Numbered from the stretch's first letter, positions 1 to 64,000 are shown. The stretch: 64,000 nucleotides of DNA from Candidatus Aenigmatarchaeota archaeon (GCA_038997165.1 JAWBAK010000002.1:3083-67082), one strand, 5' to 3'. The notes: generated by a model not told the origin, from the sequence alone. Numbers and translations are program-made.

Positions 1-16
1 GTTAAAATAATAATAT

Positions 17-89
17 GCCCCGGTAGCTCAGCAGGTAGAGCGCTGCTCTGGTAAAGCAGAGGTCCCGGGTTCAAATCCCGGCCGGGGCT
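17..89 (+). tRNA. tRNA-Thr (anticodon GGT)
   Basis: GC-rich cloverleaf read directly. Acceptor is gccccgg/ccggggc, D-arm gctc/gagc, anticodon stem ctgct/agcag with loop ctGGTaa, T-arm ccggg-ttcaaat-cccgg, discriminator U. Confidence 0.85.
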
Positions 90-123
90 TATCTTAAAAT
101 TTTTTTGATTTGCATTAAAAAAT

Positions 124-1317
124 TTAGGGGTTAAACCATTCTATTTCATAATATTTTGTTTCAGAGTTTGGAAGTTCAATTCTATTTGCAACATAATAAG
201 TTACACTACTTTCTCTATCAACTATAGCTATTAACAATCTTAATCCAATAGAATCCGCCAAATCTAATGCACTTGCTAAAAATTTTCCACTAATTTTTTC
301 ATCTTCTTGTAAACAAATTACAATATAAGAAGGATTTGAATTAATCGGATTTTCAACTTCATTTTTTTCGTTTCGATGATAAACAATAAAATCTATTGGA
401 GTTTTTTCTTTCATATAATCTTCTTTTTTCATTCCAGGAATTGCCATAATAAAAGTTTTTCTAACACTATGAGCAACTCTAATAGCTCTTGCTAATTCGC
501 TAGTTTGCATTTCTATATTTTTTGGAAAAACGTGAATTACATGCTTAGAATGAATCCATTCAATTCCCTTTCTTAATGGAGATGCTCCTGGAAAATAAAT
601 TCTAAAATGAGTTCCAAATTTTAAGCCACTTTTAATAATATATCCATTATCTCTCCATTCTTTATAAACTAAAAACATGTCCTCAAAATTATAAGTATAA
701 CTTTTTTCGTTTTCAATTATTTTTTCTAAATTTAATTTTTCATTTGAATTAATATCAAAAATTTCAAAGCCTTTATAACATAAATATGCAACTTCAAAAT
801 TATCTAAAACATGCATTTTTCCTTTATCAATATTTTTATAAACTCCATATTGTCCAAACCAATATTTTTCAAATAATTCTATCGATTTATTATCAAAAAA
901 GAAACCAATATGATTTTTTAAGTCATAATAAATTTTCATGTTTTTATAATTAGATAAATCAATATCTTGAGATGGATAATTTTTTGTAACGCCTTTTTCA
1001 AAATTTTTTAATTGAATTCTATTTGGATAAGTAATAAATAAGCCTCTAATTTTCCAATCTCTATATGTTAAATATTTTTCTAAAAATCTTTCATCAGAAA
1101 ATCTTTCTAAAAATTCCTTAATATTAATTATTTTGTTTTTTTCAAATAAATAAGCATTTCTTATTTCCATTAAATATAAAACTTCTTCTTTTTCTAATTC
1201 AACATAAGTTTTTAAAAAATTTCCAATAAAACTTTTTCTTAATTCTTCTTTTGAAAAATCATCAAAACAATAAAATTTTCCATCTTTTTCTAAACTAATT
1301 TTTATCTCTCTTTTCAT
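124..1317 (-). CDS. endA: tRNA-splicing endonuclease EndA, three-unit (epsilon2-like) architecture
   Basis: Central segment 'YKEWRDNGYIIKSGLKFGTHFRIYFPG...KHVIHV' matches the archaeal EndA catalytic repeat (Y/H/K triad region). An additional N-terminal unit and a C-terminal structural unit give 397 aa. The tRNA-Tyr in this window contains an intron. Confidence 0.55.
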   Translation of the reverse strand: MKREIKISLEKDGKFYCFDDFSKEELRKSFIGNFLKTYVELEKEEVLYLMEIRNAYLFEKNKIINIKEFLERFSDERFLEKYLTYRDWKIRGLFITYPNRIQLKNFEKGVTKNYPSQDIDLSNYKNMKIYYDLKNHIGFFFDNKSIELFEKYWFGQYGVYKNIDKGKMHVLDNFEVAYLCYKGFEIFDINSNEKLNLEKIIENEKSYTYNFEDMFLVYKEWRDNGYIIKSGLKFGTHFRIYFPGASPLRKGIEWIHSKHVIHVFPKNIEMQTSELARAIRVAHSVRKTFIMAIPGMKKEDYMKEKTPIDFIVYHRNEKNEVENPINSNPSYIVICLQEDEKISGKFLASALDLADSIGLRLLIAIVDRESSVTYYVANRIELPNSETKYYEIEWFNP

Positions 1318-1342
1318 AAATTAACTAAAAAATAAATTTAAA

Positions 1343-1981
1343 TTACTCTAATATTATCTTTAGCTTTCCTTTCTCAAATCTTTTTTCAATTATAGATTTT
1401 CCAGCAGGTTTAGAAATTATCTTAAAATAAGCTTTATCTTTTGCATAAGCTCTTATTTCAATACTTTCTTCTAATTCAGAAATTTCAATATCTTTAGCAC
1501 TTTCTACATCTGGCAAATCAACTTCAATTTCAATTCTATTTAATTCTCTTTTTATTTTAACTTCTGGCTCTTCAGTAATTTTAACTTCTCTAACTTCTTT
1601 AACTTTTTCTTCTTGCTTTTCTTCAACTTCTTCAATTCCTATTTTCTTTTTAATATTCTCTTTAATTTTTGGTTCTAATTCTTTATAATCTCCAAAAGTT
1701 TTAACATATACTTTTGGCTTTTTCCCACTTTCACTTTTTATTACTATACTTATTCCCCCACCTTTAATATAGGGCTCTTTTTCTAAATCAAAAGGCTTTA
1801 ACATTTCTTTAAAAACTCTTCTAAATGTTCTATCAAAATCTTCAAAAATATCTCTTAAATAATTTCTATCAAAAATTTCATCAAACATTCTAAATCCTAA
1901 AAAGCATCCACAATATGGACAATATGTCCAATTTGCTTCTATTTCTTTTCCACAACAAGGACAACTAACTCTTCTTCTCAT
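1343..1981 (-). CDS. Hsp20/alpha-crystallin family protein with N-terminal CxxC...CxxC zinc ribbon
   Basis: N-terminus 'CPCCGKEI...CPYCGC'. C-terminal 'VDLPDVESAKDIEISELEESIEIRA' resembles the Hsp20 ACD motif. Confidence 0.45.
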   Translation of the reverse strand: MRRRVSCPCCGKEIEANWTYCPYCGCFLGFRMFDEIFDRNYLRDIFEDFDRTFRRVFKEMLKPFDLEKEPYIKGGGISIVIKSESGKKPKVYVKTFGDYKELEPKIKENIKKKIGIEEVEEKQEEKVKEVREVKITEEPEVKIKRELNRIEIEVDLPDVESAKDIEISELEESIEIRAYAKDKAYFKIISKPAGKSIIEKRFEKGKLKIILE

Positions 1982-2165
1982 AAATAATTTATTTATTTAT
2001 AATTTAAACAAAATTGTATGGACATATTCTTTTTTTTATTAGGAGCTTTAGATACTTTAGCGGCATTAATAATTTTGCTAAATTTAAAAGAAAATATAAT
2101 TTTTATTATAATTGCTATATTTTTATTAATTAAAGGCTTATGGACTATAGTTTCTTCTTTTTAAA

Positions 2166-2783
2166 TTAAAAAATATTTTTTCCTATTATGTAAATAATAA
2201 TTGCTAATACAATTATTAAAGATATTATTTCTACTTGTTTGGAATATTCTAATGATTTTTTCCAATATTCTCCAAAAATAAATCCTAAACTAACTAAGAA
2301 AGAATTCCAAATTAAAAAACCTAAAAATGTTAAAACAAAATATATTTTTAATTCCATTTTAAAAATTCCAGCAGGTATAGAAACTAAACTTCTAAATCCA
2401 GGTACACATCGAAAAAAGAAAATTGTTAATAATTTATTTTTATTAAACCAATTTTCAGCAGTTTTTAATCTTTTTTTAGAAATAAAGAAATATTTTCCAT
2501 ATTTTTCAACAAAACCTCTTCCAAAATAACCCAAAAAATATAATGGTATAGTTCCAATAGTATTTCCAAGAGCTCCAACAATTATCGATAATACTAAAAA
2601 AATATAGCTTTTTTTTAAATATGCTAAATATCCTGCAAAAGGTAAAATAATTTCACTTGGTAAAGGAGCAAATAATGATTCTAAAAAAGATAAAACAAAA
2701 ATACCAAAAAAACTATATTTTTTTATAAATTCTAAAACAAAATAAAAAAATGTTTCATATAAATTTCCAAGCATCATTTCCAA
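2166..2783 (-). CDS. DedA/SNARE-associated (TVP38) family membrane protein
   Basis: Polytopic hydrophobic protein with DedA-like 'R..PG.R......AG...M....F' segment (RCVPGFRSLVSIPAGIFKM). Confidence 0.6.
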   Translation of the reverse strand: MEMMLGNLYETFFYFVLEFIKKYSFFGIFVLSFLESLFAPLPSEIILPFAGYLAYLKKSYIFLVLSIIVGALGNTIGTIPLYFLGYFGRGFVEKYGKYFFISKKRLKTAENWFNKNKLLTIFFFRCVPGFRSLVSIPAGIFKMELKIYFVLTFLGFLIWNSFLVSLGFIFGEYWKKSLEYSKQVEIISLIIVLAIIIYIIGKNIF

Positions 2784-3289
2784 ACTTCATAATTTTCATT
2801 TTTTCTTTCTTTTATTAGTCTAGATAATGAAAAAAGAAAATCTGATAATCTATTAATATAAATTAAAACATTATCATCTAAATTTCTTTTCTCTTTTAAT
2901 TTCCACAAACTTCTTTCAGCTCTTCTACAAATAGCTCTAGCATATTGTAAAAAAGTAAATTCTAAAGAACCAGAAATGTAAATAAAATTATTTAGAGGCT
3001 TTAAACTATTTTCTATACTTTCAATTTTTTTCTCAATATTTTTTATATCTTCTTCACTAATTTTATATTTTTCAAATCCAGCAATTATTGAAGAAATTTC
3101 AAAAATTTTTGTTTGAATATTTTTAATAATTTCGTTTAAATCATTATCTTTAATTAAACTTCTACAAATTCCTAATACACAATTTAATTCATCTAAATCT
3201 CCTAATGCATCAATTAAACATTCACTTTTTTTAACTTTTTCTTTTCCAATAATTGTTTCTCCTTTATCTCCACTACCAAATTTTTTCAT
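2774..3289 (-). CDS. ATP:cob(I)alamin adenosyltransferase, PduO-type
   Basis: N-terminal 'GSGDKGETIIGKEKVKKSECLIDALGDLDELNCVLGI' matches the PduO/MMAB family signature (TGDKGET...G.VDELNS.IG). Confidence 0.7.
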   Translation of the reverse strand: MKKFGSGDKGETIIGKEKVKKSECLIDALGDLDELNCVLGICRSLIKDNDLNEIIKNIQTKIFEISSIIAGFEKYKISEEDIKNIEKKIESIENSLKPLNNFIYISGSLEFTFLQYARAICRRAERSLWKLKEKRNLDDNVLIYINRLSDFLFSLSRLIKERKNENYEVWK

Positions 3290-3293
3290 AATA

Positions 3294-4142
3294 TTATTTC
3301 GCTAAAACTTTATTTTCAAGCTTTTTTAATGCATTATATTCCCATATTGTTAATCTACCTAATTTTGCACCAGGTGCTAATATTTCGGAATTTAATTTTT
3401 CAAAGGAACATACATCAATGTTTAAATTCTTTAAAATTTTTCTTAATTTTTTTGCTTTTTCTTCATTTTCAACAACTATTAAAATTCCCTTTCTTTTCTT
3501 ATACCTTCTTCCTCTCATTTTTCCTTTACCAGCTCTAATTTTCTTTTCTCTTATTCTTTCAAATTCTTTTTCTAATCCCAGCTTAATTAAAAATTCTCTA
3601 AATTCTTTAGCTTTTTTAATTTTTAAAAGTTCATCATTCGCAATAATAATTGGAAAATATTTTAATTCTTCAATTTTATGACCCCTCTTTATTACAAATT
3701 CTTTTATTAATGTTGCAATAGCAGCAGAAATTATTGCAATATTTCTTTCTTTTTTATTAATCTTTTGTTTCCAATCTTTTTCAACTTTCGGTGGATGAGC
3801 TCTTCTACCTTTTCTAACATTCGGAGCTATTCTAGCTTCGAAAATCATATGTAAAGGAGCTTTTCCGTGAATTCTTTGATGTCTTGCCATTCCTCTACCC
3901 ATTTGAGTAACATAAGCTCTAAATGGTCTTCTTCTGCCATGATAATGAGCACTAGTTCTTAATCCAGCAAAAATATCAGTACCATATGGTTGTCTTCTAT
4001 TGCTTTGAATTCTTAAAACATCTCTTAAAACTATATCCTCTCTAATCGGATAATTAAATATATTTTCGTTTATTTCTATTTCTCCTATTTTTTCTGCATT
4101 AATGTTTATAACATCTAGTTTCATTAAATAATTTAAATTCAA
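3294..4142 (-). CDS. rpl4: 50S ribosomal protein uL4 (L4P/L1e)
   Basis: 'PYGTDIFAGLRTSAHYHGRRRPFRAYVTQMGRGMARHQRIHG...APGAKLGRLTIW' is typical archaeal L4. The gene stands alone, not in an L3-L4-L23-L2 cluster. Confidence 0.85.
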   Translation of the reverse strand: MNLNYLMKLDVININAEKIGEIEINENIFNYPIREDIVLRDVLRIQSNRRQPYGTDIFAGLRTSAHYHGRRRPFRAYVTQMGRGMARHQRIHGKAPLHMIFEARIAPNVRKGRRAHPPKVEKDWKQKINKKERNIAIISAAIATLIKEFVIKRGHKIEELKYFPIIIANDELLKIKKAKEFREFLIKLGLEKEFERIREKKIRAGKGKMRGRRYKKRKGILIVVENEEKAKKLRKILKNLNIDVCSFEKLNSEILAPGAKLGRLTIWEYNALKKLENKVLAK

Positions 4143-4158
4143 AATTTATATTTTTTAA

Positions 4159-4914
4159 ATGAAAAGTTATAATGAAAAGGTTATTATTATAAATGAAATT
4201 AAAAATCCAAAGGTTAGTGTAATAATACCAACTTATAATGAAGAAAAATATATAGAAGATACATTACTTTCTATTAAATATCAAAGATTTAATTATCCAT
4301 ACGAAATTATTGTTAGCGATTCTAATAGTAAAGATAGAACAATAGAAATTGCCAAAAAGTATGCAGATAAAATATTAATAACTAAAAAAAGAGGTATATC
4401 AGTAGGAAGAAATTTGGGAGCAAAATATGCAAAAGGAAATATTTTAATTTTTGTAGATGCAGATACTATATTATTACCAAATACTTTAAAAGAAGTTTAT
4501 AAAGTTATAAAGAAAAAAGGAATATCTTTAGTTTTTGTACCTTTTTTATCGAGAGAATATTCACCAATTTCAAATTTCTACTTTTCATTCTCTTTTCATT
4601 ACGTAAAATTTCTTTATATAGTAAGAAAAATTGCACACATTCCTGGATTTTTTATGGCTTGTAAAAGAGAAGATTTTTTTAAAGTTGGTGGATTTAATGA
4701 AAAATTGAAGGTATTAGAGGATTTTGATCTTTCAGAAAAATTATCTAAAATAGGAAAAGTTTGTTTTGTAGAAAATACATATGTTTTAACTTCTTCTAGA
4801 AGAATTAAAAAATGGGGAACTAAGGCAATACCAAAATATTTAGCAACTTACTTTAATTATTTAATTTTTAAAAATGATAAAATTGGAAAAATTTTTTGGA
4901 AACCTATTAGATAA
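4159..4914 (+). CDS. family 2 glycosyltransferase
   Basis: 'VSVIIPTYNEEKYI...YEIIVSDSNSKDRT...FVDADT' GT-A fold with DxD. Confidence 0.7.
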   Translation: MKSYNEKVIIINEIKNPKVSVIIPTYNEEKYIEDTLLSIKYQRFNYPYEIIVSDSNSKDRTIEIAKKYADKILITKKRGISVGRNLGAKYAKGNILIFVDADTILLPNTLKEVYKVIKKKGISLVFVPFLSREYSPISNFYFSFSFHYVKFLYIVRKIAHIPGFFMACKREDFFKVGGFNEKLKVLEDFDLSEKLSKIGKVCFVENTYVLTSSRRIKKWGTKAIPKYLATYFNYLIFKNDKIGKIFWKPIR

Positions 4915-4916
4915 AT

Positions 4917-5411
4917 TTATTTTTTATATCCAATTTTTCTTAAAAATTCGTATCTCTCTTTTTTGTCTTCTTCTCTTTCTATTCCCAATGGGCTATTTCC
5001 ATCTATTACTCCAATTATTCCTCTTCCTTGCTCAGTTTCAGCAACTATTACTTGCAAGGGATTTGCAGTAGCTGCAAATATTCTTATAACTTCTGGAACT
5101 TCTTTAATATATTTTAAAACATTTATTGGATATGCATTTTTTATATATATTATAAAGGTATGACCAGCCCCTATTATTTTTGCATGTTCAACAGCTAAAC
5201 TTATTAATTCTTCATCATTTCCATCAAACCTTATTAATCTTTTTCCGCTTGCTTCACAAAAAGCAACTCCAAATTTTATATTTGGTAAGGAATTTACTAA
5301 TGCTTCATATAAATCTTCAACAGTTTTAATAAAATGTGCTTGTCCAAGAATTACGTTACAATCTTTTGGAATTTCTATTTGTATTACTTCAAATTTTTTA
5401 ACACTTTTCAT
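4917..5411 (-). CDS. adenosine-specific kinase family protein (archaeal ~160-aa family)
   Basis: '[50 protein letters not shown]...[20 protein letters not shown]' matches what I recall of this conserved archaeal family. The assignment is from memory. Confidence 0.4.
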
Positions 5412-5446
5412 AAAATTATAAATTTTTTAATAAATTATAAAGCTTT

Positions 5447-7720
5447 ATGTTACAAAAAGTTTGGGATAAAAGTATAGAAGAAAAAATTCTTGAAATTTGG
5501 AAAAATGAAAAATTAAGTTATAAAGGAGGTAAAAAAACTATTATTATTGATACACCACCACCATATCCAGCACCATTTTGGCATATTGGAGCAGCTTTAA
5601 GCTATACTTTACAAGATTTTATTGCTAGGATTTTTAGAATGTTTGGCTATAATGTAATTTTTCCTTTAGGTTTTGATAGAAATGGAATTCCTGTCGAATG
5701 GTATGTAGAAAAATATGAAGGAATAAAAATTGAAGATCTTGGAAGAGAAAAATTTTTAGAAATTTGTAAAAGTTATTTAGATAAATATATCGATAGAATG
5801 AAAAATATTTTAATAAGATTTTTAAATAGCTATGATTTTGAAAATATTTATCTTACCGATAGCGAAGAATATAGAGCTTTAACTCAAAAAACTTTCATAG
5901 AATTATTCAAAAAAGGATTAATTTATGAAGATTATAGACCAAATACTTATTGTCCCAGATGTAAAACAACAATAGCATATAGCGAAATTGAAAGGGAAGA
6001 AAGAATAACAAAACTTTATTACATTAAATTTAAGGTAAAAGAAAATAATGAAGAAATTATAATAGCAACTACTAGACCAGAATTATTGGAAGCATGTAGA
6101 TTAATAGCTTATAATCCAAAAGATAAAAGATATAAAAAATTAAAAGGAATGCATGCAATAGTTCCTATTTTTAATTTAGAAGTTCCAATAATTGAAAGAA
6201 AAGAAATAGATATGAATTTTGGTAGCGGAATAATGATGGTTTGTTCTTATGGGGATTTAGATGATGTAAAAATTCTTAATGAAGAAAAAGTAGAACCAAA
6301 AATTATAATTGATGAAAGTGGAAATTATATTGGAGAAAAATATAAAGGAAAAAAATTAAGCGAAGTAAGGGAATTAATAGTTAATGAATTAAAAGAAAAA
6401 AATTTAATAGTTAAAGAAGAGGAAATTATTCAAAATTTACCAATTCATGAAAGATGCAATACTCCAATTGAAATAATTCCAATGAAAGAATATTATTTAA
6501 AGCAAGTTGAATTTAAAGAAGAAATTCTTAAAATTGCAAAAAAACTTAAGTTTTATCCTAAAGAGCATAAAAAAAGATTAATTAGCTGGATAAAATCTGT
6601 AACAATAGATTGGCCAATTTCTAGAAGAAGATATTATGCAACAGAAATTCCTTTATGGTATTGTAAAAATTGTGGAAACGTTTTTTATTTCGAAGATAAT
6701 AAATATCATCAGCCTTGGAAAGAAAGAATAAATATAATTTGCGAAAAATGTAAAAGTAATGAATGGATTGGAGAAACAAGAACTTTAGATACTTGGTTCG
6801 ATAGCTCAATAACAATTTTATACCTAACTAAATATGGAACAGAAGATTTTGAAAAATTATTTTCTTCTATTAAACTAAGACCTCAAGGTTATGATATTAT
6901 TAGAACTTGGCTTTATTATACATTATTAAGAGTTTATCAATTAGTTGGAAAATCTGCCTTTGAAATTGTAATTATTAATGGTATGGGTTTAGATGCTTTA
7001 GGTAGAAAAATGAGTAAAAGTTTGGGTAATGTTATTTATCCAGAAGAAGTTATTGAAGAAATTGGAGCAGAGCCAGCTAGATTATGGTTTTCTATGGAAA
7101 TTACTATTGGAAATGATTATAGAATAGATAAAGAAAAAATTGCGGGAGCAAAAGCTTTCTTAACTAAATTAATTAATATTGCAAATTTTATTTCTAATTT
7201 TAAATATCAAAAAGAAATTATTGATAAACCTAGCGATAAATGGATAGTAAGTTTATTAATGAAAACAAAAGAAGAAGTTTTAAAACACTATAAAAAATTG
7301 GAAATTTCAAATGCAGTTAGAAAGATATATAGCTTTACTTGGGATATTTTTGCTTCTCATTATATTGAAATGGTTAAAAGAAGAGCTTATAATAACGATG
7401 AATCAGCTAAATATACTTTAAACTTTGTTTTTAAAGAAATTTTAAAATTACTAGCTCCTATAATACCAGCTACTTGCGATTATATTTATAGAGAACTATA
7501 TGGAAAATCAATATTATTAGAAAATTTTGGAAGGGTTAATAAAAAATTAATAGATAAAAACTTATTAGAAAAAACAGAGAAACTATTAGAATTTAATAGT
7601 TATATTTGGAAAAAGAAAAAAGAAATGAATTTAAGTTTGAAAGATCCTATTAATGAAAAAGTTTGGGAAGAATTAAAGGAATTTGAAAGCGATTTAGTTT
7701 TAATGCATAATTTGCAATAA
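5447..7720 (+). CDS. valS: valyl-tRNA synthetase (short form), class I aaRS
   Basis: 'PPPYPAPFWHIGAALSYTLQD...RMFGYNVIFPLGFDRNGIP', editing-domain 'ATTRPELLEACRLIAYNP', 'DTWFDSS', KMSKS 'KMSKSLGNVI'. The HIGH motif is degenerate (HIGA). Confidence 0.6.
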   Translation: MLQKVWDKSIEEKILEIWKNEKLSYKGGKKTIIIDTPPPYPAPFWHIGAALSYTLQDFIARIFRMFGYNVIFPLGFDRNGIPVEWYVEKYEGIKIEDLGREKFLEICKSYLDKYIDRMKNILIRFLNSYDFENIYLTDSEEYRALTQKTFIELFKKGLIYEDYRPNTYCPRCKTTIAYSEIEREERITKLYYIKFKVKENNEEIIIATTRPELLEACRLIAYNPKDKRYKKLKGMHAIVPIFNLEVPIIERKEIDMNFGSGIMMVCSYGDLDDVKILNEEKVEPKIIIDESGNYIGEKYKGKKLSEVRELIVNELKEKNLIVKEEEIIQNLPIHERCNTPIEIIPMKEYYLKQVEFKEEILKIAKKLKFYPKEHKKRLISWIKSVTIDWPISRRRYYATEIPLWYCKNCGNVFYFEDNKYHQPWKERINIICEKCKSNEWIGETRTLDTWFDSSITILYLTKYGTEDFEKLFSSIKLRPQGYDIIRTWLYYTLLRVYQLVGKSAFEIVIINGMGLDALGRKMSKSLGNVIYPEEVIEEIGAEPARLWFSMEITIGNDYRIDKEKIAGAKAFLTKLINIANFISNFKYQKEIIDKPSDKWIVSLLMKTKEEVLKHYKKLEISNAVRKIYSFTWDIFASHYIEMVKRRAYNNDESAKYTLNFVFKEILKLLAPIIPATCDYIYRELYGKSILLENFGRVNKKLIDKNLLEKTEKLLEFNSYIWKKKKEMNLSLKDPINEKVWEELKEFESDLVLMHNLQ

Positions 7721-7722
7721 AA

Positions 7723-8001
7723 TTATTTTTCTTCTTTTCTTTTATAGTATAGGTACAATATATAAATTACTGTAAAATATGCTAATGATAATGTTGGTGA
7801 AAATGCAAAAGCTGTTGGTAAAATTATATGTGCAGATTCAATATTTGATAATAGCGGTAAAAATGCTAAAATTAAAAATATAACAGCAAAATTCATTAAA
7901 GTTCTTATTAGTTCATCATTTTCTATTTTTTTAATTTTTTTATCTTTAAAATCTTCAAGAGTATTTTCTAAACTTTTATATTCATTTAGCTTTTTTTCCA
8001 T
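7723..8001 (-). CDS. small membrane protein, hypothetical
   Basis: 92-aa ORF with two hydrophobic helices. No family recognised. Confidence 0.3.
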   Translation of the reverse strand: MEKKLNEYKSLENTLEDFKDKKIKKIENDELIRTLMNFAVIFLILAFLPLLSNIESAHIILPTAFAFSPTLSLAYFTVIYILYLYYKRKEEK

Positions 8002-8045
8002 AAAATATTTATTTCAAATTTTATATTCATAATTATAGTTAGAAA

Positions 8046-8187
8046 CCCCCGGTAGCTCAGCGGTGGAGCGCCCGGCTGTAGATCTTTGCTAAATAAGCAA
8101 AGGGAGCAGTCGGCGCTCCCACACGGTTTAATGATAAGATGATTAACAGAAACCGGGAGGGCGTGGGTTCAAATCCCACCCGGGGGA
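8046..8187 (+). tRNA. tRNA-Tyr (anticodon GTA) with ~70-nt intron at canonical 37/38 position
   Basis: Acceptor cccccgg/ccggggg, D-arm gctc/gagc, anticodon stem cccgg...ccggg with loop ctGTAg interrupted by ~70 nt (approx 8082-8151), T-arm gtggg-ttcaaat-cccac, discriminator A. Exons sum to ~72 nt. Confidence 0.75.
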
Positions 8188-8195
8188 TCAATTTT

Positions 8196-9521
8196 TTATT
8201 TTTTTCTAAAAAGTTTTAATCCCAAATATACTCCACCTAGTGCAGCTAAGAATGAAAGTCCTATTATAATTGCAATGACTGATGGCTCAGTTAAAATTAG
8301 TAATCCTGTTGGTATTGTTGGTTGATGAATTTCTGGAGCTGGACAATCTTGTGGGCAATTTCTCCAATCTTCTCCTACTTCACATACATCATTTCCACAT
8401 ACAGGCTTAGGTAATTCTACAATTCTTTCAATTATTGGTTGCGTAATGTTTGTTATGTTATAGTATATTGGGGTTTCTATAATTCTTTCCTTTTCAACTA
8501 TTTTTTCTGTTGGAATTGCTACAAGTTCTCTTTGAACTTGAACTTGAGTTAATGGCTGAGGAGTATAATAAGAAGTAAATATTCCGTAAATTCCAAATGA
8601 ATCAACTATTGCATAAACATATGCTAAACTTTCATTTACAATTATTACCCCGCTTGCTGTTACTAATTTCCATATGTTATCTTCTAGCTTATAGAATCTT
8701 ATGTTAGATATATCTAAATTTTTTGAAATTAATAAGTTTGGATTGAAATAATACCTAATTTCTGCTAATCCAGAAAATGAAGAATGATTTTTTGTATTAA
8801 AATATATTATTCCTACTGGCCTTTCTTTTGGATTATTTCCAGCAAAAATAGTTGAATAAATTGCTACTGATAAATTCATAGATTGATTGTTCTGAAGATA
8901 AAACTCTAAATATTCATAAGTTGGGTAATCTATTCTTAATATTCCTTTTCCATCTTTTATCTCAACAACAGGCTCTATTAACAGTATTCCTATTTCGCTC
9001 ATTAATTCGAAAGTAATATTAAATCTTGCTGGTTTTAATGCTGGGTGGGAATATACTTTTATTGTTAAATTATTTTCGCTTAATGGTTGTAAGATATAGA
9101 AATATGTTTTGTTATAGCAATAAAAGGATAGCATATTATTTGACGGTTCTTCAAAATAATCACCAGTTTGTTCAAAAGATATAGGAGGTAATTCACATTT
9201 CAAATAATATTCAAATGGAGGTACTCCTGCTATCATAGATTTAGATAAGAGGTATGCTTCCACATTAAATTCATTACCATTTAAAACATAGTTAACATCT
9301 TCTGGAGTTATATTTACCCTTACAACTAATGGCATCCAATCATTTACTCTATACTTAAAGTATACTATAGCTTCAGAAACTCCTCCTGCATAAATATTAG
9401 TATCGAATTCTTTTACTATTGTAACATCTTTAAGTGGATTAATTAATAATACTTGAGATAGAGAAAAGTCTATTAAAATGCTTGCGAATATTATTGCTAT
9501 TAGTATTGTTTTTGCGTTCAT
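8196..9521 (-). CDS. secreted/surface protein with C-terminal Cys-rich motif and C-terminal TM anchor, hypothetical
   Basis: N-terminal signal-like helix, many NxS/T sequons, 'CGNDVCEVGEDWRNCPQDCP' followed by a hydrophobic tail 'LLILTEPSVIAIIIGLSFLAALGGVYLGLKLFRKK'. Confidence 0.4.
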   Translation of the reverse strand: MNAKTILIAIIFASILIDFSLSQVLLINPLKDVTIVKEFDTNIYAGGVSEAIVYFKYRVNDWMPLVVRVNITPEDVNYVLNGNEFNVEAYLLSKSMIAGVPPFEYYLKCELPPISFEQTGDYFEEPSNNMLSFYCYNKTYFYILQPLSENNLTIKVYSHPALKPARFNITFELMSEIGILLIEPVVEIKDGKGILRIDYPTYEYLEFYLQNNQSMNLSVAIYSTIFAGNNPKERPVGIIYFNTKNHSSFSGLAEIRYYFNPNLLISKNLDISNIRFYKLEDNIWKLVTASGVIIVNESLAYVYAIVDSFGIYGIFTSYYTPQPLTQVQVQRELVAIPTEKIVEKERIIETPIYYNITNITQPIIERIVELPKPVCGNDVCEVGEDWRNCPQDCPAPEIHQPTIPTGLLILTEPSVIAIIIGLSFLAALGGVYLGLKLFRKK

Positions 9522-10045
9522 GGTCCTAATGGCCTAACTTCTAATCTTGTTTCTGGACCAAAATATATTGTGCAAGGTTGATTTTCACAACTTATTCTAA
9601 CTACTAAATTATTTATATTAATAGTGTTATTAGTATTGCAAGATCCTATAATAGTACTACTTCCGTTAACTTGTCTAAAACCACCAGTAAGAGTACATAA
9701 AGAATCATCACCATTATATAGAATTATTTCTATTTTTCCCCCTTCAGAATATACATTCACGTATATAGTCCAATTAGCAGGATACCACTTAACATTAAGA
9801 GAATCTGTAGTAAATGTTTCATAACTTTTTGCGCTAATTGTAATACTACCACTTCCAGGTTTATTTAGTTTTAATTTATAGTCGCTATCTAAATAAAATA
9901 TTGGTGGATTTACATTTACATTAATATTCGCTTTTGCATAATAATCTAAAATTCCAGCAATCGATAAGCTAAATATAGATACTAGCATTATAGCTAATAT
10001 AATTCCTTTTTTCATTATTGTTACATTTATTTTTTTCTTCGTCAT
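9518..10045 (-). CDS. secreted beta-rich protein with N-terminal hydrophobic anchor (paralog of 10129-10767)
   Basis: N-term 'KKGIILAIMLVSIFSLSIAGILDYYAKA' shares the 'LSIAG(I/L)L(D/E)YYA' motif with the upstream gene. Possible class III (pilin-like) signal 'KKG|IILAIML'. Confidence 0.4.
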   Translation of the reverse strand: MTKKKINVTIMKKGIILAIMLVSIFSLSIAGILDYYAKANINVNVNPPIFYLDSDYKLKLNKPGSGSITISAKSYETFTTDSLNVKWYPANWTIYVNVYSEGGKIEIILYNGDDSLCTLTGGFRQVNGSSTIIGSCNTNNTININNLVVRISCENQPCTIYFGPETRLEVRPLGP

Positions 10046-10082
10046 GTCTTAGGCGATTTGTATTATTTTACTCGCCTAAGAC
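10046..10082 (-). promoter_or_regulatory. perfect 11-bp GC-rich hairpin (gtcttaggcga-15nt loop-tcgcctaagac) abutting the start codon of 9518-10045
   Basis: Inverted repeat read directly. On the minus-strand transcript it sits after a U-rich tract and 1 nt before the AUG. Confidence 0.4.
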
Positions 10083-10128
10083 AAAAATAAAAAAGATAAG
10101 AGGAGAGCATAGTCATACTATATTACTT

Positions 10129-10767
10129 TTATGCTGGTAATACTGTTACTGTTAATGTATATGCATCTGGCTTTGTTGCTGGATTCCAAACTACTTCTAA
10201 TTTAAAGTTTACTTGATTATTGTTTGGATTCAAAGTTATACCACTTATTGTTATCTTTTTGCTATCTTCGTCAGCGCTGATGGAATAACTATTACAACTA
10301 CTTGAACCTGGTGATGTTATTGTACAAGTTGTACCACCTATAGTTACATGATATTCTTTTATTTCCGTAAATAATCCCGTAAATCCATTATTTTCACTAC
10401 TATCAAGAGCAATTTCTACATTAACATCAGCCGAACCTTGATTTCCTTTGTATTTTATTGTAAATGAAGTTACTTCAGTTTTATCTCCTGCTGTTGCTGT
10501 TAGACTAACTTGATAAGGATTTTGGTAACCATACTCTTGATTATTGCTATCTACTATTACTACTCCTTGCTTTACTTCTATTGTTGCTACTGCTGATGCA
10601 TAGTATTCTAGAAGTCCTGCTATTGATAGTGCTGCTAGACCAAAGATTGCTAAAAATATTGCTAAAACTTTTATAGCTGCTTTGTTTGCGTTTGATCTTT
10701 TTGACATGAATATAATAGGAAAGAAAGTATTTAAAGCTTTCGTTAGTGCAAATTTCAATAAGTGCAT
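10129..10767 (-). CDS. secreted beta-rich protein with N-terminal hydrophobic anchor (paralog of 9518-10045)
   Basis: 'KAAIKVLAIFLAIFGLAALSIAGLLEYYASA', then a Thr/Ser/Gly-rich beta-like domain. Confidence 0.4.
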   Translation of the reverse strand: MHLLKFALTKALNTFFPIIFMSKRSNANKAAIKVLAIFLAIFGLAALSIAGLLEYYASAVATIEVKQGVVIVDSNNQEYGYQNPYQVSLTATAGDKTEVTSFTIKYKGNQGSADVNVEIALDSSENNGFTGLFTEIKEYHVTIGGTTCTITSPGSSSCNSYSISADEDSKKITISGITLNPNNNQVNFKLEVVWNPATKPDAYTLTVTVLPA

Positions 10768-10788
10768 AAAACTTAAAAAAATCCTTTT

Positions 10789-12240
10789 TTAAGCCAAAAT
10801 TTTTGGGATTTCTTCAATTTTTACTCTAATTTGCTCTTTTGTATTTCTATTTCTAATTGTAACAGTATTATCTTGCAAAGTTTGATAATCTATAGTAATG
10901 CAATAAGGAATTCCAATTTCATCCGCTCTTGCATATAATTTTCCAATAGAATCGCTAACATCAAAAATTACATCATCTTCAAAATATTTCTTCAAAAATT
11001 CATAAACTTCTCTAGCTTTTTTAATAATTTCTTCTTTATTCCTAACTAATGGAAAAACAGCAATTAAGTAAGGAGCTATTTCTTTTGGAAAATCAAACCA
11101 TAACCAATCTCTATCTTCTCTTAGCTTTTCAAAAAATATTGCCAAAATTATTCTATCTATTCCAAAAGAAGGTTCGACAACATGTGGAATAATTCCTTCA
11201 AAACTTAAATTTTCTTTACTATGTTTCATATGTGTAGATAAATCATAATCTGTTCTATATGCGTTTCCGACAATTTCTTTCCAACCTATTTCATCAAAAT
11301 AATATTCTAAATCGAAATTTCCAGCGGAATAGAATGGGGTTTCTTCTTCTAAAACATGTCTAAATCTTAATTTTTCTTTAGGAAAATTTAAAATTTCTGT
11401 AAAGAAAATAAACTCCTTAGCTAAAAAATATGCTTGCCATTTTGACTTTACAATATTTTTTTCTATTAATTCTTTTATCGAAAAAAATTCAACTTTATCT
11501 TCTTTTTTTCTTTGTGCTTCTCTAGTTAATATCGGAATTTTTATATCTAAATATTTTTCTATTGGACATTTTTCATCGCTAGGATTAAAAAATAATTCAA
11601 TTTCTGCTTGAGTAAAGCTTCTCATTCTTATTAAAAATTGTCTTGGAGAAATTTCATTTCTAAAAGAATAACCTATTTGTATTATTGCAAAAGGCAATTT
11701 TTTTCTATAGGCTTTTGCAATTCTTTTAAAATCAACAAAAATATTTTGTGCAGTTTCTGGCCTTAAATAAGCATCTATAGCATCTAAACTTCCTATAAAA
11801 GTTTTTAACATTAAATTGAATTCTTTTACATCTTCTAACTCTCCATTACATTCTAAACATCTTATATTATTTTTCTTTATTATTTCATTTAATTCTTCAA
11901 TACTTTTTCCCTCTACAAAAATTCCTAAAACTTCTTCTATTAAATTATCTGCTCTATATATTTTTTTACATTTTTTACATCTAGTAATAGGATCGCTAAA
12001 TCTTTCTAAATGTCCACTGGCTTCAAAAACTTTTCTTGGCAATACTATATTTCCTTCAATTTCAACAAAATTTTCTTCTTTAAAAAACTTTTTCCAAATT
12101 TTTATTAATTTTTGCTTAATTCTTAAACCTATTTCTCCATAATCAAAAAATCCAGATAATGAACCATAAATTTCTGCTGTAGGAAAAATAATTCCTCTTT
12201 TTAAGCATAGATTATATATTTTATCTAATTTACTTTCCAT
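10789..12240 (-). CDS. glyS: glycyl-tRNA synthetase (archaeal/eukaryal-type class II)
   Basis: 'LCLKRGIIFPTAEIYGSLSGFFDYGEIGLRIKQKL' N-terminus and class II motifs (FRNEISPRQFLIRMRSFTQAEIE, GIDRIILAI). Confidence 0.85.
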   Translation of the reverse strand: MESKLDKIYNLCLKRGIIFPTAEIYGSLSGFFDYGEIGLRIKQKLIKIWKKFFKEENFVEIEGNIVLPRKVFEASGHLERFSDPITRCKKCKKIYRADNLIEEVLGIFVEGKSIEELNEIIKKNNIRCLECNGELEDVKEFNLMLKTFIGSLDAIDAYLRPETAQNIFVDFKRIAKAYRKKLPFAIIQIGYSFRNEISPRQFLIRMRSFTQAEIELFFNPSDEKCPIEKYLDIKIPILTREAQRKKEDKVEFFSIKELIEKNIVKSKWQAYFLAKEFIFFTEILNFPKEKLRFRHVLEEETPFYSAGNFDLEYYFDEIGWKEIVGNAYRTDYDLSTHMKHSKENLSFEGIIPHVVEPSFGIDRIILAIFFEKLREDRDWLWFDFPKEIAPYLIAVFPLVRNKEEIIKKAREVYEFLKKYFEDDVIFDVSDSIGKLYARADEIGIPYCITIDYQTLQDNTVTIRNRNTKEQIRVKIEEIPKILA

Positions 12241-12247
12241 AAGTTTT

Positions 12248-13222
12248 TTACTCTACAATTTTATATTCTTCAATATTTTTCGAAATTTCTTTTATAGTTT
12301 TTATAGTATCTTCAAATTCTTTTAAATTAATATCAAAAAATTCTTTACTCGTTTCTATTTCGTTTATTTTTTCTTCAATTTTAGAAATTTTCTCTTTTAA
12401 TTGATTAATTTGCTCTTTTAATAAACTCATTTCATTATTTATCTTTTCTTCAATAATTTTTTTAATATCTGAAAGATTTTCTTCTTTAGTTGTAAATTTT
12501 TTGGCTTCTTTTCTTATTGATTCTAAAGAGTTTATTATTAGTTCTATTTTCATAGAATTTTCTTTAATAAAGCTATTAATTTTGCTATTCATTTCATTTA
12601 TTCTTTTTTCAAGATTTTCTTTTATTTGGTTAATAGTGTTTTCAAACAAATATAAATTCTGAATTCTATTGCTTACATTTTCTTCCAAAGCTTTGATTTC
12701 GCTTTTCAAATTTTCTATCGACTTTTCCAAAACATTCGTTTTTTCAAAATTTTCTTGCGCTATAGCATCGATTCTTTTGTTTAATTGTTCAGACAAAGCT
12801 TCAAACGAATGAATTCTATTGCTTACATTTTCTTCCAAAGCTTTGATTTCGCTTTTCAAATTTTCTATCGACTTTTCCAAAACATTCGTTTTTTCAAAAT
12901 TTTCTTTTAAATTTTTTAAATCTTCGGAAATTTTCTGTAAATTGTTTATGTATTCGCCACTTTTCGAAATATTAGCTTGAATATTTTCTAAAAATTTAAC
13001 ATTATTTTTTAAATTAATCAATTCCATTAGAAGAATATTTAGCGAATCTTCAATATTTTCGGCCTTTTCTTCAAAATTTTTTATTTTTTCCAATCTTTTT
13101 TCAATTTCTACTATTTCCTTTTTTATTACATTTATATCTTCGAAAAACTCTTTTGGCAAATTTTTAATATAAAGTGCCAATTTTTCGTAATCTAAATTTT
13201 TAGCTATTTCTTTAATTTCCAT
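12248..13222 (-). CDS. coiled-coil protein with internal duplicated segment, hypothetical
   Basis: Heptad-rich K/E/N sequence. 'FEKTNVLEKSIENLKSEIKALEENVSNRI' occurs twice. Confidence 0.45.
   Translation of the reverse strand: MEIKEIAKNLDYEKLALYIKNLPKEFFEDINVIKKEIVEIEKRLEKIKNFEEKAENIEDSLNILLMELINLKNNVKFLENIQANISKSGEYINNLQKISEDLKNLKENFEKTNVLEKSIENLKSEIKALEENVSNRIHSFEALSEQLNKRIDAIAQENFEKTNVLEKSIENLKSEIKALEENVSNRIQNLYLFENTINQIKENLEKRINEMNSKINSFIKENSMKIELIINSLESIRKEAKKFTTKEENLSDIKKIIEEKINNEMSLLKEQINQLKEKISKIEEKINEIETSKEFFDINLKEFEDTIKTIKEISKNIEEYKIVE
12664..12910. repeat. 97-bp perfectly identical direct repeat, two copies 150 bp apart (12664-12760 and 12814-12910) inside the coiled-coil gene
   Basis: Identical strings 'gaattctattgcttacattttcttccaaagctttgatttcgcttttcaaattttctatcgacttttccaaaacattcgttttttcaaaattttctt' read twice. 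Confidence 0.8.
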
Positions 13223-13251
13223 AAAAATAATTAATTATCATTTAATTATTA

Positions 13252-13998
13252 ATGAGAAAAATTGGGGATCCAAAAGAAAATGAATTAGTAATTTGTATAC
13301 CAAAGGATATATCTCCATATTCAATTACATGTAATATATTAGAATATCCAGAATACACAGGAATAATTAATATTAACGAAGTATACGTAAGATGGATTGA
13401 AGATATTAGAGAATATGTAAAAATAAATAAAACATATGTAGCAAAAGTTTTACAAGTCGATAAAAACAAAAAAATTGTAACTTTAAGTTTAAAAAGAGTT
13501 AAAGAAGAAGAGGAAAAGAAAAAGAGAGAGGAATTAAGATTAGAAAATAGATATGAAAAAATTTTAGAATTATCAGCTAAAAAATTGGGAAAAACATTAG
13601 AAGATGCATATAAAGAATTTGGATATGAAATTCTTAAAAATTTTGATAGCTTATCTAACTTTTTTATAAATCATAAAGATAAAATAGAAAAATTTATTCC
13701 AAAAGAATGGATAGAAGTTATAAAAGAATTATTAGAAAAAAAAGAGGAAAAAGTTTATGAAATTTCTTATATTGTAAAAGCTTCGACTTTTAAAACAAAT
13801 GGTTTAGAAATTATTAAAAATTATTTTCTAAATTTCGAAAATAAAAATATAGAAGTAAAATATTTGGGCTCTGGAAAATATTTAGTTAGAAAGATTTCTA
13901 AAAATCCAAAAAAAGATGAAAAAGAATTAATAAAATTAATCGAAGAGGGAAAAAATTTTTTCGAAGTTTTTGAATATAAAAAACATGAAAAAGATTAA
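13252..13998 (+). CDS. eif2a: translation initiation factor 2 alpha subunit (aIF2-alpha)
   Basis: S1-like N-domain ('INEVYVRWIEDIREYVKINKTYVAKVLQVDKNKKIVTLSLKRV') and 'LSAKKLGKTLEDAYKEFGYEIL' resemble aIF2-alpha. It is followed by nop10 as in the conserved archaeal cluster. Confidence 0.6.
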   Translation: MRKIGDPKENELVICIPKDISPYSITCNILEYPEYTGIININEVYVRWIEDIREYVKINKTYVAKVLQVDKNKKIVTLSLKRVKEEEEKKKREELRLENRYEKILELSAKKLGKTLEDAYKEFGYEILKNFDSLSNFFINHKDKIEKFIPKEWIEVIKELLEKKEEKVYEISYIVKASTFKTNGLEIIKNYFLNFENKNIEVKYLGSGKYLVRKISKNPKKDEKELIKLIEEGKNFFEVFEYKKHEKD

Positions 13999-14146
13999 GA
14001 AATGCATAAATTGCAAAATATATACAATGCAAGACATTTGTCCAAAATGTAAAAATCAAACAAAAATTGCTCATCCACCAAATTTCAAATTTGTAAAGTA
14101 TCTTAAATATATTCAAGCAACAAATAATTATGGCAATAATAATTAA
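13985..14146 (+). CDS. nop10: H/ACA RNP protein Nop10 (53 aa, below ORF-track cutoff)
   Basis: Hand translation gives 'MKKIKKCINCKIYTMQDICPKCKNQTKIAHPPNFKFVKYLKY...'. It has a CxxC...CxxC zinc ribbon plus the 'AHPP(R/N)F' Nop10 signature. It overlaps the aIF2-alpha stop and the next gene start. Confidence 0.55.
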   Translation: MKKIKKCINCKIYTMQDICPKCKNQTKIAHPPNFKFVKYLKYIQATNNYGNNN

Positions 14147-14897
14147 GGAATTCAAAAAAATAAAAACAAAGAATGGAATTTTTATTGAAGGAATGCCAGG
14201 AGTTGGAAATGTTGGATTAATAGCAGCTAGTTATTTAGTAGAGCAATTAAAGCCAGAAGTTTTTGCAGAATTACATACTGGCTATTTTGGACATGCAGTA
14301 TTAATAAAACCAAATGCCGAAATTCAACTTTTAAAAGGAACATTTTATTATTATAAAAATCGAGGAAAGGAAATTGTTTTTTATATTGGTGATCAACAAG
14401 CTATTTCTCCAGAAAAGACATTTGATTTGGTAAATAAAATATTGTCATATCTTAAAAAAATTGGAATAAAAACTGTAATAACTTTGGGCGGAATTCAAAA
14501 AGGATATCCAACAAAACAAAGAAAAGTTTACGGAGCTGTTAGCGAAGAAAAAGTTAAAGAAAAATTTAAAAATTTAAAAATTGATTTTGATAATGTAAGT
14601 AAAGATGTTGGAAGCATTATTGGGGCTGTTGGAATGCTAACAGGTTACGCAAAATATTATGGATTAGAAGGTTTATGTTTATTATCAGAAAGTTTTTCAA
14701 CACCTTTTGTACCAGATCATAAAGGGGCAAAGGCGCTATTAGAAGTATTAGAAAAGATATTAGAAATAGAAATTGATTACTCTAGAATTAATAAAAAAAT
14801 TAAAGAGCAAGAATCTATAGAGGAAAAATTATCTAAAGTTCCAATATCTCAACCAAAAGAAGAAGTTGAAGAGAAAAAGTTATCATATTTAGGTTAA
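14130..14897 (+). CDS. proteasome assembly chaperone (PAC2/PbaB-like, COG1938) family protein
   Basis: 'IFIEGMPGVGNVGLIAASYLVEQL' matches the PAC2-family N-terminal signature. Its position after aIF2-alpha and Nop10 follows the conserved archaeal neighbourhood. Confidence 0.55.
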   Translation: MAIIIKEFKKIKTKNGIFIEGMPGVGNVGLIAASYLVEQLKPEVFAELHTGYFGHAVLIKPNAEIQLLKGTFYYYKNRGKEIVFYIGDQQAISPEKTFDLVNKILSYLKKIGIKTVITLGGIQKGYPTKQRKVYGAVSEEKVKEKFKNLKIDFDNVSKDVGSIIGAVGMLTGYAKYYGLEGLCLLSESFSTPFVPDHKGAKALLEVLEKILEIEIDYSRINKKIKEQESIEEKLSKVPISQPKEEVEEKKLSYLG

Positions 14898-14955
14898 TCA
14901 GAACTTGAGTGAGTTATCATTAAATCAATGGATTAGATATTCATCATCATAATAT
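14895..14955 (-). ncRNA. candidate C/D box sRNA (2'-O-methylation guide)
   Basis: The minus strand reads 'gATGATGA-atatctaatcc-aTTGA-ttta-ATGATAA-ctcactcaagtt-CTGA'. C, D', C' and D boxes are present with 11-12 nt guides. The D' guide is complementary to 'GGAUUAGAUAU', close to the universal 16S 'GGAUUAGAUAC' region. The surrounding region is locally GC-richer and noncoding. Confidence 0.45.
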
Positions 14956-15066
14956 ATTTTTGCCCTCTCAGCACTTAAGGGTTATTTCATTTTTCTTTCT
15001 GCCCATCATACATCATTGAGTTTGGCATAATATCAAATTATTTTATATTTAAAAAAACAATAATTT

Positions 15067-18000
15067 ATGATAAATAAAAGAATTTCTTTCGCGCTAATTT
15101 TCTTTCTAACTTTTTTATTTATAGAATTATCTTTCTCTAATTCTGCATATTTAATTCAAAAAGAAAAATTAGACGAAATATTAAAAAATAATAATTTTAT
15201 AATCTTATCTAAAATAAAATGTTATTTCGATAAAATATGTGCTTTAGATAAACCAATTAAAGGTTTTGAAAGTTATTTTTTTGAAGATAAGAAAATATTT
15301 AAAATTCATAGATTAGAGAGTTTATCAATTATAGATGCATATAGAGTTTGGAATACTAGTTTTGAAAATTTAAATTTAACTGGAAATAGTGTAAAAATTG
15401 CCATTTTAGATACTGGTATAGATATTTATCATCAAGATTTAAATTATTCTCTAGATAGTTGGAAATGTTTTTATTCTATTAACGAAAATGTTATAGAAAA
15501 TGATTGGAGCTATTGTAACGATGATAATGGTCATGGAACTCATGTAGCTGGAATAATTGCAGCTAGATATTTAGGAAATATTTCAAAGTGCTTTGAAGGA
15601 TATCCATGCGGAATAGCACCCAACGCAACATTATTTATTGCAAAAGTTTTTGATTCTAATGGATATGCATATTTAATAGATATACTAAATGCTTTAGAAT
15701 GGGCAGTTAATAATAGTGTAGATATTGTTTCTATGAGTTTTGGTATAGACTTATCGAGTTTTGGATTAAATTCATGCTATCCTCTTGGAAATTCTAGTTT
15801 AGAAAAAGCAATATATCTTTTTAATAGCTTATTAGATGAAATTTCTATTAAATACAATATAATTTTTGTAGCTTCCATAGGCAATAATCCTAATTCAATA
15901 TCTTCACCAGCATGCGCGAAAAATGTAATTGGAGTAGGTGCTATTAATAAAAATAAAAATATAGCATATTTTAGTTCAAGAGGTCCTATAGATAATAGAA
16001 TTAAACCAGATATAGTTGCTCCAGGCGTAAATATAAATTCTACCTTTCCAATAAATTCATATAAATCATTGAGTGGAACTTCAATGTCAACACCTTTTGT
16101 AAGCGGTGCTTTAGCTATTTTGATAGAAGCATTAAGAGAGAATAATATTTCTTATTCTTCTCAAGAATTAAAAGCAATTCTTTTAACTTCTCCAAACGAA
16201 GAATTTAGAAATAATATTTTTGGAAGTGGAGTTTTAAATGTTACTGAATTAATAAGAATTAGAAATAATTTTTTAACATTAAATATTGAAAAAAACGAAA
16301 CTTTAAGATTTAAAGTAAATAAAACAGATAATTATCCTTTCAAATTTACTATTTATAGGCATGAAAGATTTGAAGATTTAAATTTAGTTAGAGTAAGAAT
16401 AATTAAAGATAATAATGTAATTTTTGAAAGCGAAACCTTCGATAATGTCTTTCAATATAAAAATAATAGCTTAAGTGGAGAATTTTATATAGATGTAGAT
16501 ATTAAGATAATCAATAAAAGCAATACCAGCAATAAACAATTAAATCTTTTTACTTTTACATTTTCTCATAAAGTTTTAAATTTAACTGAATATCTTGAAG
16601 AAAATTTAAATAATTCTGTAGTATCGATGCTCAATGTTATTATTGATTCTCCAATAGAATTAAAATTAAATTTAGCAAATAGAACAATTAGAATTTTTAT
16701 TAGAGATTTTTCTGGTAATCCTATAGTAGCAGATAAAATAAATATTACTATATTAAATATTTCAGATAAAATTGTAAATACAACAGCTTATTTCAATAAA
16801 TCCGAAATTAATTTTACACTTCCGCCTAATCTAAATGAAAATTATTATAAACTTTATGTTATTGCTGAAAAAGAAAAAAGATTTGGAATTGCATATATTA
16901 ATTTTACTTATTTCTCATTCGAATTTTTAAGTCCTAGGGAAATTTTAAAGGTAATGAATGGAGATATTTTAAATATAACATTAAGATTTAATTATACAAA
17001 TATAAGTGTTTCACAAGCTTATTTGTATCTTGAAAATAATACAAATAAAAATATTTCTCTTAATTTTTCAAAAGAAAATTCAATTATAAGTAATATAACA
17101 TTAATTAATTTAGAGGAAGCAGGTAAATATTATTTATTCTTAAATATTTCTTTAGATGAAAATAACGGTGAATACTTTATTTTAAATCTTCCATTAATAG
17201 AATTTTCGCCAATATTTGATTATAATATTTCTTATCTTAAAAATTTGTTTGCAGATAAAGAGTATGTCTTTAATGTTTCGATCTTTCATATTAACGGAAC
17301 GAAACTTCAAATTAATAAAACTTTATGCATAGAAAATTCTACAACAAAAATATTTTGTAATTCTACAATTGATGATAGTGTTAGAATTCTTACAAACGTA
17401 TCTTTTGAGGGATTTTATAATCTTACTATAAATGTATTACACAACTCTAACTATTTAAATAAAAGTTTTCCAATAAAAATTGAATTTGAGCCAAATATTT
17501 TAATAATTGAGTTAGAAAAATCAACATTTACTATTTTTGAGCGACTAAATTTATCAGCAAGATTAATAAATTCTACAAAAAATTCTGAATGTACTTTTTG
17601 CAAAATATTTGTAAACATGACAGATAGCGAAGGAAGAGTAATATTCTTAAATAAGGAGTTAGAAGAGATTAAAAACATAAAAATTCCTAAAGACTTTAAA
17701 AAAGGAGTATATAATTTAACTCTTTTTTCAAAAATAAATCCAATTATTATAAATACAACTCAAATAAACGTAGAAACTTTAGATATTTCAACTAATGTTT
17801 CAGAAATGATATTTCCTAACTATCACAATGTTACAATAAATATCTCTATAAGTGAAAATGCAAATGTTAGTATAAATATAACTAAATATAATGTTAGTGG
17901 AATATTTCAAATAGTTTTAGATCCTTCGAATATAATTGATGGTTGTACTCCTGAAATAAATTCAGAAGGAATTTTGTGGTGTAATCAAACTAATAATATT

Positions 18001-19917
18001 ATTTTATCTATAAATTCTAGTGAAACTGCCACATTCTATATCGAAATTATTGCATTTGGGGAAAATTTAAATGGATATCTATTAGATAAATTTTATTCTG
18101 GTTTTTTAATTAGGCCATTAGAAAAAATAAATAGAAATGGTTGCGATGATATAAGAAGCGAAGACACTTTTTTAAATCCATTTATTAGGAATCATTGTTT
18201 TATAGATGAAAAGAATCAAAAAGATTTAGCAATAAATAAAAACGAAAAAATTAAATTTTTGGCAATCGCTTATGCAGGTGCTACATTAGATAAAAATATT
18301 TCAGTAAATGTAACTATAAATGTAACAGATGACTCTAATCTTACTATTTTTCAGAATACATCAAGTTTTAAAGATTTAATAAATTTTGAAATATTTAATT
18401 TCACAAAAAAAGGATTATATTTAATTAACTTAACTTTTGAGTTTAATAATATAACTAAAATAGAAACTTATAATTTAAGTGTTTATGAATTAAACTTTTC
18501 TATACAAATACCTAAAAATTACACCAAAGTTAATGATATATTAAGTATTTTTATTTTTGTTAATAGAACAAATGGAATTTCTGAAGAAATAATAAATAAC
18601 ATAACTTCTATATTTCTTTTAACACAAAATGCTAAAATAAAAAATTATAGATATGATAAATCATTACAAAAAATAGAAATTAACATTTCTTTTTCTAATC
18701 CATTTTTTGGAGATATAACTTTAAAAATTGAAGACGAATTAGGAATAGAAAGTAATATAACTATTAGAAATCTTACAGCATATCATTATGAAATTGAAAT
18801 TTCTTATCCAGAAACAGTATTCGTAGATATGGTATTTGCAGTAAAGGCTAGTTCTAAATTATTGCCCTCAAATATAAATATTCAAGCAAATTATACTATA
18901 GAGTATAGTGGAACGTGTTCTTTAGTTTCATCGAAAAATATTTTAAATACTAAAGAGGCATCTTTCATATTTAATGCAACTGATATTGGTGAGTGTAGTA
19001 TTAATATTAATTCAAACGCTACTTATTTAGATCTATTTTTTGAAAGTTATGGTCAAGCAAAAATTTCTATTTTATCTCCTCCTAAAAAAACAGAACCAAT
19101 AGAACTTCCTCAAATTCAACAATTAGCATTACTTATAAGAAAAGCTTCGGATATAATTGAAATAAAGGAAAATTCCTGGAACACAACTGTAATTTTTGTA
19201 AAAAGTATTGGTAGGAATATGAATGTTTCAGCAAAAATATTAAATTATCCAGAACATTTAGTTCAAATAATTCCTCCTAAACAATTAATCGAAGCTGATA
19301 AAGAAGGAATATTTTTGTTTAACATTTCTTTAGATAAAAATGAGACAAGAGAAGAATTTAACATAACTATTTTGTTTAATGGAAGTTTTATTACTAATAA
19401 AACTGATTTAAAGATTAAAGTTTTACGATTAAAGATAGAGGACAAAAAAATAGAATTAGAAAACGAAATTAGAGAATTGGAGAACGAAATTTCTGAATTA
19501 GAAAACAAAATAATAGAATTAAACCAAAGAGAATTATTAGACGAAATTTTAAATATAAAAAATTTGTTAGATTTAGCAAAAGAAGAGTTAAATAAAGGAA
19601 ATATAGCAAAAGTAATGGAAATTATTAACGATATAAAAAATTCAATAAACTATATAAAAAATTCAATAAACTATGTTAAGAATAAGTTAAATGAACAGCA
19701 AACAAAAGTAATGGAAAAACCAAACAATTTTACATTTTTATTAATAATTTTATTAATTATTGCTGGAATTTCTGCAATAATTTTTGTATTATTTATATAT
19801 CCAAAACTTAAATTTAAAAAACCATATTATGATATTAAAAAACAAAAATTTGTTTGGACAAAAGAAGATGAATCTGTTTGGGAAAAGCTGAAAGAAAAAT
19901 GGAGGAAAAAACAATAA
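15067..19917 (+). CDS. giant subtilisin-like (S8) serine peptidase, surface-anchored (1616 aa)
   Basis: Signal peptide, S8 catalytic triad motifs 'ILDTGIDIYHQD', 'HGTHVAGIIAA', 'GTSMSTPFVSGALA'. Then ~1100 aa with dozens of NxS/T sequons, coiled-coil 'ELENEIRELENEISELENKIIEL', and a C-terminal TM helix plus basic tail. Confidence 0.8.
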   Translation: MINKRISFALIFFLTFLFIELSFSNSAYLIQKEKLDEILKNNNFIILSKIKCYFDKICALDKPIKGFESYFFEDKKIFKIHRLESLSIIDAYRVWNTSFENLNLTGNSVKIAILDTGIDIYHQDLNYSLDSWKCFYSINENVIENDWSYCNDDNGHGTHVAGIIAARYLGNISKCFEGYPCGIAPNATLFIAKVFDSNGYAYLIDILNALEWAVNNSVDIVSMSFGIDLSSFGLNSCYPLGNSSLEKAIYLFNSLLDEISIKYNIIFVASIGNNPNSISSPACAKNVIGVGAINKNKNIAYFSSRGPIDNRIKPDIVAPGVNINSTFPINSYKSLSGTSMSTPFVSGALAILIEALRENNISYSSQELKAILLTSPNEEFRNNIFGSGVLNVTELIRIRNNFLTLNIEKNETLRFKVNKTDNYPFKFTIYRHERFEDLNLVRVRIIKDNNVIFESETFDNVFQYKNNSLSGEFYIDVDIKIINKSNTSNKQLNLFTFTFSHKVLNLTEYLEENLNNSVVSMLNVIIDSPIELKLNLANRTIRIFIRDFSGNPIVADKINITILNISDKIVNTTAYFNKSEINFTLPPNLNENYYKLYVIAEKEKRFGIAYINFTYFSFEFLSPREILKVMNGDILNITLRFNYTNISVSQAYLYLENNTNKNISLNFSKENSIISNITLINLEEAGKYYLFLNISLDENNGEYFILNLPLIEFSPIFDYNISYLKNLFADKEYVFNVSIFHINGTKLQINKTLCIENSTTKIFCNSTIDDSVRILTNVSFEGFYNLTINVLHNSNYLNKSFPIKIEFEPNILIIELEKSTFTIFERLNLSARLINSTKNSECTFCKIFVNMTDSEGRVIFLNKELEEIKNIKIPKDFKKGVYNLTLFSKINPIIINTTQINVETLDISTNVSEMIFPNYHNVTINISISENANVSINITKYNVSGIFQIVLDPSNIIDGCTPEINSEGILWCNQTNNIILSINSSETATFYIEIIAFGENLNGYLLDKFYSGFLIRPLEKINRNGCDDIRSEDTFLNPFIRNHCFIDEKNQKDLAINKNEKIKFLAIAYAGATLDKNISVNVTINVTDDSNLTIFQNTSSFKDLINFEIFNFTKKGLYLINLTFEFNNITKIETYNLSVYELNFSIQIPKNYTKVNDILSIFIFVNRTNGISEEIINNITSIFLLTQNAKIKNYRYDKSLQKIEINISFSNPFFGDITLKIEDELGIESNITIRNLTAYHYEIEISYPETVFVDMVFAVKASSKLLPSNINIQANYTIEYSGTCSLVSSKNILNTKEASFIFNATDIGECSININSNATYLDLFFESYGQAKISILSPPKKTEPIELPQIQQLALLIRKASDIIEIKENSWNTTVIFVKSIGRNMNVSAKILNYPEHLVQIIPPKQLIEADKEGIFLFNISLDKNETREEFNITILFNGSFITNKTDLKIKVLRLKIEDKKIELENEIRELENEISELENKIIELNQRELLDEILNIKNLLDLAKEELNKGNIAKVMEIINDIKNSINYIKNSINYVKNKLNEQQTKVMEKPNNFTFLLIILLIIAGISAIIFVLFIYPKLKFKKPYYDIKKQKFVWTKEDESVWEKLKEKWRKKQ

Positions 19918-20792
19918 TTTATAAAAATGGAATTTCGATAAATCAAAAATATTTGCTTGATCCTTTGGTTGCAGATTTAATTTCTTTTGTATCCCATGCT
20001 CATATAGATCATGCTCCATATTTAGTTGTAAAAAAACCTTTTGCAACAGAAGAAACAATAGATTTAATTCAAGTTAGAGATAAAAATTTTATTGGAGAGA
20101 AAGTCAAATATAATAAAAAATATAATATTGATAATATAAGTTTTGAATTTTTTGATTCTAAACATATTTTGGGTTCTGCAATGATTTATTTAGAATTAGA
20201 TGGAAATTCTATATTATATACAGGCGATTTAAGAACAATAGAATTTAATAAAGATGTAGATATTCTTATAATAGAATCAACATTTGGAAGTAAAGAATAT
20301 ATTTTTCCAAATAGAGAAGAAGAAATAGAAAGACTAATAAAATTTATTAGAGAAAAAGTAGATATTCTAAATAAAAAAGTAGAAATAGGAGCTTATCCGC
20401 TAGGTAAAGCTCAAGAAATAATAAAAATTTTAAACGATTATGGATATATTCCTTCAGCTACAAAAACAATTGAAAAATTTAATGAAATTTATAGAAAATA
20501 TAAAATAAAATTAAAAACTTCTAAAAATTCACAAATTTTAATTAGATCAATGAATGAAGTTATAAACAATCCATTAGAAGGTTATTATCATGCTTTTTGT
20601 AGTGGATGGGCATTAGTAAGAAAATTTGAAAATATAGAAGGTTTTGTTATTTCTGATCATTTAGATTTTAATGGATTAATAGAATTTGTAAAAAATATTA
20701 ATCCAAAAAAAATTTATACTGTTCATGGATTTTCAGAAATATTTGCTAATGAATTAAGAAAGATGGGATTTAATGCACAACCCCTAATTTAA
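19878..20792 (+). CDS. MBL-fold metallo-hydrolase (beta-CASP-like small nuclease candidate)
   Basis: 'SHAHIDHAPY' (HxHxDH), 'YTGDLR', 'IIESTFG', terminal 'VHG'. The true start may be the internal Met at ~19899 to avoid overlap with the peptidase gene. Confidence 0.5.
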   Translation: MGKAERKMEEKTIIYKNGISINQKYLLDPLVADLISFVSHAHIDHAPYLVVKKPFATEETIDLIQVRDKNFIGEKVKYNKKYNIDNISFEFFDSKHILGSAMIYLELDGNSILYTGDLRTIEFNKDVDILIIESTFGSKEYIFPNREEEIERLIKFIREKVDILNKKVEIGAYPLGKAQEIIKILNDYGYIPSATKTIEKFNEIYRKYKIKLKTSKNSQILIRSMNEVINNPLEGYYHAFCSGWALVRKFENIEGFVISDHLDFNGLIEFVKNINPKKIYTVHGFSEIFANELRKMGFNAQPLI

Positions 20793-21295
20793 GGTAAAAA
20801 TTTTTTTCTCCATTTTTCTTTTAATTTTTCAAATTTTTTCTCTTCTTCATTTTCTTTTTCTATTTTATTTTCTTCTTTTTTTTCTTTAATTTCAACTTTT
20901 ATTGCTAAGAGTTTTTGCCATATTTGATTTAGTTCAGCTTCACTTATTTCATTGGGTTTGTTTTGAATAATTGGAATATCTTCGTTGCTATAAATAGGAT
21001 AAATTCTTATATTAAAATGTTTTAATGGAGATCTTATAATTGCTATTTGTACATCTATAGCATTCAGAACATCTTTAATACCTTTTGCTAATTCTAATGA
21101 TTTTTTAAGACAATGATAAGAAGTTTCTAAATCAAAATCAAAGGTTTCATAATGAAATCTTGGAACCAATATTACCATACCTTTTGTTACTGGTCTAATA
21201 TCTAAAAAAGCCACACATTTTTCATCTTCGTATATAATATAGCTAGGAATTTCCTTTTTTACTATTTTACAAAAAATACATTCTTGAACTTCCAT
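20789..21295 (-). CDS. HIT-family-like protein with degenerate histidine triad
   Basis: N-terminal 'CIFCKIVKKEIPSYIIYEDEKCVAFLDIRPVTKGMVILVPRFH' is HINT-like. The expected HxHxHxx is replaced by 'KHFNIRIYPI'. It has a K/E-rich tail. Confidence 0.45.
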   Translation of the reverse strand: MEVQECIFCKIVKKEIPSYIIYEDEKCVAFLDIRPVTKGMVILVPRFHYETFDFDLETSYHCLKKSLELAKGIKDVLNAIDVQIAIIRSPLKHFNIRIYPIYSNEDIPIIQNKPNEISEAELNQIWQKLLAIKVEIKEKKEENKIEKENEEEKKFEKLKEKWRKKFLP

Positions 21296-21860
21296 ATAAA
21301 TTATAAATTAAATTACTGTAAATTTTGTTAGCAACATACTTTCCAATTGTTCTTGCTTCTTTTTCTTCTTCCGAATTGAAATAATCAAAAAAATTTTTAA
21401 ATTGATGGCTACTTCTTTTTATTTTTCCTTTTAAATCTTGAATATAGTGAGTTAGTTCATGAGCTATTGTTTCTATTAATTTTTTTGGATATTTGAATAG
21501 CCATTTTGGTATATAAATTGCAGCATCATAAATTCTTCCATAAAAATCTTTTACGCTTCTGTACATTCCCAAAACAATTGCATTATTATATAAAGAAGGT
21601 AAATTATCTACTACATAAATTTTAACTCTGTTTAAATATTCTCTTGGAATATTGAATATTTTGGTAATTTCTTTTTTAATTTGGGAGTATAATGTTTCAT
21701 ACGAAGTATTTATTTCAGAAAAAGAATTATTTAAATTTAAATAAGAATAATTTGAAGGTAAGGAGATAAAATAAAGATTTCTATTTAAATTTTTTACGAA
21801 ATTATTATAAAGCTTATATAATTTTTCCATTAGTTCTTTGAAAAATTCTTTTTCTCTCAT
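21267..21860 (-). CDS. putative zinc metallopeptidase (HExxH), hypothetical
   Basis: 'IETIAHELTHYIQDLKG' HExxH motif. No other family features recognised. Confidence 0.3.
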   Translation of the reverse strand: MREKEFFKELMEKLYKLYNNFVKNLNRNLYFISLPSNYSYLNLNNSFSEINTSYETLYSQIKKEITKIFNIPREYLNRVKIYVVDNLPSLYNNAIVLGMYRSVKDFYGRIYDAAIYIPKWLFKYPKKLIETIAHELTHYIQDLKGKIKRSSHQFKNFFDYFNSEEEKEARTIGKYVANKIYSNLIYNLYGSSRMYFL

Positions 21861-21898
21861 AAATTAAAAATATATATTAATTTTGAATTAATTAATTT

Positions 21899-22363
21899 AT
21901 GAAATCAAAAGCTCAAGCAGCTTTAGAGTTTTTAATGACATATGGTTGGGCAATATTGCTAGTAATAGTAGTAGTAGGAGCACTTTATGCAACAGGGATG
22001 CTTAAGCCATGTAGATGGGTAGGATTACAAGCAAAGGAATTTCCACTAAGTGAGGTAAGAGTAGTACCAATAAGATTAACAAAAAATGATTTAGTATTTG
22101 AAGTTTATTATCAACAAGCAGGTAATGCTGAATATGTAAGTGTTTCAATTTCAGGAACAGCAGATGGAAAATCTGTAACTATAGGTAATATAACAAATAC
22201 TACCTATTCATTTAGTTCCACAAGCCCAGTAACAATTACAGTATCTCTTTCAGAATTAAGTGGTGGAGAATGTGCGGATTTTGATATAACAATAGAATAT
22301 ATAAAACCAGGAGCAACAGCAACGAGCAAAGTTAGTGGAAAAATAACAGGACCTGTAAGTTAA
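21899..22363 (+). CDS. archaeal type IV pilin-like protein with class III signal peptide
   Basis: 'MKSKAQAALEFLMTYGWAILLVIVVVGALYA' is the canonical archaeal prepilin N-terminus (K-A-Q|A-ALEFLMTYGWA). The rest is a Thr/Ser-rich beta domain. Confidence 0.6.
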   Translation: MKSKAQAALEFLMTYGWAILLVIVVVGALYATGMLKPCRWVGLQAKEFPLSEVRVVPIRLTKNDLVFEVYYQQAGNAEYVSVSISGTADGKSVTIGNITNTTYSFSSTSPVTITVSLSELSGGECADFDITIEYIKPGATATSKVSGKITGPVS

Positions 22364-22384
22364 TTTCCCTAATTTTTTATTTTT

Positions 22385-22546
22385 TTAAATTATAAATCTT
22401 AATATTAAAATTAAAATACCAATAAGAACTGAAATAATTATAACTTGCTCAATTTTCAATTTAATTTTAGATTCTGGTTCTTCTTCTAAATGAATTAAAC
22501 CTCCATATCCAGCAGGCATCAAATATTTTTTGGCTTTCTTCACCAT
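22385..22546 (-). pseudogene. secG: Sec61-beta/SecG-like ORF disrupted by an apparent -1 frameshift
   Basis: Frame A gives 'MVKKAKKYLMPAGYGV*'. The adjacent frame continues '...LIHLEEEPESKIKLKIEQVIIISVLIGILILILRFII*'. Joined, these resemble the archaeal Sec61-beta C-terminal TM region ('GLIRY.EE...IK..P..V' pattern). Confidence 0.25.
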
Positions 22547-23849
22547 AATAAAATTAAGAGAATATCTTTATATGGAAATAGTAAAAAATTATTATTCTAA
22601 TGAAAAGATATTAGAATTTTTAGTAGAGTTTGCAAAAGATAGAGAAGTTGTTGCCGTATATAAAGATGGAAAATATGGAAAGAGACCAGATATATTACAA
22701 TATCCAGCAGATATTATTTCAAAAGTAGAAGAAGGTGCTATTGCCTTTCATTGTACAGCAGAAAAATGGAAAAACCCAATGCAATTAAGAGCAGGAATGA
22801 TAAAAAAAGATTACGATGAATTAAGATTATCATGGGACTTAGTCATAGATATAGATATTAAAGATTTTGAAATAGCAAAATTAGCTACAAAGGTAATAGT
22901 GGAATTTTTAAAATCATATCAAATAAAAAATTTATTAGTTAAATTTACTGGCGGAGATAGTTTTCATATAATTATCCCTTCTCAAAGTTTTCCAGAAAAT
23001 TTTAATAAATCTCCAATTTCGTTACAATATGAAGAATTGAGTAGAAAAATTATAGAATTTATTAAACAATCTACAGAAGAAGAACTAAGAAATCTTATTA
23101 TTGAATTTTTTAATCCTAAGGAGCTATCTCAAAAACTTAATAAATCTTTGGATGAACTTTTTGAAAATAATGTTTTAAAACCATTTAAATTTATAAATAT
23201 AGATGTTTTTGGAGTTAGACATTTATTTAGAATGCCATATTCTTTACATGAAAAAACTTTATTAGTTAGTCTACCAATAAATCCAAAAGAAATAATGAGT
23301 TTTAAAAAAAGTGATGCACATCCAGAAAAAGTTATATTTGATGAAAAATTAGTTAGATTTGAATATAAAAACGATGCAATTTATTTATTAATAGAAGCTA
23401 TAGAAAGAGTAAAAATAGAAGTAGAAAAAGAAATAGAAGAATTAAAAGAAAAAGTTGAAGTTGGAAAAAAAAGAAAAATTCCTTTTGAATATTTTCCACC
23501 ATGCATAAAAACAATTCTTAACGGTTTAGAAGATGGAAGAAATAGAAGCATCTTTGTATTAATAACTTTTTTAAGAAATGTAGGTTATTCTTGGGAAGAA
23601 ATAGAAAAAATATTGCACGAATGGAATGAAAAAAATAGACCTCCATTAAGAGAAGGAATAATAAGAACTCAATTTAGATGGCATGTGAGACAAGAAAGAA
23701 ATTTATTAAGTCCTAATTGTGATCATCCAGTTTTCTATAAAGATTATGGCGTCTGTAAGCCCGATGAATTTTGTAAGGAAATAAAAAATCCCTTATCTTA
23801 TGCTTTAAAAAAATTCTTAAAAGATAAAAAAATTAAAAAAGAAGAATAA
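22530..23849 (+). CDS. priS: DNA primase small catalytic subunit PriS (AEP) with C-terminal 4-Cys PriL-CTD-like extension
   Basis: AEP motifs 'WDLVIDIDIKD' (DxD) and 'FTGGDSFHIIIP' (sGxRGYH-like). C-terminal ~120 aa contains C..(PPC), (PNC), (GVC), (EFC) and a helical 'LEDGRNRSIFVLITFLRNVGYSWEEI' segment. Confidence 0.55.
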   Translation: MAFFTIIKLREYLYMEIVKNYYSNEKILEFLVEFAKDREVVAVYKDGKYGKRPDILQYPADIISKVEEGAIAFHCTAEKWKNPMQLRAGMIKKDYDELRLSWDLVIDIDIKDFEIAKLATKVIVEFLKSYQIKNLLVKFTGGDSFHIIIPSQSFPENFNKSPISLQYEELSRKIIEFIKQSTEEELRNLIIEFFNPKELSQKLNKSLDELFENNVLKPFKFINIDVFGVRHLFRMPYSLHEKTLLVSLPINPKEIMSFKKSDAHPEKVIFDEKLVRFEYKNDAIYLLIEAIERVKIEVEKEIEELKEKVEVGKKRKIPFEYFPPCIKTILNGLEDGRNRSIFVLITFLRNVGYSWEEIEKILHEWNEKNRPPLREGIIRTQFRWHVRQERNLLSPNCDHPVFYKDYGVCKPDEFCKEIKNPLSYALKKFLKDKKIKKEE

Positions 23850-24001
23850 TATGGAAATTATAACTATATATATTCCCAAAAGTATAAATCTAGAAATTTC
23901 TATTATAATATTATCTTTAATTATAGCTACGCTATTATTTTTTAAGCTTTTATCTATAAGGAAAAAATTAAAAATAAGAAAAATTCCAGAACTTCCTTAA
24001 A

Positions 24002-24427
24002 TTATGAAGATTCTTTATAAACTTCATATGCTATTTTATTTAGAAAACTAATTCCTTTAGGAGTTAATTTTCTTCCTTTTTTTTCTACTTTTTCGACAAG
24101 ACCAGCTTTTTCTAATTGTTGCAAAATAGTTCTAATAATTTTTCCACTGGCTTTTTTAAATTTTTCTCTTTGTCTTTTATGTTGTTTTCTTCTTCCATAG
24201 TAAGTTCTTAATCTACTTACTCCAACAGGACCATCTATATATAATCTTCTTAATATACTAGCAGCTCTAATGTACCAAAAATCTTCTTGCTCTGGAGGCC
24301 TTTCGTTAGCACAGGAATTCTTAGCAAATAATGCCCATCTTGGAGGTTTAATTATTTCTATCTTTTTTAACTCTTCTTTAACTCTTTCTATTAATTTTTG
24401 TGGATCAACGTCGTATACAGTTACCAT
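24002..24427 (-). CDS. rps19e: 30S ribosomal protein eS19 (S19e)
   Basis: 'VYDVDPQKLIERVKEELKK...PPRWALFAKNSCANERPPEQEDFWYIRAASILRRLYIDGPVGVSRLRTYYG' is typical S19e. Confidence 0.85.
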   Translation of the reverse strand: MVTVYDVDPQKLIERVKEELKKIEIIKPPRWALFAKNSCANERPPEQEDFWYIRAASILRRLYIDGPVGVSRLRTYYGRRKQHKRQREKFKKASGKIIRTILQQLEKAGLVEKVEKKGRKLTPKGISFLNKIAYEVYKESS

Positions 24428-24458
24428 AAAGAATATTTAAAAAGTTATATAAAAATTT

Positions 24459-24662
24459 ATGTCGATAGAAGAGATTAAGCAAAAAATAATAGAAATTTTA
24501 AAAGTAAAAAATATAATAAGTAAAAAAGAGCTTTTAAACATAATAGAAAATAAAGAAGATGTAGAAAAAGCAATTTATGAATTACTATCGAATAATATAA
24601 TTTTTGAAATTAATATTTTAGGTGGAAATTATTATGGCCTTAAAAATATTAAAAATAAATAA
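24459..24662 (+). CDS. small hypothetical protein (possible wHTH)
   Basis: 67-aa ORF, helical. No motif recognised. Confidence 0.25.
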   Translation: MSIEEIKQKIIEILKVKNIISKKELLNIIENKEDVEKAIYELLSNNIIFEINILGGNYYGLKNIKNK

Positions 24663-24945
24663 GGAAAAATTATTATTTATTCTTTTTGTTATTCTTATTT
24701 TTTTAATGTTTTTGCTAGATGCTTCAACTACAAAAGTTAACTTATGTAAAATTAATGGAAATGCTACGAATCAAACTTGTATTGTTCCTCCTATTCAAGT
24801 ATTTCCATACTTGAAAGAGTGAGTTCTAAGATTTAATTAACTACTTTTAGATAGTTAATAAGCCTAATATAATATATTTATTTAGATAAAAGGAAGATAA
24901 GAATATTAAAAAATCTATATATCCACTTGGCGCATTTTTATAAAT

Positions 24946-25251
24946 ATGGAGGAAAAAAGAGAAGAGAAAAAAAGGTCAGACGAATTAGAAAATGTGTTGA
25001 AAATACTAATTGTTTTAAAAAAACTAAACGGTTGGATATGGATTAGAGAAATAGCAAGAAGAGTAAATTTACACCATAAGACAGTTTCTCGCATTTTAGA
25101 TAAATATTTTAGACCATTCATAGAGGAGCAAAGAATTTTACCTTTTAGAGCTAGACTAGTGAGATTAAAAGATAATATTGATGAAGAAAAATTTATAGCT
25201 TTTTGGAAAATAAAAAAGTTGCAGGAAATATATGAAAAAAGATTTAAATAA
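24946..25251 (+). CDS. winged-helix/HTH DNA-binding protein, hypothetical regulator
   Basis: 'IREIARRVNLHHKTVSRILDKY' HTH-like segment. Confidence 0.4.
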   Translation: MEEKREEKKRSDELENVLKILIVLKKLNGWIWIREIARRVNLHHKTVSRILDKYFRPFIEEQRILPFRARLVRLKDNIDEEKFIAFWKIKKLQEIYEKRFK

Positions 25252-25253
25252 TT

Positions 25254-25817
25254 ATGAGTTTAATTGAGAAGTTTAAAAAGTTTTTTCTTAGAAAGAAAAG
25301 TTCCCTAGAAGCTCTTCAACAAAGCGACGAAACTCTAGAAAAAAAGACAAATATAGAAGAAAATATTTTAGAAAGAAATAATGAATTAGGTTTGATAGAT
25401 GAAAAATTCTTATATGGATATATTTTAAAAACTCTAAAATCTATTGAAGAAAGTTTAAAGAGAATAGAGTACAACATGGTAACAAAAGATTGGGCAGCTT
25501 TAAATTTATCAGAAAAGAAGGACATTGAAAATTTGTTAAACAAATTAGACGAAAAAATAGAGAACATAAAATTTATTTTACCATCTGCTTCAAGCGCTTT
25601 AAGCAGATCGAGCAGATCAAGTGAAATTATTAAGAAAGCCGTTGAAATAATAAGGGAAAGAAAAGAAATAAGTTATGAGGATTTAGCTAGGGAATTAGGA
25701 ATTTCAAATAGTTATTTGAGAGCAATAGCTAGTTTGATAGAGATGAATAATCCAAATATAAAAAGAAATATAAGAGATAAGAAAGGATATTTTATATACT
25801 TTGAAAAAATAGATTAG
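25254..25817 (+). CDS. hypothetical protein with C-terminal HTH domain; contains in-frame copy of the local palindromic repeat
   Basis: C-terminal 'ISYEDLARELGISNSYLRAIASLIE' HTH. The linker 'SASSALSRSSRSSE' is encoded by gcttcaagcgctttaagcagatcgagcagatcaag, which is related to the downstream intergenic palindromes. Confidence 0.4.
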   Translation: MSLIEKFKKFFLRKKSSLEALQQSDETLEKKTNIEENILERNNELGLIDEKFLYGYILKTLKSIEESLKRIEYNMVTKDWAALNLSEKKDIENLLNKLDEKIENIKFILPSASSALSRSSRSSEIIKKAVEIIRERKEISYEDLARELGISNSYLRAIASLIEMNNPNIKRNIRDKKGYFIYFEKID

Positions 25818-25835
25818 TAAAATACTTTTAGAATT

Positions 25836-26090
25836 GCTTAAGCGCTTAAGCAGTTCAAGCATGTTGACTAGTTACTTTTAAAAATTTAAAAATTAATATA
25901 TGGTTCGTAAGCCTACGATATTATCTAAATTAATCATGAAATTCTTTAATTTATAATTAAATGTTTTAATTCTTCAAATAGAAATGCTTTAACTGCTTGA
26001 AGCGCTTGAAGCGCTTATAAGCATAAGCAGCAAAAGAAATTTTGAAATATTTCTTCTGCTTAAGCGCTTAAGCAGATCAAGCAGTTAATA
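25836..26090. repeat. cluster of palindromic elements: two perfect 16-bp palindromes GCTTAAGCGCTTAAGC (25836-25851, 26058-26073), each followed by CAG(T/A)TCAAGCA...TTGAC, plus a composite variant (25995-26030)
   Basis: Read directly. Each element is its own reverse complement. A related copy lies in-frame inside the CDS at 25587-25621. Confidence 0.8.
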
Positions 26091-26166
26091 TATTGACAAA
26101 ATTAAATATAATATCACTAAAAAATAAAATATTTTATTTCTAAATGATAATTATATAACTTTTAGA

Positions 26167-26412
26167 AATTCTCACATTTTATATTATACTTTCATTTATA
26201 TTTTATAGTTAGTTTTATATCGAGAACTATCTCACATTTATTTTAATATTTGTAAAAGCTCTTTTTAAACAATTTAGAAGAATTATCTCTCACGTTTATA
26301 ATGAGAAACTAAACAAATTTAAAATTTAGATTTTTAAGTTCTAAATAGTATTAAACAAATTTTATTATTCTATAGTGGCAAACTATCTTTAGTCTTCTCT
26401 CACATTTTACAG
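26167..26412. repeat. iteron-like motif (a)T(T/A)TCTCACATTT(T)A x4 in direct orientation (starts ~26173, 26232, 26291, 26399), first three with exact 59-bp spacing, plus one inverted copy at 26808-26826
   Basis: Motif occurrences read directly. Only the ~10-12 bp core is conserved; flanks are not. Confidence 0.6.
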
Positions 26413-27253
26413 AAAAATAACTAGTAACTATTTTTAAATAACTATTATTAAACAAATTACTTATTCATAGATAGTACTAGAAAAGTCAATTTTTTATCAT
26501 TATTTATGAATTTAAAACATAAAGTAAAAAATTATATACTCAATTATATATAATTTTTTGTATAAATTATTAAAAGGTACTAAATAATTTACTTAAAAAA
26601 TAGTGAAAATATTATAAAAAACAGCATTCCATTATTATTATTCTTCTATAGATTTATTTAAATTATTTTTAATTTTTTTATATGTATAAACTTTTTATAT
26701 TTTAAACTTAACTTTAAATCTCTTTAAATATAGCTTTATCGTAAAAATATACCTTTAAAAATTTATAGCTGGCTCTGTAGACCAGTTATAAATTTTTAGA
26801 ATTTAAAAAAATGTGAGAGTTTTTAATTTATTTATTTACTTAATAGTAATTGTTAATAGATTTAAAGAATAAATAAAAAATATTCTGAAAATTAGTGAAC
26901 AAACTTTTTTCTAATATTTGTTAAAATGTTTATTATCCAGATGGCGCATCTATAAGATTCGAGAATTTTATTTTTTATGTCTTTTGTTTTTTCGAAAATA
27001 ATAAATATCTTAAAAGATAAAAGATTATAACTATACAAAACAAAAATATATGCTTATTTCTAAGAAGGAACTTAATAAAAAATTGAAATTAAAAATTTCA
27101 AAGTACAAAAATCAGAAATTATATTGCAAACTATCCTTTTTATAAGAATTGCGATATAAAAGTAAAAAATATTACTAATACTTAAATGTCATATTGGTAA
27201 GAGTGAAAAATTAAAAAAAGAAATATATGAAAGATATTTGGTACTTCTTTCTA

Positions 27254-28069
27254 CTAGTATCTATAGTTTTGATAAATCTGTTTAACTCTATTTTCTAGTT
27301 CATGCACCAAATCTTTTACTGTTCTAGAAGAGAGTAATACTTTTTCTATCTTTTTAAATTCTTTATTTATATCATATGATTTTTCTATACACTCTAAAAT
27401 ATCTTTTACAATATCAATAGAGGGTATGTTTTTTGCATTTAAGTTTTCTGATATTTTTATTGTACCTAACCAAGCATATATTTCACTTAAATTTCTGAAA
27501 TTCTCTGCTTTCTCTTGAATGCTTCTAAAGTGTAAAATAAAGCTTATAAAATTCAAAATAATAGTAATGATTGTAAAAATTGAATATGTTTCTTTACCAT
27601 TTATTATTTCTTTAAATGTTTGTACAAGGTTGTTTAAACTATTTTCATAATTTTTCAAAGCGTTTTTAATTTCGTTTGATGCTAATGAATTCAAAATATA
27701 CTTTGCGTGCATTAGTTCGTGAGGTAATGTTTCAACATCTTTACCATCGATCTTTACATAATCCTTTATTATAAGAATAATTGATCCTTCTTTATATAAT
27801 AGTGGGATTGTTATACCACCCAATTGTATAGAGTTATAAATTAATTCTGATATTATTAGATTTGCTCTATAAACTTCTGTATTTTTAGTAACGTTCTCAT
27901 CTAGATCAATACCTTTACTAGCAAGTTTATTTACGGCATTTTTTACTTCCTCTTTTGAAACTCTCTCAACCAAACCTATTTTTTCTGCTTTTTCAAATAG
28001 ATCTTCTATTAAATCTTTATTTTCTTTTCTTATATGGTTTGCATGTATTGTAGGTATATTATCATTCAT
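27254..28069 (-). CDS. HExxH-motif membrane-associated protein, hypothetical metallopeptidase
   Basis: 'ETLPHELMHAKYILN' followed by a TM segment 'YSIFTIITIILNFISFILHF'. Confidence 0.3.
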   Translation of the reverse strand: MNDNIPTIHANHIRKENKDLIEDLFEKAEKIGLVERVSKEEVKNAVNKLASKGIDLDENVTKNTEVYRANLIISELIYNSIQLGGITIPLLYKEGSIILIIKDYVKIDGKDVETLPHELMHAKYILNSLASNEIKNALKNYENSLNNLVQTFKEIINGKETYSIFTIITIILNFISFILHFRSIQEKAENFRNLSEIYAWLGTIKISENLNAKNIPSIDIVKDILECIEKSYDINKEFKKIEKVLLSSRTVKDLVHELENRVKQIYQNYRY

Positions 28070-28184
28070 AAGTAATTATATTAGATTTGAAAATATATAT
28101 TTTTTATTGATAACTATGAATGTTAAACATCTAAAATAAATTAAAAATCCCTCTTTATAATTTTTTTAAAATTATATAATATTT

Positions 28185-28310
28185 ATGGAACACGCTTCAA
28201 TTAAAACTGCTATTTTTATTGGTATTGCAATTTTAATAATTTTATTTTTCATAATAATAGGTATTTACTATTTTAAAATTTTATCAACGCAAGTAGCTAT
28301 TACCCCATAA
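28185..28310 (+). CDS. tiny single-pass membrane protein 1 of 7 (41 aa)
   Basis: Hand translation gives MEHASIKTAIFIGIAILIILFFIIIGIYYFKILSTQVAITP. It is the first of seven tightly packed same-strand mini-ORFs. Confidence 0.3.
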   Translation: MEHASIKTAIFIGIAILIILFFIIIGIYYFKILSTQVAITP

Positions 28311-28312
28311 AA

Positions 28313-28489
28313 ATGCCTATAGAAATATCAACAGAATTGCTTTATATATTAATTTTTTTCTTGATAATTGTAGCAGTAATATTAACTTTTATTTTTTCTG
28401 GTTTCGATATCAATAGAATGCAAGAAAGTATTTCAAGTTTTTGGGATAGTGTAGATAGATTTGCTAAGAAAATATTTGGAGAAAAATAA
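28313..28489 (+). CDS. tiny single-pass membrane protein 2 of 7 (58 aa)
   Basis: MPIEISTELLYILIFFLIIVAVILTFIFSGFDINRMQESISSFWDSVDRFAKKIFGEK. Confidence 0.35.
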   Translation: MPIEISTELLYILIFFLIIVAVILTFIFSGFDINRMQESISSFWDSVDRFAKKIFGEK

Positions 28490-28491
28490 TT

Positions 28492-28677
28492 ATGGAAGTA
28501 AATTTTTTGATCCTAATAATTCTAGGTATTATAATTTTTTCAATTATTTTAATTGTAATATTTTCTATGATTTGGCCTTCGAAGTTTTCTACATTTTTAA
28601 AAGAAGCATGTTTATTAACAGTTGGAAAATTTTTTGCACAACCATATATATGTGAAGCTTTTAGAGTAGCAGAATGA
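28492..28677 (+). CDS. tiny single-pass membrane protein 3 of 7 (61 aa), CxnC tail
   Basis: TM helix, then 'EACLLTVGKFFAQPYICEA'. Paralogous to protein 4 ('EFCKITIGNIPFIGEGVCET'). Confidence 0.4.
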   Translation: MEVNFLILIILGIIIFSIILIVIFSMIWPSKFSTFLKEACLLTVGKFFAQPYICEAFRVAE

Positions 28678-28865
28678 TTCCGATAAGAACTCTTATAATA
28701 ATTTTTTTAATAATTATTGCAATTATATTTTTAATTTCGATTATCTTTGCATTTTTTAAGGGTGGAGGAGTAGCTCAAGTTTTTTATGAATTTTGCAAAA
28801 TAACTATTGGCAATATTCCATTTATTGGAGAGGGTGTTTGCGAAACTTTAATAAAAGAGATATAA
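28674..28865 (+). CDS. tiny single-pass membrane protein 4 of 7 (63 aa), CxnC tail
   Basis: Overlaps the previous stop (ATGA). TM helix + 'FFKGGGVAQVFYEFCKITIGNIPFIGEGVCETL'. Confidence 0.4.
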   Translation: MIPIRTLIIIFLIIIAIIFLISIIFAFFKGGGVAQVFYEFCKITIGNIPFIGEGVCETLIKEI

Positions 28866-28876
28866 AAAAATAATTT

Positions 28877-29038
28877 ATGGAGCAAACGATTTGGATAATA
28901 ATTCTTATAGTTATTGCAATTCTTTCGTTTATTGTAATATTGAGCATAATATCTTTAGCAAGAGAAGGTGGAATGAGAAGTTTAGGAGATTTGTTTAATT
29001 TATCTAAATTTTTGGAAATTGTTGGAATAAAGAAATGA
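28877..29038 (+). CDS. tiny single-pass membrane protein 5 of 7 (53 aa)
   Basis: MEQTIWIIILIVIAILSFIVILSIISLAREGGMRSLGDLFNLSKFLEIVGIKK. The GG motif after the TM matches protein 4. Confidence 0.35.
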   Translation: MEQTIWIIILIVIAILSFIVILSIISLAREGGMRSLGDLFNLSKFLEIVGIKK

Positions 29039-29187
29039 TAGAGGATGAATTATGGATAGTTTTAGGAATTATTTTATTAATAATAGTTGGAATTTTAATT
29101 TATCTAGCTATAACTAATCCAAAATTTCAAGAATTGATAAAGAATATGATATGGAATCTCAAAATTCCAAAACCTTGGAAAAAATAA
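29035..29187 (+). CDS. tiny single-pass membrane protein 6 of 7 (50 aa)
   Basis: MIEDELWIVLGIILLIIVGILIYLAITNPKFQELIKNMIWNLKIPKPWKK. Start overlaps the previous stop (ATGA). Confidence 0.35.
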   Translation: MIEDELWIVLGIILLIIVGILIYLAITNPKFQELIKNMIWNLKIPKPWKK

Positions 29188-29188
29188 T

Positions 29189-29314
29189 ATGCAAATACCA
29201 ATTAAAATAGTAATTATTATAATAATTTTAATAATTTTAATTACTTTTGCAATCTTTTTTGCAACTTTTTTAAAATCTTCTATTGCTAATATTTTATCTC
29301 AAATATTTGGTTAA
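29189..29314 (+). CDS. tiny single-pass membrane protein 7 of 7 (41 aa)
   Basis: MQIPIKIVIIIIILIILITFAIFFATFLKSSIANILSQIFG. Confidence 0.3.
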   Translation: MQIPIKIVIIIIILIILITFAIFFATFLKSSIANILSQIFG

Positions 29315-31305
29315 ACTTGAACTATTGTTTCTATCATTGGAGTTAATATTAGTGAACTAAAGAGAACTGTTAATATATATAATATTAGTGATATTATCAA
29401 TGTTTTCGAAAGAAAAGAAAGAAAATTATATCTTTCTAATCCACTTTCTAAACCGACAATTAATAAACTTGAAATTATTATCATTTCAACCAAATAAATA
29501 CCTAATGAAAAAGTTATAGATCCAAAAGAAATTGAACTTACTGTAGATGCAGAAATAAATGGAATACCAGTTAAAGGTAAAGCTTCTGTTGATTCCTGAG
29601 TTGGAAGTTCTCCAATACTAAAGAATACTTTAATAATTAGAGATAATAGAATAATTACTAATGAAATTCCAGTTCCAATTATAATTGGCATTAAGAATGT
29701 TATTATAAATTTTAGATTATTTACGTTATCACTTATTAATTCTTCAATCTTTGCTTGAAGTTTAAAAAGGTTAGATAAATATTCAGAAATTATTATCATA
29801 GTATCTCCAGCAAATCTATATCCTTTTTTATAACTTTCGATTATAATTTCAAAAGAATTTTTTATAATACTTGATGGATATATTTTTATTATTTTTTCTA
29901 TTGATTCTTTTAAATTTCCACTATAGGATAATATTGATAACAATTTTTCAAATAATTTTCCAATTTCAAATTTTTTATATCTTTCAATTCCTTTATTAAT
30001 TGCAATCTCTAAAGGATTTCCAGCTCTTAAATAATAACCTGTTTGATACAATACTGTTGGAAATTCGCTTTCTATTTTTTCAATAATTTTTCTTTTTAAT
30101 AAAATATTTCTTAATGCAAAAATTAAAATTAGTGAGATTGGAACAAACAATAAAAATAATGATGAAATTGCAAGAAAAACTAATGTAAAATTATCTCTTA
30201 ATAATTCCTCACACTCTTCTTTACTTAATGTCAAATCTTTTGGTTTTGTTTTAAATTTTGTATTTGCCCATTCTACACATTTTTCAAAATTATAATTTAG
30301 TGAAATAAAATTTGGAAGAGTTAAAGAGGAAAGAATTAATGATATTAAAATTCCAACAAAAATTAAATTAATTTTAAAGTTAGAAAATTTTATTTCTAAA
30401 GGATTTTCTATAAGAAGAAAGGAAATTGTTAATGGTCTAGAAGTTATTAAAGTTATTATTACTAGAAATAAAATTATTGGTAAAATTACATTGAAAACTA
30501 TTACTAAAGTTGTGAAAGAAAAAATTTGAGGGAAAAAAATAGAAAATAGTGGTAAAATAGTTAAAGAAAGTAAAGGCAAAATTACACCTAATCCTAAAAT
30601 AATTGTTGATGGTAATTTTAAACTTCTCGCATATTTTTCCATTCTTTGAAAATTTTCTTCATGCATTACTCTTATCGCTTCTTTTATTAAATTTTCTGAA
30701 GAATATGGATTTTCACTATATGCTATCAATAATTTTAATGCTTCGCAAAATTCTTTCGCTTCTTTATACCATCTTTCGATTATTTCATTTAAACCTTCTT
30801 TAATTGTAGTTTCTCCAACTAAAAATTTAGCTAAAATTCTTTTAAAATCTTTTCCAATTTCACCACTTAAATTACTCGCAACTAAAACAACAGCTCTTTC
30901 TAAATTTGGAACTTGTTTTAAAGAAATACTCATATATATAATTGCATGCATCATTTCGCTAGAGGCAAAATTTCTAATTAGTTTAGCTTTAAGAAATGGA
31001 TAATAATATATTAAAAATGAAATTAAGGATAATAATATAAAAAAAATAAAAGATATTGAGAATCCTAATGAAAAAGCTAATATTGCAATTCCTATTATTC
31101 CAAAAAGAAAAATTAGAATTGCTGCAGAAAAATTTGAAGCTGGAGGTATTCTTAATCTACAAAATTTATTAACTTCATTATATAACTCTTCTTCTTCTTT
31201 TGGAATTTTAATTTTTATTATTTGAAAACTAAAATTACAAAGTAATTCGTAAAAAGAAAGTTTTTTGGATTTTTTATATTCTTCAATAATTTGGTTTACA
31301 TCCAT
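29311..31305 (-). CDS. TadC/FlaJ-like (T2SS-F family) polytopic membrane platform protein candidate
   Basis: 664 aa. Two ~130-170 aa helical cytoplasmic segments alternate with TM bundles. These are 'NLERAVVLVASNLSGEIGKDF...' and '...TVLYQTGYYLRAGNPLEIAINKG...'. The second carries the GspF/TadC-like 'L..aG.pl..Al' motif. The assignment is by pattern only. Confidence 0.4.
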   Translation of the reverse strand: MDVNQIIEEYKKSKKLSFYELLCNFSFQIIKIKIPKEEEELYNEVNKFCRLRIPPASNFSAAILIFLFGIIGIAILAFSLGFSISFIFFILLSLISFLIYYYPFLKAKLIRNFASSEMMHAIIYMSISLKQVPNLERAVVLVASNLSGEIGKDFKRILAKFLVGETTIKEGLNEIIERWYKEAKEFCEALKLLIAYSENPYSSENLIKEAIRVMHEENFQRMEKYARSLKLPSTIILGLGVILPLLSLTILPLFSIFFPQIFSFTTLVIVFNVILPIILFLVIITLITSRPLTISFLLIENPLEIKFSNFKINLIFVGILISLILSSLTLPNFISLNYNFEKCVEWANTKFKTKPKDLTLSKEECEELLRDNFTLVFLAISSLFLLFVPISLILIFALRNILLKRKIIEKIESEFPTVLYQTGYYLRAGNPLEIAINKGIERYKKFEIGKLFEKLLSILSYSGNLKESIEKIIKIYPSSIIKNSFEIIIESYKKGYRFAGDTMIIISEYLSNLFKLQAKIEELISDNVNNLKFIITFLMPIIIGTGISLVIILLSLIIKVFFSIGELPTQESTEALPLTGIPFISASTVSSISFGSITFSLGIYLVEMIIISSLLIVGLESGLERYNFLSFLSKTLIISLILYILTVLFSSLILTPMIETIVQV

Positions 31306-31340
31306 AATAAATAAATAAGTTTACCATATATGTATATATT

Positions 31341-34046
31341 ATGAAATTATTAGAAGAAGTTGCAATAAGATTTTTAATAGGTATATTTATTGCATCTCTT
31401 ATAGGTTTTTTATTTTGGTGGTTAGTTATTCATAATGAAACAGATAGAATTGTTGAAAGAAATTTTCAAAAATTTTATTCTGCATTAGATGAAGCATGTT
31501 CTAGAAGATCTACAATAAATAATCCTACAAAAGTTTATGTAGAAATTCCTCAAAAAAGATTTCAAAATCCATTCGAAGCAGGAATAAATTGGTTAAAAGA
31601 AAAATTAGGAATTCCAGTTCCATTTACTGCTTTTCAAGATCCATATTATAATTTTCATTGGGAATTTTTTCCGCCAGAACCACCATATACATTTGGACAA
31701 GGTATTCCAGAATCTTTAGCTGCATTTTTTATTCCATGGAGCGAAGATTTACCTTGGAGTTCTAATTTAATATTAACTATGGCTTTTAATGCATATGCTT
31801 TGGGATTAGATATGTTTGAAGCAGTAAAGCAACTTGAAAAAGCAAAATCTAAAGCTTATTTATCTATAAAACACAAAATGTCTAATTTTGGGAAAAAAAT
31901 TCTTAATAATTTCGATGAAATAAAAATAATTGTTAAAGCGGTAAATGAAATGGAAGAATATATTAAAAAAGTTGGAAACTATGTTATTAGAGTAAAAGGT
32001 ACTGCAATAAAAATTGCAGATGTTAGTGGAAAAATTATTCATGAAATTAAATTTATATCTAAAGTAACCACAATGTATGCATTATTTTGTCTAGCAATAG
32101 AAGATAAAACTTTAGGAGAATGTTTTACTGAAGGAGTAATTTTTGGAGTAGGTGCAGATGTAGGTAAATTAATAATGAAAAATGTTGTTTTTCCTCGTAT
32201 AAAGAAAAAATTAGAAATTTATTATTCAATTACTGTTGGAAAAATTAAAAAAGGTTTTTCAGAATTTTTAGAGTATGTTTCTGACGAAGTAAAATCGATA
32301 AAATATAAATTTCTTGGAATGGAAAATATTGTTGCTGAAAATATAGATGAAATAAATAAATTAACCGATGACATTAAAAATCTTGTAGATGATGCCAAAA
32401 AATTATTAAATGAGGGAAAAAATTCTGAAGCTCTTAGCAAAATAAATGAAGCAAAAGGAAAATTAAAGGCAATTTCTTCATTAATTGAAGATACTTCTAA
32501 AAAAGCACCACCAGACTACTTTTCGGCTTTATTCTTTACACAAATTGAAATTGAAAAACTACAAGATGAAATAAATGATATAATAAAGAGATGTCCTGAA
32601 GATTTAATAAAAGATATTTCAAAAGGTTTTGTTGAACTAGATTCTCTAGTTAAATCTACAGAAGAGTTACACGATGATATTCATACAAAATCTACAAAAA
32701 AAGTTTTAGAGAGAAAAGGATTTAATTTTGAGTATGATGAAAAATTAAAAAGAAATGTATATGTATTAACAGAAGAAAGTAATAAAGATTTATTTAATGA
32801 ATTTAAAGAAGCAATAGAAGCTAGAAAAGCGATGGGAGAAACAATTTATAGTTATGGAGATTTTAAATTTCAATATGATGAAAAAGGAAACTTAATAAAA
32901 GTTATTTACGATCCATTTGATCCAGATAGCATTACAAATACTATAAAAGAAGGTATTTTGGGTTATCCAAAAAAATTTTTGGCATATTTAGAAGAAAAGG
33001 CATTTATTCATAATAAATTAGTAGATGGAGATGCTGTTGCTAAAGTATTAGAAGATATGAAAGATGATCTTCAAAGAGATGAAAACTTAAGAAAAAGATT
33101 ATTAGAAGCATTTAAAAAAATAGGACATGAAATTGATGAAGATGAATTAATTTATAGAATTGACGATACTATAAGAAAGTATAAAGCTGGAGAAAATTTA
33201 GTATTAGTTGTAGAAAAAAATAGTGAATTAGGAAAACTCTTTGATAAATTACCAAGCGACATTTCTTCACAAGATCTTTCACATTATATTAGAAAAGCAA
33301 TTTATGATGCTATAAAACAAGGTGATGATACTGAATTAAAAAATTTATATGGGTTGATAAATGGAAAAACTTTAAGAATTAAAGAAGATATGGAAATATT
33401 TTTTAGAAGAGGTGTTATAGGATATGCTGCCTTAAGAGCTATTGATTTATACACACCTTTAGGAGCAAGTTGGTGGGATAAATATATTTCTTACTATGGT
33501 TATGAAGGTCAAAAAATTCCTGTAGGATGTCAAACTCAATGTGATGAAGGAAAAATTTGTTTGCAGTTAGGAGCATGCATTAGACAATTTGATTTACCCG
33601 AAAGCTGTCAAAAAATTGGTATAAAAGATGTAAAAATAAAAAGAAATAGTATTGTTGCAAATGATCCAAGATTTTATTTAGTTAGTCCATGCTATGCTGA
33701 ATTAGAAATTTTTATTGATAATTCTGATGCAATACTATTTATTCTTCCAAAAATAGATAAAAATAGGTTAAATGAACCAAATTATTGTTATGCAACAGAG
33801 AATTTTGTTAATTGGTACATAGGTACTTATATTGCTCAATATACAACTAGATGTGTGGGAGCAATAGGTTGCGCTATACTAACTGGTGGTCTTGGAGCTA
33901 TAGATGCTGTTTTGGCATGTTTATTTGGAGCTGCAGGAGGTGTTTGTGGAGTTGTTGTAGATTTAATAGATTTAGCGTTTTCATTTTTAAAAGAATCTAC
34001 TTTTATTTGGCCAACAGTTTATCAAACTTATCCTTGGTTAGCATGA
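31341..34046 (+). CDS. large (901 aa) membrane-anchored coiled-coil / Cys-rich protein, hypothetical; first gene of six-gene coupled operon
   Basis: N-terminal TM, long helical middle, Cys-rich segment (CQTQCDEGKICLQLGACIRQ...), C-terminal Gly/Cys-rich hydrophobic segment. No P-loop seen. Confidence 0.45.
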   Translation: MKLLEEVAIRFLIGIFIASLIGFLFWWLVIHNETDRIVERNFQKFYSALDEACSRRSTINNPTKVYVEIPQKRFQNPFEAGINWLKEKLGIPVPFTAFQDPYYNFHWEFFPPEPPYTFGQGIPESLAAFFIPWSEDLPWSSNLILTMAFNAYALGLDMFEAVKQLEKAKSKAYLSIKHKMSNFGKKILNNFDEIKIIVKAVNEMEEYIKKVGNYVIRVKGTAIKIADVSGKIIHEIKFISKVTTMYALFCLAIEDKTLGECFTEGVIFGVGADVGKLIMKNVVFPRIKKKLEIYYSITVGKIKKGFSEFLEYVSDEVKSIKYKFLGMENIVAENIDEINKLTDDIKNLVDDAKKLLNEGKNSEALSKINEAKGKLKAISSLIEDTSKKAPPDYFSALFFTQIEIEKLQDEINDIIKRCPEDLIKDISKGFVELDSLVKSTEELHDDIHTKSTKKVLERKGFNFEYDEKLKRNVYVLTEESNKDLFNEFKEAIEARKAMGETIYSYGDFKFQYDEKGNLIKVIYDPFDPDSITNTIKEGILGYPKKFLAYLEEKAFIHNKLVDGDAVAKVLEDMKDDLQRDENLRKRLLEAFKKIGHEIDEDELIYRIDDTIRKYKAGENLVLVVEKNSELGKLFDKLPSDISSQDLSHYIRKAIYDAIKQGDDTELKNLYGLINGKTLRIKEDMEIFFRRGVIGYAALRAIDLYTPLGASWWDKYISYYGYEGQKIPVGCQTQCDEGKICLQLGACIRQFDLPESCQKIGIKDVKIKRNSIVANDPRFYLVSPCYAELEIFIDNSDAILFILPKIDKNRLNEPNYCYATENFVNWYIGTYIAQYTTRCVGAIGCAILTGGLGAIDAVLACLFGAAGGVCGVVVDLIDLAFSFLKESTFIWPTVYQTYPWLA

Positions 34047-34462
34047 TCAAAATAAAAAAATTAAAATTATCTGCATTTATAACTTATTTAGTTTTATTTT
34101 TTTCAATGATTTTTGTTATAATTTTTTTATATTTAGGAATTAACATTCTTTTGATAAATATTTATAAAAACAATTTTTTTATTTCAAAAAGTACTTCTGA
34201 ATTTCTTTCTGCAATTATGAATTCTTTATTTTCTTCTACAAATAATATTACTATAGAAATTACATTTCCAAAAGAAGAAATGGAAATATATTTTTTTGAT
34301 GAGAATATAACTGTAAAGAAAGGAAAAGAATTTTTTTCTTCAAAAATTTTTAAACCAAGTTATATTAATTTTAATGTTTCAAATAATGTTATAAAAACAA
34401 CATCGTTTTATAATACAAAAATTCTAATAATAAAAGTAAACGATGAAATAAAAATAATATGA
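34043..34462 (+). CDS. N-terminally anchored small protein (operon gene 2), hypothetical
   Basis: Start ATG overlaps the upstream TGA (ATGA). 'MIKIKKLKLSAFITYLVLFFSMIFVIIFLYLGI' TM, then a polar domain. Confidence 0.4.
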   Translation: MIKIKKLKLSAFITYLVLFFSMIFVIIFLYLGINILLINIYKNNFFISKSTSEFLSAIMNSLFSSTNNITIEITFPKEEMEIYFFDENITVKKGKEFFSSKIFKPSYINFNVSNNVIKTTSFYNTKILIIKVNDEIKII

Positions 34463-34854
34463 AATTGCAAATTTCATTTATTCCAGAATCAATGTTAGAT
34501 GTTTTAACTTTAATAATTGTAATTTCTATGACATTTGGAATGTATATTTTATATACAGAATATAAATTAATTTTAAAAAGAGATGAAAATTTAGATTTTC
34601 AAAATTATAATTTTGCTCAAGTTTTTATTGGAGATAAATGTATACTTTATAATAATATTAGCAAAGGAATTTTAGATTATAATAAAATAAAAAATAAACA
34701 AAGTTGTTTAAATTTAGAAAAAAATATAAGCATTATTTTAAATTCGGAAAAAATTGTTTATAATAACGATTGCGATTTTTCTAATACAAAAGTTATAATT
34801 CCGATAATAGTTTTTAAAGAAAGTTTTCAAGAAGCAAAATTAATAATATGTTAA
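34459..34854 (+). CDS. N-terminally anchored small protein (operon gene 3), hypothetical
   Basis: Overlapping start/stop. TM 'VLTLIIVISMTFGMYILY'. Confidence 0.4.
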   Translation: MKLQISFIPESMLDVLTLIIVISMTFGMYILYTEYKLILKRDENLDFQNYNFAQVFIGDKCILYNNISKGILDYNKIKNKQSCLNLEKNISIILNSEKIVYNNDCDFSNTKVIIPIIVFKESFQEAKLIIC

Positions 34855-35243
34855 TTCCAAAAATAATTACAACATTTTTAACATTAATTTTTTCAATTAT
34901 AGCTTTTTCTTTTGTTTATTTTTTATTGCAAAATTTACCAAAAGCAAAAGTAGAAATACAATATAAATTAAGAGAGGAAAATCCTTTTTCTTCTCATCTA
35001 TGTCAAGTATTTTTAAGTTCAGATGAAATAAAAGAACTAATTATAAAAACAATTAAAAAAGAAAATATTGAAAATTCTAAAGCATTAATTTTAGATAGGC
35101 TTTCTAATTTAATTGAAGATAGAGGATTTGAAATAGTAATTTCAAACGAAAGTATAAAAAAAGGAGCTTTATCGTATGAAGATATATATTCATGCTACTT
35201 TTTTTATAATAAAAAATTGTATGAAATAATAATAAAAATATGA
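34848..35243 (+). CDS. N-terminally anchored small protein (operon gene 4), hypothetical
   Basis: 7-nt overlap with the previous gene. TM 'ITTFLTLIFSIIAFSFVYFLL'. Confidence 0.4.
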   Translation: MLIPKIITTFLTLIFSIIAFSFVYFLLQNLPKAKVEIQYKLREENPFSSHLCQVFLSSDEIKELIIKTIKKENIENSKALILDRLSNLIEDRGFEIVISNESIKKGALSYEDIYSCYFFYNKKLYEIIIKI

Positions 35244-35608
35244 AAACATTAATTGGAAATTTAATATTATTTTTATTACCTTTAGTACTTTTTATAATTG
35301 CTTTTTATTTAACGGCAGGTATTTTAAGTAGAGAAATAAGTGTTATAGATATTTCTTCTAAAATTTTTAATGTAATAAATGAAGCTGAAATTTATAAACA
35401 ACAAATAAGAAATATTACGTTAGAAAAACTAAAAGAAAATAATAATTTAAAAGAATTTTCATTTAGTGGATATTATACTTTTTTCAAAATTTCAATAATT
35501 GAAAGAGATAATTCTCAAATAAAAATAGAAGTTTTTGGATATCCAAAAGAGGAAATAATTGGTATAAGACTGATTATTCATTATATCGATGAAATAAAAT
35601 TATGGTAA
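35240..35608 (+). CDS. N-terminally anchored small protein (operon gene 5), hypothetical
   Basis: ATGA overlap. TM 'LILFLLPLVLFIIAFYLTAGIL'. Confidence 0.4.
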   Translation: MKTLIGNLILFLLPLVLFIIAFYLTAGILSREISVIDISSKIFNVINEAEIYKQQIRNITLEKLKENNNLKEFSFSGYYTFFKISIIERDNSQIKIEVFGYPKEEIIGIRLIIHYIDEIKLW

Positions 35609-36810
35609 ACGAACTCTTAATATTTTTATTGATTATTTTTATAGTTATATCTGTAATTACTTATTTTATTATCTCTACAATAACTAAAGTAGAAATTAAA
35701 GAATATGTTCCAAGAATTATTTTTTCGAGAGATGCTTTTTTAGATATTAATTTTCTTTTTTCCGATTTTGATGGAAAATCTTCTGAATACAATTATGCAT
35801 TTTACATTCAAAATAATTTTTTAAACACATTAAATTTAAATATTTTTTCAGAATTTTTAATTTTAGATGAAAATGTAAAAATTTCTTTATATAAAGAAGA
35901 GTTTTCTGATTTATTAGCTTCTAATGTTAAAAAGAGATATGATATTTCATTTAAAAATATTTTTGATAATTCAAAGATTAGCGGATTAAATTTTTGTGAA
36001 GAGGAGAGAAAAGCTATTTTAGGCTGTAAATATGAATGTTGTAAAGGAGATAATATAAATGATGGAATTTGTTGGAAAGATTGCAAAATTTATAAATTAG
36101 ATCTTTCTGAGAAAAAAAGAAATCTTTATTGTCAAATTTTTCCAATTATTTATACTTCAATAAACTATTCGGCTATTATAAATGGAACTGTTGAAATTAG
36201 TAAAAATACTTATGAAGATAGAATTAAATGGAATGTAAGAAAATCGCCAATTAATATTTTTGTAAGACCATCTCCAATACCATATAATAATCTTTTACCT
36301 TTAATGCTTACTTTTGAAATAGAGGGGGAAAATGTGTTTCTAAGAAAGTTAAGGCTAGAAATTATAAATTATTCTATTGAAATTGAAACTTTTTTTGAGA
36401 AAAAGATAGAAAGTTTAGAAGCATCACAAATTTGCGAAATAGAAGTAAATAGATTTATTAATGGAAAAGTATATCTTGGAAAAGAAAAGAATTGTACTTT
36501 TGAACCTTTAAACATTACAGTTAAAAGAATTTTAAAAGATAGAGTTGAAGAAAAAATAGCAACCAAAAATGAAGATATAAACAAATTAATAAATTCTGTT
36601 TGTAAAGAATATATTTCTGATGGAAAAATAGACTATGAAAACTGTGCAAAAGAATTAAATAAAAGAGAATATAATATTTGTAGTTTATATAGTGATTTAG
36701 AAATTTGTAAAATTGGAGAAGAAAAGTTAAATAAAATAATTATTCTTATTTCAGCTGAAATTGAAAAGAGAGAAGAATATAGAAAAAAATTAATACCAAC
36801 TTTTTGTTAA
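35602..36810 (+). CDS. N-terminally anchored Cys-rich extracellular protein (operon gene 6, 402 aa), hypothetical
   Basis: TM 'LLIFLLIIFIVISVITYFII'. Cys cluster 'CEEERKAILGCKYECCKGDNINDGICWKDCK' plus later Cys pairs. Confidence 0.4.
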   Translation: MVNELLIFLLIIFIVISVITYFIISTITKVEIKEYVPRIIFSRDAFLDINFLFSDFDGKSSEYNYAFYIQNNFLNTLNLNIFSEFLILDENVKISLYKEEFSDLLASNVKKRYDISFKNIFDNSKISGLNFCEEERKAILGCKYECCKGDNINDGICWKDCKIYKLDLSEKKRNLYCQIFPIIYTSINYSAIINGTVEISKNTYEDRIKWNVRKSPINIFVRPSPIPYNNLLPLMLTFEIEGENVFLRKLRLEIINYSIEIETFFEKKIESLEASQICEIEVNRFINGKVYLGKEKNCTFEPLNITVKRILKDRVEEKIATKNEDINKLINSVCKEYISDGKIDYENCAKELNKREYNICSLYSDLEICKIGEEKLNKIIILISAEIEKREEYRKKLIPTFC

Positions 36811-37170
36811 TTACTTTATTTTACAGCCACAAAGCTTTACTAAACAATCTTTAAAAGATCTTAAACCCAAATAATTACATATATTTTTGTAACTTGCAAA
36901 ATCATCTCCATCTTTTACACCAATATCTTTATTCTTGATTTTTGATGATAAATCATCTTCTGAAATTCCAAGATCATATGGACTACTTACTTCAATTGCT
37001 AAACATTTTGTTTTATCAACTATTTCCGAACAAAATATACTTTTTATATTTTCTCTTTTCATCCAATCTAAAGGGCTACTTCCTATTCCTAGCCAAGATA
37101 AAACAAAAAGTGCTGTTACTATTAAAATTACAATTATTATTATTATTTCTAGTGTTGTTAAAACTTTCAT
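36811..37170 (-). CDS. small N-anchored Cys-containing secreted protein, hypothetical
   Basis: 'MKVLTTLEIIIIIVILIVTALFVLSWLG' TM, then a domain with 5 Cys. Confidence 0.35.
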   Translation of the reverse strand: MKVLTTLEIIIIIVILIVTALFVLSWLGIGSSPLDWMKRENIKSIFCSEIVDKTKCLAIEVSSPYDLGISEDDLSSKIKNKDIGVKDGDDFASYKNICNYLGLRSFKDCLVKLCGCKIK

Positions 37171-37203
37171 AATAATATATTAAGTAGTTTTTAAATATTT
37201 TTT

Positions 37204-37276
37204 TGGGCCCGGCGGGATTTGAACCCGCGACCTACCGGTTAAGAGCCGGCCGCTCTACCTACTGAGCTACGGGCCC
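37204..37276 (-). tRNA. tRNA-Lys (anticodon CTT)
   Basis: Reverse complement folds into gggcccg acceptor, gctc/gagc D-arm, gccgg-ctCTTaa-ccggt anticodon arm, T-arm cgcgggttcaaatcccgc. Confidence 0.85.
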
Positions 37277-37376
37277 ATAAATTATCTTAGTTTTCTTTTT
37301 TCATAGAAAATAATTTTTATTATACAATTATGTTAAATATTAAAATCTATAATATAAAAAATTTTAAATTTTATCT

Positions 37377-38285
37377 ATGAAAGATTTAGAAAGCAAATTG
37401 TATCAAAATTCTCAATATAAAAAATTAGAAGAAAAATTAAGAAAAGAATTAGATGAAAGATATCCTATGTTAAAAGAAAGTGAAATTAAAGAAATTCAAA
37501 CTGTTTTTTCTTTTATACCCCATGCAACAGAAAAATATATTGTATTATCAAAAATTAATATTGCAGATATTATAAATTTTAGCTATGCTACATATCTTAT
37601 AAATTACATTAATAGCTATCCAAATACATTATCATCTTTTTCTGCTCTTATTAACTTAGCTTTTATTCTATCTTTGTATACATTTTTAATTTTTTATAGA
37701 AAAAATTTAAAAATACATGAAATGATTCACTCATATAGATTAAGATATTTTCATTTTTATCAAAAAATTAAAGGTAAAGAAAAAGATAGCTCTTTCATTT
37801 CTAACATTCGAGAGAAATTAAAAGAAAATGTAATTAATTCTGATAACAAAATTCTTTCTTTCTTTTCCAGAGAATTTTTGTTAATATTATCTATTCCATC
37901 TTTTATAAAATATTTTATAAAAAGTTTTGATAAAAAGAAATTTTATTTTTGGGAAGAAAAAATTACTGAGTATGAAAAGGAAAGAATAACTGGTAAAAAA
38001 TCTTTTCTTCTTTCCAATCGAGAAAGAAAATTTTTAGAATTTTTAGAATCTTTAAGAACAGATAGTTATATACCAATTGAAGAAAAACAAATAGATAAAA
38101 TAAAAAATTCAAATTTAGATGAAAATTTAAAGAATTTAATTTTAAATGAAATAGAAGAAATAAAAAGCAATAAAGAATTTAAATTTTTTATTGAAAATAT
38201 TCCTGTTTTTATTCCAAAATACGAATTAATAGATAAACTTTATGAAGAATGGAAAAAATCTTCTAATCTTTATCAAAAAAACTAA
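37377..38285 (+). CDS. hypothetical membrane protein with intramembrane HExxH (HEMIH)
   Basis: 'LAFILSLYTFLIFYRKNLKIHEMIHSY'. Otherwise no recognisable family. Confidence 0.3.
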   Translation: MKDLESKLYQNSQYKKLEEKLRKELDERYPMLKESEIKEIQTVFSFIPHATEKYIVLSKINIADIINFSYATYLINYINSYPNTLSSFSALINLAFILSLYTFLIFYRKNLKIHEMIHSYRLRYFHFYQKIKGKEKDSSFISNIREKLKENVINSDNKILSFFSREFLLILSIPSFIKYFIKSFDKKKFYFWEEKITEYEKERITGKKSFLLSNRERKFLEFLESLRTDSYIPIEEKQIDKIKNSNLDENLKNLILNEIEEIKSNKEFKFFIENIPVFIPKYELIDKLYEEWKKSSNLYQKN

Positions 38286-38707
38286 TAAAAATTTTTCTTA
38301 TAATATCTATAATTAATCCAAAAAATAATAAGTAAAAGAGAAGTTCAAAGTTAATTGTTATTTTTATTATATCAAAATTTAAAAAATTTTTATATTCAAA
38401 TTCTATTTTTCCAAAATTTAAAACAAAAACTATAAAAATTAAAATAAAAATAGAATAAATTATAGAAAAAACTTTTGCCATTTTATTTTCTAATAAAATT
38501 GAAAGAAAAGAAGAAAACGAAATTGTTAATCCTAAAAAAAAAAAAGAAGATAAATATTTGTATTATAGGTTTCGATAATAAAGCTACAAAAATTAAGATT
38601 AAAAAATTTGCAATTGATAATTTCATAGTTTCCTAAAATTATTATTAAAAAAGGTAGTGTAAAAAACAAAAAGTTTAGTAAAAATATAAAAAAAGCTTTT
38701 ACTAATT

Positions 38708-39223
38708 TCATATTTTTAAAAATTGAGAAAATTTTGTTTGAATAATAAATGATATTTTTAAAACATCTTCAATATTTATAACTATAAAACCTTTAAGTTT
38801 TGAATTATTAATTTCTTCAATTATTTTATTTTTTATTTCGTTAGGATCTTTATAAGTATCTATTAATTTAGTTGCATAGTTCTTAATTTCATCTTCTAAT
38901 AATGTTTTATTTAAAAAATTTATAAAAACACTTTTTTCTTTATTAGCTTCTATATCTGTTTCTAATTTAATAAAACTAATAGTTTTATTAAAAATAAATA
39001 TATTGAAATCAAAAGTTAAGTTTTTAATTTTTAGAGGGCTTGGATTAAAAATTGTAATTTCTCGGATTTCTATTTCAGATTTTTGTGTTTTTTCAAAAAT
39101 TTTAGAGTTAGAAATAAAAAAGTTAATTAAAGTAAAAATCGAAAGAAAAAATAATATCAAAGAAATTAAAAACAACAAAATTGAAAATATAAATAATAAT
39201 TTATTAATTAACTTTATTTTCAT
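38708..39223 (-). CDS. N-anchored secreted protein, hypothetical
   Basis: Signal/TM 'LLFIFSILLFLISLILFFLSIFTLINFF'. Confidence 0.3.
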   Translation of the reverse strand: MKIKLINKLLFIFSILLFLISLILFFLSIFTLINFFISNSKIFEKTQKSEIEIREITIFNPSPLKIKNLTFDFNIFIFNKTISFIKLETDIEANKEKSVFINFLNKTLLEDEIKNYATKLIDTYKDPNEIKNKIIEEINNSKLKGFIVINIEDVLKISFIIQTKFSQFLKI

Positions 39224-39268
39224 AATAAATTTTGCATAAACTTAAATAAATACATCTAAATACTTATT

Positions 39269-39595
39269 ATGGAATTCGGAATAAAAATAAAGAAAAGAGA
39301 CGGAAAAGTTGAAGATTTTATTATAGAAAAAATTGTTGTTAGTATTTTAAGAAGTGGTGCAGATATAAAAACTGCTAGAAAAATTGCTTATATTGTTTTA
39401 GGAAAAATACTAGAAAAAAATAAGAAAGAAATTTCAACAAAAGAGCTAACAAAAATTGTACTAAACTTACTTAAAAAAGAAAATTCTATAGCATACAAGA
39501 ATTGGATTATATTTAATAAATATTTAAAGAAAAAAAGAAAAGATTTGGAAAAAGAATTATCAAAAAATTTATTAGAATACTTAAAAAAGAAATAA
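39269..39595 (+). CDS. stand-alone ATP-cone domain protein
   Basis: 'IKKRDGKVEDFIIEKIVVSILRSGADIKTARKIAYIVLGKI...ISTKELTKIVLNLL' follows the ATP-cone pattern (KR.G..E.F...KI...I...). Confidence 0.5.
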   Translation: MEFGIKIKKRDGKVEDFIIEKIVVSILRSGADIKTARKIAYIVLGKILEKNKKEISTKELTKIVLNLLKKENSIAYKNWIIFNKYLKKKRKDLEKELSKNLLEYLKKK

Positions 39596-39609
39596 AAGAG
39601 GGGAAGGAA

Positions 39610-40761
39610 TTATTTAAGTACTTCAATTCCAAGCAAACTACTTGTTTCTCTTGTTAAAGCTCTTTCAGTTGAAATTCTTCCTAAAATATATGGAGACTTT
39701 ACTCCAGTAACTATTGTAATAACTTGAATTCTTCCTTCGTATTCTGGCATAATTCTTGCTCCTACAAAAACTGTTGCACTAGGATCTAATTGAGAGTATA
39801 CATGATGCATTATTTGATGCACTTCTTCTAATTTCAAATCTTCTCCACCAGTTACATGCACTAATGCACCAGCAGCTCCTGTATAATCAACATCTATTAA
39901 TGGATTTTGCAATGCTTTCATAACAGCATCTCTTGCTCTATCGCTCGAAGAGCTTTCAGCTATTCCTAGTGCTGCAACACCACCACCTGTACTCATTACA
40001 CTTCTTACATCTGCATAATCTAAGTTAATTAAACTAGGTAACGTTATTGTTTCGGTAATTCCTTTTATCATATTAGCAACTAATTCATCTGCAACTGCAA
40101 AAGCTTGTTGCAATGTTAAATTTCCAGCATATTTTAGTAATCTATCGTTTTCAATAACAATAACAGTATCAGCATGTTCTCTTAATCTAGCTAATCCTTC
40201 TTCAGCTTTGAATCTTCTAGATCCTTCTGCACTAAATGGCATTTCAACAACTCCAATAACTAATGCTCCCATAGATTTTGCTATCTCTGCAACTACTGGA
40301 GCAGCTCCAGTACCAGTACCTTTTCCTAATCCAGCTAATACAAAAACCATGTCTGCTCCTTCTATAGCTTCTTTAATTTCGTTTCTACTTTCTTCAGCAG
40401 CTTTTCTTCCAACTTCAGGAATTCCACCACAACCTAAACCCCTTGTTAATTCTCTTCCTATTAAAATTCTTTTATCTGCTTTTGTTACAGCTAAATGTTT
40501 TGCATCAGTATTTAATGCTACAGTGGTAGCTCCATAAACTCCTAATTCATGCAATCTTGTAATTGTATTGCAACCAGCACCCCCAACACCTACTGCAACA
40601 ATTTTTGCTTTTTTAACATCTACACCAAATTGTTCTTTTGCTAATTGAAAATAATCTACATCTTTTCTAATTACTCCACTAGAAACTTTTGCAGCTAATC
40701 TTAAGTTTGGATTTTCTTCTTCAAGTGCTCTTCTTAGTGCAGATTTTATTATTGTCTCCAT
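39610..40761 (-). CDS. ftsZ: cell division GTPase FtsZ
   Basis: 'AVGVGGAGCNTITRL', tubulin signature 'GLGKGTGTGAAPVVAEIAK', T7 loop region. Confidence 0.9.
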   Translation of the reverse strand: METIIKSALRRALEEENPNLRLAAKVSSGVIRKDVDYFQLAKEQFGVDVKKAKIVAVGVGGAGCNTITRLHELGVYGATTVALNTDAKHLAVTKADKRILIGRELTRGLGCGGIPEVGRKAAEESRNEIKEAIEGADMVFVLAGLGKGTGTGAAPVVAEIAKSMGALVIGVVEMPFSAEGSRRFKAEEGLARLREHADTVIVIENDRLLKYAGNLTLQQAFAVADELVANMIKGITETITLPSLINLDYADVRSVMSTGGGVAALGIAESSSSDRARDAVMKALQNPLIDVDYTGAAGALVHVTGGEDLKLEEVHQIMHHVYSQLDPSATVFVGARIMPEYEGRIQVITIVTGVKSPYILGRISTERALTRETSSLLGIEVLK

Positions 40762-40933
40762 TGTTTTATCGAAATCTATATATTTATGTTCTACGATTAT
40801 CTATTTAGAAGCTTCAGAGCCTAAAAGGTGCCATTATCTCCTAAAGAATTTCGACCCCCCTATAAAATTTCTCTTTGTTTATAGGATTTATTATTTTCTA
40901 TAAAAAATTGTATAAATGCAATTTAAATTTTCG

Positions 40934-41554
40934 CTATTTTAATTCGATAAAAGAAACGTAACAAATAAACTTTTTTTCAATTCTTTTACCTATTTTTTTA
41001 ATTTTATAAAGTTTTTGATTAAAATTTTCGATTATAGGAACTAGCAAGATACCATTATCTTTTAGTTGATTAACCCAAAATGGTGAAATTTCTTTTGTAG
41101 CGGCGCTTACAGCAATTTTATCAAATGGGCTATATTCTTCTAAGCCGTATTTTCCATCTCTTAGAAAAATCTTACATTTATCTATATAATTGGTTTTTTC
41201 CAAATTTCTTTTTCCAAATTCAAAAACATCTTTATCTATTTCTATTCCATAAACTTCTCTTTTTGTAATTTCATAGGCATAAGCTAATAAAATTCCTGAA
41301 CCAAATCCTATTTCTAAAAATTTATCGTCTTTTTTTAATTCTAATTCTTCCAAATATATTGCATGCATGTGTGGAGCAGAAATCGTGGCATCTTTAACAA
41401 TAGGCAATGGCATATCTAAATATGCTTTATCTTTTAAATCTTCTCTAACAAAATCTCTTCTATCAACTTTGAGAAACGCTTCTTTAACTTCTTTTCTTTT
41501 AATAATTTTTTCTTTTTCTAATTTTTCAACCAACGCTTCTAAACTATAATGCAT
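40934..41554 (-). CDS. pcm: protein-L-isoaspartate O-methyltransferase
   Basis: 'VDRRDFV...YLDMPLPI...ATISAPHMHA...LEIGFGSGI' PIMT motifs. Ends at 41554; the aIF5B ORF begins at 41558. Confidence 0.8.
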   Translation of the reverse strand: MHYSLEALVEKLEKEKIIKRKEVKEAFLKVDRRDFVREDLKDKAYLDMPLPIVKDATISAPHMHAIYLEELELKKDDKFLEIGFGSGILLAYAYEITKREVYGIEIDKDVFEFGKRNLEKTNYIDKCKIFLRDGKYGLEEYSPFDKIAVSAATKEISPFWVNQLKDNGILLVPIIENFNQKLYKIKKIGKRIEKKFICYVSFIELK

Positions 41555-41557
41555 AAA

Positions 41558-43288
41558 TTAAACAAGTTTCCATTCTTTTAATAATTCTTTTTCTTCTTCG
41601 CTTAAATAATCAAAATATTTTTTAAGTATTTCTAAATCTTTTTGAGAAATATCAGAAACTAAAATATCATCTTCTTCGAAAGTTCTTCCTATAATAGCGT
41701 TTTCTATACTAATTGCAACTTTTTCATTTTTAGTAGCAAATTCAATACTTCTATTTTCTTTTTGTATATCGTTAACAATTCCTACTTCTTTTCCATCTTC
41801 TCTTTTTAATTTAACACCTTTAAATAATCTACCTTTTAATATTTCAACACCAAAAATCGCAGGATTACTTCTTCTAAATATAAAACCTTTTAACACTTTA
41901 ATAATTACAGGTCTATTAATTTTCGATAATTCATATTTTGCTTCATTTCTCTTTTTTTCTTCTAAATAATTTTTTATTTCTTCAACAATTCTATAAATTA
42001 CATTTCCTTCAATAATTTTTACATTTTTTTGATTTAATGTTTCTCTTTCTTCTTCGCTTATTTGAACATTAAATAAAACTAAAATTTTATATTTTTCGTC
42101 TCTAATTAAATCTAAATCAATAATATCTTCTTTCTTTAATTTCCCAACACCAGTTTTTTTAATTGGTATTTTCTCTTTTTCTAACATATTAATTATAGCT
42201 TCTAAACTTCCAAGAGTATCTGCTTTTACTATTATTCCATCTAATTCTTTTTTAAAAATTATGTTTTCGAAACTCATTTTTAATTCATTTTTTAATTTTT
42301 CAATTTCTTTTTCATCCTTTATAACTCTAAATTCACTACCAGCAATTACATTTTCTAAATTATCAGCAAAAATTCTTATACCGGCAGAGGCTACTATTTC
42401 GTTAACATACTCAAATTCTTTTTCATATCTAATGTCTTTTAATTCTTTAGGAACCATTATGAATTTTATTTTTGTTATTATTGGTTCATGTGAAGCAATT
42501 ACTATTGAATCTCCTTTTTTTAATTTTCCATCATAAAGAATGCAATCAGCAACAATGCCTAAACCTTTTTGTTCTCTTAATTCTAAGATTATTCCTTTTG
42601 TTTCTTGAGAAATGTATAGTCTGTCTTTAAGAAATATTTGAGATAATCCACTAATAATTAGTAATAGTTCAGCTAACCCTTCTTTTGTTTTAGCAGAAAC
42701 AGGCACTATTGGTATTTGTGATTTGAAATCGGTAATTCTATCGAATCTTTCACTAATAAAATTAAACTCATATAGTTTTGCAACTATTTCGTATAATTTT
42801 TTATCTAATTCGAAAATCGTTTGTTGAGATTGAAATAGTACACTTTCTAAAAAAGATAAAGAATTAGAATTTTTCCAATTTGGCAATTTATCAATTTTAT
42901 TTAAAGCAATTAAAAAAGGAATTTTATAATTCTTTAAAATTTCTAAGCATTCTATGGTTTGTTCTTCGATACCTTCAATTATATCAATAACTAAAATTGC
43001 AATATCAGAAATACTTCCACCTCTTTTTCTTAAGTGAGAAAATGCTGCGTGACCTGGAGTGTCAATTAATAATATTCCATTGAATTTTATTTCAAATTTA
43101 AATTTTTTTAATAAATCTCCACAAATTTTTTCTATTACATTTTTTGGAATGAAAGTTGAAGAAATGTGTTGAGTAATTTGTCCTGGTTCTTTTAAAGCAA
43201 CTAAAGAATTTCTTATAGCGTCAGCTAAAGAAGTTTTGCCATGATCAACATGACCCATTAATGTTACTATTGGTGCTCTTAGCTCCAT
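41558..43288 (-). CDS. infB: translation initiation factor aIF5B (IF2 homolog)
   Basis: 'RAPIVTLMGHVDHGKTSLADAIR', 'IDTPGHAAF', 'NKIDK' GTPase motifs plus C-terminal beta-barrel domains. Confidence 0.85.
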   Translation of the reverse strand: MELRAPIVTLMGHVDHGKTSLADAIRNSLVALKEPGQITQHISSTFIPKNVIEKICGDLLKKFKFEIKFNGILLIDTPGHAAFSHLRKRGGSISDIAILVIDIIEGIEEQTIECLEILKNYKIPFLIALNKIDKLPNWKNSNSLSFLESVLFQSQQTIFELDKKLYEIVAKLYEFNFISERFDRITDFKSQIPIVPVSAKTKEGLAELLLIISGLSQIFLKDRLYISQETKGIILELREQKGLGIVADCILYDGKLKKGDSIVIASHEPIITKIKFIMVPKELKDIRYEKEFEYVNEIVASAGIRIFADNLENVIAGSEFRVIKDEKEIEKLKNELKMSFENIIFKKELDGIIVKADTLGSLEAIINMLEKEKIPIKKTGVGKLKKEDIIDLDLIRDEKYKILVLFNVQISEEERETLNQKNVKIIEGNVIYRIVEEIKNYLEEKKRNEAKYELSKINRPVIIKVLKGFIFRRSNPAIFGVEILKGRLFKGVKLKREDGKEVGIVNDIQKENRSIEFATKNEKVAISIENAIIGRTFEEDDILVSDISQKDLEILKKYFDYLSEEEKELLKEWKLV

Positions 43289-43319
43289 AAACTTCCATAA
43301 GCAAAAGATTTATTTTAGA

Positions 43320-44360
43320 TTATAAAATAAGTTTTGCAACAAATTTACTTCCTTTTATTCCATCTACTCTTTTTATTTCTATTATATTTTTGTTTACTAA
43401 ATCTTTTAGTAAATAGTTAAACATTCTTCTTTTAATATTAAATTTTTTGTTTATTATTTCAAAAAGCTCTGTAGTTGTCATTTCTTTTTCTTTTAATAAA
43501 TTAATTATTTCTTTTTGTCTTTCATCATAAATTAACTTAATTTTTTCATCCAAAGTATCAATTTTTTTCTTTTCAAAATTTTTGATTACTTCTTTAATTA
43601 TTTCAACACTTAATTTATTTTCATTTTTATCTAATAAAATTTCTAGTGCTTTTTTTAAAACTTTCAAAATTATTCTTACATCACTATTGTAATTATAAGC
43701 TAGGTTTGCAATTAGAGTTATTGCAGCTTTATCATAATTATTTTGAAAAATTAATTTTACTCTCTCTTCAGCAATTGTTTTAAGCTGTTCAAAAGTATAT
43801 TGTTTAAATTCTAATTCATCAAAATTTAATGAACTTAAAACTCTTTGATCTAAATTTAAAATAAAATCTTTATTATTTGAAATTAAAATCAAATAAGGAT
43901 AATAATTATATAAAAAGGTCATTCTTGAAAAAATATAAAGAATTTCATTTATATCTTTAACTTTATCTATTTCATCTATACATATTACAATCTTTAAATT
44001 TGAATTTTTTAAATAATTGACAATTCTTTCTAATATTTCTTCTTTTGAAACACCCCTTATTTCTAAAATTTTTAATTCTTCTGCGATTTTAGATAATAAT
44101 AGCGATGAAGTATTATAAACGAAAGCATTAAGATAAACATATTTAACTCCTAATATTTGAAAATTTTTAAAAACATATTTAACGCTAGCTGTTTTTCCAA
44201 GACCACTACTTCCAAAAATTAAAAGATAAGTTGGTTTAAAATTTTTGGAATATTTTTCAATCTTATCTTTAATAAAGAGAATTTGAGATTCTCTAAATGG
44301 TAATTTTTCTGGGATATAATTTTCATCTAAAAAATCAAAGATATTTTCTACAGCGCTCAT
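43320..44360 (-). CDS. cdc6: Orc1/Cdc6 family replication initiator (short, 346 aa)
   Basis: Walker A 'GSSGLGKTAS', Walker B 'ICIDEIDK', C-terminal winged-helix-like segment. Confidence 0.7.
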   Translation of the reverse strand: MSAVENIFDFLDENYIPEKLPFRESQILFIKDKIEKYSKNFKPTYLLIFGSSGLGKTASVKYVFKNFQILGVKYVYLNAFVYNTSSLLLSKIAEELKILEIRGVSKEEILERIVNYLKNSNLKIVICIDEIDKVKDINEILYIFSRMTFLYNYYPYLILISNNKDFILNLDQRVLSSLNFDELEFKQYTFEQLKTIAEERVKLIFQNNYDKAAITLIANLAYNYNSDVRIILKVLKKALEILLDKNENKLSVEIIKEVIKNFEKKKIDTLDEKIKLIYDERQKEIINLLKEKEMTTTELFEIINKKFNIKRRMFNYLLKDLVNKNIIEIKRVDGIKGSKFVAKLIL

Positions 44361-44391
44361 AATTAAATATTTAAAGTCAGTGTAATGTTTT

Positions 44392-45492
44392 ATGGATATA
44401 AATGAGAGGTTAAAATTGATTAAATTACCACCAACTGAAGAAATAATTACAGAAAAAGAATTGATTGAATTATTACAAACAAAAAATAATATAGTTGCAT
44501 ACGATGGATTTGAACCAAGCGGATTACTTCATTTAGGTAGCGGAATATTAAGATCGATAAAAACTAATGATTTTATAGAAGCCAAAATTAGATTTATAAT
44601 TTATATTGCGGATTGGTTTGCATATTTAAATAATAAATTTGGTGGAAACCTAGAATTAATTAAAAAAGCAGGAGAATATTTTATCGAAGGTTGGAAGGCT
44701 TGTGGAATGAAAGTAGATAAAGTAGAGTTTGTTTGGTGTAGCGATTTAATTAAAGATCCAGAATATTGGGAAATGTTTTTGAAGATATCTAAATTAGTAA
44801 CTATTAATAGAGTAAGAAGAGCTGTAACTGTTGCTGGCAGACAAAGCATTGAGATTAAAAATCCAAGCTTATTAATTTATCCCTTAATGCAAGCAACAGA
44901 TATTTTTATGCTAAATAATAAAGAAGGTATTGATATTTGTCAACTTGGTATGGATCAAAGAAAAGTTAATATGCTAGCTAGAGAAATAGCCGAAATTTTA
45001 GGAAGAAAAAAACCAATAGCTGTTCATCATCATTTATTATTAGGTTTACAAGCCGGAGAAAGAATGGGTAAATTTGACGAAGATGAAAAAGTAAATAGAG
45101 AAATAAGTTTTAAAATGAGTAAAAGTAAACCAGAAACAGCAATATTTATTCATGATAGTGAAGAAGATGTTAAAAGAAAAATTTTAAATGCTTTTTGTCC
45201 ACCTAAGCAAATAGAAATGAATCCAATTTTAGAAATTTGTAAATATATTATTTTTAGAAAATTTGATAGAATGATTATTAAAAGAGAGGAAAAATATGGT
45301 GGAAATATCGAAATCTTAAGTTATGAAGAATTAGAAAAATTATATATTGATGGAAAAATTCATCCATTAGATCTAAAAAATGCTGTAATAGAATATTTAA
45401 ATATAATTTTAGAACCAATTAGAAATTACTTTGAAAAAGAAAAAGCAAGAAAATTATATGAAATAGTAAAAACAGCACAGATTACCAGATAA
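44392..45492 (+). CDS. tyrS: tyrosyl-tRNA synthetase (archaeal type)
   Basis: Collinear with M. jannaschii TyrRS by memory: 'AYDGFEPSGLLHLG', 'YPLMQATDI', 'CQLGMDQRKVNMLAREI', 'KMSKSKPETAIFIHDSEEDVKRKI', 'GNIEILSYEELEKLY...HPLDLKNAV'. HIGH is H-L-G-S. Confidence 0.85.
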   Translation: MDINERLKLIKLPPTEEIITEKELIELLQTKNNIVAYDGFEPSGLLHLGSGILRSIKTNDFIEAKIRFIIYIADWFAYLNNKFGGNLELIKKAGEYFIEGWKACGMKVDKVEFVWCSDLIKDPEYWEMFLKISKLVTINRVRRAVTVAGRQSIEIKNPSLLIYPLMQATDIFMLNNKEGIDICQLGMDQRKVNMLAREIAEILGRKKPIAVHHHLLLGLQAGERMGKFDEDEKVNREISFKMSKSKPETAIFIHDSEEDVKRKILNAFCPPKQIEMNPILEICKYIIFRKFDRMIIKREEKYGGNIEILSYEELEKLYIDGKIHPLDLKNAVIEYLNIILEPIRNYFEKEKARKLYEIVKTAQITR

Positions 45493-45552
45493 TATTTATC
45501 ATTATTTGTTACTACTGAAAAGTATTTATATTTTTTCTTTCTTAAATATAGT

Positions 45553-45909
45553 ATGTTCAAAGGACCTTGTGGAAAAGTAAAAGACTGGAAAGAGTTGTTA
45601 GATGAAAATACAAAGCAAACTTTAAAGGAATTGATTCAGAAAACTCAACTCTATATGCCAGCAATATGTGCAGCAGATGATGTAAAAATAGCCCAACTTT
45701 GGATAGCTTTAGTAATGTTAAAAAAAGAATTGGATGAAAAATCAAAGCTTTTAGAAATTGCAGTACAACCTTGGAAAGCAATAATAGAAATAGGAGAAAC
45801 AGAAAAGAGAAAAACTATTGAAAGAATAGTTAGCGATATAATTCAACCAAAAGATAAAGAACAAAAAGAAATTGTTGATAAGTTGGTAGATTCATTAATG
45901 AAATTCTAA
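45553..45909 (+). CDS. hypothetical protein
   Basis: 118-aa helical ORF. No family recognised. Confidence 0.3.
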   Translation: MFKGPCGKVKDWKELLDENTKQTLKELIQKTQLYMPAICAADDVKIAQLWIALVMLKKELDEKSKLLEIAVQPWKAIIEIGETEKRKTIERIVSDIIQPKDKEQKEIVDKLVDSLMKF

Positions 45910-45933
45910 TCTTTTTTTATTTTTTTATTTGTA

Positions 45934-47124
45934 TTAAATTTTTATTAAATGTAATTTTTGAATGTTATTATCTTTTATTAATACTGGTACTTCATTTAAT
46001 GTTAAGTCAGAAAATGATTCGCGCATTCCAAATAATATTTTTTCTAAGTCACTTACTTGAGAAGAAGAAATTGTAACATAAGTAAGATTTGCGGGCTCAG
46101 AAATTTTAATATTTTTTAAATTACAATTTAGTAGATTTGCTCCAGAAAGATTAGCACCGGAAAGATTTGCTCCAGAAAGATCAGCACCTTCTAGGTTAGC
46201 TCTTAAAAGATTTGCTCCAGAAAGATCTGCATTTCTTAAATTGGCTTTATAAATATCTGCTTCGGTTAAATTTGCTTTTGGGAAATTTGCTCCACGTAAT
46301 ACTGCATATTTTAAATTGGTTTGTGATAAATCTGAGCCAGAAAAATCTGCTTCTGATGCTATACTAGTACTAAGAATTGCTTTATGTAAATTCGATTCTA
46401 AAAATTTTGCTTCTAAAAGAATTGAATTATAAAGACTTGCCCCTTGTAAATTAGTATTTGTAAAAGATGCATTTTTTAAATTAGAATAATCAAGATATGC
46501 TTCTCTTAGTTCACAATCAATAAACTTTGCTTTTTCAAAATTCCCTTCAGAAATATCTGCTCTTTGGAAACCACATTTAGAAAAAGTAGCATTTTCAGCA
46601 TCTATATGTGAAAAATTTCCTTCGTTAAATAATGTATTTATAGCAGTTACGTTTCTTAATGTTGAATATTGAGAATTCGAATTTTTAAAAATACATTCTA
46701 AAAATGTTGAATTAGTAAAATTTGTATAAGGACAATATGAACCAAAAAAAGATACATTTGAAAATTTACATTCTTTAAAATTTGAACCAGAAAGATCTGT
46801 AAAGGAAAAATCTACTTTATCAAATTTTGAATAATTAAAATTTCCTCGAGAAATAACAGCTCTTGTAAAATCTACATTTTCTGCTTGTAAATTTGGTAAA
46901 GAAAGATTTGGCATTATAACTCCAATAAATAAAGAATCTCTAATAATAGTTGGTTCACAGGAAAACCTATTTTTCTTTTGTTCTTCAATAAATTTTTTAT
47001 ATTTTTCATATCTACTTAAATCATCTTCTTTCACTCTTATATTTCTTAATTCTTTTGAATGGTATAATCTTTCTATAAAATTCTCTCCATTAATTTTTTG
47101 ATATTTATTTTTTGTACTTTCCAT
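45934..47124 (-). CDS. pentapeptide-repeat protein
   Basis: Long run of A(D/N)LxG pentapeptides ('ADLSGANLLRANLEGADLSGANLSGANLSGANLLNCNL'). Confidence 0.8.
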   Translation of the reverse strand: MESTKNKYQKINGENFIERLYHSKELRNIRVKEDDLSRYEKYKKFIEEQKKNRFSCEPTIIRDSLFIGVIMPNLSLPNLQAENVDFTRAVISRGNFNYSKFDKVDFSFTDLSGSNFKECKFSNVSFFGSYCPYTNFTNSTFLECIFKNSNSQYSTLRNVTAINTLFNEGNFSHIDAENATFSKCGFQRADISEGNFEKAKFIDCELREAYLDYSNLKNASFTNTNLQGASLYNSILLEAKFLESNLHKAILSTSIASEADFSGSDLSQTNLKYAVLRGANFPKANLTEADIYKANLRNADLSGANLLRANLEGADLSGANLSGANLSGANLLNCNLKNIKISEPANLTYVTISSSQVSDLEKILFGMRESFSDLTLNEVPVLIKDNNIQKLHLIKI

Positions 47125-47201
47125 ACTACTTATAGGAAGTTAATTTATTTATTTTTTTCTTTTTTTAAATTACTATAAATATTTTCCTAAAACTAATATT
47201 T

Positions 47202-47528
47202 ATGGTTGAATTAAGTGAAGAAAAACAAAGAGAATTTTTAATTTTGCAGCAACAATATCAAAATGTAATTGTTGAAATAGAAACTTTAAAAATAAGAAAT
47301 AAGGAAATTGAAGAAGTTTTAGAAGAACTTCAAAAATCCGAAAGACAAGAAGCATATAAATTAATTGGAAATGTTTTAGTTAAAAAAAGTAAAGAGGAAA
47401 TAATAAATGAGCTTAAAGAAGAAAAAGAAATTATTGATTTAAGATTTAAAAATTTAGAAAAACAAAAGCAAAAATTAGAGGAAAAATTAAATGAGTTTAG
47501 AAAATTATTGGAGAAAAAAGAGAAATAA
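47202..47528 (+). CDS. pfdB: prefoldin beta subunit
   Basis: Two coiled-coil arms flanking 'EAYKLIGNVLVKKSKEE' beta-hairpin region. Size 108 aa. Confidence 0.65.
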   Translation: MVELSEEKQREFLILQQQYQNVIVEIETLKIRNKEIEEVLEELQKSERQEAYKLIGNVLVKKSKEEIINELKEEKEIIDLRFKNLEKQKQKLEEKLNEFRKLLEKKEK

Positions 47529-47551
47529 TAATATTTTTTCTTTATAATATT

Positions 47552-47887
47552 ATGGTAATAAAGAAAATTGTTGAAAAACTGAAAGGAAAGAAAAGAGAAA
47601 TAGAAGAGGAAGAAGTTGAAATAGTAACACCAGAAGAAGAAAAGAAAAATAAAGTATATGTAATGAAATTAAAAGATTTTAACGATACATATCAAGTTCA
47701 AAATTTATTAAGAGAAGGATATGTTGTTATTTTGAGTATAAAAGAGTTGAAAACGAAAGATGTAAGTGAATTAAAAAGAAGTGTAGATAGAATAAGAAAA
47801 ACTGTTGAAGCTATTGGTGGAGATATTGTTGGAGTAGAAGAAGATATTATTATAGCAACACCCAGTGGAATTAAAGTAGAAAGATAA
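47552..47887 (+). CDS. sepF: SepF-like (DUF552) cell-division protein
   Basis: 'VYVMKLKDFNDTYQVQNLLREGYVVILSIKEL...KRSVDRIRKTVEAIGGDIVGVEEDIIIATP' follows the SepF core pattern. Confidence 0.5.
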   Translation: MVIKKIVEKLKGKKREIEEEEVEIVTPEEEKKNKVYVMKLKDFNDTYQVQNLLREGYVVILSIKELKTKDVSELKRSVDRIRKTVEAIGGDIVGVEEDIIIATPSGIKVER

Positions 47888-47939
47888 ATTTTTAATTTTT
47901 TAGATAAAGCTTAAGTCGTTACCTAGTTGCACAGTTATC

Positions 47940-47947
47940 TTTAAATA
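47940..47947 (+). promoter_or_regulatory. TATA box (tttaaata) ~25 nt upstream of thermosome ATG, implying leaderless transcript
   Basis: Position and sequence read directly. Spacing is typical of archaeal promoters. Confidence 0.4.
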
Positions 47948-47968
47948 TACTTTTTTAAATTATTATAT

Positions 47969-49642
47969 ATGGCCGAACAACCAAAAGCCTTACTTGCTCA
48001 ACTAGGAGGACAACCAGTACTAATATTACCAGAAGGAACAATAAGAACTACAGGAAGGGATGCTCTAAGAAATAATATAGCAGCAGCAAAGGCTTTAGGA
48101 GAAACAATAAAATCAACTTTAGGACCTAAAGGAATGGATAAAATGCTAGTAGATAGCTTAGGAGATATAACAATAACAAACGATGGAGTAACAATACTAG
48201 AAGAAATGGAAATAGAACATCCAGCAGCTAAAATGTTAGTTGAAGTTGCAAAAACTTTAAATCAAGAAGTTGGTGATGGAACAACAAGTAGTGTAGTTTT
48301 TGCAAGTGAATTATTAAGAAAAGCGGAAGAATTATTAGATCAAGATATTCATCCAACTGTAATAATTAGAGGATATAGAATTGCACTAGATATTGCTAGA
48401 AAAACATTAGAAAAAATTGCAAAAAAAGTTACATTAAAGGATAGAGAAATATTAAAGAAAATTGCGCTAACTTCAATGAGTGGAAAGTCTGCATTAGCTC
48501 AAAGTCCAAAAATAATGGAAAAAATAGCAGATTTGGTTGTTGAAGCTGTATTAACTGTTGCTAAAGAAGAAAATGGAAAAATAATTATCGATAGAGAAGA
48601 TATAAAAAGAGAAAAGAAAGCAGGTGGAAGTATTGAAGATACAGAATTAATTAAAGGAATCGTAATAGATAAAGAGGTTGTTCATCCACAAATGCCAAAA
48701 GTTGTTAAAGATGCAAAAATCGCATTATTAGATACTGCATTAGAAGTTAAGGAAACAGAAACAGATGCAGAAATTAGAATTACTAAACCAGAAGAACTAA
48801 AAGCATTTCTAGCTGAAGAAGAAAAAATGCTTAAAGAAATGGTTGAAAAAATTGCAAAAGTAGGAGCTAATGTTGTATTTTGTCAAAAAGGAATAGATGA
48901 TTTAGCTCAACATTTCTTAGCTAAAAAAGGAATATTAGCTGTAAGAAGAGTTAAAAGAAGTGATATGGAAAAGTTAGCTAAAGCAACTGGAGCAAGAATT
49001 GTAACCAATTTAGATGATTTAACTGAAAAAGATTTAGGATATGCAGAAATTGTTGAAGAAAAAAGAGTTGGTGGAGAAAATATGGTATTTGTAAGAGGTT
49101 GTAAAAATCCAAAATCTGTAACTATATTAGCTAGAGGAGGTACAGAGCATGTAGTTGAAGAAATCGATAGAAGCATTGAAGATGCTATCGGTGCAGTAAC
49201 TTCTGCATTAGCAGATGGATATTTTGTTGCTGGTGGAGGAGCACCTGAAATGGAAATTGCAATTAACGTTAGAAAAGAAGCTCAAAAATACAGTGGAAGA
49301 GAACAGTTAGCAATATTAGCTTTTGCAGATGCAATAGAAGTTATTCCAAAAGCTATTGCAGAAAATGCGGGAATGGATACTATCGATATTATATTAAAAT
49401 TAAGAGCTGAACACGAAAAAGGAAATGTAACATATGGAGTAGATGTTGATAAGGGAGATGTAGGAGATATGCTAGAAAAAGGAGTAATTGAACCATTAAG
49501 AGTTAAAACACAAATGATAGCTAGTGCAACAGAAGCTGCAGAAATGATATTAAGAATAGATGATATAATTGCAGCAGGAAAATCAAAGAAAGAAGAAGGT
49601 AAAAAAGAAGAAGAGGGAGAAGAATCAGTTGGTGAAGACTAA
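47969..49642 (+). CDS. ths: thermosome subunit (group II chaperonin)
   Basis: '[12 protein letters not shown]', 'ITNDGVTIL', 'VGDGTTS', 'GGGAPE'. Acidic Gly/Glu-rich tail. Confidence 0.9.
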
Positions 49643-49645
49643 TTC

Positions 49646-50020
49646 TTAACTTTCTTTTATTTTTATTTTTTCTTCAAGTTTTTCCAATCGCTTTTTATCA
49701 TTTAAATTTAAATTTATTATCATTACTTTAGAAGGATGAATAGGCACTAATACTTCTTCTCCTCTAGCTCTTTTTCTTGTTATACCTTCAACATATACTC
49801 TTAACTTTTTATAATCAATTTTAACTATTTTTCCTTTTTTACCTTTATATTTTCCCCTCATTATTATTACTTCATCACCAACTCTTAATGGAAAACTTCT
49901 TCTTTTATACTTTTCTCTTAATTCTTTTGATAAATGTGCTGATAGCAATTTTCTTCTAATATGCCATTTAGCTTCTTTTAATTTTTTTCTTTGTTTTCTA
50001 GGCTTTTTACTTTTTGTCAT
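49646..50020 (-). CDS. rpl24: 50S ribosomal protein uL24
   Basis: 'LSKELREKYKRRSFPLRVGDEVIIMRGKYKGKKGKIVKID' KOW domain, collinear with archaeal L24 by memory. Confidence 0.8.
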   Translation of the reverse strand: MTKSKKPRKQRKKLKEAKWHIRRKLLSAHLSKELREKYKRRSFPLRVGDEVIIMRGKYKGKKGKIVKIDYKKLRVYVEGITRKRARGEEVLVPIHPSKVMIINLNLNDKKRLEKLEEKIKIKES

Positions 50021-50064
50021 TATTATGATAAATTAATATTAAAAATTTAAACTTTTTAGTTTAA

Positions 50065-50427
50065 TTATTTAACTGTTACAGATTTTGCTAAATTTCTAGG
50101 ATAATCTGGATTATTTCCTTTTTTTATAGCTAAAAGATAAGCTAAAATTTGCATTGGAATTATTTGATAGATAACTATATCTTCTCTTCCATCTGGTATT
50201 TTTATCCAAATATCAAAAACAGGATCATTAAATGGAGAAACTCTAAGCTTGCTGGAAAAAAGATTGGAAACTGAAATAACAATAAAATCTTTACCTTTAA
50301 TTTTTGATTTAGATGAATATTTTTGTGTCGCTATTAAAGAAAAAGATTTGAATGGAGATGGATATATAGATAAAATTGATATCTTAGAAATAAATAAATT
50401 ATAAGTAAAATTTTTTGATTTTTGCAA
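50065..50427 (-). pseudogene. remnant of glmS (glucosamine-6-phosphate synthase) C-terminal SIS domain
   Basis: Last ~45 aa '[46 protein letters not shown]' matches the GlmS C-terminus (...[26 protein letters not shown]). Upstream residues do not match, and no N-terminal glutaminase or first SIS domain is present. Confidence 0.45.
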
Positions 50428-50839
50428 TTAAACCATAAGTTGAATTTTCTATTTCATTATAGTTAAATTTAGCTTTTGCAATTCCAATTAAATTATTGTT
50501 TTCATCAATTACTATTATATCATCTCCACTCCTAAAATCTTTACTATATTCTAAAATATTTTTTCTTATTATGTTTTTTGTTTTTTTAATATCATTTATA
50601 AATTCATTCTTAACTTTTATATAAAACTTTTTAGTTTCAACTAAAATTTTAGTGAATTCTATATTAATCGAAAAGAGAAAAAATTTTGGATTTAGATACA
50701 AAAATAAATTGTTGTTTAAATAAATTTCAATTTTTCTTGATCTAAATCTTTTTATTTTTAAATCTAAATTTTCAATTCTTTTTCTTATTTCTCTTCCAAA
50801 TTGAAATTCAACTATATCTAATAATTCTTCTAAATTCAT
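50399..50839 (-). CDS. PUA-domain-like small protein, hypothetical
   Basis: '[26 protein letters not shown]' resembles a PUA beta-barrel motif. Confidence 0.3.
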
Positions 50840-50870
50840 AATTTACAATAAATTTTAAAAATACTATTAT

Positions 50871-50953
50871 GCCGGGGTCGCCTAGTGGATATGGCGCGGG
50901 CCTGGAGAGCCCGTGGGCGAAAGCCCGCGTGGGTTCGAATCCCACCCCCGGCG
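50871..50953 (+). tRNA. tRNA-Ser (anticodon GGA), class II with long variable arm
   Basis: gccgggg acceptor, cgggc-ctGGAga-gcccg anticodon arm, variable arm tgggcgaaagcccgcg, T-arm gtgggttcgaatcccac. Confidence 0.85.
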
Positions 50954-50994
50954 AAATTTTTTAAATAATTTTTCTTTTTGCTATTATTTTCTTT

Positions 50995-52392
50995 ATGAAC
51001 AATTTCAATCTAATTTCAGCATATATCGCAACAATTATAATTCTTGTTATAACTATTGGAATCGGAGCTGTTCTTTATTTATATTTTAGTGGATATATTT
51101 CACAATTAACTTCTGAAACAGAAGAAGCAACAACGATAAAATCTATTATTGAATGTTCAAAAGCAAGAATTGATAGCTATGCGTATATAACTACTACTAC
51201 TTCAAAAGATTTTAAATATGGAGATTTTAACTATAGAATTCCAATAACAATAACAGAAAGAAGCGGAAATACTTTAATTGACTACCAAGTCTTAGTAGTA
51301 ATAAATACACAAAATTTAATTTCTCAAGGCAAAATGAGAAATGATTGTGGAGATATTAGATTTACCGATAGTGATGGAAAAACTTTATTGAATTATTGGA
51401 TTGAACCGAATACATGTAATACCGAAAATACGAGAATTTGGGTTAAAGTTCCATACATTCCTGCTAGTTCAACAAAAACAATTTATTTATACTATGGAAA
51501 CCCAGAAGCAACATCTTTAAGCAATGGAACAGCTACATTTATTGCTTTTGATTGGAAATTTGATGGACCAATCTCAGCAGGAACATATCATACTTGCGCA
51601 TTATTATCTAATGGCTCTATCATGTGCTGGGGAAGTAATTGGGCTGGTCAACTAGGTCTCGGCTACACATCATATTCAGAACAAACCCCCAAACAAGTTA
51701 TTGGTATAGACAATGCAATAGCAATATCAACAGGAGCTTTTCACACCTGCGCATTACTCTCTAATGGTTCTATCATGTGCTGGGGAGATAACACTGCCGG
51801 TCAATTAGGTCTCGGATATACAAGTGATCCTATACCCTACCCACAGCAAGTTATTGGTATAGATAATGCCATTGTAATTTCATCAGGAGCTTATCACACC
51901 TGCGCCTTACTATCTAATGGTTCTATCATGTGCTGGGGATATAACGGACATGGCCAACTAGGTCTTGGCTACACAATAGACTATGCACCAATCCCACAAC
52001 AAACACTAAACTACAACTTAGGTGGTATGTATTTCAAAACCAACGATATTTACACACCACATACTCCAAACGATATTTATTTTGTTAGGGTTTATGTAGA
52101 AATAGAACCAACAGTTTCTTTAGGAAGTGAAGAAACTTCACCAATAATAAAACTAACTATGATAAATTTAGGTATTGAGTTAGGTAAAAGATATTTAATA
52201 AAATTAATCTATGAAGATGGAAAAGTAATTGTTAGAAATATAACTCTCGATAAAAATCTTAGCTCTGGAGAATCAAAAGAAATTTATTTAACAGATTTAT
52301 CAAAAGGAAGAATTAGGAAAATAGAAATTTATAGTATAGATGTTTGTCCAAATATGTTAGTTGGAATTAGAAGTGTAAATATTGAGGTTTAA
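50995..52392 (+). CDS. N-anchored secreted protein with DUF2341-like domain and three RCC1-like repeats
   Basis: 'DIRFTDSDGKTLLNYWIE...IWVKVPYIP...IYLYYGN' (DUF2341-like). Then 3x 'GAYHTCALLSNGSIMCWG(S/D/Y)N..GQLGLGYT' RCC1 repeats, encoded by ~150-bp near-identical DNA repeats (approx 51580-52010). Confidence 0.7.
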   Translation: MNNFNLISAYIATIIILVITIGIGAVLYLYFSGYISQLTSETEEATTIKSIIECSKARIDSYAYITTTTSKDFKYGDFNYRIPITITERSGNTLIDYQVLVVINTQNLISQGKMRNDCGDIRFTDSDGKTLLNYWIEPNTCNTENTRIWVKVPYIPASSTKTIYLYYGNPEATSLSNGTATFIAFDWKFDGPISAGTYHTCALLSNGSIMCWGSNWAGQLGLGYTSYSEQTPKQVIGIDNAIAISTGAFHTCALLSNGSIMCWGDNTAGQLGLGYTSDPIPYPQQVIGIDNAIVISSGAYHTCALLSNGSIMCWGYNGHGQLGLGYTIDYAPIPQQTLNYNLGGMYFKTNDIYTPHTPNDIYFVRVYVEIEPTVSLGSEETSPIIKLTMINLGIELGKRYLIKLIYEDGKVIVRNITLDKNLSSGESKEIYLTDLSKGRIRKIEIYSIDVCPNMLVGIRSVNIEV

Positions 52393-52787
52393 ACAACTAT
52401 ACTTGCAATTTTTCCTATTGCACTAAATCTTTCAACAACTTCTTTAGCTACTGGTCCTCTAATTTCTGTTCCTTTCGGTTCTCCTTCTTCATTAACAATT
52501 ATAGCTGCATTATCTTCAAATTTGACTCTTAATCCATTAGCTCTTCTTATTTCTTTTCTTTGCCTAATAATTACAGCCCAAAATAATTGTTTTTTAACTT
52601 CTGGAGTTCCATCTACAACACTAACTTTAACCATATCTGCTAATCCTGCTTTAGGATATCTTTTTCTTCTTCCTTTATAACCTCTTACAGCAATAATTTT
52701 TAAAATTCTTGCACCACTATTATCTGCACAAACTAAATAACTTCCAACGTTTAAAGCTTTTGTTATTTTAGAAGTTATACCTTTCAT
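52389..52787 (-). CDS. rpl14: 50S ribosomal protein uL14
   Basis: 'VGSYLVCADNSGARILKIIAV...VKKQLFWAVIIRQRK' is typical L14. Confidence 0.9.
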   Translation of the reverse strand: MKGITSKITKALNVGSYLVCADNSGARILKIIAVRGYKGRRKRYPKAGLADMVKVSVVDGTPEVKKQLFWAVIIRQRKEIRRANGLRVKFEDNAAIIVNEEGEPKGTEIRGPVAKEVVERFSAIGKIASIVV

Positions 52788-53119
52788 ATTTTAGCTATTA
52801 CTACAAAATGTTTTGTTTTTGAAATTGGTCTAGTTTCACCTATTAAAACTTTATCACCATCCTTAACTTCTATACAATCTGGCAAATGAGCTTTAATTTT
52901 GCTTCTTTTTCTCATATATCTTTCATATTTTGGAACATAAACTACATAATCTCTTTGAACAGTAACTGTTTTGCTCATTTTTGTAGAAACTACAATTCCC
53001 TCTAATAACTTTCCTCTAATTTTAGTGTGACCATGCCATGGACATCTAGTATCGCTACAAAATTTTTCTGGTGGCTTTATTCCTTCTATTCCAATATTGT
53101 TAATTTTAACTTTTGCCAT
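52784..53119 (-). CDS. rps17: 30S ribosomal protein uS17
   Basis: 'GIVVSTKMSKTVTVQRDYVVYVPKYERYMRKRSKIKAH...KDGDKVLIGETRPISKTKHFVV'. Confidence 0.85.
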   Translation of the reverse strand: MAKVKINNIGIEGIKPPEKFCSDTRCPWHGHTKIRGKLLEGIVVSTKMSKTVTVQRDYVVYVPKYERYMRKRSKIKAHLPDCIEVKDGDKVLIGETRPISKTKHFVVIAKI

Positions 53120-53125
53120 ACTAAA

Positions 53126-53722
53126 TTAATCAATACCTAAAATTTTATATATTTTTTCTTTATTTAATTTTTTTACATTTAAAAATTTTATTTTTGCATT
53201 TTTAGCTGCTAATTTATCATATTTACTATCCCCAATAAACACTAAATTTTTTGTTTTAAATTTATTCATTATTTTTATTAAACCTTCTTTATTTGGCTTT
53301 GAATTTTTTACATCTTCTTTACAAACTAAATAATCAAAATATTTTTCTAATTTAAATTTTTTAAGAATTATTCTAGTAATTTTTTTAGATGAAGAAGTAA
53401 ATAATGCAATTTTAATATTTTTTTGTTTTAATTCTTTTAAAATATTAATAACTTTCCTTTTTTTCCTAATTTTTCCAATATTTTTTATAAAATATTTATC
53501 CTTCAGAAGTCTAATTTTTTTAATTTCATTAGAAGAAATATTAGGAATTAAAATTTTAATAATTTCTTCTAATTGAATTCCAACTAATTTTTTAAATTCT
53601 TTATATAATTTTTCAATATTTTTATATCCTAAAGACTTAACTGCAAATTTAAAAGCTTTTGCATGTAATTCAACACTATCAACTAATGTTCCATCTAAAT
53701 CAAAAACTACTACAAATTTCAT
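53126..53722 (-). CDS. HAD-superfamily hydrolase
   Basis: Motif I 'VVFDLDGTLVDS'. Motif IV region 'VFIGDSKYD'. Confidence 0.7.
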   Translation of the reverse strand: MKFVVVFDLDGTLVDSVELHAKAFKFAVKSLGYKNIEKLYKEFKKLVGIQLEEIIKILIPNISSNEIKKIRLLKDKYFIKNIGKIRKKRKVINILKELKQKNIKIALFTSSSKKITRIILKKFKLEKYFDYLVCKEDVKNSKPNKEGLIKIMNKFKTKNLVFIGDSKYDKLAAKNAKIKFLNVKKLNKEKIYKILGID

Positions 53723-53727
53723 AAAAA

Positions 53728-53895
53728 TTAAGTTTTTATTTTTTTTCTTCGCCAGTTTGTTTCTATGTAAGTTCTAATTCTTCTAGTTTTTATTCTTTTT
53801 AATCCAAATTTTTTAATACTAGCCCAAATAGGGGCATCTTTAATTTTTGCTATTCTGGCTAATTTTATTTTTTTTGTTATGTGTTTTATTGCCAT
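53728..53895 (-). CDS. rpl39e: 50S ribosomal protein L39e (55 aa, below ORF-track cutoff)
   Basis: Hand translation gives 'MAIKHITKKIKLARIAKIKDAPIWASIKKFGLKRIKTRRIRTYIETNWRRKKIKT'. The L39e pattern is 'KK.KLAK..K.N...P.W...KT.R.......R.WRR'. Confidence 0.55.
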   Translation of the reverse strand: MAIKHITKKIKLARIAKIKDAPIWASIKKFGLKRIKTRRIRTYIETNWRRKKIKT

Positions 53896-53924
53896 AACAT
53901 TTAGAAATTAAATATTAAAATATT

Positions 53925-54515
53925 TTAATAAAACGATATAGGTAGAATATTCAAATCTTTATAACCACAAGTTTTTTTAATATAATATATTGTTTTAATA
54001 TCTAAATCTTTAACTAGTAATTCTCTAATATTTTCGTAATTATCTTTTCTTATAGCTTCTCTAATCATAGAAGAAGAAATAGATCTCTCTTTATCGTATA
54101 TAACTTTAACGTTAATACCAAAAAAATTAAAAGTAAAAAAGTATAAAGAATAAATTAATTTTCTACTAAGATCTCTTGTAAATATAATAACACTATTTTT
54201 AGAATTTTCAGAAGTTTTACAAGAACTTAAAATTAAATATTGAATATTTTTTAAGAAATTTATATCGAGAATATTTTGTGGTATAATATGGCATTTATTT
54301 CTAAGAAAAGGATAATCATTAATAATAGATCTGATATAATTAATTCTTAATTTAATAGGTATTGGATTTTTTTGAGATAAAATTTCTTTTCCATTTTTTT
54401 CATAGTATATAGGTACAATTATTATTTTATCGCAATTTTCAAAATAATTTATAAGAGTTTTAAAATGTCCTTTATGAAATGGTTGAAATCTACCAATATA
54501 AATTCCTATAATCAT
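53925..54515 (-). CDS. nadM: nicotinamide-nucleotide adenylyltransferase (archaeal NMNAT)
   Basis: 'IIGIYIGRFQPFHKGH' (H/T)xGH nucleotidyltransferase motif, ~190 aa. Confidence 0.7.
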   Translation of the reverse strand: MIIGIYIGRFQPFHKGHFKTLINYFENCDKIIIVPIYYEKNGKEILSQKNPIPIKLRINYIRSIINDYPFLRNKCHIIPQNILDINFLKNIQYLILSSCKTSENSKNSVIIFTRDLSRKLIYSLYFFTFNFFGINVKVIYDKERSISSSMIREAIRKDNYENIRELLVKDLDIKTIYYIKKTCGYKDLNILPISFY

Positions 54516-54551
54516 AATAATTAAAGAATTTATTCTTTTAAAGTAGTTAAT

Positions 54552-55460
54552 TTATTTTAATAAGGATAATTTAAATAAAATTGGTAGTGCTATTGTTGCA
54601 TCACAAAAAATATTAATATGTTTTGCGTTTTCTTTAATTTTATTCCAGCTTATTGCCTCTCTAGTTTTAGCTCCACTTAAGCTACCATCTTCTTCAATTG
54701 CAGTAGAAATATATATTGCATAGTCTAACCCATTTTTAAATTGGGCATGCCAAATTGCATGATGCTTAGAAATTCCACCACCAATTATTAATGCACCCAA
54801 TTTTTTACTTTTCCAAATAATATCGCTTATTAAGCTTTCATCTAAAGAAATATTAATGATAAAATCTTTATATTTTTGATTAAACAACCATATTTGATAT
54901 CCAACGGCACCATCGAAAATTCCAGGAACTACTATTGGAATTTTATTTTTATTTGCCCAATATAATATAGAGCTTTCATTTAATTCCTCCCCAATTATCC
55001 AGCACAATTCATAAGTTGATATTTCTTTTTTCTTTTCATAGATTTTTTTCAATAAATTTTGCATAAAATTTTCAATAGTTTTTCCATAATTTTCAAAAGG
55101 AATTAATATATTACCTAATCTATGAAATCCTTTATTTTTTAATTCTTTATCATCTATTTCAAAATATCCTTGATAATAATTTCCAAAAGATTTTGCAATG
55201 TCATGATCTAACGTTCCACAAGTTGTAATTATTAAATCAAAATACTTCTCTTTTATTAAATCTTTGAATAATCCTCTTAATCCTGTAGAAACCAAATTTC
55301 CGGTAAAAGTTAATATTTTAGTAACATTTTTATCAAATATAAATTCTTTCAAAATTTCTGATGCTATATATAAATTTCTTGCTTGAAAGCCGCCAATATT
55401 TTCAAATACTAAATTTAGATTTTTTAAATCTTCTAATGAAATATCTTTAACATTTTTCAT
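54552..55460 (-). CDS. dys: deoxyhypusine synthase
   Basis: 'FHRLGNILIPFENY', 'ISTAIEEDGSLSGAKTREAISWNKI...DATIALPIL' DHS C-terminal signature. Confidence 0.75.
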   Translation of the reverse strand: MKNVKDISLEDLKNLNLVFENIGGFQARNLYIASEILKEFIFDKNVTKILTFTGNLVSTGLRGLFKDLIKEKYFDLIITTCGTLDHDIAKSFGNYYQGYFEIDDKELKNKGFHRLGNILIPFENYGKTIENFMQNLLKKIYEKKKEISTYELCWIIGEELNESSILYWANKNKIPIVVPGIFDGAVGYQIWLFNQKYKDFIINISLDESLISDIIWKSKKLGALIIGGGISKHHAIWHAQFKNGLDYAIYISTAIEEDGSLSGAKTREAISWNKIKENAKHINIFCDATIALPILFKLSLLK

Positions 55461-55487
55461 AAATAAGAATATTTTTTATTTATTCTT

Positions 55488-57797
55488 ATGGACAAAAATG
55501 AATTAAGAAATTATTTTTCAAAAAATTGGCACGAATATTACTATTTAGATTTTTTTAAGGAATATGGTTTTAAAAGAAAGCAATGTATAAAATGTAAAAG
55601 ATTTTTTTGGACTTTAGATGAAAATAGGAATACATGCAATGATTCTAGTTGCGATGGCTATTCGTTTATTGGCAAAAAGATAGAAGATATTGATTATATT
55701 GAGGCATGGAAAAGAATTGAAAAATTTTTCATAAAAAATGGACATGAAAGTATAAGAAGATATCCTGTAGTTGCTAGATGGTTTCCAGATTTATATTTTG
55801 TAGTAGCAAGTGTTGTAAATTTTTATAGAAAAGTTAATGGAAACATAGATTTTGAATTACCTGCAGATAAAGTAATTGTTCCTCAATTTTGTTTAAGATT
55901 TAACGATCTAGAAAATGTCGGAATTACTGGTAGACATTATGTAAGTTTTGTAATGATTGGTCAACATACTATTCCAGAACAAAATGGATATTGGAAAGAT
56001 GAAACAATTAGATTAGATTTCGAATTATTAACAAAAGAATTTAAAATAGATCCTATAGAAATAACATTTATAGAAGATGTTTGGATAGGTTCGCAAGCTT
56101 TTGGATATAGTTTAGAATATTTTGTTAGTGGATTAGAATTGGGAAATGCAGTATTTACAGAATTTGAATTTTATGGAAATTCATTTAGAAAACTTTCTAA
56201 AAGATTTGTAGATATGGGTGCTGGATTAGAAAGATTTCCTTGGCTATTAAGTGGAAAACCTAATAGTTATTTAATAACTTTTGAACCAGTAATAAATTTT
56301 ATTATAAAATCTGAAGGAATAAAATTTGATGATGATTTTCTTTTTAAATTCTATTATAATGCCGGTTATTTTGATTTAACAGAAATAGATATAGAAGATT
56401 TTTATAAGAATATAAGTAACAAAATAGGATTAAATATAGAAGAAATAAAGAATAAAATAAATTTATATTCTTCAATATTTAGGATTGCAGATTTTAGTAG
56501 AGCACTATTATTAGCAATAAATGATGGGGCATTACCAAGTAATGTTGGTGGCGGATATAATTTAAGAATAATTCTTAGAAAAATTCTAAAATATTATGAG
56601 CAAAATAAATTCAATTTTGATTTAATAAAAATTTTTGAAATTTTAGCAAATCAATTAGAATATTTTGATAATACACTAAAAGAAAGCATTGATGTTATTC
56701 AAAAGGTTATTGAAGTTGAAAAGAAAAAGTATCAAAATACAAAACAACAAGCTATAAAAGTTGTAAAAAAAATTCTAAGTGAAAAAGGCAAATTAGAAAA
56801 AGATGATATAAGATTATTATACGAAAGTTTTGGAGTAAGGCCAGAATTTTTAGAAGAGGAATTAGGAATAAGAATTGATAAAAAGATTATTGAAGATATA
56901 AGAAAAAAAGAAGAAATTAGAATTGAAGAAAGAAAAATAAACGTTCCTAATATTGAAGTCAAGGAAATGTATTATGATGATATTTATGAATTCGAAGCAA
57001 AAATTGAAAAAATAATTGATAATTATATAATATTAGATAGAACAGCATTTTTTCCTACGCAAGGGGGCCAAAAATACGATACAGGATTTATAGAAAATTC
57101 TAAAGTTATAGAAGTAATTAAAGTTGGGAAAACAATATTACATAAAGTTGATAGCTTAGAAAATTTAAAAGAAGGACAAATAGTTAAATGTAAGATAGAT
57201 GTAGAAAGAAGAAAGCAATTGACTATTCATCACGATTCTGCTCATATAATTTTGGCTGCTGCTAGAAAAGTTTTAGGAAAACATGTATGGCAAGCTGGTG
57301 CAGAAAAAGATGTAGATAAAGCTAGAATAGATATTACTCATTTTGAAAATTTAAATGAAAAACAAATCGAAGAAATAGAAAATTATGCGAATGAAATTGT
57401 TAATAAAAATTTAAAAATAGAGAAAGAGATTTTAGATAGAAGTGAAGCAGAAAAAAAGTATGGATTTAAGATATATCAAGGAGGATACGTACCAGAAAAA
57501 AAGATTAGAATTGTTAAAATAGGAGATATTGATATAGAAGCGTGTAGTGGAACACATGGAAACAATACTAAAGAAATTGGATTAATAAAAATAATTTCTA
57601 CTAAAAAAATCTCAGATGATATTATTAGAATAGAGTTTGTAGCTGGTGATGCTGCTATAAAATTTTTAAAAGAAAAAGAGAAAATCTTAGATGAAATATG
57701 TAACTTTTTAAATTGTTCATATGAAGAAGCAATCGAAAAAGTAAAGAATCTATTTAATTTATGGAAAGAAAGGAGAAAAAAATTAAATAATTTTTAG
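55488..57797 (+). CDS. alaS: alanyl-tRNA synthetase (archaeal type, apparently C-terminally short)
   Basis: Editing/second-site region 'HHDSAHIILAAARKVLGKHVWQAGAEKDVDKARIDITHF...EACSGTHGNNTKEIGLIKI' (HxxxH...CxxxH). 769 aa with no obvious C-Ala/DHHA1 domain. Confidence 0.7.
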   Translation: MDKNELRNYFSKNWHEYYYLDFFKEYGFKRKQCIKCKRFFWTLDENRNTCNDSSCDGYSFIGKKIEDIDYIEAWKRIEKFFIKNGHESIRRYPVVARWFPDLYFVVASVVNFYRKVNGNIDFELPADKVIVPQFCLRFNDLENVGITGRHYVSFVMIGQHTIPEQNGYWKDETIRLDFELLTKEFKIDPIEITFIEDVWIGSQAFGYSLEYFVSGLELGNAVFTEFEFYGNSFRKLSKRFVDMGAGLERFPWLLSGKPNSYLITFEPVINFIIKSEGIKFDDDFLFKFYYNAGYFDLTEIDIEDFYKNISNKIGLNIEEIKNKINLYSSIFRIADFSRALLLAINDGALPSNVGGGYNLRIILRKILKYYEQNKFNFDLIKIFEILANQLEYFDNTLKESIDVIQKVIEVEKKKYQNTKQQAIKVVKKILSEKGKLEKDDIRLLYESFGVRPEFLEEELGIRIDKKIIEDIRKKEEIRIEERKINVPNIEVKEMYYDDIYEFEAKIEKIIDNYIILDRTAFFPTQGGQKYDTGFIENSKVIEVIKVGKTILHKVDSLENLKEGQIVKCKIDVERRKQLTIHHDSAHIILAAARKVLGKHVWQAGAEKDVDKARIDITHFENLNEKQIEEIENYANEIVNKNLKIEKEILDRSEAEKKYGFKIYQGGYVPEKKIRIVKIGDIDIEACSGTHGNNTKEIGLIKIISTKKISDDIIRIEFVAGDAAIKFLKEKEKILDEICNFLNCSYEEAIEKVKNLFNLWKERRKKLNNF

Positions 57798-58310
57798 AAT
57801 TTTTTTAACTTCAACAATTACTTTTTAATCATGCTTAAAATAAATTATTCTAATTTACAAAAATTTTTATTTTTCTTCCATATTATTTAAATGGAAAACG
57901 AAATAGAAATTTTAATAAAAAAGTATAAAATACTTAAAGAAATTTCTAAATTTTTAAAAGTTGAAGACGAAAAAATTTTAAATACTTTAAAAAGATTTAG
58001 GAAAGAAATTGAAAATAGTTAGTTTAATTAAATTTTTTATAGACTATAATGCTTTAAGAATGTTATCTTGAAATATATAAATTTCGCTTGTTAATTCTGT
58101 AATTTTATAGAAGTGAGATTTAGTTTTTTCTAGCTTTTTAGATCTTTTTTTGTCTAAGAGTTTTTTAATTTTTTAAAATGTTTATGAATTAAATTTTTCA
58201 ATATTTAAGAAAAATAAGCTTTTCGCTTCATTAACTTTTAGATTTTTCATTACTATTTGTATGTCTTGACTAATTCTATTAAATTTTTCAATAATTAAAT
58301 CTAATAAACA

Positions 58311-58394
58311 TGCGGGGGGTGGGATTTGAACCCACGAAGGCACTAAGCCAACAGGTTCTGAGCCTGTCGCCTTTGACCGCTCGGCCACCCCCGC
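58311..58394 (-). tRNA. tRNA-Leu (anticodon CAG), class II
   Basis: RC folds as gcggggg acceptor, acagg-ctCAGaa-cctgt anticodon arm, long variable arm tggcttagtgccttc, T-arm gtgggttcaaatcccac, discriminator A. Confidence 0.85.
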
Positions 58395-58813
58395 CTATAA
58401 AAAATTAAAAATTTTAACTTAGAATTTTTGAAAACATATTCGCTATTTTTCAATAAATTTATATTCCAATTTTCATAGCATAATCAATTCTGAGAACTAT
58501 TCTATTTCTAAAAGAAAAAGTAGTAATATCTGGATTTTTTCCTATATATTCTGTTATTTCTTTTCTGCTAAATCTCAAATTTTTAAACTACTCAAGAATA
58601 TGTGGAAATCTATCAACGATTTTTTAATACCTTCATATGAACTGCAAGGAGAAAAATGTTGATACTTTTTTGACCTTCTAAAGAGTTTTTCTAATATTTT
58701 TTCCTTTACTTTTTTAAGAGGTATATTATTATTTTTGGTGGAATAATACTATTTGTAAATCTTTTATAAACAAATTTATTCTTTACTTATAAATAGTAAA
58801 TAAATTTATATAT

Positions 58814-61348
58814 TTATCCTAATAGGCATGTATTCCAACCACATTCTAAGCAATTTAAACAATTTTCTCTAAAAACAATTAGATTACTCCCACAATTTGG
58901 GCATCTAAAAATTTTGTTTTCGATTTTTTTCGAAAAATCTTTTTCTTCTAATGATTTTACTTCTACACTAAACGATTTTAGCATTTCTAATGTTTTTTCA
59001 TTGTAAAAAATTTTTTTAATTGAATGTTTAAATTTATATACGGGTAATTTTGAACCTTCTCTAAATATTGTTATCCCTTTTAATCCTAGTTTATAAGCAA
59101 AATAAAATGCGTTTAAAATGTCTTTCCAAGAAGTTTCAAAAGGCATATTTATAGTTTTACTTATTCCATTATCAACCCAAAAACTAAATTCGTATTGAGC
59201 TCTTAAATGATCTTGCCAAGGAATTTCGTAAGCAGTAACAAAATATTCTTTCATATCATTTGGAATTTCCTCAATATTTTGAATGCTTCCACTTTCTGAA
59301 ATTTTTTTAATTATTTCTTCTTTATATAATCCTCTTTCTTTTAATTGAATTTCTAATTCATAATCAACATAATAAAACTTTCCTATACTAATTTCCTTTT
59401 CAAAAACTAAAGCAAATTGTGGTTCAATACTAGCTGAAGTATCTGCAATCATAGAAACAGTGCCAGTAGGTGCAATACTAATTAATGCAACATTTCTAAT
59501 TCCATTTTTTACTTTTTCTTTTATTTCATTCCAGTTATAATATGTTTTTTCTAATTCATATACACCTCTAAATCCTAAAAATCCTTTAGAATGTAAGCTT
59601 TTTTCAAATTCTGGATAACTTCCTCTTTTTTCTGCTAACTCAATAGAAGTTAAAGTAGCGTAATAAGCTAAAGTTTCTGCAATTTTTCTCATAAATTCAA
59701 AACTTTCTTCGCTATTGTATCTAATTTTTAATGCAAACAAAGTTTCAGCTAATCCCATTATTCCCAAACCAATTCTTCTTAGTTTTTTTGTTTTCTCTTC
59801 AATTTCCTTTAAAGGAAAAATGTTTACATCGATAACATTATCTAAAAATCTAGTCGCAATTTTAATTGTTTGAACAAATTCATTCCAATCAAAATAAGTT
59901 TTATCATTTTCTCTTCTAATAAACGCATATAAATTTATTGAACCTAAATTGCAACTTTCATAAGGATATTGTGGAACTTCTCCACAAGGATTTGTTGCTC
60001 TAATTAATCCATAGGATTTTTTCATCACATTATACTTATTAATGTTTTCTAAAAAAAGTACTCCAGGCTCCGCAGAATTCCATGCATTTTTTGCAATTTC
60101 AATAAATAAATCTCTTGCATTAATTTTTTTCCAAATTTTTCCATCTCTAGGATTAATTAATTCAAACTCTTCATTATTTTCAAAAGCTTTAATAAATTTT
60201 TCATTAATTAAAACAGAAATATTAAAGTTTTCTAAAAAACCTTCTTTATTTTTTGAAGAAATAAATTTTTCTATATCTGGATGCCATATTTCTAAAATTC
60301 CCATATTTGCTCCTCTTCTTTTTCCACCACTTTTAATTACATTTGTTAAAGTATCTATTAATTGCATAAAAGAAATTGGTCCGCTTGCATTTCCATAAGT
60401 ACTTTTAATAATATCACCTTCTGGCCTAATTTTTGAATAATTTACTCCTACTCCTCCACCACTTTTAAAAATTAATGCAATATTTTTTGCTAAATTCATT
60501 ATACTTTCTATACTATCTTCAACGTCTAAAACAAAACAAGCACTTAACATTCCTAATTTAGTACCTGCATTGAATAATGTAGGAGAATTTGGGAAAAATT
60601 TTTTATATGCCATTAGATTAAAATATTCTAAAAAATTTTCGTAATATTTATCAAATTCTCCATTTTCTAACATTTTTAAAAATTCGCTCCAACTAACTTT
60701 CATCTTTTGTTTAGAGTTTAATTCGTCATACAAAGCTTTCATTCTTTCTAAATGATATTTATTCCAAAAAACTTTTTTTGCTAAAGAAATTTTTCCTTCA
60801 AAATTTTCTGCATTAAATTCTTCATATTCATGAACTTTTTGTTTACCATTTTTATCAAAAATCTTTTCATCGTATAATATATCAGGTATTACTATTAATG
60901 CAGCAACTCTTTCAAATAATTGTTTTGGTGTTTCAATTATTTTGCCATTTTCATCTCTTAATAAATATCTTGATGCAAGAACTCTTAAAGCATTAATGGA
61001 GAATCTTTTATCGATTTCATCTAAAAATTCTTTATTTAGTATCTTTTTCTTTTCTTCTCTTATTTTTTCTCTTTCTTTTCTATATAAAATAAAAGCTTTA
61101 GCAGTTTCATATAGATTATTTTCTATTAAAACTTGCTCAATAATGTCTTGAATTTCTTCTACGTGCGGATATTTATCTTTAAATTTTTGAGATATTTTGC
61201 TTAATACTTGGTTAAGTAAATTTTTTAATAAATTTTCTTCAAATTTATTACTTGCAATCAAAGCTTTTTTGATTGCATTTTCAATTTTTTCTATTTTAAA
61301 ATCTTGCAAATAATTTTCTCTTTTTATAACTTTTGAGGGTAAGTTCAT
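58814..61348 (-). CDS. nrdJ: class II (adenosylcobalamin-dependent) ribonucleotide reductase with N-terminal ATP-cone and C-terminal zinc ribbon
   Basis: '[24 protein letters not shown]' class II active-site motif. N-terminal ATP-cone ('[17 protein letters not shown]'). C-terminal 'CPNCGS...CLNCLECG'. Confidence 0.8.
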
Positions 61349-61372
61349 AAAAATAATTTTGATATTATTTTT

Positions 61373-61648
61373 ATGAATTCTATAATTGCTGTAAAAATGA
61401 AATTATATGGAAAAGTTCAAAAAGTAGGATTTAGATTCTTTTTATCTAAGCATGCAGAAAGATTAGGAATAAAAGGTTATGCAAAAAATTTAGAGGATGG
61501 TTCTTTAGAATGTCATTTTGAAGGTAATGAAGAAAAAGTTAGAGAAATAATAGAACTTGCAAAAAAAGGACCACCACTTGCAAAAGTTAAGAAATATGAA
61601 ATTTATAAAACTGATATAAAAAATTTTGAATCGTTTGAAATCTATTAA
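61373..61648 (+). CDS. acyP: acylphosphatase
   Basis: 'LYGKVQKVGFRFFLSKHAERLGIKGYAKNLEDGSLECHFEG' AcP signatures. Confidence 0.7.
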   Translation: MNSIIAVKMKLYGKVQKVGFRFFLSKHAERLGIKGYAKNLEDGSLECHFEGNEEKVREIIELAKKGPPLAKVKKYEIYKTDIKNFESFEIY

Positions 61649-61656
61649 AAATTTAA

Positions 61657-63132
61657 ATGTTTACAATAAAAGAAAGAGATTTAGCGGGAAGAATCGGAAC
61701 TTTAAAATTAAAAAATGGAGAAAAAATAGAAACACCATATTTGTTTCCTGTAGTAAATTTTTTTCATTCAGAAGTTTCTTTAGACGATATAAAAAAAGCT
61801 GGATTCGATGCAATATTAGTTAATGCATACATCCTATTGAAGCACAATTTTGATAAAGAAATTCACGAATATACAAAATTTAAAAAAGTAATGAGCGATA
61901 GTGGAGCTTATCAGCTATTACAATATGGAGATATAGATGTTAGTAACGAAGAAATAATAGAATATCAAAAAAAGATAAATACAGATATTAGCGTTATATT
62001 AGATTATCCAACAGGTAAATTAAATTATGAAAATGCAAAATTTACTGTTGAAGAAACAATAAAAAGAGCTAAAGAGGCAAAAAATTTAATAGATGATAAA
62101 AGATTGTGGGTTTATCCAATTCAAGGAGGGAGTTTTGAAGATCTTTTAGAAAAAAGTATTATTGAGGGAATAAAATTGGATTATGATATTTATGCAATTG
62201 GAAGTCCAACAGTATTAATGACTGAATATAAATATGAAGAATTGTTTAAAATAATTTTAAAAGTAAAATCATTATTACCATTTAATAAGCCTGCTCATTT
62301 ATTTGGTGCTGGTCATGCGCATTTAATTCCGTTTGCAGTAGCTATGGGAATTGATTTATTTGATAGTGCTAGTTATATTCTATTTGCAAGAGATTTAAGA
62401 TATATGAGTTTTAATAGAACTTATGATTTTAATGAATTAAAATTTTTGCCATGCAATTGTGAAGTTTGTAGAAAATATTCTATAGAAGAATTAAGAGAAA
62501 TTAATAAAAATGAATTAATAAGATTGTTAGCAATTCATAATTTATACGTTATTAAAAAAGAATTGGAAAATACAAAGCAAGCAATAATAGAGGGAAGATT
62601 ATGGGAATATTTAAGAGAAAAATCTTTTTCTCATCCATCGCTATATAAGGCATTTAGAATTTTTGAAAATTATAAAAAATATTTTACGGAACATTCGAAT
62701 TTTTTTAAAATTTTTCAAAAAGCAATTTTTCTTTACGATTCATTTGATTTAAATAACCCAAAAGTTATTATTGTTAGAGAAAAGTTAAAAGAAATGAACA
62801 AAGATACTAAAGAAAAAATTCTATTATTTCCGTATTTGGTTTGGAAGAAAAATGAAAATATTTTTCTGAAATTTAAAGAAAAATATAAGAATTTTGAAAT
62901 ATATTTCTATTGTCCATATTTTGGAATATTTAAATATAGCTTAAGATTTACTTATCCATTCTTTCAAAGCGAAATGAGCGAAATTTATGACGAAAAACTT
63001 TTTCAAGATTTAAGCAATGAAATAAATTCTTTCTTAGAAAATAGAAAAATAAAGCAAGCTATTATAGTAATTCCGAAAGGTTATGTATTAAAAATAAAGT
63101 CGAGAGATAATTTATTAAAGATTTTCGTCTAA
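61657..63132 (+). CDS. tgtA: archaeosine tRNA-guanine transglycosylase (ArcTGT), apparently without C-terminal PUA domain
   Basis: 'MFTIKERDLAGRIGTLKLKNGEKIETPYLFPVV' matches the ArcTGT N-terminus. Zinc site 'CNCEVCRKY...H'. 491 aa. Confidence 0.75.
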   Translation: MFTIKERDLAGRIGTLKLKNGEKIETPYLFPVVNFFHSEVSLDDIKKAGFDAILVNAYILLKHNFDKEIHEYTKFKKVMSDSGAYQLLQYGDIDVSNEEIIEYQKKINTDISVILDYPTGKLNYENAKFTVEETIKRAKEAKNLIDDKRLWVYPIQGGSFEDLLEKSIIEGIKLDYDIYAIGSPTVLMTEYKYEELFKIILKVKSLLPFNKPAHLFGAGHAHLIPFAVAMGIDLFDSASYILFARDLRYMSFNRTYDFNELKFLPCNCEVCRKYSIEELREINKNELIRLLAIHNLYVIKKELENTKQAIIEGRLWEYLREKSFSHPSLYKAFRIFENYKKYFTEHSNFFKIFQKAIFLYDSFDLNNPKVIIVREKLKEMNKDTKEKILLFPYLVWKKNENIFLKFKEKYKNFEIYFYCPYFGIFKYSLRFTYPFFQSEMSEIYDEKLFQDLSNEINSFLENRKIKQAIIVIPKGYVLKIKSRDNLLKIFV

Positions 63133-63139
63133 ATTTATA

Positions 63140-64000
63140 TGGTATCGATGCTAGAAAATGTAATAAAAATATATAAAAGAGGAATAGAATTAAATAATTA
63201 TCCAAAAGAATTTGAAGACCTTATACTAAAACCTCAAAGAATTCTAAAAGTTTCTTTGCCTATAAAAACGTCAAAAGGATTAAAAGTTTTTGAAGCATAC
63301 AGAGTTCAACATAATAATTTTTTAGGACCATATAAAGGAGGAATTAGATATTATGAAAATGTTACATTAGAAGATGATATTGCTTTAGCAATGATAATGA
63401 CACTAAAAAATAGTTTAAATAATTTACCATATGGAGGAGCAAAGGGTGCAATAAAAGTTAATCCAAAAGAATTAAGTATCGAAGAGTTAGAAAAGCTAAG
63501 TAGAGAATATATAAGAGCAATTAGTATAATAATAGGAAAAGAAATAGATATTCCAGCTCCAGATTTAGGAACAAGTTCTCAAATAATGGCTTGGATGATA
63601 GATGAACTATCTAAAATAGAAGGTTTCAATTCATTCGCTACAATAACTTCTAAACCATTAGAATTATTTGGAAATCCAATAAGAGAATATGCTACAGGTT
63701 ATGGAGTAGCCTTTATTTCTAAATTAATTGGAGAAAAAATCTTAGATGGTATAGAAAATAAAAGAATTTCGATTCAAGGATTTGGAAATGTTGGTAAATG
63801 GAGTGCATATTGGTTAGAAAAGTTCGGTGCTAAAATTGTTGCCATTTCAGATTCTTCAGGAACAATATATAATGAAAATGGTTTAAATATAGAAGAGGTT
63901 GAAAAAATAAAAATGAAAACAAATAAAGTAATAGAATATAAAGATTGTAAAAAAATAGAGGATCCAAATTATTCTTTGTATGTTGATTGTGATATATTAA
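63140..64000 (+). CDS. gdhA: glutamate dehydrogenase (partial, 3' end outside window)
   Basis: 'GPYKGGIRYYENVTLEDDIALAMIMTLKNSLNNLPYGGAKGAIKVNPKELS...IPAPDLGTSSQIMAWMIDE...QGFGNVG' GDH motifs incl. Rossmann GxGxxG. Confidence 0.8.

Follow-up and report, generated by a model that had tools for sequence, protein, structure and literature searches.

The window analysed here is a stretch of 64,000 nucleotides from a Candidatus Aenigmatarchaeota archaeon (GCA_038997165.1, JAWBAK010000002.1:3083-67082). Its plus strand carries six consecutive genes, whose open reading frames are just as described in an earlier note on this DNA. The first, G1 (31341-34046; 901 aa, 15 Cys), is followed by G2 (34043-34462; 139 aa), G3 (34459-34854; 131 aa), G4 (34848-35243; 131 aa, MLIPKII...) and G5 (35240-35608; 122 aa, MKTLIG...), all encoding N-anchored proteins, of which G2, G3 and G5 are pilin-like, and by G6 (35602-36810), which encodes an N-anchored, Cys-rich protein of 402 aa with 14 Cys. 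Hydropathy analysis gave a single N-terminal hydrophobic helix for each of the six products. Successive genes overlap by 4 nt in ATGA at 34043, 34459 and 35240, and by 7 nt at 34848 and 35602. All five same-strand gene pairs inside the operon overlap, compared to 6 of 30 elsewhere in the window, which is more than chance, and the overlapping stop and start codons make translational coupling of the six genes plausible; the stoichiometric co-translation proposed in the earlier note is an inference from the same overlaps. Pfam, NCBIfam and PHROGs assigned no significant family to G1-G6, in agreement with the earlier note, which had found no recognisable domain, and profile comparison with hhalign detected no mutual paralogy among G2-G5.

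Gene calls were identical with an independent gene caller (Logan assembly, same DNA). The G2 frame is open from 33851, with the start at 34043 favoured by the orthologue alignment. In eight relatives the operon stays tight, with junction spacings of -26 to +10 nt, and the ATGA overlap of G4 and G5 is retained in all eight. G1-G6 are separate genes and not frameshifted fragments of a single larger one: each encodes an N-terminal helix of its own, orthologues in 17 Ca. Aenigmatarchaeota genome loci keep these boundaries, and comparison with the closest relative yields dN/dS values of 0.07-0.22.

The operon is the core of a larger functional unit of 15 genes and about 9 kb (28185-37170), so that the six overlapping genes of the earlier description stand, while their delimitation as the complete unit does not. 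The unit starts with seven tandem plus-strand genes for tiny pilin-like, single-helix proteins: t1 (28185-28310; 41 aa, MEHASIKT..., dN/dS 0.06), t2 (28313-28489; 58 aa), t3 (28492-28677; 61 aa, with a conserved Cys pair, KE.CLLT..K...CE.F, and dN/dS 0.22), t4 (28674-28865; 63 aa, likewise with a Cys pair), t5 (28877-29038; 53 aa, MEQTIW...), t6 (29035-29187; 50 aa, MIEDELW...KIPKPW, present in 16 loci) and t7 (29189-29314; 41 aa). t5 is the best conserved of these (dN/dS 0.03); t4 is a paralogue of t3 (hhalign 95%), and t2 pairs with t7 (96%). The 3' end of t7 shares 4 nt with that of the convergent PLAT gene (29311-31305, minus strand), encoding a polytopic membrane protein of 664 aa of the FlaJ/TadC/T2SSF platform type. 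PLAT and G1 diverge from an AT-rich intergenic region of 35 bp (31306-31340), which presumably contains a bidirectional promoter. Downstream, G7 (36811-37170, minus strand) is convergent with G6 and encodes a pilin-like protein of 119 aa with six invariant Cys.

Gene order (platform, tiny genes, G1, G2, G3, G4, G5, (G6), G7) is kept in the 17 loci, down to about 35% G1 identity. Against the closest relative, dN/dS is 0.03-0.31 across the 15 genes, with the exception of t2 (dS = 0), and the genes are thus under purifying selection. dN is lowest in the platform (dN/dS 0.03) and highest in G1 and G6, with G6 the fastest evolving of the set (dN 0.092). Diverged homologues of G6 were found in L022 (hhalign 95%), and clade B encodes such homologues on the opposite strand (91%, N-terminal 100 columns). 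The G3 profile also retrieves orthologues from two outgroup loci, L023 and L026, and the t5 profile matches the N-termini of the MKGIELPIN pilins of L023. The plan of the cluster recurs in L026, with an ATPase, a platform, small leader-bearing proteins and a G1-like gene, then G3-like and G7-like genes.

PLAT has about nine hydrophobic segments by hydropathy and matches Pfam T2SSF with E = 5e-5 and 23.7 bits, just below the cut-off of 25.2; six of 11 PLAT family members match T2SSF. It is 38% identical (E 1.5e-124) to a protein of L003 that adjoins a FlaI/TadA ATPase. In 12 related, more distant loci the gene immediately preceding that for the platform encodes such an ATPase, and the ATPase of L003 matches FlaI (E 5e-36) and TadA (8e-35), and BasE only weakly (E 4e-11). 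The 64-kb window contained no FlaI/TadA homologue, nor did the 10-kb surroundings of the cluster in the clade-A relatives fetched.

In the 12 more distant loci, most cluster proteins carry a class-III-like leader, [KR]G followed by a hydrophobic helix. Among clade-B orthologues it is found in t2 (8/8), G2 (7/7, all MKG[ST]) and G5 (5/5, all MKG), and among G3 orthologues in 8/8, with Q invariant at +1; clade-B t3 orthologues begin MKGAIEL, the t1 orthologue of L019 begins MKGVLESHIQT, and G4 orthologues start with MRKGLLPAKLI in L003 and MKGSGTIPTLI in L020. In G3, residues K2, Q4, C61, D73, K76 and C83 are invariant and E10 nearly so. In class III signal peptides a short basic leader with Gly/Ala at -1 precedes a hydrophobic helix of about 20 residues, and Q or E is often located close to the new N-terminus. 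The window copies of G1 (MKL), G2 (KLS), G3 (MKL/Q), G5 (MKT) and G7 (MKV) lack the canonical Gly or Ala at -1, having L, T, V or S instead, and the leader is missing altogether in the window G4, G6 and t1-t7. The G3 start MKLQ is found in six of six clade-A sequences. Since the canonical -1 residue is absent, processing of the window proteins by a prepilin peptidase is unproven. No A24 peptidase (FlaK/PibD/EppA) was noticed among the subset of window proteins scanned; the presence of one in the organism is suggested by canonical KA/Q and KKG/I leaders at other sites of the window (21899; 9518-10045).

G7 begins M-K-V-LTTLE, continues into a hydrophobic helix and ends in C..K.CGC. It aligns with the MKGIELPIN-type pilins of L023, sharing the six invariant Cys, and with a 118-aa protein of L026 (MAKRKGVSLPID...). 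The five tandem copies of this family in L023 look like the behaviour of a major pilin.

G1 has a conserved N-terminal helix with invariant G14 and F23, a coiled-coil insert that varies and, at the C-terminus, a domain rich in Cys. Invariant motifs are DPYY..WE.FPPEPPY and PWSEDLPWSSN, and the Cys-rich domain contains GCQT.C..GKIC.QLGAC, DPRFYLVSPCY and NYCYAT. According to hydropathy, residues 838-883 form a moderately hydrophobic, Gly/Ala/Cys-rich C-terminal stretch. G1 founds a wider superfamily whose members range from about 700 to 1200 aa and in some cases begin with class-III-like leaders (e.g. MKGLTISAQ, AKGFTISAQ, MANSKGASQD); one such leader is found on the G1 orthologue of the outgroup locus L026. 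One distant member is encoded within a complete cluster of ATPase and platform, another in a locus rich in pilins.

For fold prediction, AF2 models were obtained for G3 (pLDDT 62.5), in which about six strands come after one long N-terminal helix (10-43), and for G1 (pLDDT 67), with helices 2-31 and 33-55 followed by strands. Foldseek searches of these models (pLDDT 62-67) against the PDB gave best E values of 0.07 (G1) and 0.6 (G3), and the predictions are not strong enough to establish a pilin fold, in which a long N-terminal alpha-helix packs against a beta-sheet. No significant match to a known pilin family came from profile searches of Pfam, NCBIfam and the PDB; the PDB profiles returned N-terminal matches to pilins, all with E > 0.5, and G1-G7 and t1-t7 have no match among the pilin families described in Pfam or NCBIfam. 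An archaellum locus was rejected, as archaellin (PF01917) and the KaiC-like FlaH are lacking in the cluster and its relatives: PF01917 was not found in G1-G7 at E <= 1, the Pfam families of both were not found on any gene of L003, L002, L004 and L026, and similarity to FlaF/FlaG was not detected for the cluster proteins. A Tad/Flp pilus, marked by an Flp-type pilin with the processing motif G/XXXXEY and by TadE/TadF pseudopilins, was rejected, as the motif is absent from the t1-t7 and G sequences; the sole Flp-related match was an insignificant one to Flp1_like (E 0.46) in two of 14 G7-family members. Membership in the FimU/PilVWX or GspHIJK families, with their N_methyl motif and GspH/I/J/K domains, was likewise rejected for want of Pfam and NCBIfam matches, the likeness being one of operon architecture only.

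Catalogued archaeal type IV pilus loci comprise a FlaI/TadA-like ATPase, a FlaJ/TadC platform, a major pilin, several minor pilins and adhesin/S-layer-like proteins; at least five minor pilins are typical, as are numerous conserved Cys and large proteins that are adhesin- or S-layer-like (Makarova, Koonin & Albers 2016; PMC4858521). DPANN 'dark matter' islands combine FlaI/TadC with signal-peptide proteins, for which an identity as divergent pilins was predicted (Makarova, Wolf & Koonin 2019; PMC6393860, Fig. 2A), and 'FlaG, FlaI, FlaJ and adjacent archaellum homologs' are on record for Aenigmarchaeota (PMC8407114). The cluster shares with the archaeal pilus loci and the DPANN islands the platform, the ATPase (in relatives), many small N-helix proteins, [KR]G leaders in orthologues, one or two large proteins, abundant conserved Cys, and non-core parts that are fast-evolving and lineage-specific. 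It differs in its seven distinct subunits of 41-63 aa, in lacking any Pfam or NCBIfam pilin match, in the leader-bearing superfamily of about 900 aa with its own invariant motifs, and in its degenerate leaders and an ATPase that is unlinked in the window lineage.

The tight packing of small pilin-like genes with one large partner also recalls bacterial minor-pilin operons. In these (P. aeruginosa fimU-pilVWXY1E, T2SS gspH-I-J-K, Bacillus comGC-GG), four to five pilin-like proteins of about 120-190 aa are encoded with one large non-canonical partner of about 1000 aa, beside or apart from the ATPase and platform genes, and are presumed to prime and cap the filament. However, they have no sequence homology or demonstrated structural homology to G1-G6; moreover, G1 itself has a pilin-like N-terminus, and the cluster is archaeal, without secretin or PilMNOP. 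Small N-anchored proteins, perhaps unprocessed, beside a FlaI/FlaJ-type pair resemble FlaF/FlaG of the archaellum, from which the cluster and its relatives differ in the components listed above. Tad/Flp pili and the Epd pili of Methanococcus have very short major pilins, and t1-t7, at about 40-65 aa hardly more than an N-terminal helix and encoded in tandem near a TadC-like gene, are similar in this respect; unlike those pilins, they lack the Flp motif, represent seven different conserved families rather than copies, and are leaderless in the window lineage.

The earlier note had read the six genes, from architecture alone, as a minor-pilin/pseudopilin or surface-complex operon. This gains support from the adjacent platform gene, from the ATPase in the 12 related loci and from the class-III-like leaders of G2, G3, G5 and, in L026, G1 orthologues. 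With moderate confidence, we take the cluster to encode the membrane and extracellular parts of an archaeal type IV pilus-like filament machine that is peculiar to Ca. Aenigmatarchaeota and to archaea related to them. Powered by a FlaI/TadA-type ATPase whose gene would lie at another place in the genome, PLAT would pull single-helix subunits from the membrane and stack them by way of the N-terminal helices. Together, G2-G5, the pilin-like N-terminal module of G1 and probably G6 may form a low-abundance initiating, tip or base set, in a role like that of minor pilins with a large associated adhesin (fimU-pilVWXY1E, GspH-K), and the shaft would be supplied by G7, the seven tiny t proteins or both. 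In G1 and G6, the domains that are rich in Cys and evolve fast would be exposed and make contact, plausibly with a host cell or a substrate to which the archaeon attaches, and the overlapping stop and start codons may hold expression of the six genes coupled.

Several observations count against the filament reading: an ATPase is lacking in the window and near the clade-A clusters, the leaders of the window proteins are non-canonical or missing, no prepilin peptidase and no significant pilin match were found, and G2-G5 show no mutual paralogy. A further counterpoint is the C-terminal hydrophobic stretch of G1 (838-883), a possible second membrane anchor; a protein anchored twice would not fit into a filament. 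One alternative is a membrane-anchored base or stator, in which G1-G6 keep their helices uncleaved and surround the platform as a pseudo-periplasmic scaffold that anchors the machine to the envelope, with only G7 and/or the tiny proteins polymerising. The non-canonical yet conserved cleavage site of the window lineage (MKLQ in all clade-A G3) would agree with this, as would the C-terminal stretch of G1 and the invariant G14 and F23 of the G1 helix, which suggest specific intramembrane contacts, and there is a precedent in FlaF and FlaG, pilin-like proteins of the archaellum that are unprocessed. We nevertheless regard it as rather unlikely, given the canonical [KR]G leaders on orthologues of clade B, L023 and L026, the weak or deleted C-terminal hydrophobicity in many G1 family members (KD <= 1.4 in the wider family; indels in P0005-P0007), and the negative searches for FlaF/FlaG and PF01917 similarity.

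A pseudopilus-type surface-assembly or secretion system, similar to the Sulfolobus bindosome or to a T2SS, would have a core of ATPase, platform and small pilin-like proteins as well; a short piston or scaffold would then place G1, G6 or neighbouring proteins on the surface with no long filament formed. The many distinct, low-copy pilin-like genes without an obviously amplified major pilin are in keeping with it, and large secreted or anchored proteins are encoded nearby (an S8 subtilase, 15067-19917; a DUF2341/RCC1 protein, 50995-52392). The BasE match of the L003 ATPase points the same way but is far weaker than those to FlaI and TadA, the cluster lacks substrate-binding proteins with class III signals, and the amplified G7 family of L023 resembles a major pilin, so that we judge such a system quite improbable. 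Most improbable of all is that the genes bear no relation to type IV filaments and represent an envelope or membrane complex peculiar to the lineage, or what is left of an integrated virus or mobile element, next to a T2SSF-like gene by chance. Although the platform alone matches a known family and GC reaches the minimum of the window (0.18) at 34-36 kb, linkage of platform and ATPase is kept across deep divergence, leader motifs are present in orthologues, and on either side are housekeeping genes whose order is conserved (S19e, primase, FtsZ, tRNA-Lys). PHROGs gave no matches, nor did a search of 2.9 million viral contigs, and the low GC would fit the Ile/Leu/Phe/Lys/Asn-rich composition of the translated proteins.

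The filament machine proposed here belongs to a known kind, in a form particular to its lineage: the cluster is an uncharacterised variant among the type IV pilus loci of archaea, and not a new kind of machine. Its carrier is a tiny archaeon of hot springs, probably host-dependent. It is unlikely, but conceivable, that the cluster represents a distinct, DPANN-centred class of type IV filament, a host-contact organelle with a leader-bearing 'giant pilin' of about 900 aa, four fixed small partners and up to seven helix-only micro-subunits, the subunits of the window lineage being naturally leaderless and assembled without prepilin-peptidase processing. The giant pilin would correspond to the G1 superfamily, in which DPYY..WE.FPPEPPY, PWSEDLPWSSN and DPRFYLVSPC...NYCYA are invariant; the leaderless subunits of the window lineage start with Met-Glu, or with MK-x and a residue other than Gly at -1. 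If this were true, leaderless assembly would break with a rule that is regarded as universal among type IV pilins, and the filament would be the organelle by which ultra-small archaea touch their hosts.

The six overlapping forward-strand genes singled out by the earlier note comprise G1 (31341-34046; 901 aa, 15 Cys), G2 (34043-34462), G3 (34459-34854), G4 (34848-35243), G5 (35240-35608) and G6 (35602-36810; 402 aa, 14 Cys). The start/stop overlaps described there were recovered as ATGA at 34043, 34459 and 35240 and as 7-nt overlaps at 34848 and 35602. Overlap is seen in only 6 of the 30 neighbouring same-strand pairs elsewhere in the window, so that five consecutive overlaps are not the background state. 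Also as proposed, each product carries a single strongly hydrophobic N-terminal segment, with an additional weaker one in G1 (residues 838-883), and none of the six matches a Pfam, NCBIfam or PHROGs family. The synteny check in eight relatives, with junctions of -26 to +10 nt and an invariant ATGA overlap between G4 and G5, likewise bore the arrangement out. Translational coupling of the six genes is plausible, and their products may be made stoichiometrically. A single frameshifted gene was excluded, given the separate N-terminal helices, the same boundaries in 17 genome loci and dN/dS values well below 1 (0.07-0.22 for G1-G6, with the 84% identical relative L006 as reference). The DNA, with a G+C content of about 23%, has housekeeping genes of archaeal type (ribosomal protein S19e, primase, FtsZ, a tRNA with intron). 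All close homologues of G1 belong to metagenome-assembled genomes with the label Candidatus Aenigmatarchaeota, of which most are from hot springs, and a 16-kb Logan contig represents the same DNA, with identical calls by an independent gene caller.

The operon is thus real, but it is not the whole unit, since a platform gene, seven tiny genes (t1-t7) and a convergent gene (G7) also belong to it. The platform gene (29311-31305, reverse strand), 35 bp upstream of G1 on the opposite strand, encodes a protein of 664 aa; it has about nine hydrophobic segments and a near-threshold T2SSF match in Pfam that is common to 6 of 11 family members. The tandem genes t1-t7 (28185-29314) converge on its 3' end and encode 41-63 aa each, hardly more than a single hydrophobic helix and a short tail; all are present in the output of the independent gene caller, and dN/dS is measurable and below 1 for all except t2 (dS = 0). 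Most of them are conserved across the phylum, and hhalign showed a weak mutual relationship between t3 and t4 (95%) and between t2 and t7 (96%). G7 (36811-37170) converges on G6 and encodes 119 aa, starting with MKVLTTLE followed by a hydrophobic helix, and containing six cysteines. The set of platform, tiny genes, G1-G5, (G6) and G7 is present in every locus long enough to show it whole. Relative to L006, dN is highest in G1 (0.083) and G6 (0.092) and lowest in the platform (0.008), a contrast as expected for exposed versus core parts. An N-anchored protein of 171 aa without a domain (38708-39223, reverse strand) is encoded beyond the cluster, past tRNA-Lys and a 302-aa gene, and is kept nearby in L004, L006, L007 and L022, all loci of clade A, the lineage of the window.

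The link to a type IV filament machine was found in clade B, a set of more divergent Aenigmatarchaeota (loci L003, L010-L017, L019 and L020), where the genes from an ATPase through G5 and G7 are collinear on one strand, with a G6-like gene on the opposite strand. The ATPase is a 744-aa protein encoded directly 5' of the clade-B platform gene (FlaI, E 5e-36; TadA, E 8e-35), and in 12 loci tblastn located it beside the platform gene. Between the window and L003 the platform protein is 38% identical (E 1.5e-124). In clade-A loci, the window included, the platform gene is inverted, and an ATPase within reach of the cluster was not found in the window or any fetched clade-A locus. The outgroup locus L026 repeats the cluster plan, in the order ATPase (58% identical to that of L003), platform, small leader-bearing proteins, a G1-like protein, and then G3-like and G7-like proteins. 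No prepilin peptidase was evident among the neighbours of the L003 cluster. After the G6-like gene, on the opposite strand, clade B encodes a protein of about 282 aa with a lipobox-like N-terminus (..FLSGC; reverse strand, 15321-16169 in L003, 15381-16226 in L017, 15402-16265 in L011), which is without counterpart in the window cluster. L010 (AWOA01000066.1), deposited as 'Candidatus Calescibacterium nevadense', contains the whole cluster of Aenigmatarchaeota type, with ATPase, platform, tiny genes and G1-G3; this archaeal contig was probably misbinned or entered the single-cell assembly as a contaminant.

The N-termini differ systematically between the two clades. Clade-B G2 starts with MKG[ST]-L.. 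in 7 of 7 cases, G3 with MKGQ....PE in 8 of 8, and G5 with MKG in 5 of 5, each followed by a hydrophobic helix; t2 and most t3 proteins have a [KR]G start before theirs. In form, these N-termini correspond to class III (prepilin) signal peptides of archaea. K2 and Q4 are invariant across the G3 family; Gln at +1 is typical of EppA-type substrates. In clade A the Gly at -1 is consistently replaced, with MKLQ in 6 of 6 G3 proteins, MK[TSGA] in G5 and M[KR][VAG] in G7, and other starts sit approximately at the position of the cleaved form, as in t3 (ME.. versus MKGAIE..) and G4 (MLIPKII versus MRKG-LLPAKLI). The t1-t7 proteins of the window begin directly with ME, MP, MI or MQ, versus MKG leaders in their clade-B orthologues, and no upstream extension of the window ORFs is possible. 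G7 aligns with tandem MKGIELPIN... pilins of the outgroup locus L023, with six invariant cysteines and a common C-terminal C..K.CGC. A stand-alone 154-aa protein elsewhere in the window (21899-22363, forward strand) has the classic archaeal pilin N-terminus MKSKA/QAALEFLMTYGW, with Q at +1 and E at +5; this leader shows that canonical class III signal substrates occur in the organism as well. Three consecutive secreted or N-anchored proteins of 441, 175 and 212 aa without Pfam domains (8196-10767, reverse strand), the middle one (9518-10045) with a canonical class-III-like leader MKKG/IIL, may constitute a second pilin-like set.

For G1, an indexed search yielded a family of 23 members; when 1.84 billion proteins were scanned exhaustively with HMMER, 28 cluster representatives lay below 1e-30. 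Conservation is concentrated in the N-terminal 160 and the C-terminal ~240 residues, with invariant G14, F23, DPYY..WE.FPPEPPY and PWSEDLPWSSN, and an invariant cysteine pattern around GCQT.C..GKIC.QLGAC, DPRFYLVSPCY and NYCYAT; forms of ~770 aa lack the coiled-coil middle, which is an insert. The exhaustive scan further delineated a wider superfamily of ~700-1200 aa with the N-terminal and/or C-terminal modules in common, several members of which have textbook leaders (MKGLTISAQ.., ..AKGFTISAQ.., MANSKGASQD..). A Pfam scan of its distant members returned no domains. After a G1-like protein, L023 encodes MKGQ and MKGF proteins, an MKGQ protein of 808 aa (Laminin_G_3, Peptidase_C1) and five pilins. 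The C-terminal hydrophobic stretch of G1 is weak or deleted in many relatives and is therefore probably not a conserved membrane anchor. An AF2 model of G1 (23 sequences, pLDDT 67) has helices at 2-31 and 33-55, then strands, and continues through a long helical middle to a beta domain at the C-terminus; Foldseek found no significant neighbours for it in the PDB. With 1 N-glycosylation sequon observed versus 3.6 expected in G1, the count is uninformative as a topology clue, and sequon density in G2-G6 is about at expectation.

Paralogy among G2-G5 was rejected, as all-against-all hhalign aligned the hydrophobic helices alone (probability at most 14%); by sequence comparison they are four different families. 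A single-sequence search with G3 gave 4 close relatives and no others. Its AF2 model (5 sequences, pLDDT 62), with one helix (10-43) and six strands, would fit a pilin topology, although not confidently, and Foldseek returned no significant matches in the PDB. Alignment profiles of the platform, G3 and G7 retrieved nothing significant from PDB sequences. Diverged homologues of G6 occur in L022 (hhalign 95%, 290 columns) and in clade B, where they are encoded on the opposite strand (91% across the N-terminal 100 columns).

In the best-supported reading, the cluster supplies the pilins and accessory proteins, one half of an archaeal type IV pilus-like system that is specific to the lineage. The minor-pilin-type interpretation of the earlier note was essentially right, as judged by the platform/ATPase synteny and the leader motifs in orthologues. 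G1-G6 would fill the role of minor pilins plus a large partner, G7 and/or the t proteins are candidate shaft subunits, and G1 and G6 candidate exposed contact proteins; the system may form a filament with an adhesive or host-contact role. Archaeal type IV pilus loci generally have five or more minor pilins, large adhesin or S-layer-like proteins and numerous conserved cysteines (PMC4858521), and the cluster fits this plan. It also fits the prediction that 'dark matter' islands adjoining FlaI/TadC in DPANN code for pilins diverged beyond recognition (PMC6393860). As an uncharacterised variant, the cluster leaves knowledge of this kind of system unchanged.

The main rival builds on the replaced Gly at -1: the clade-A proteins would stay unprocessed and form a membrane-anchored base, as FlaF/FlaG; on the other side stand the leaders of the clade-B orthologues. 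A pseudopilus or bindosome-like assembly system, to which a platform and ATPase would equally belong, is a further possibility. Aenigmarchaeota were listed in a genomic survey with FlaG/FlaI/FlaJ 'and adjacent archaellum homologs' (PMC8407114). With neither archaellin nor FlaH present, the cluster itself is not an archaellum. A viral or unrelated origin, for which the lack of recognisable domains might speak, is unlikely, as there were no PHROGs and no viral-contig matches.

Other putative surface proteins are encoded in the window. A 465-aa N-anchored protein (50995-52392, forward strand) contains DUF2341 and RCC1 repeats; in archaeal type IV pilus loci, proteins with DUF2341 are proposed PilY-like adhesins of the pilus tip (PMC4858521). 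A 1616-aa subtilase (15067-19917, forward strand; Peptidase_S8, E 7e-59) carries a signal at its N-terminus and an anchor at its C-terminus. With 81 N-x-S/T sequons versus 25.8 expected, it is probably a heavily N-glycosylated surface protein. A gene-free AT-rich stretch of 1.4 kb (25818-27253) has 10-23% GC per 100 nt, except for one 100-nt bin at 34% around repeats; the palindromic repeat TGCTTAAGCGCTTAAGCAG occurs at 25835 and 26057, with a degenerate copy at 26012. L002 and L004 have equivalent gene-free gaps. The segment with the repeats recurs in L004, L022 and L002 at 86-90% conservation, with multiple copies that lie in either orientation. The stretch, which had no match in Rfam, may serve as a replication origin or as a regulatory/ncRNA region.

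DPANN archaea, Aenigmatarchaeota among them, are believed to need physical contact with their hosts; to our knowledge, the structures involved are largely unknown and their genes mostly annotated as hypothetical. Here, 15 hypothetical genes gain a function-level assignment as parts of a type IV pilus-like machine, with conserved families and motifs defined and linked to the FlaI/TadC core across the phylum. The systematic loss of the canonical leader in one clade is an unexplained, testable oddity of pilin biogenesis. The interest lies chiefly in this loss and in a handle on DPANN cell-surface biology, for which G1, G6, G7 and the tiny proteins are concrete targets for cryo-ET, proteomics and antibodies in hot-spring enrichments.
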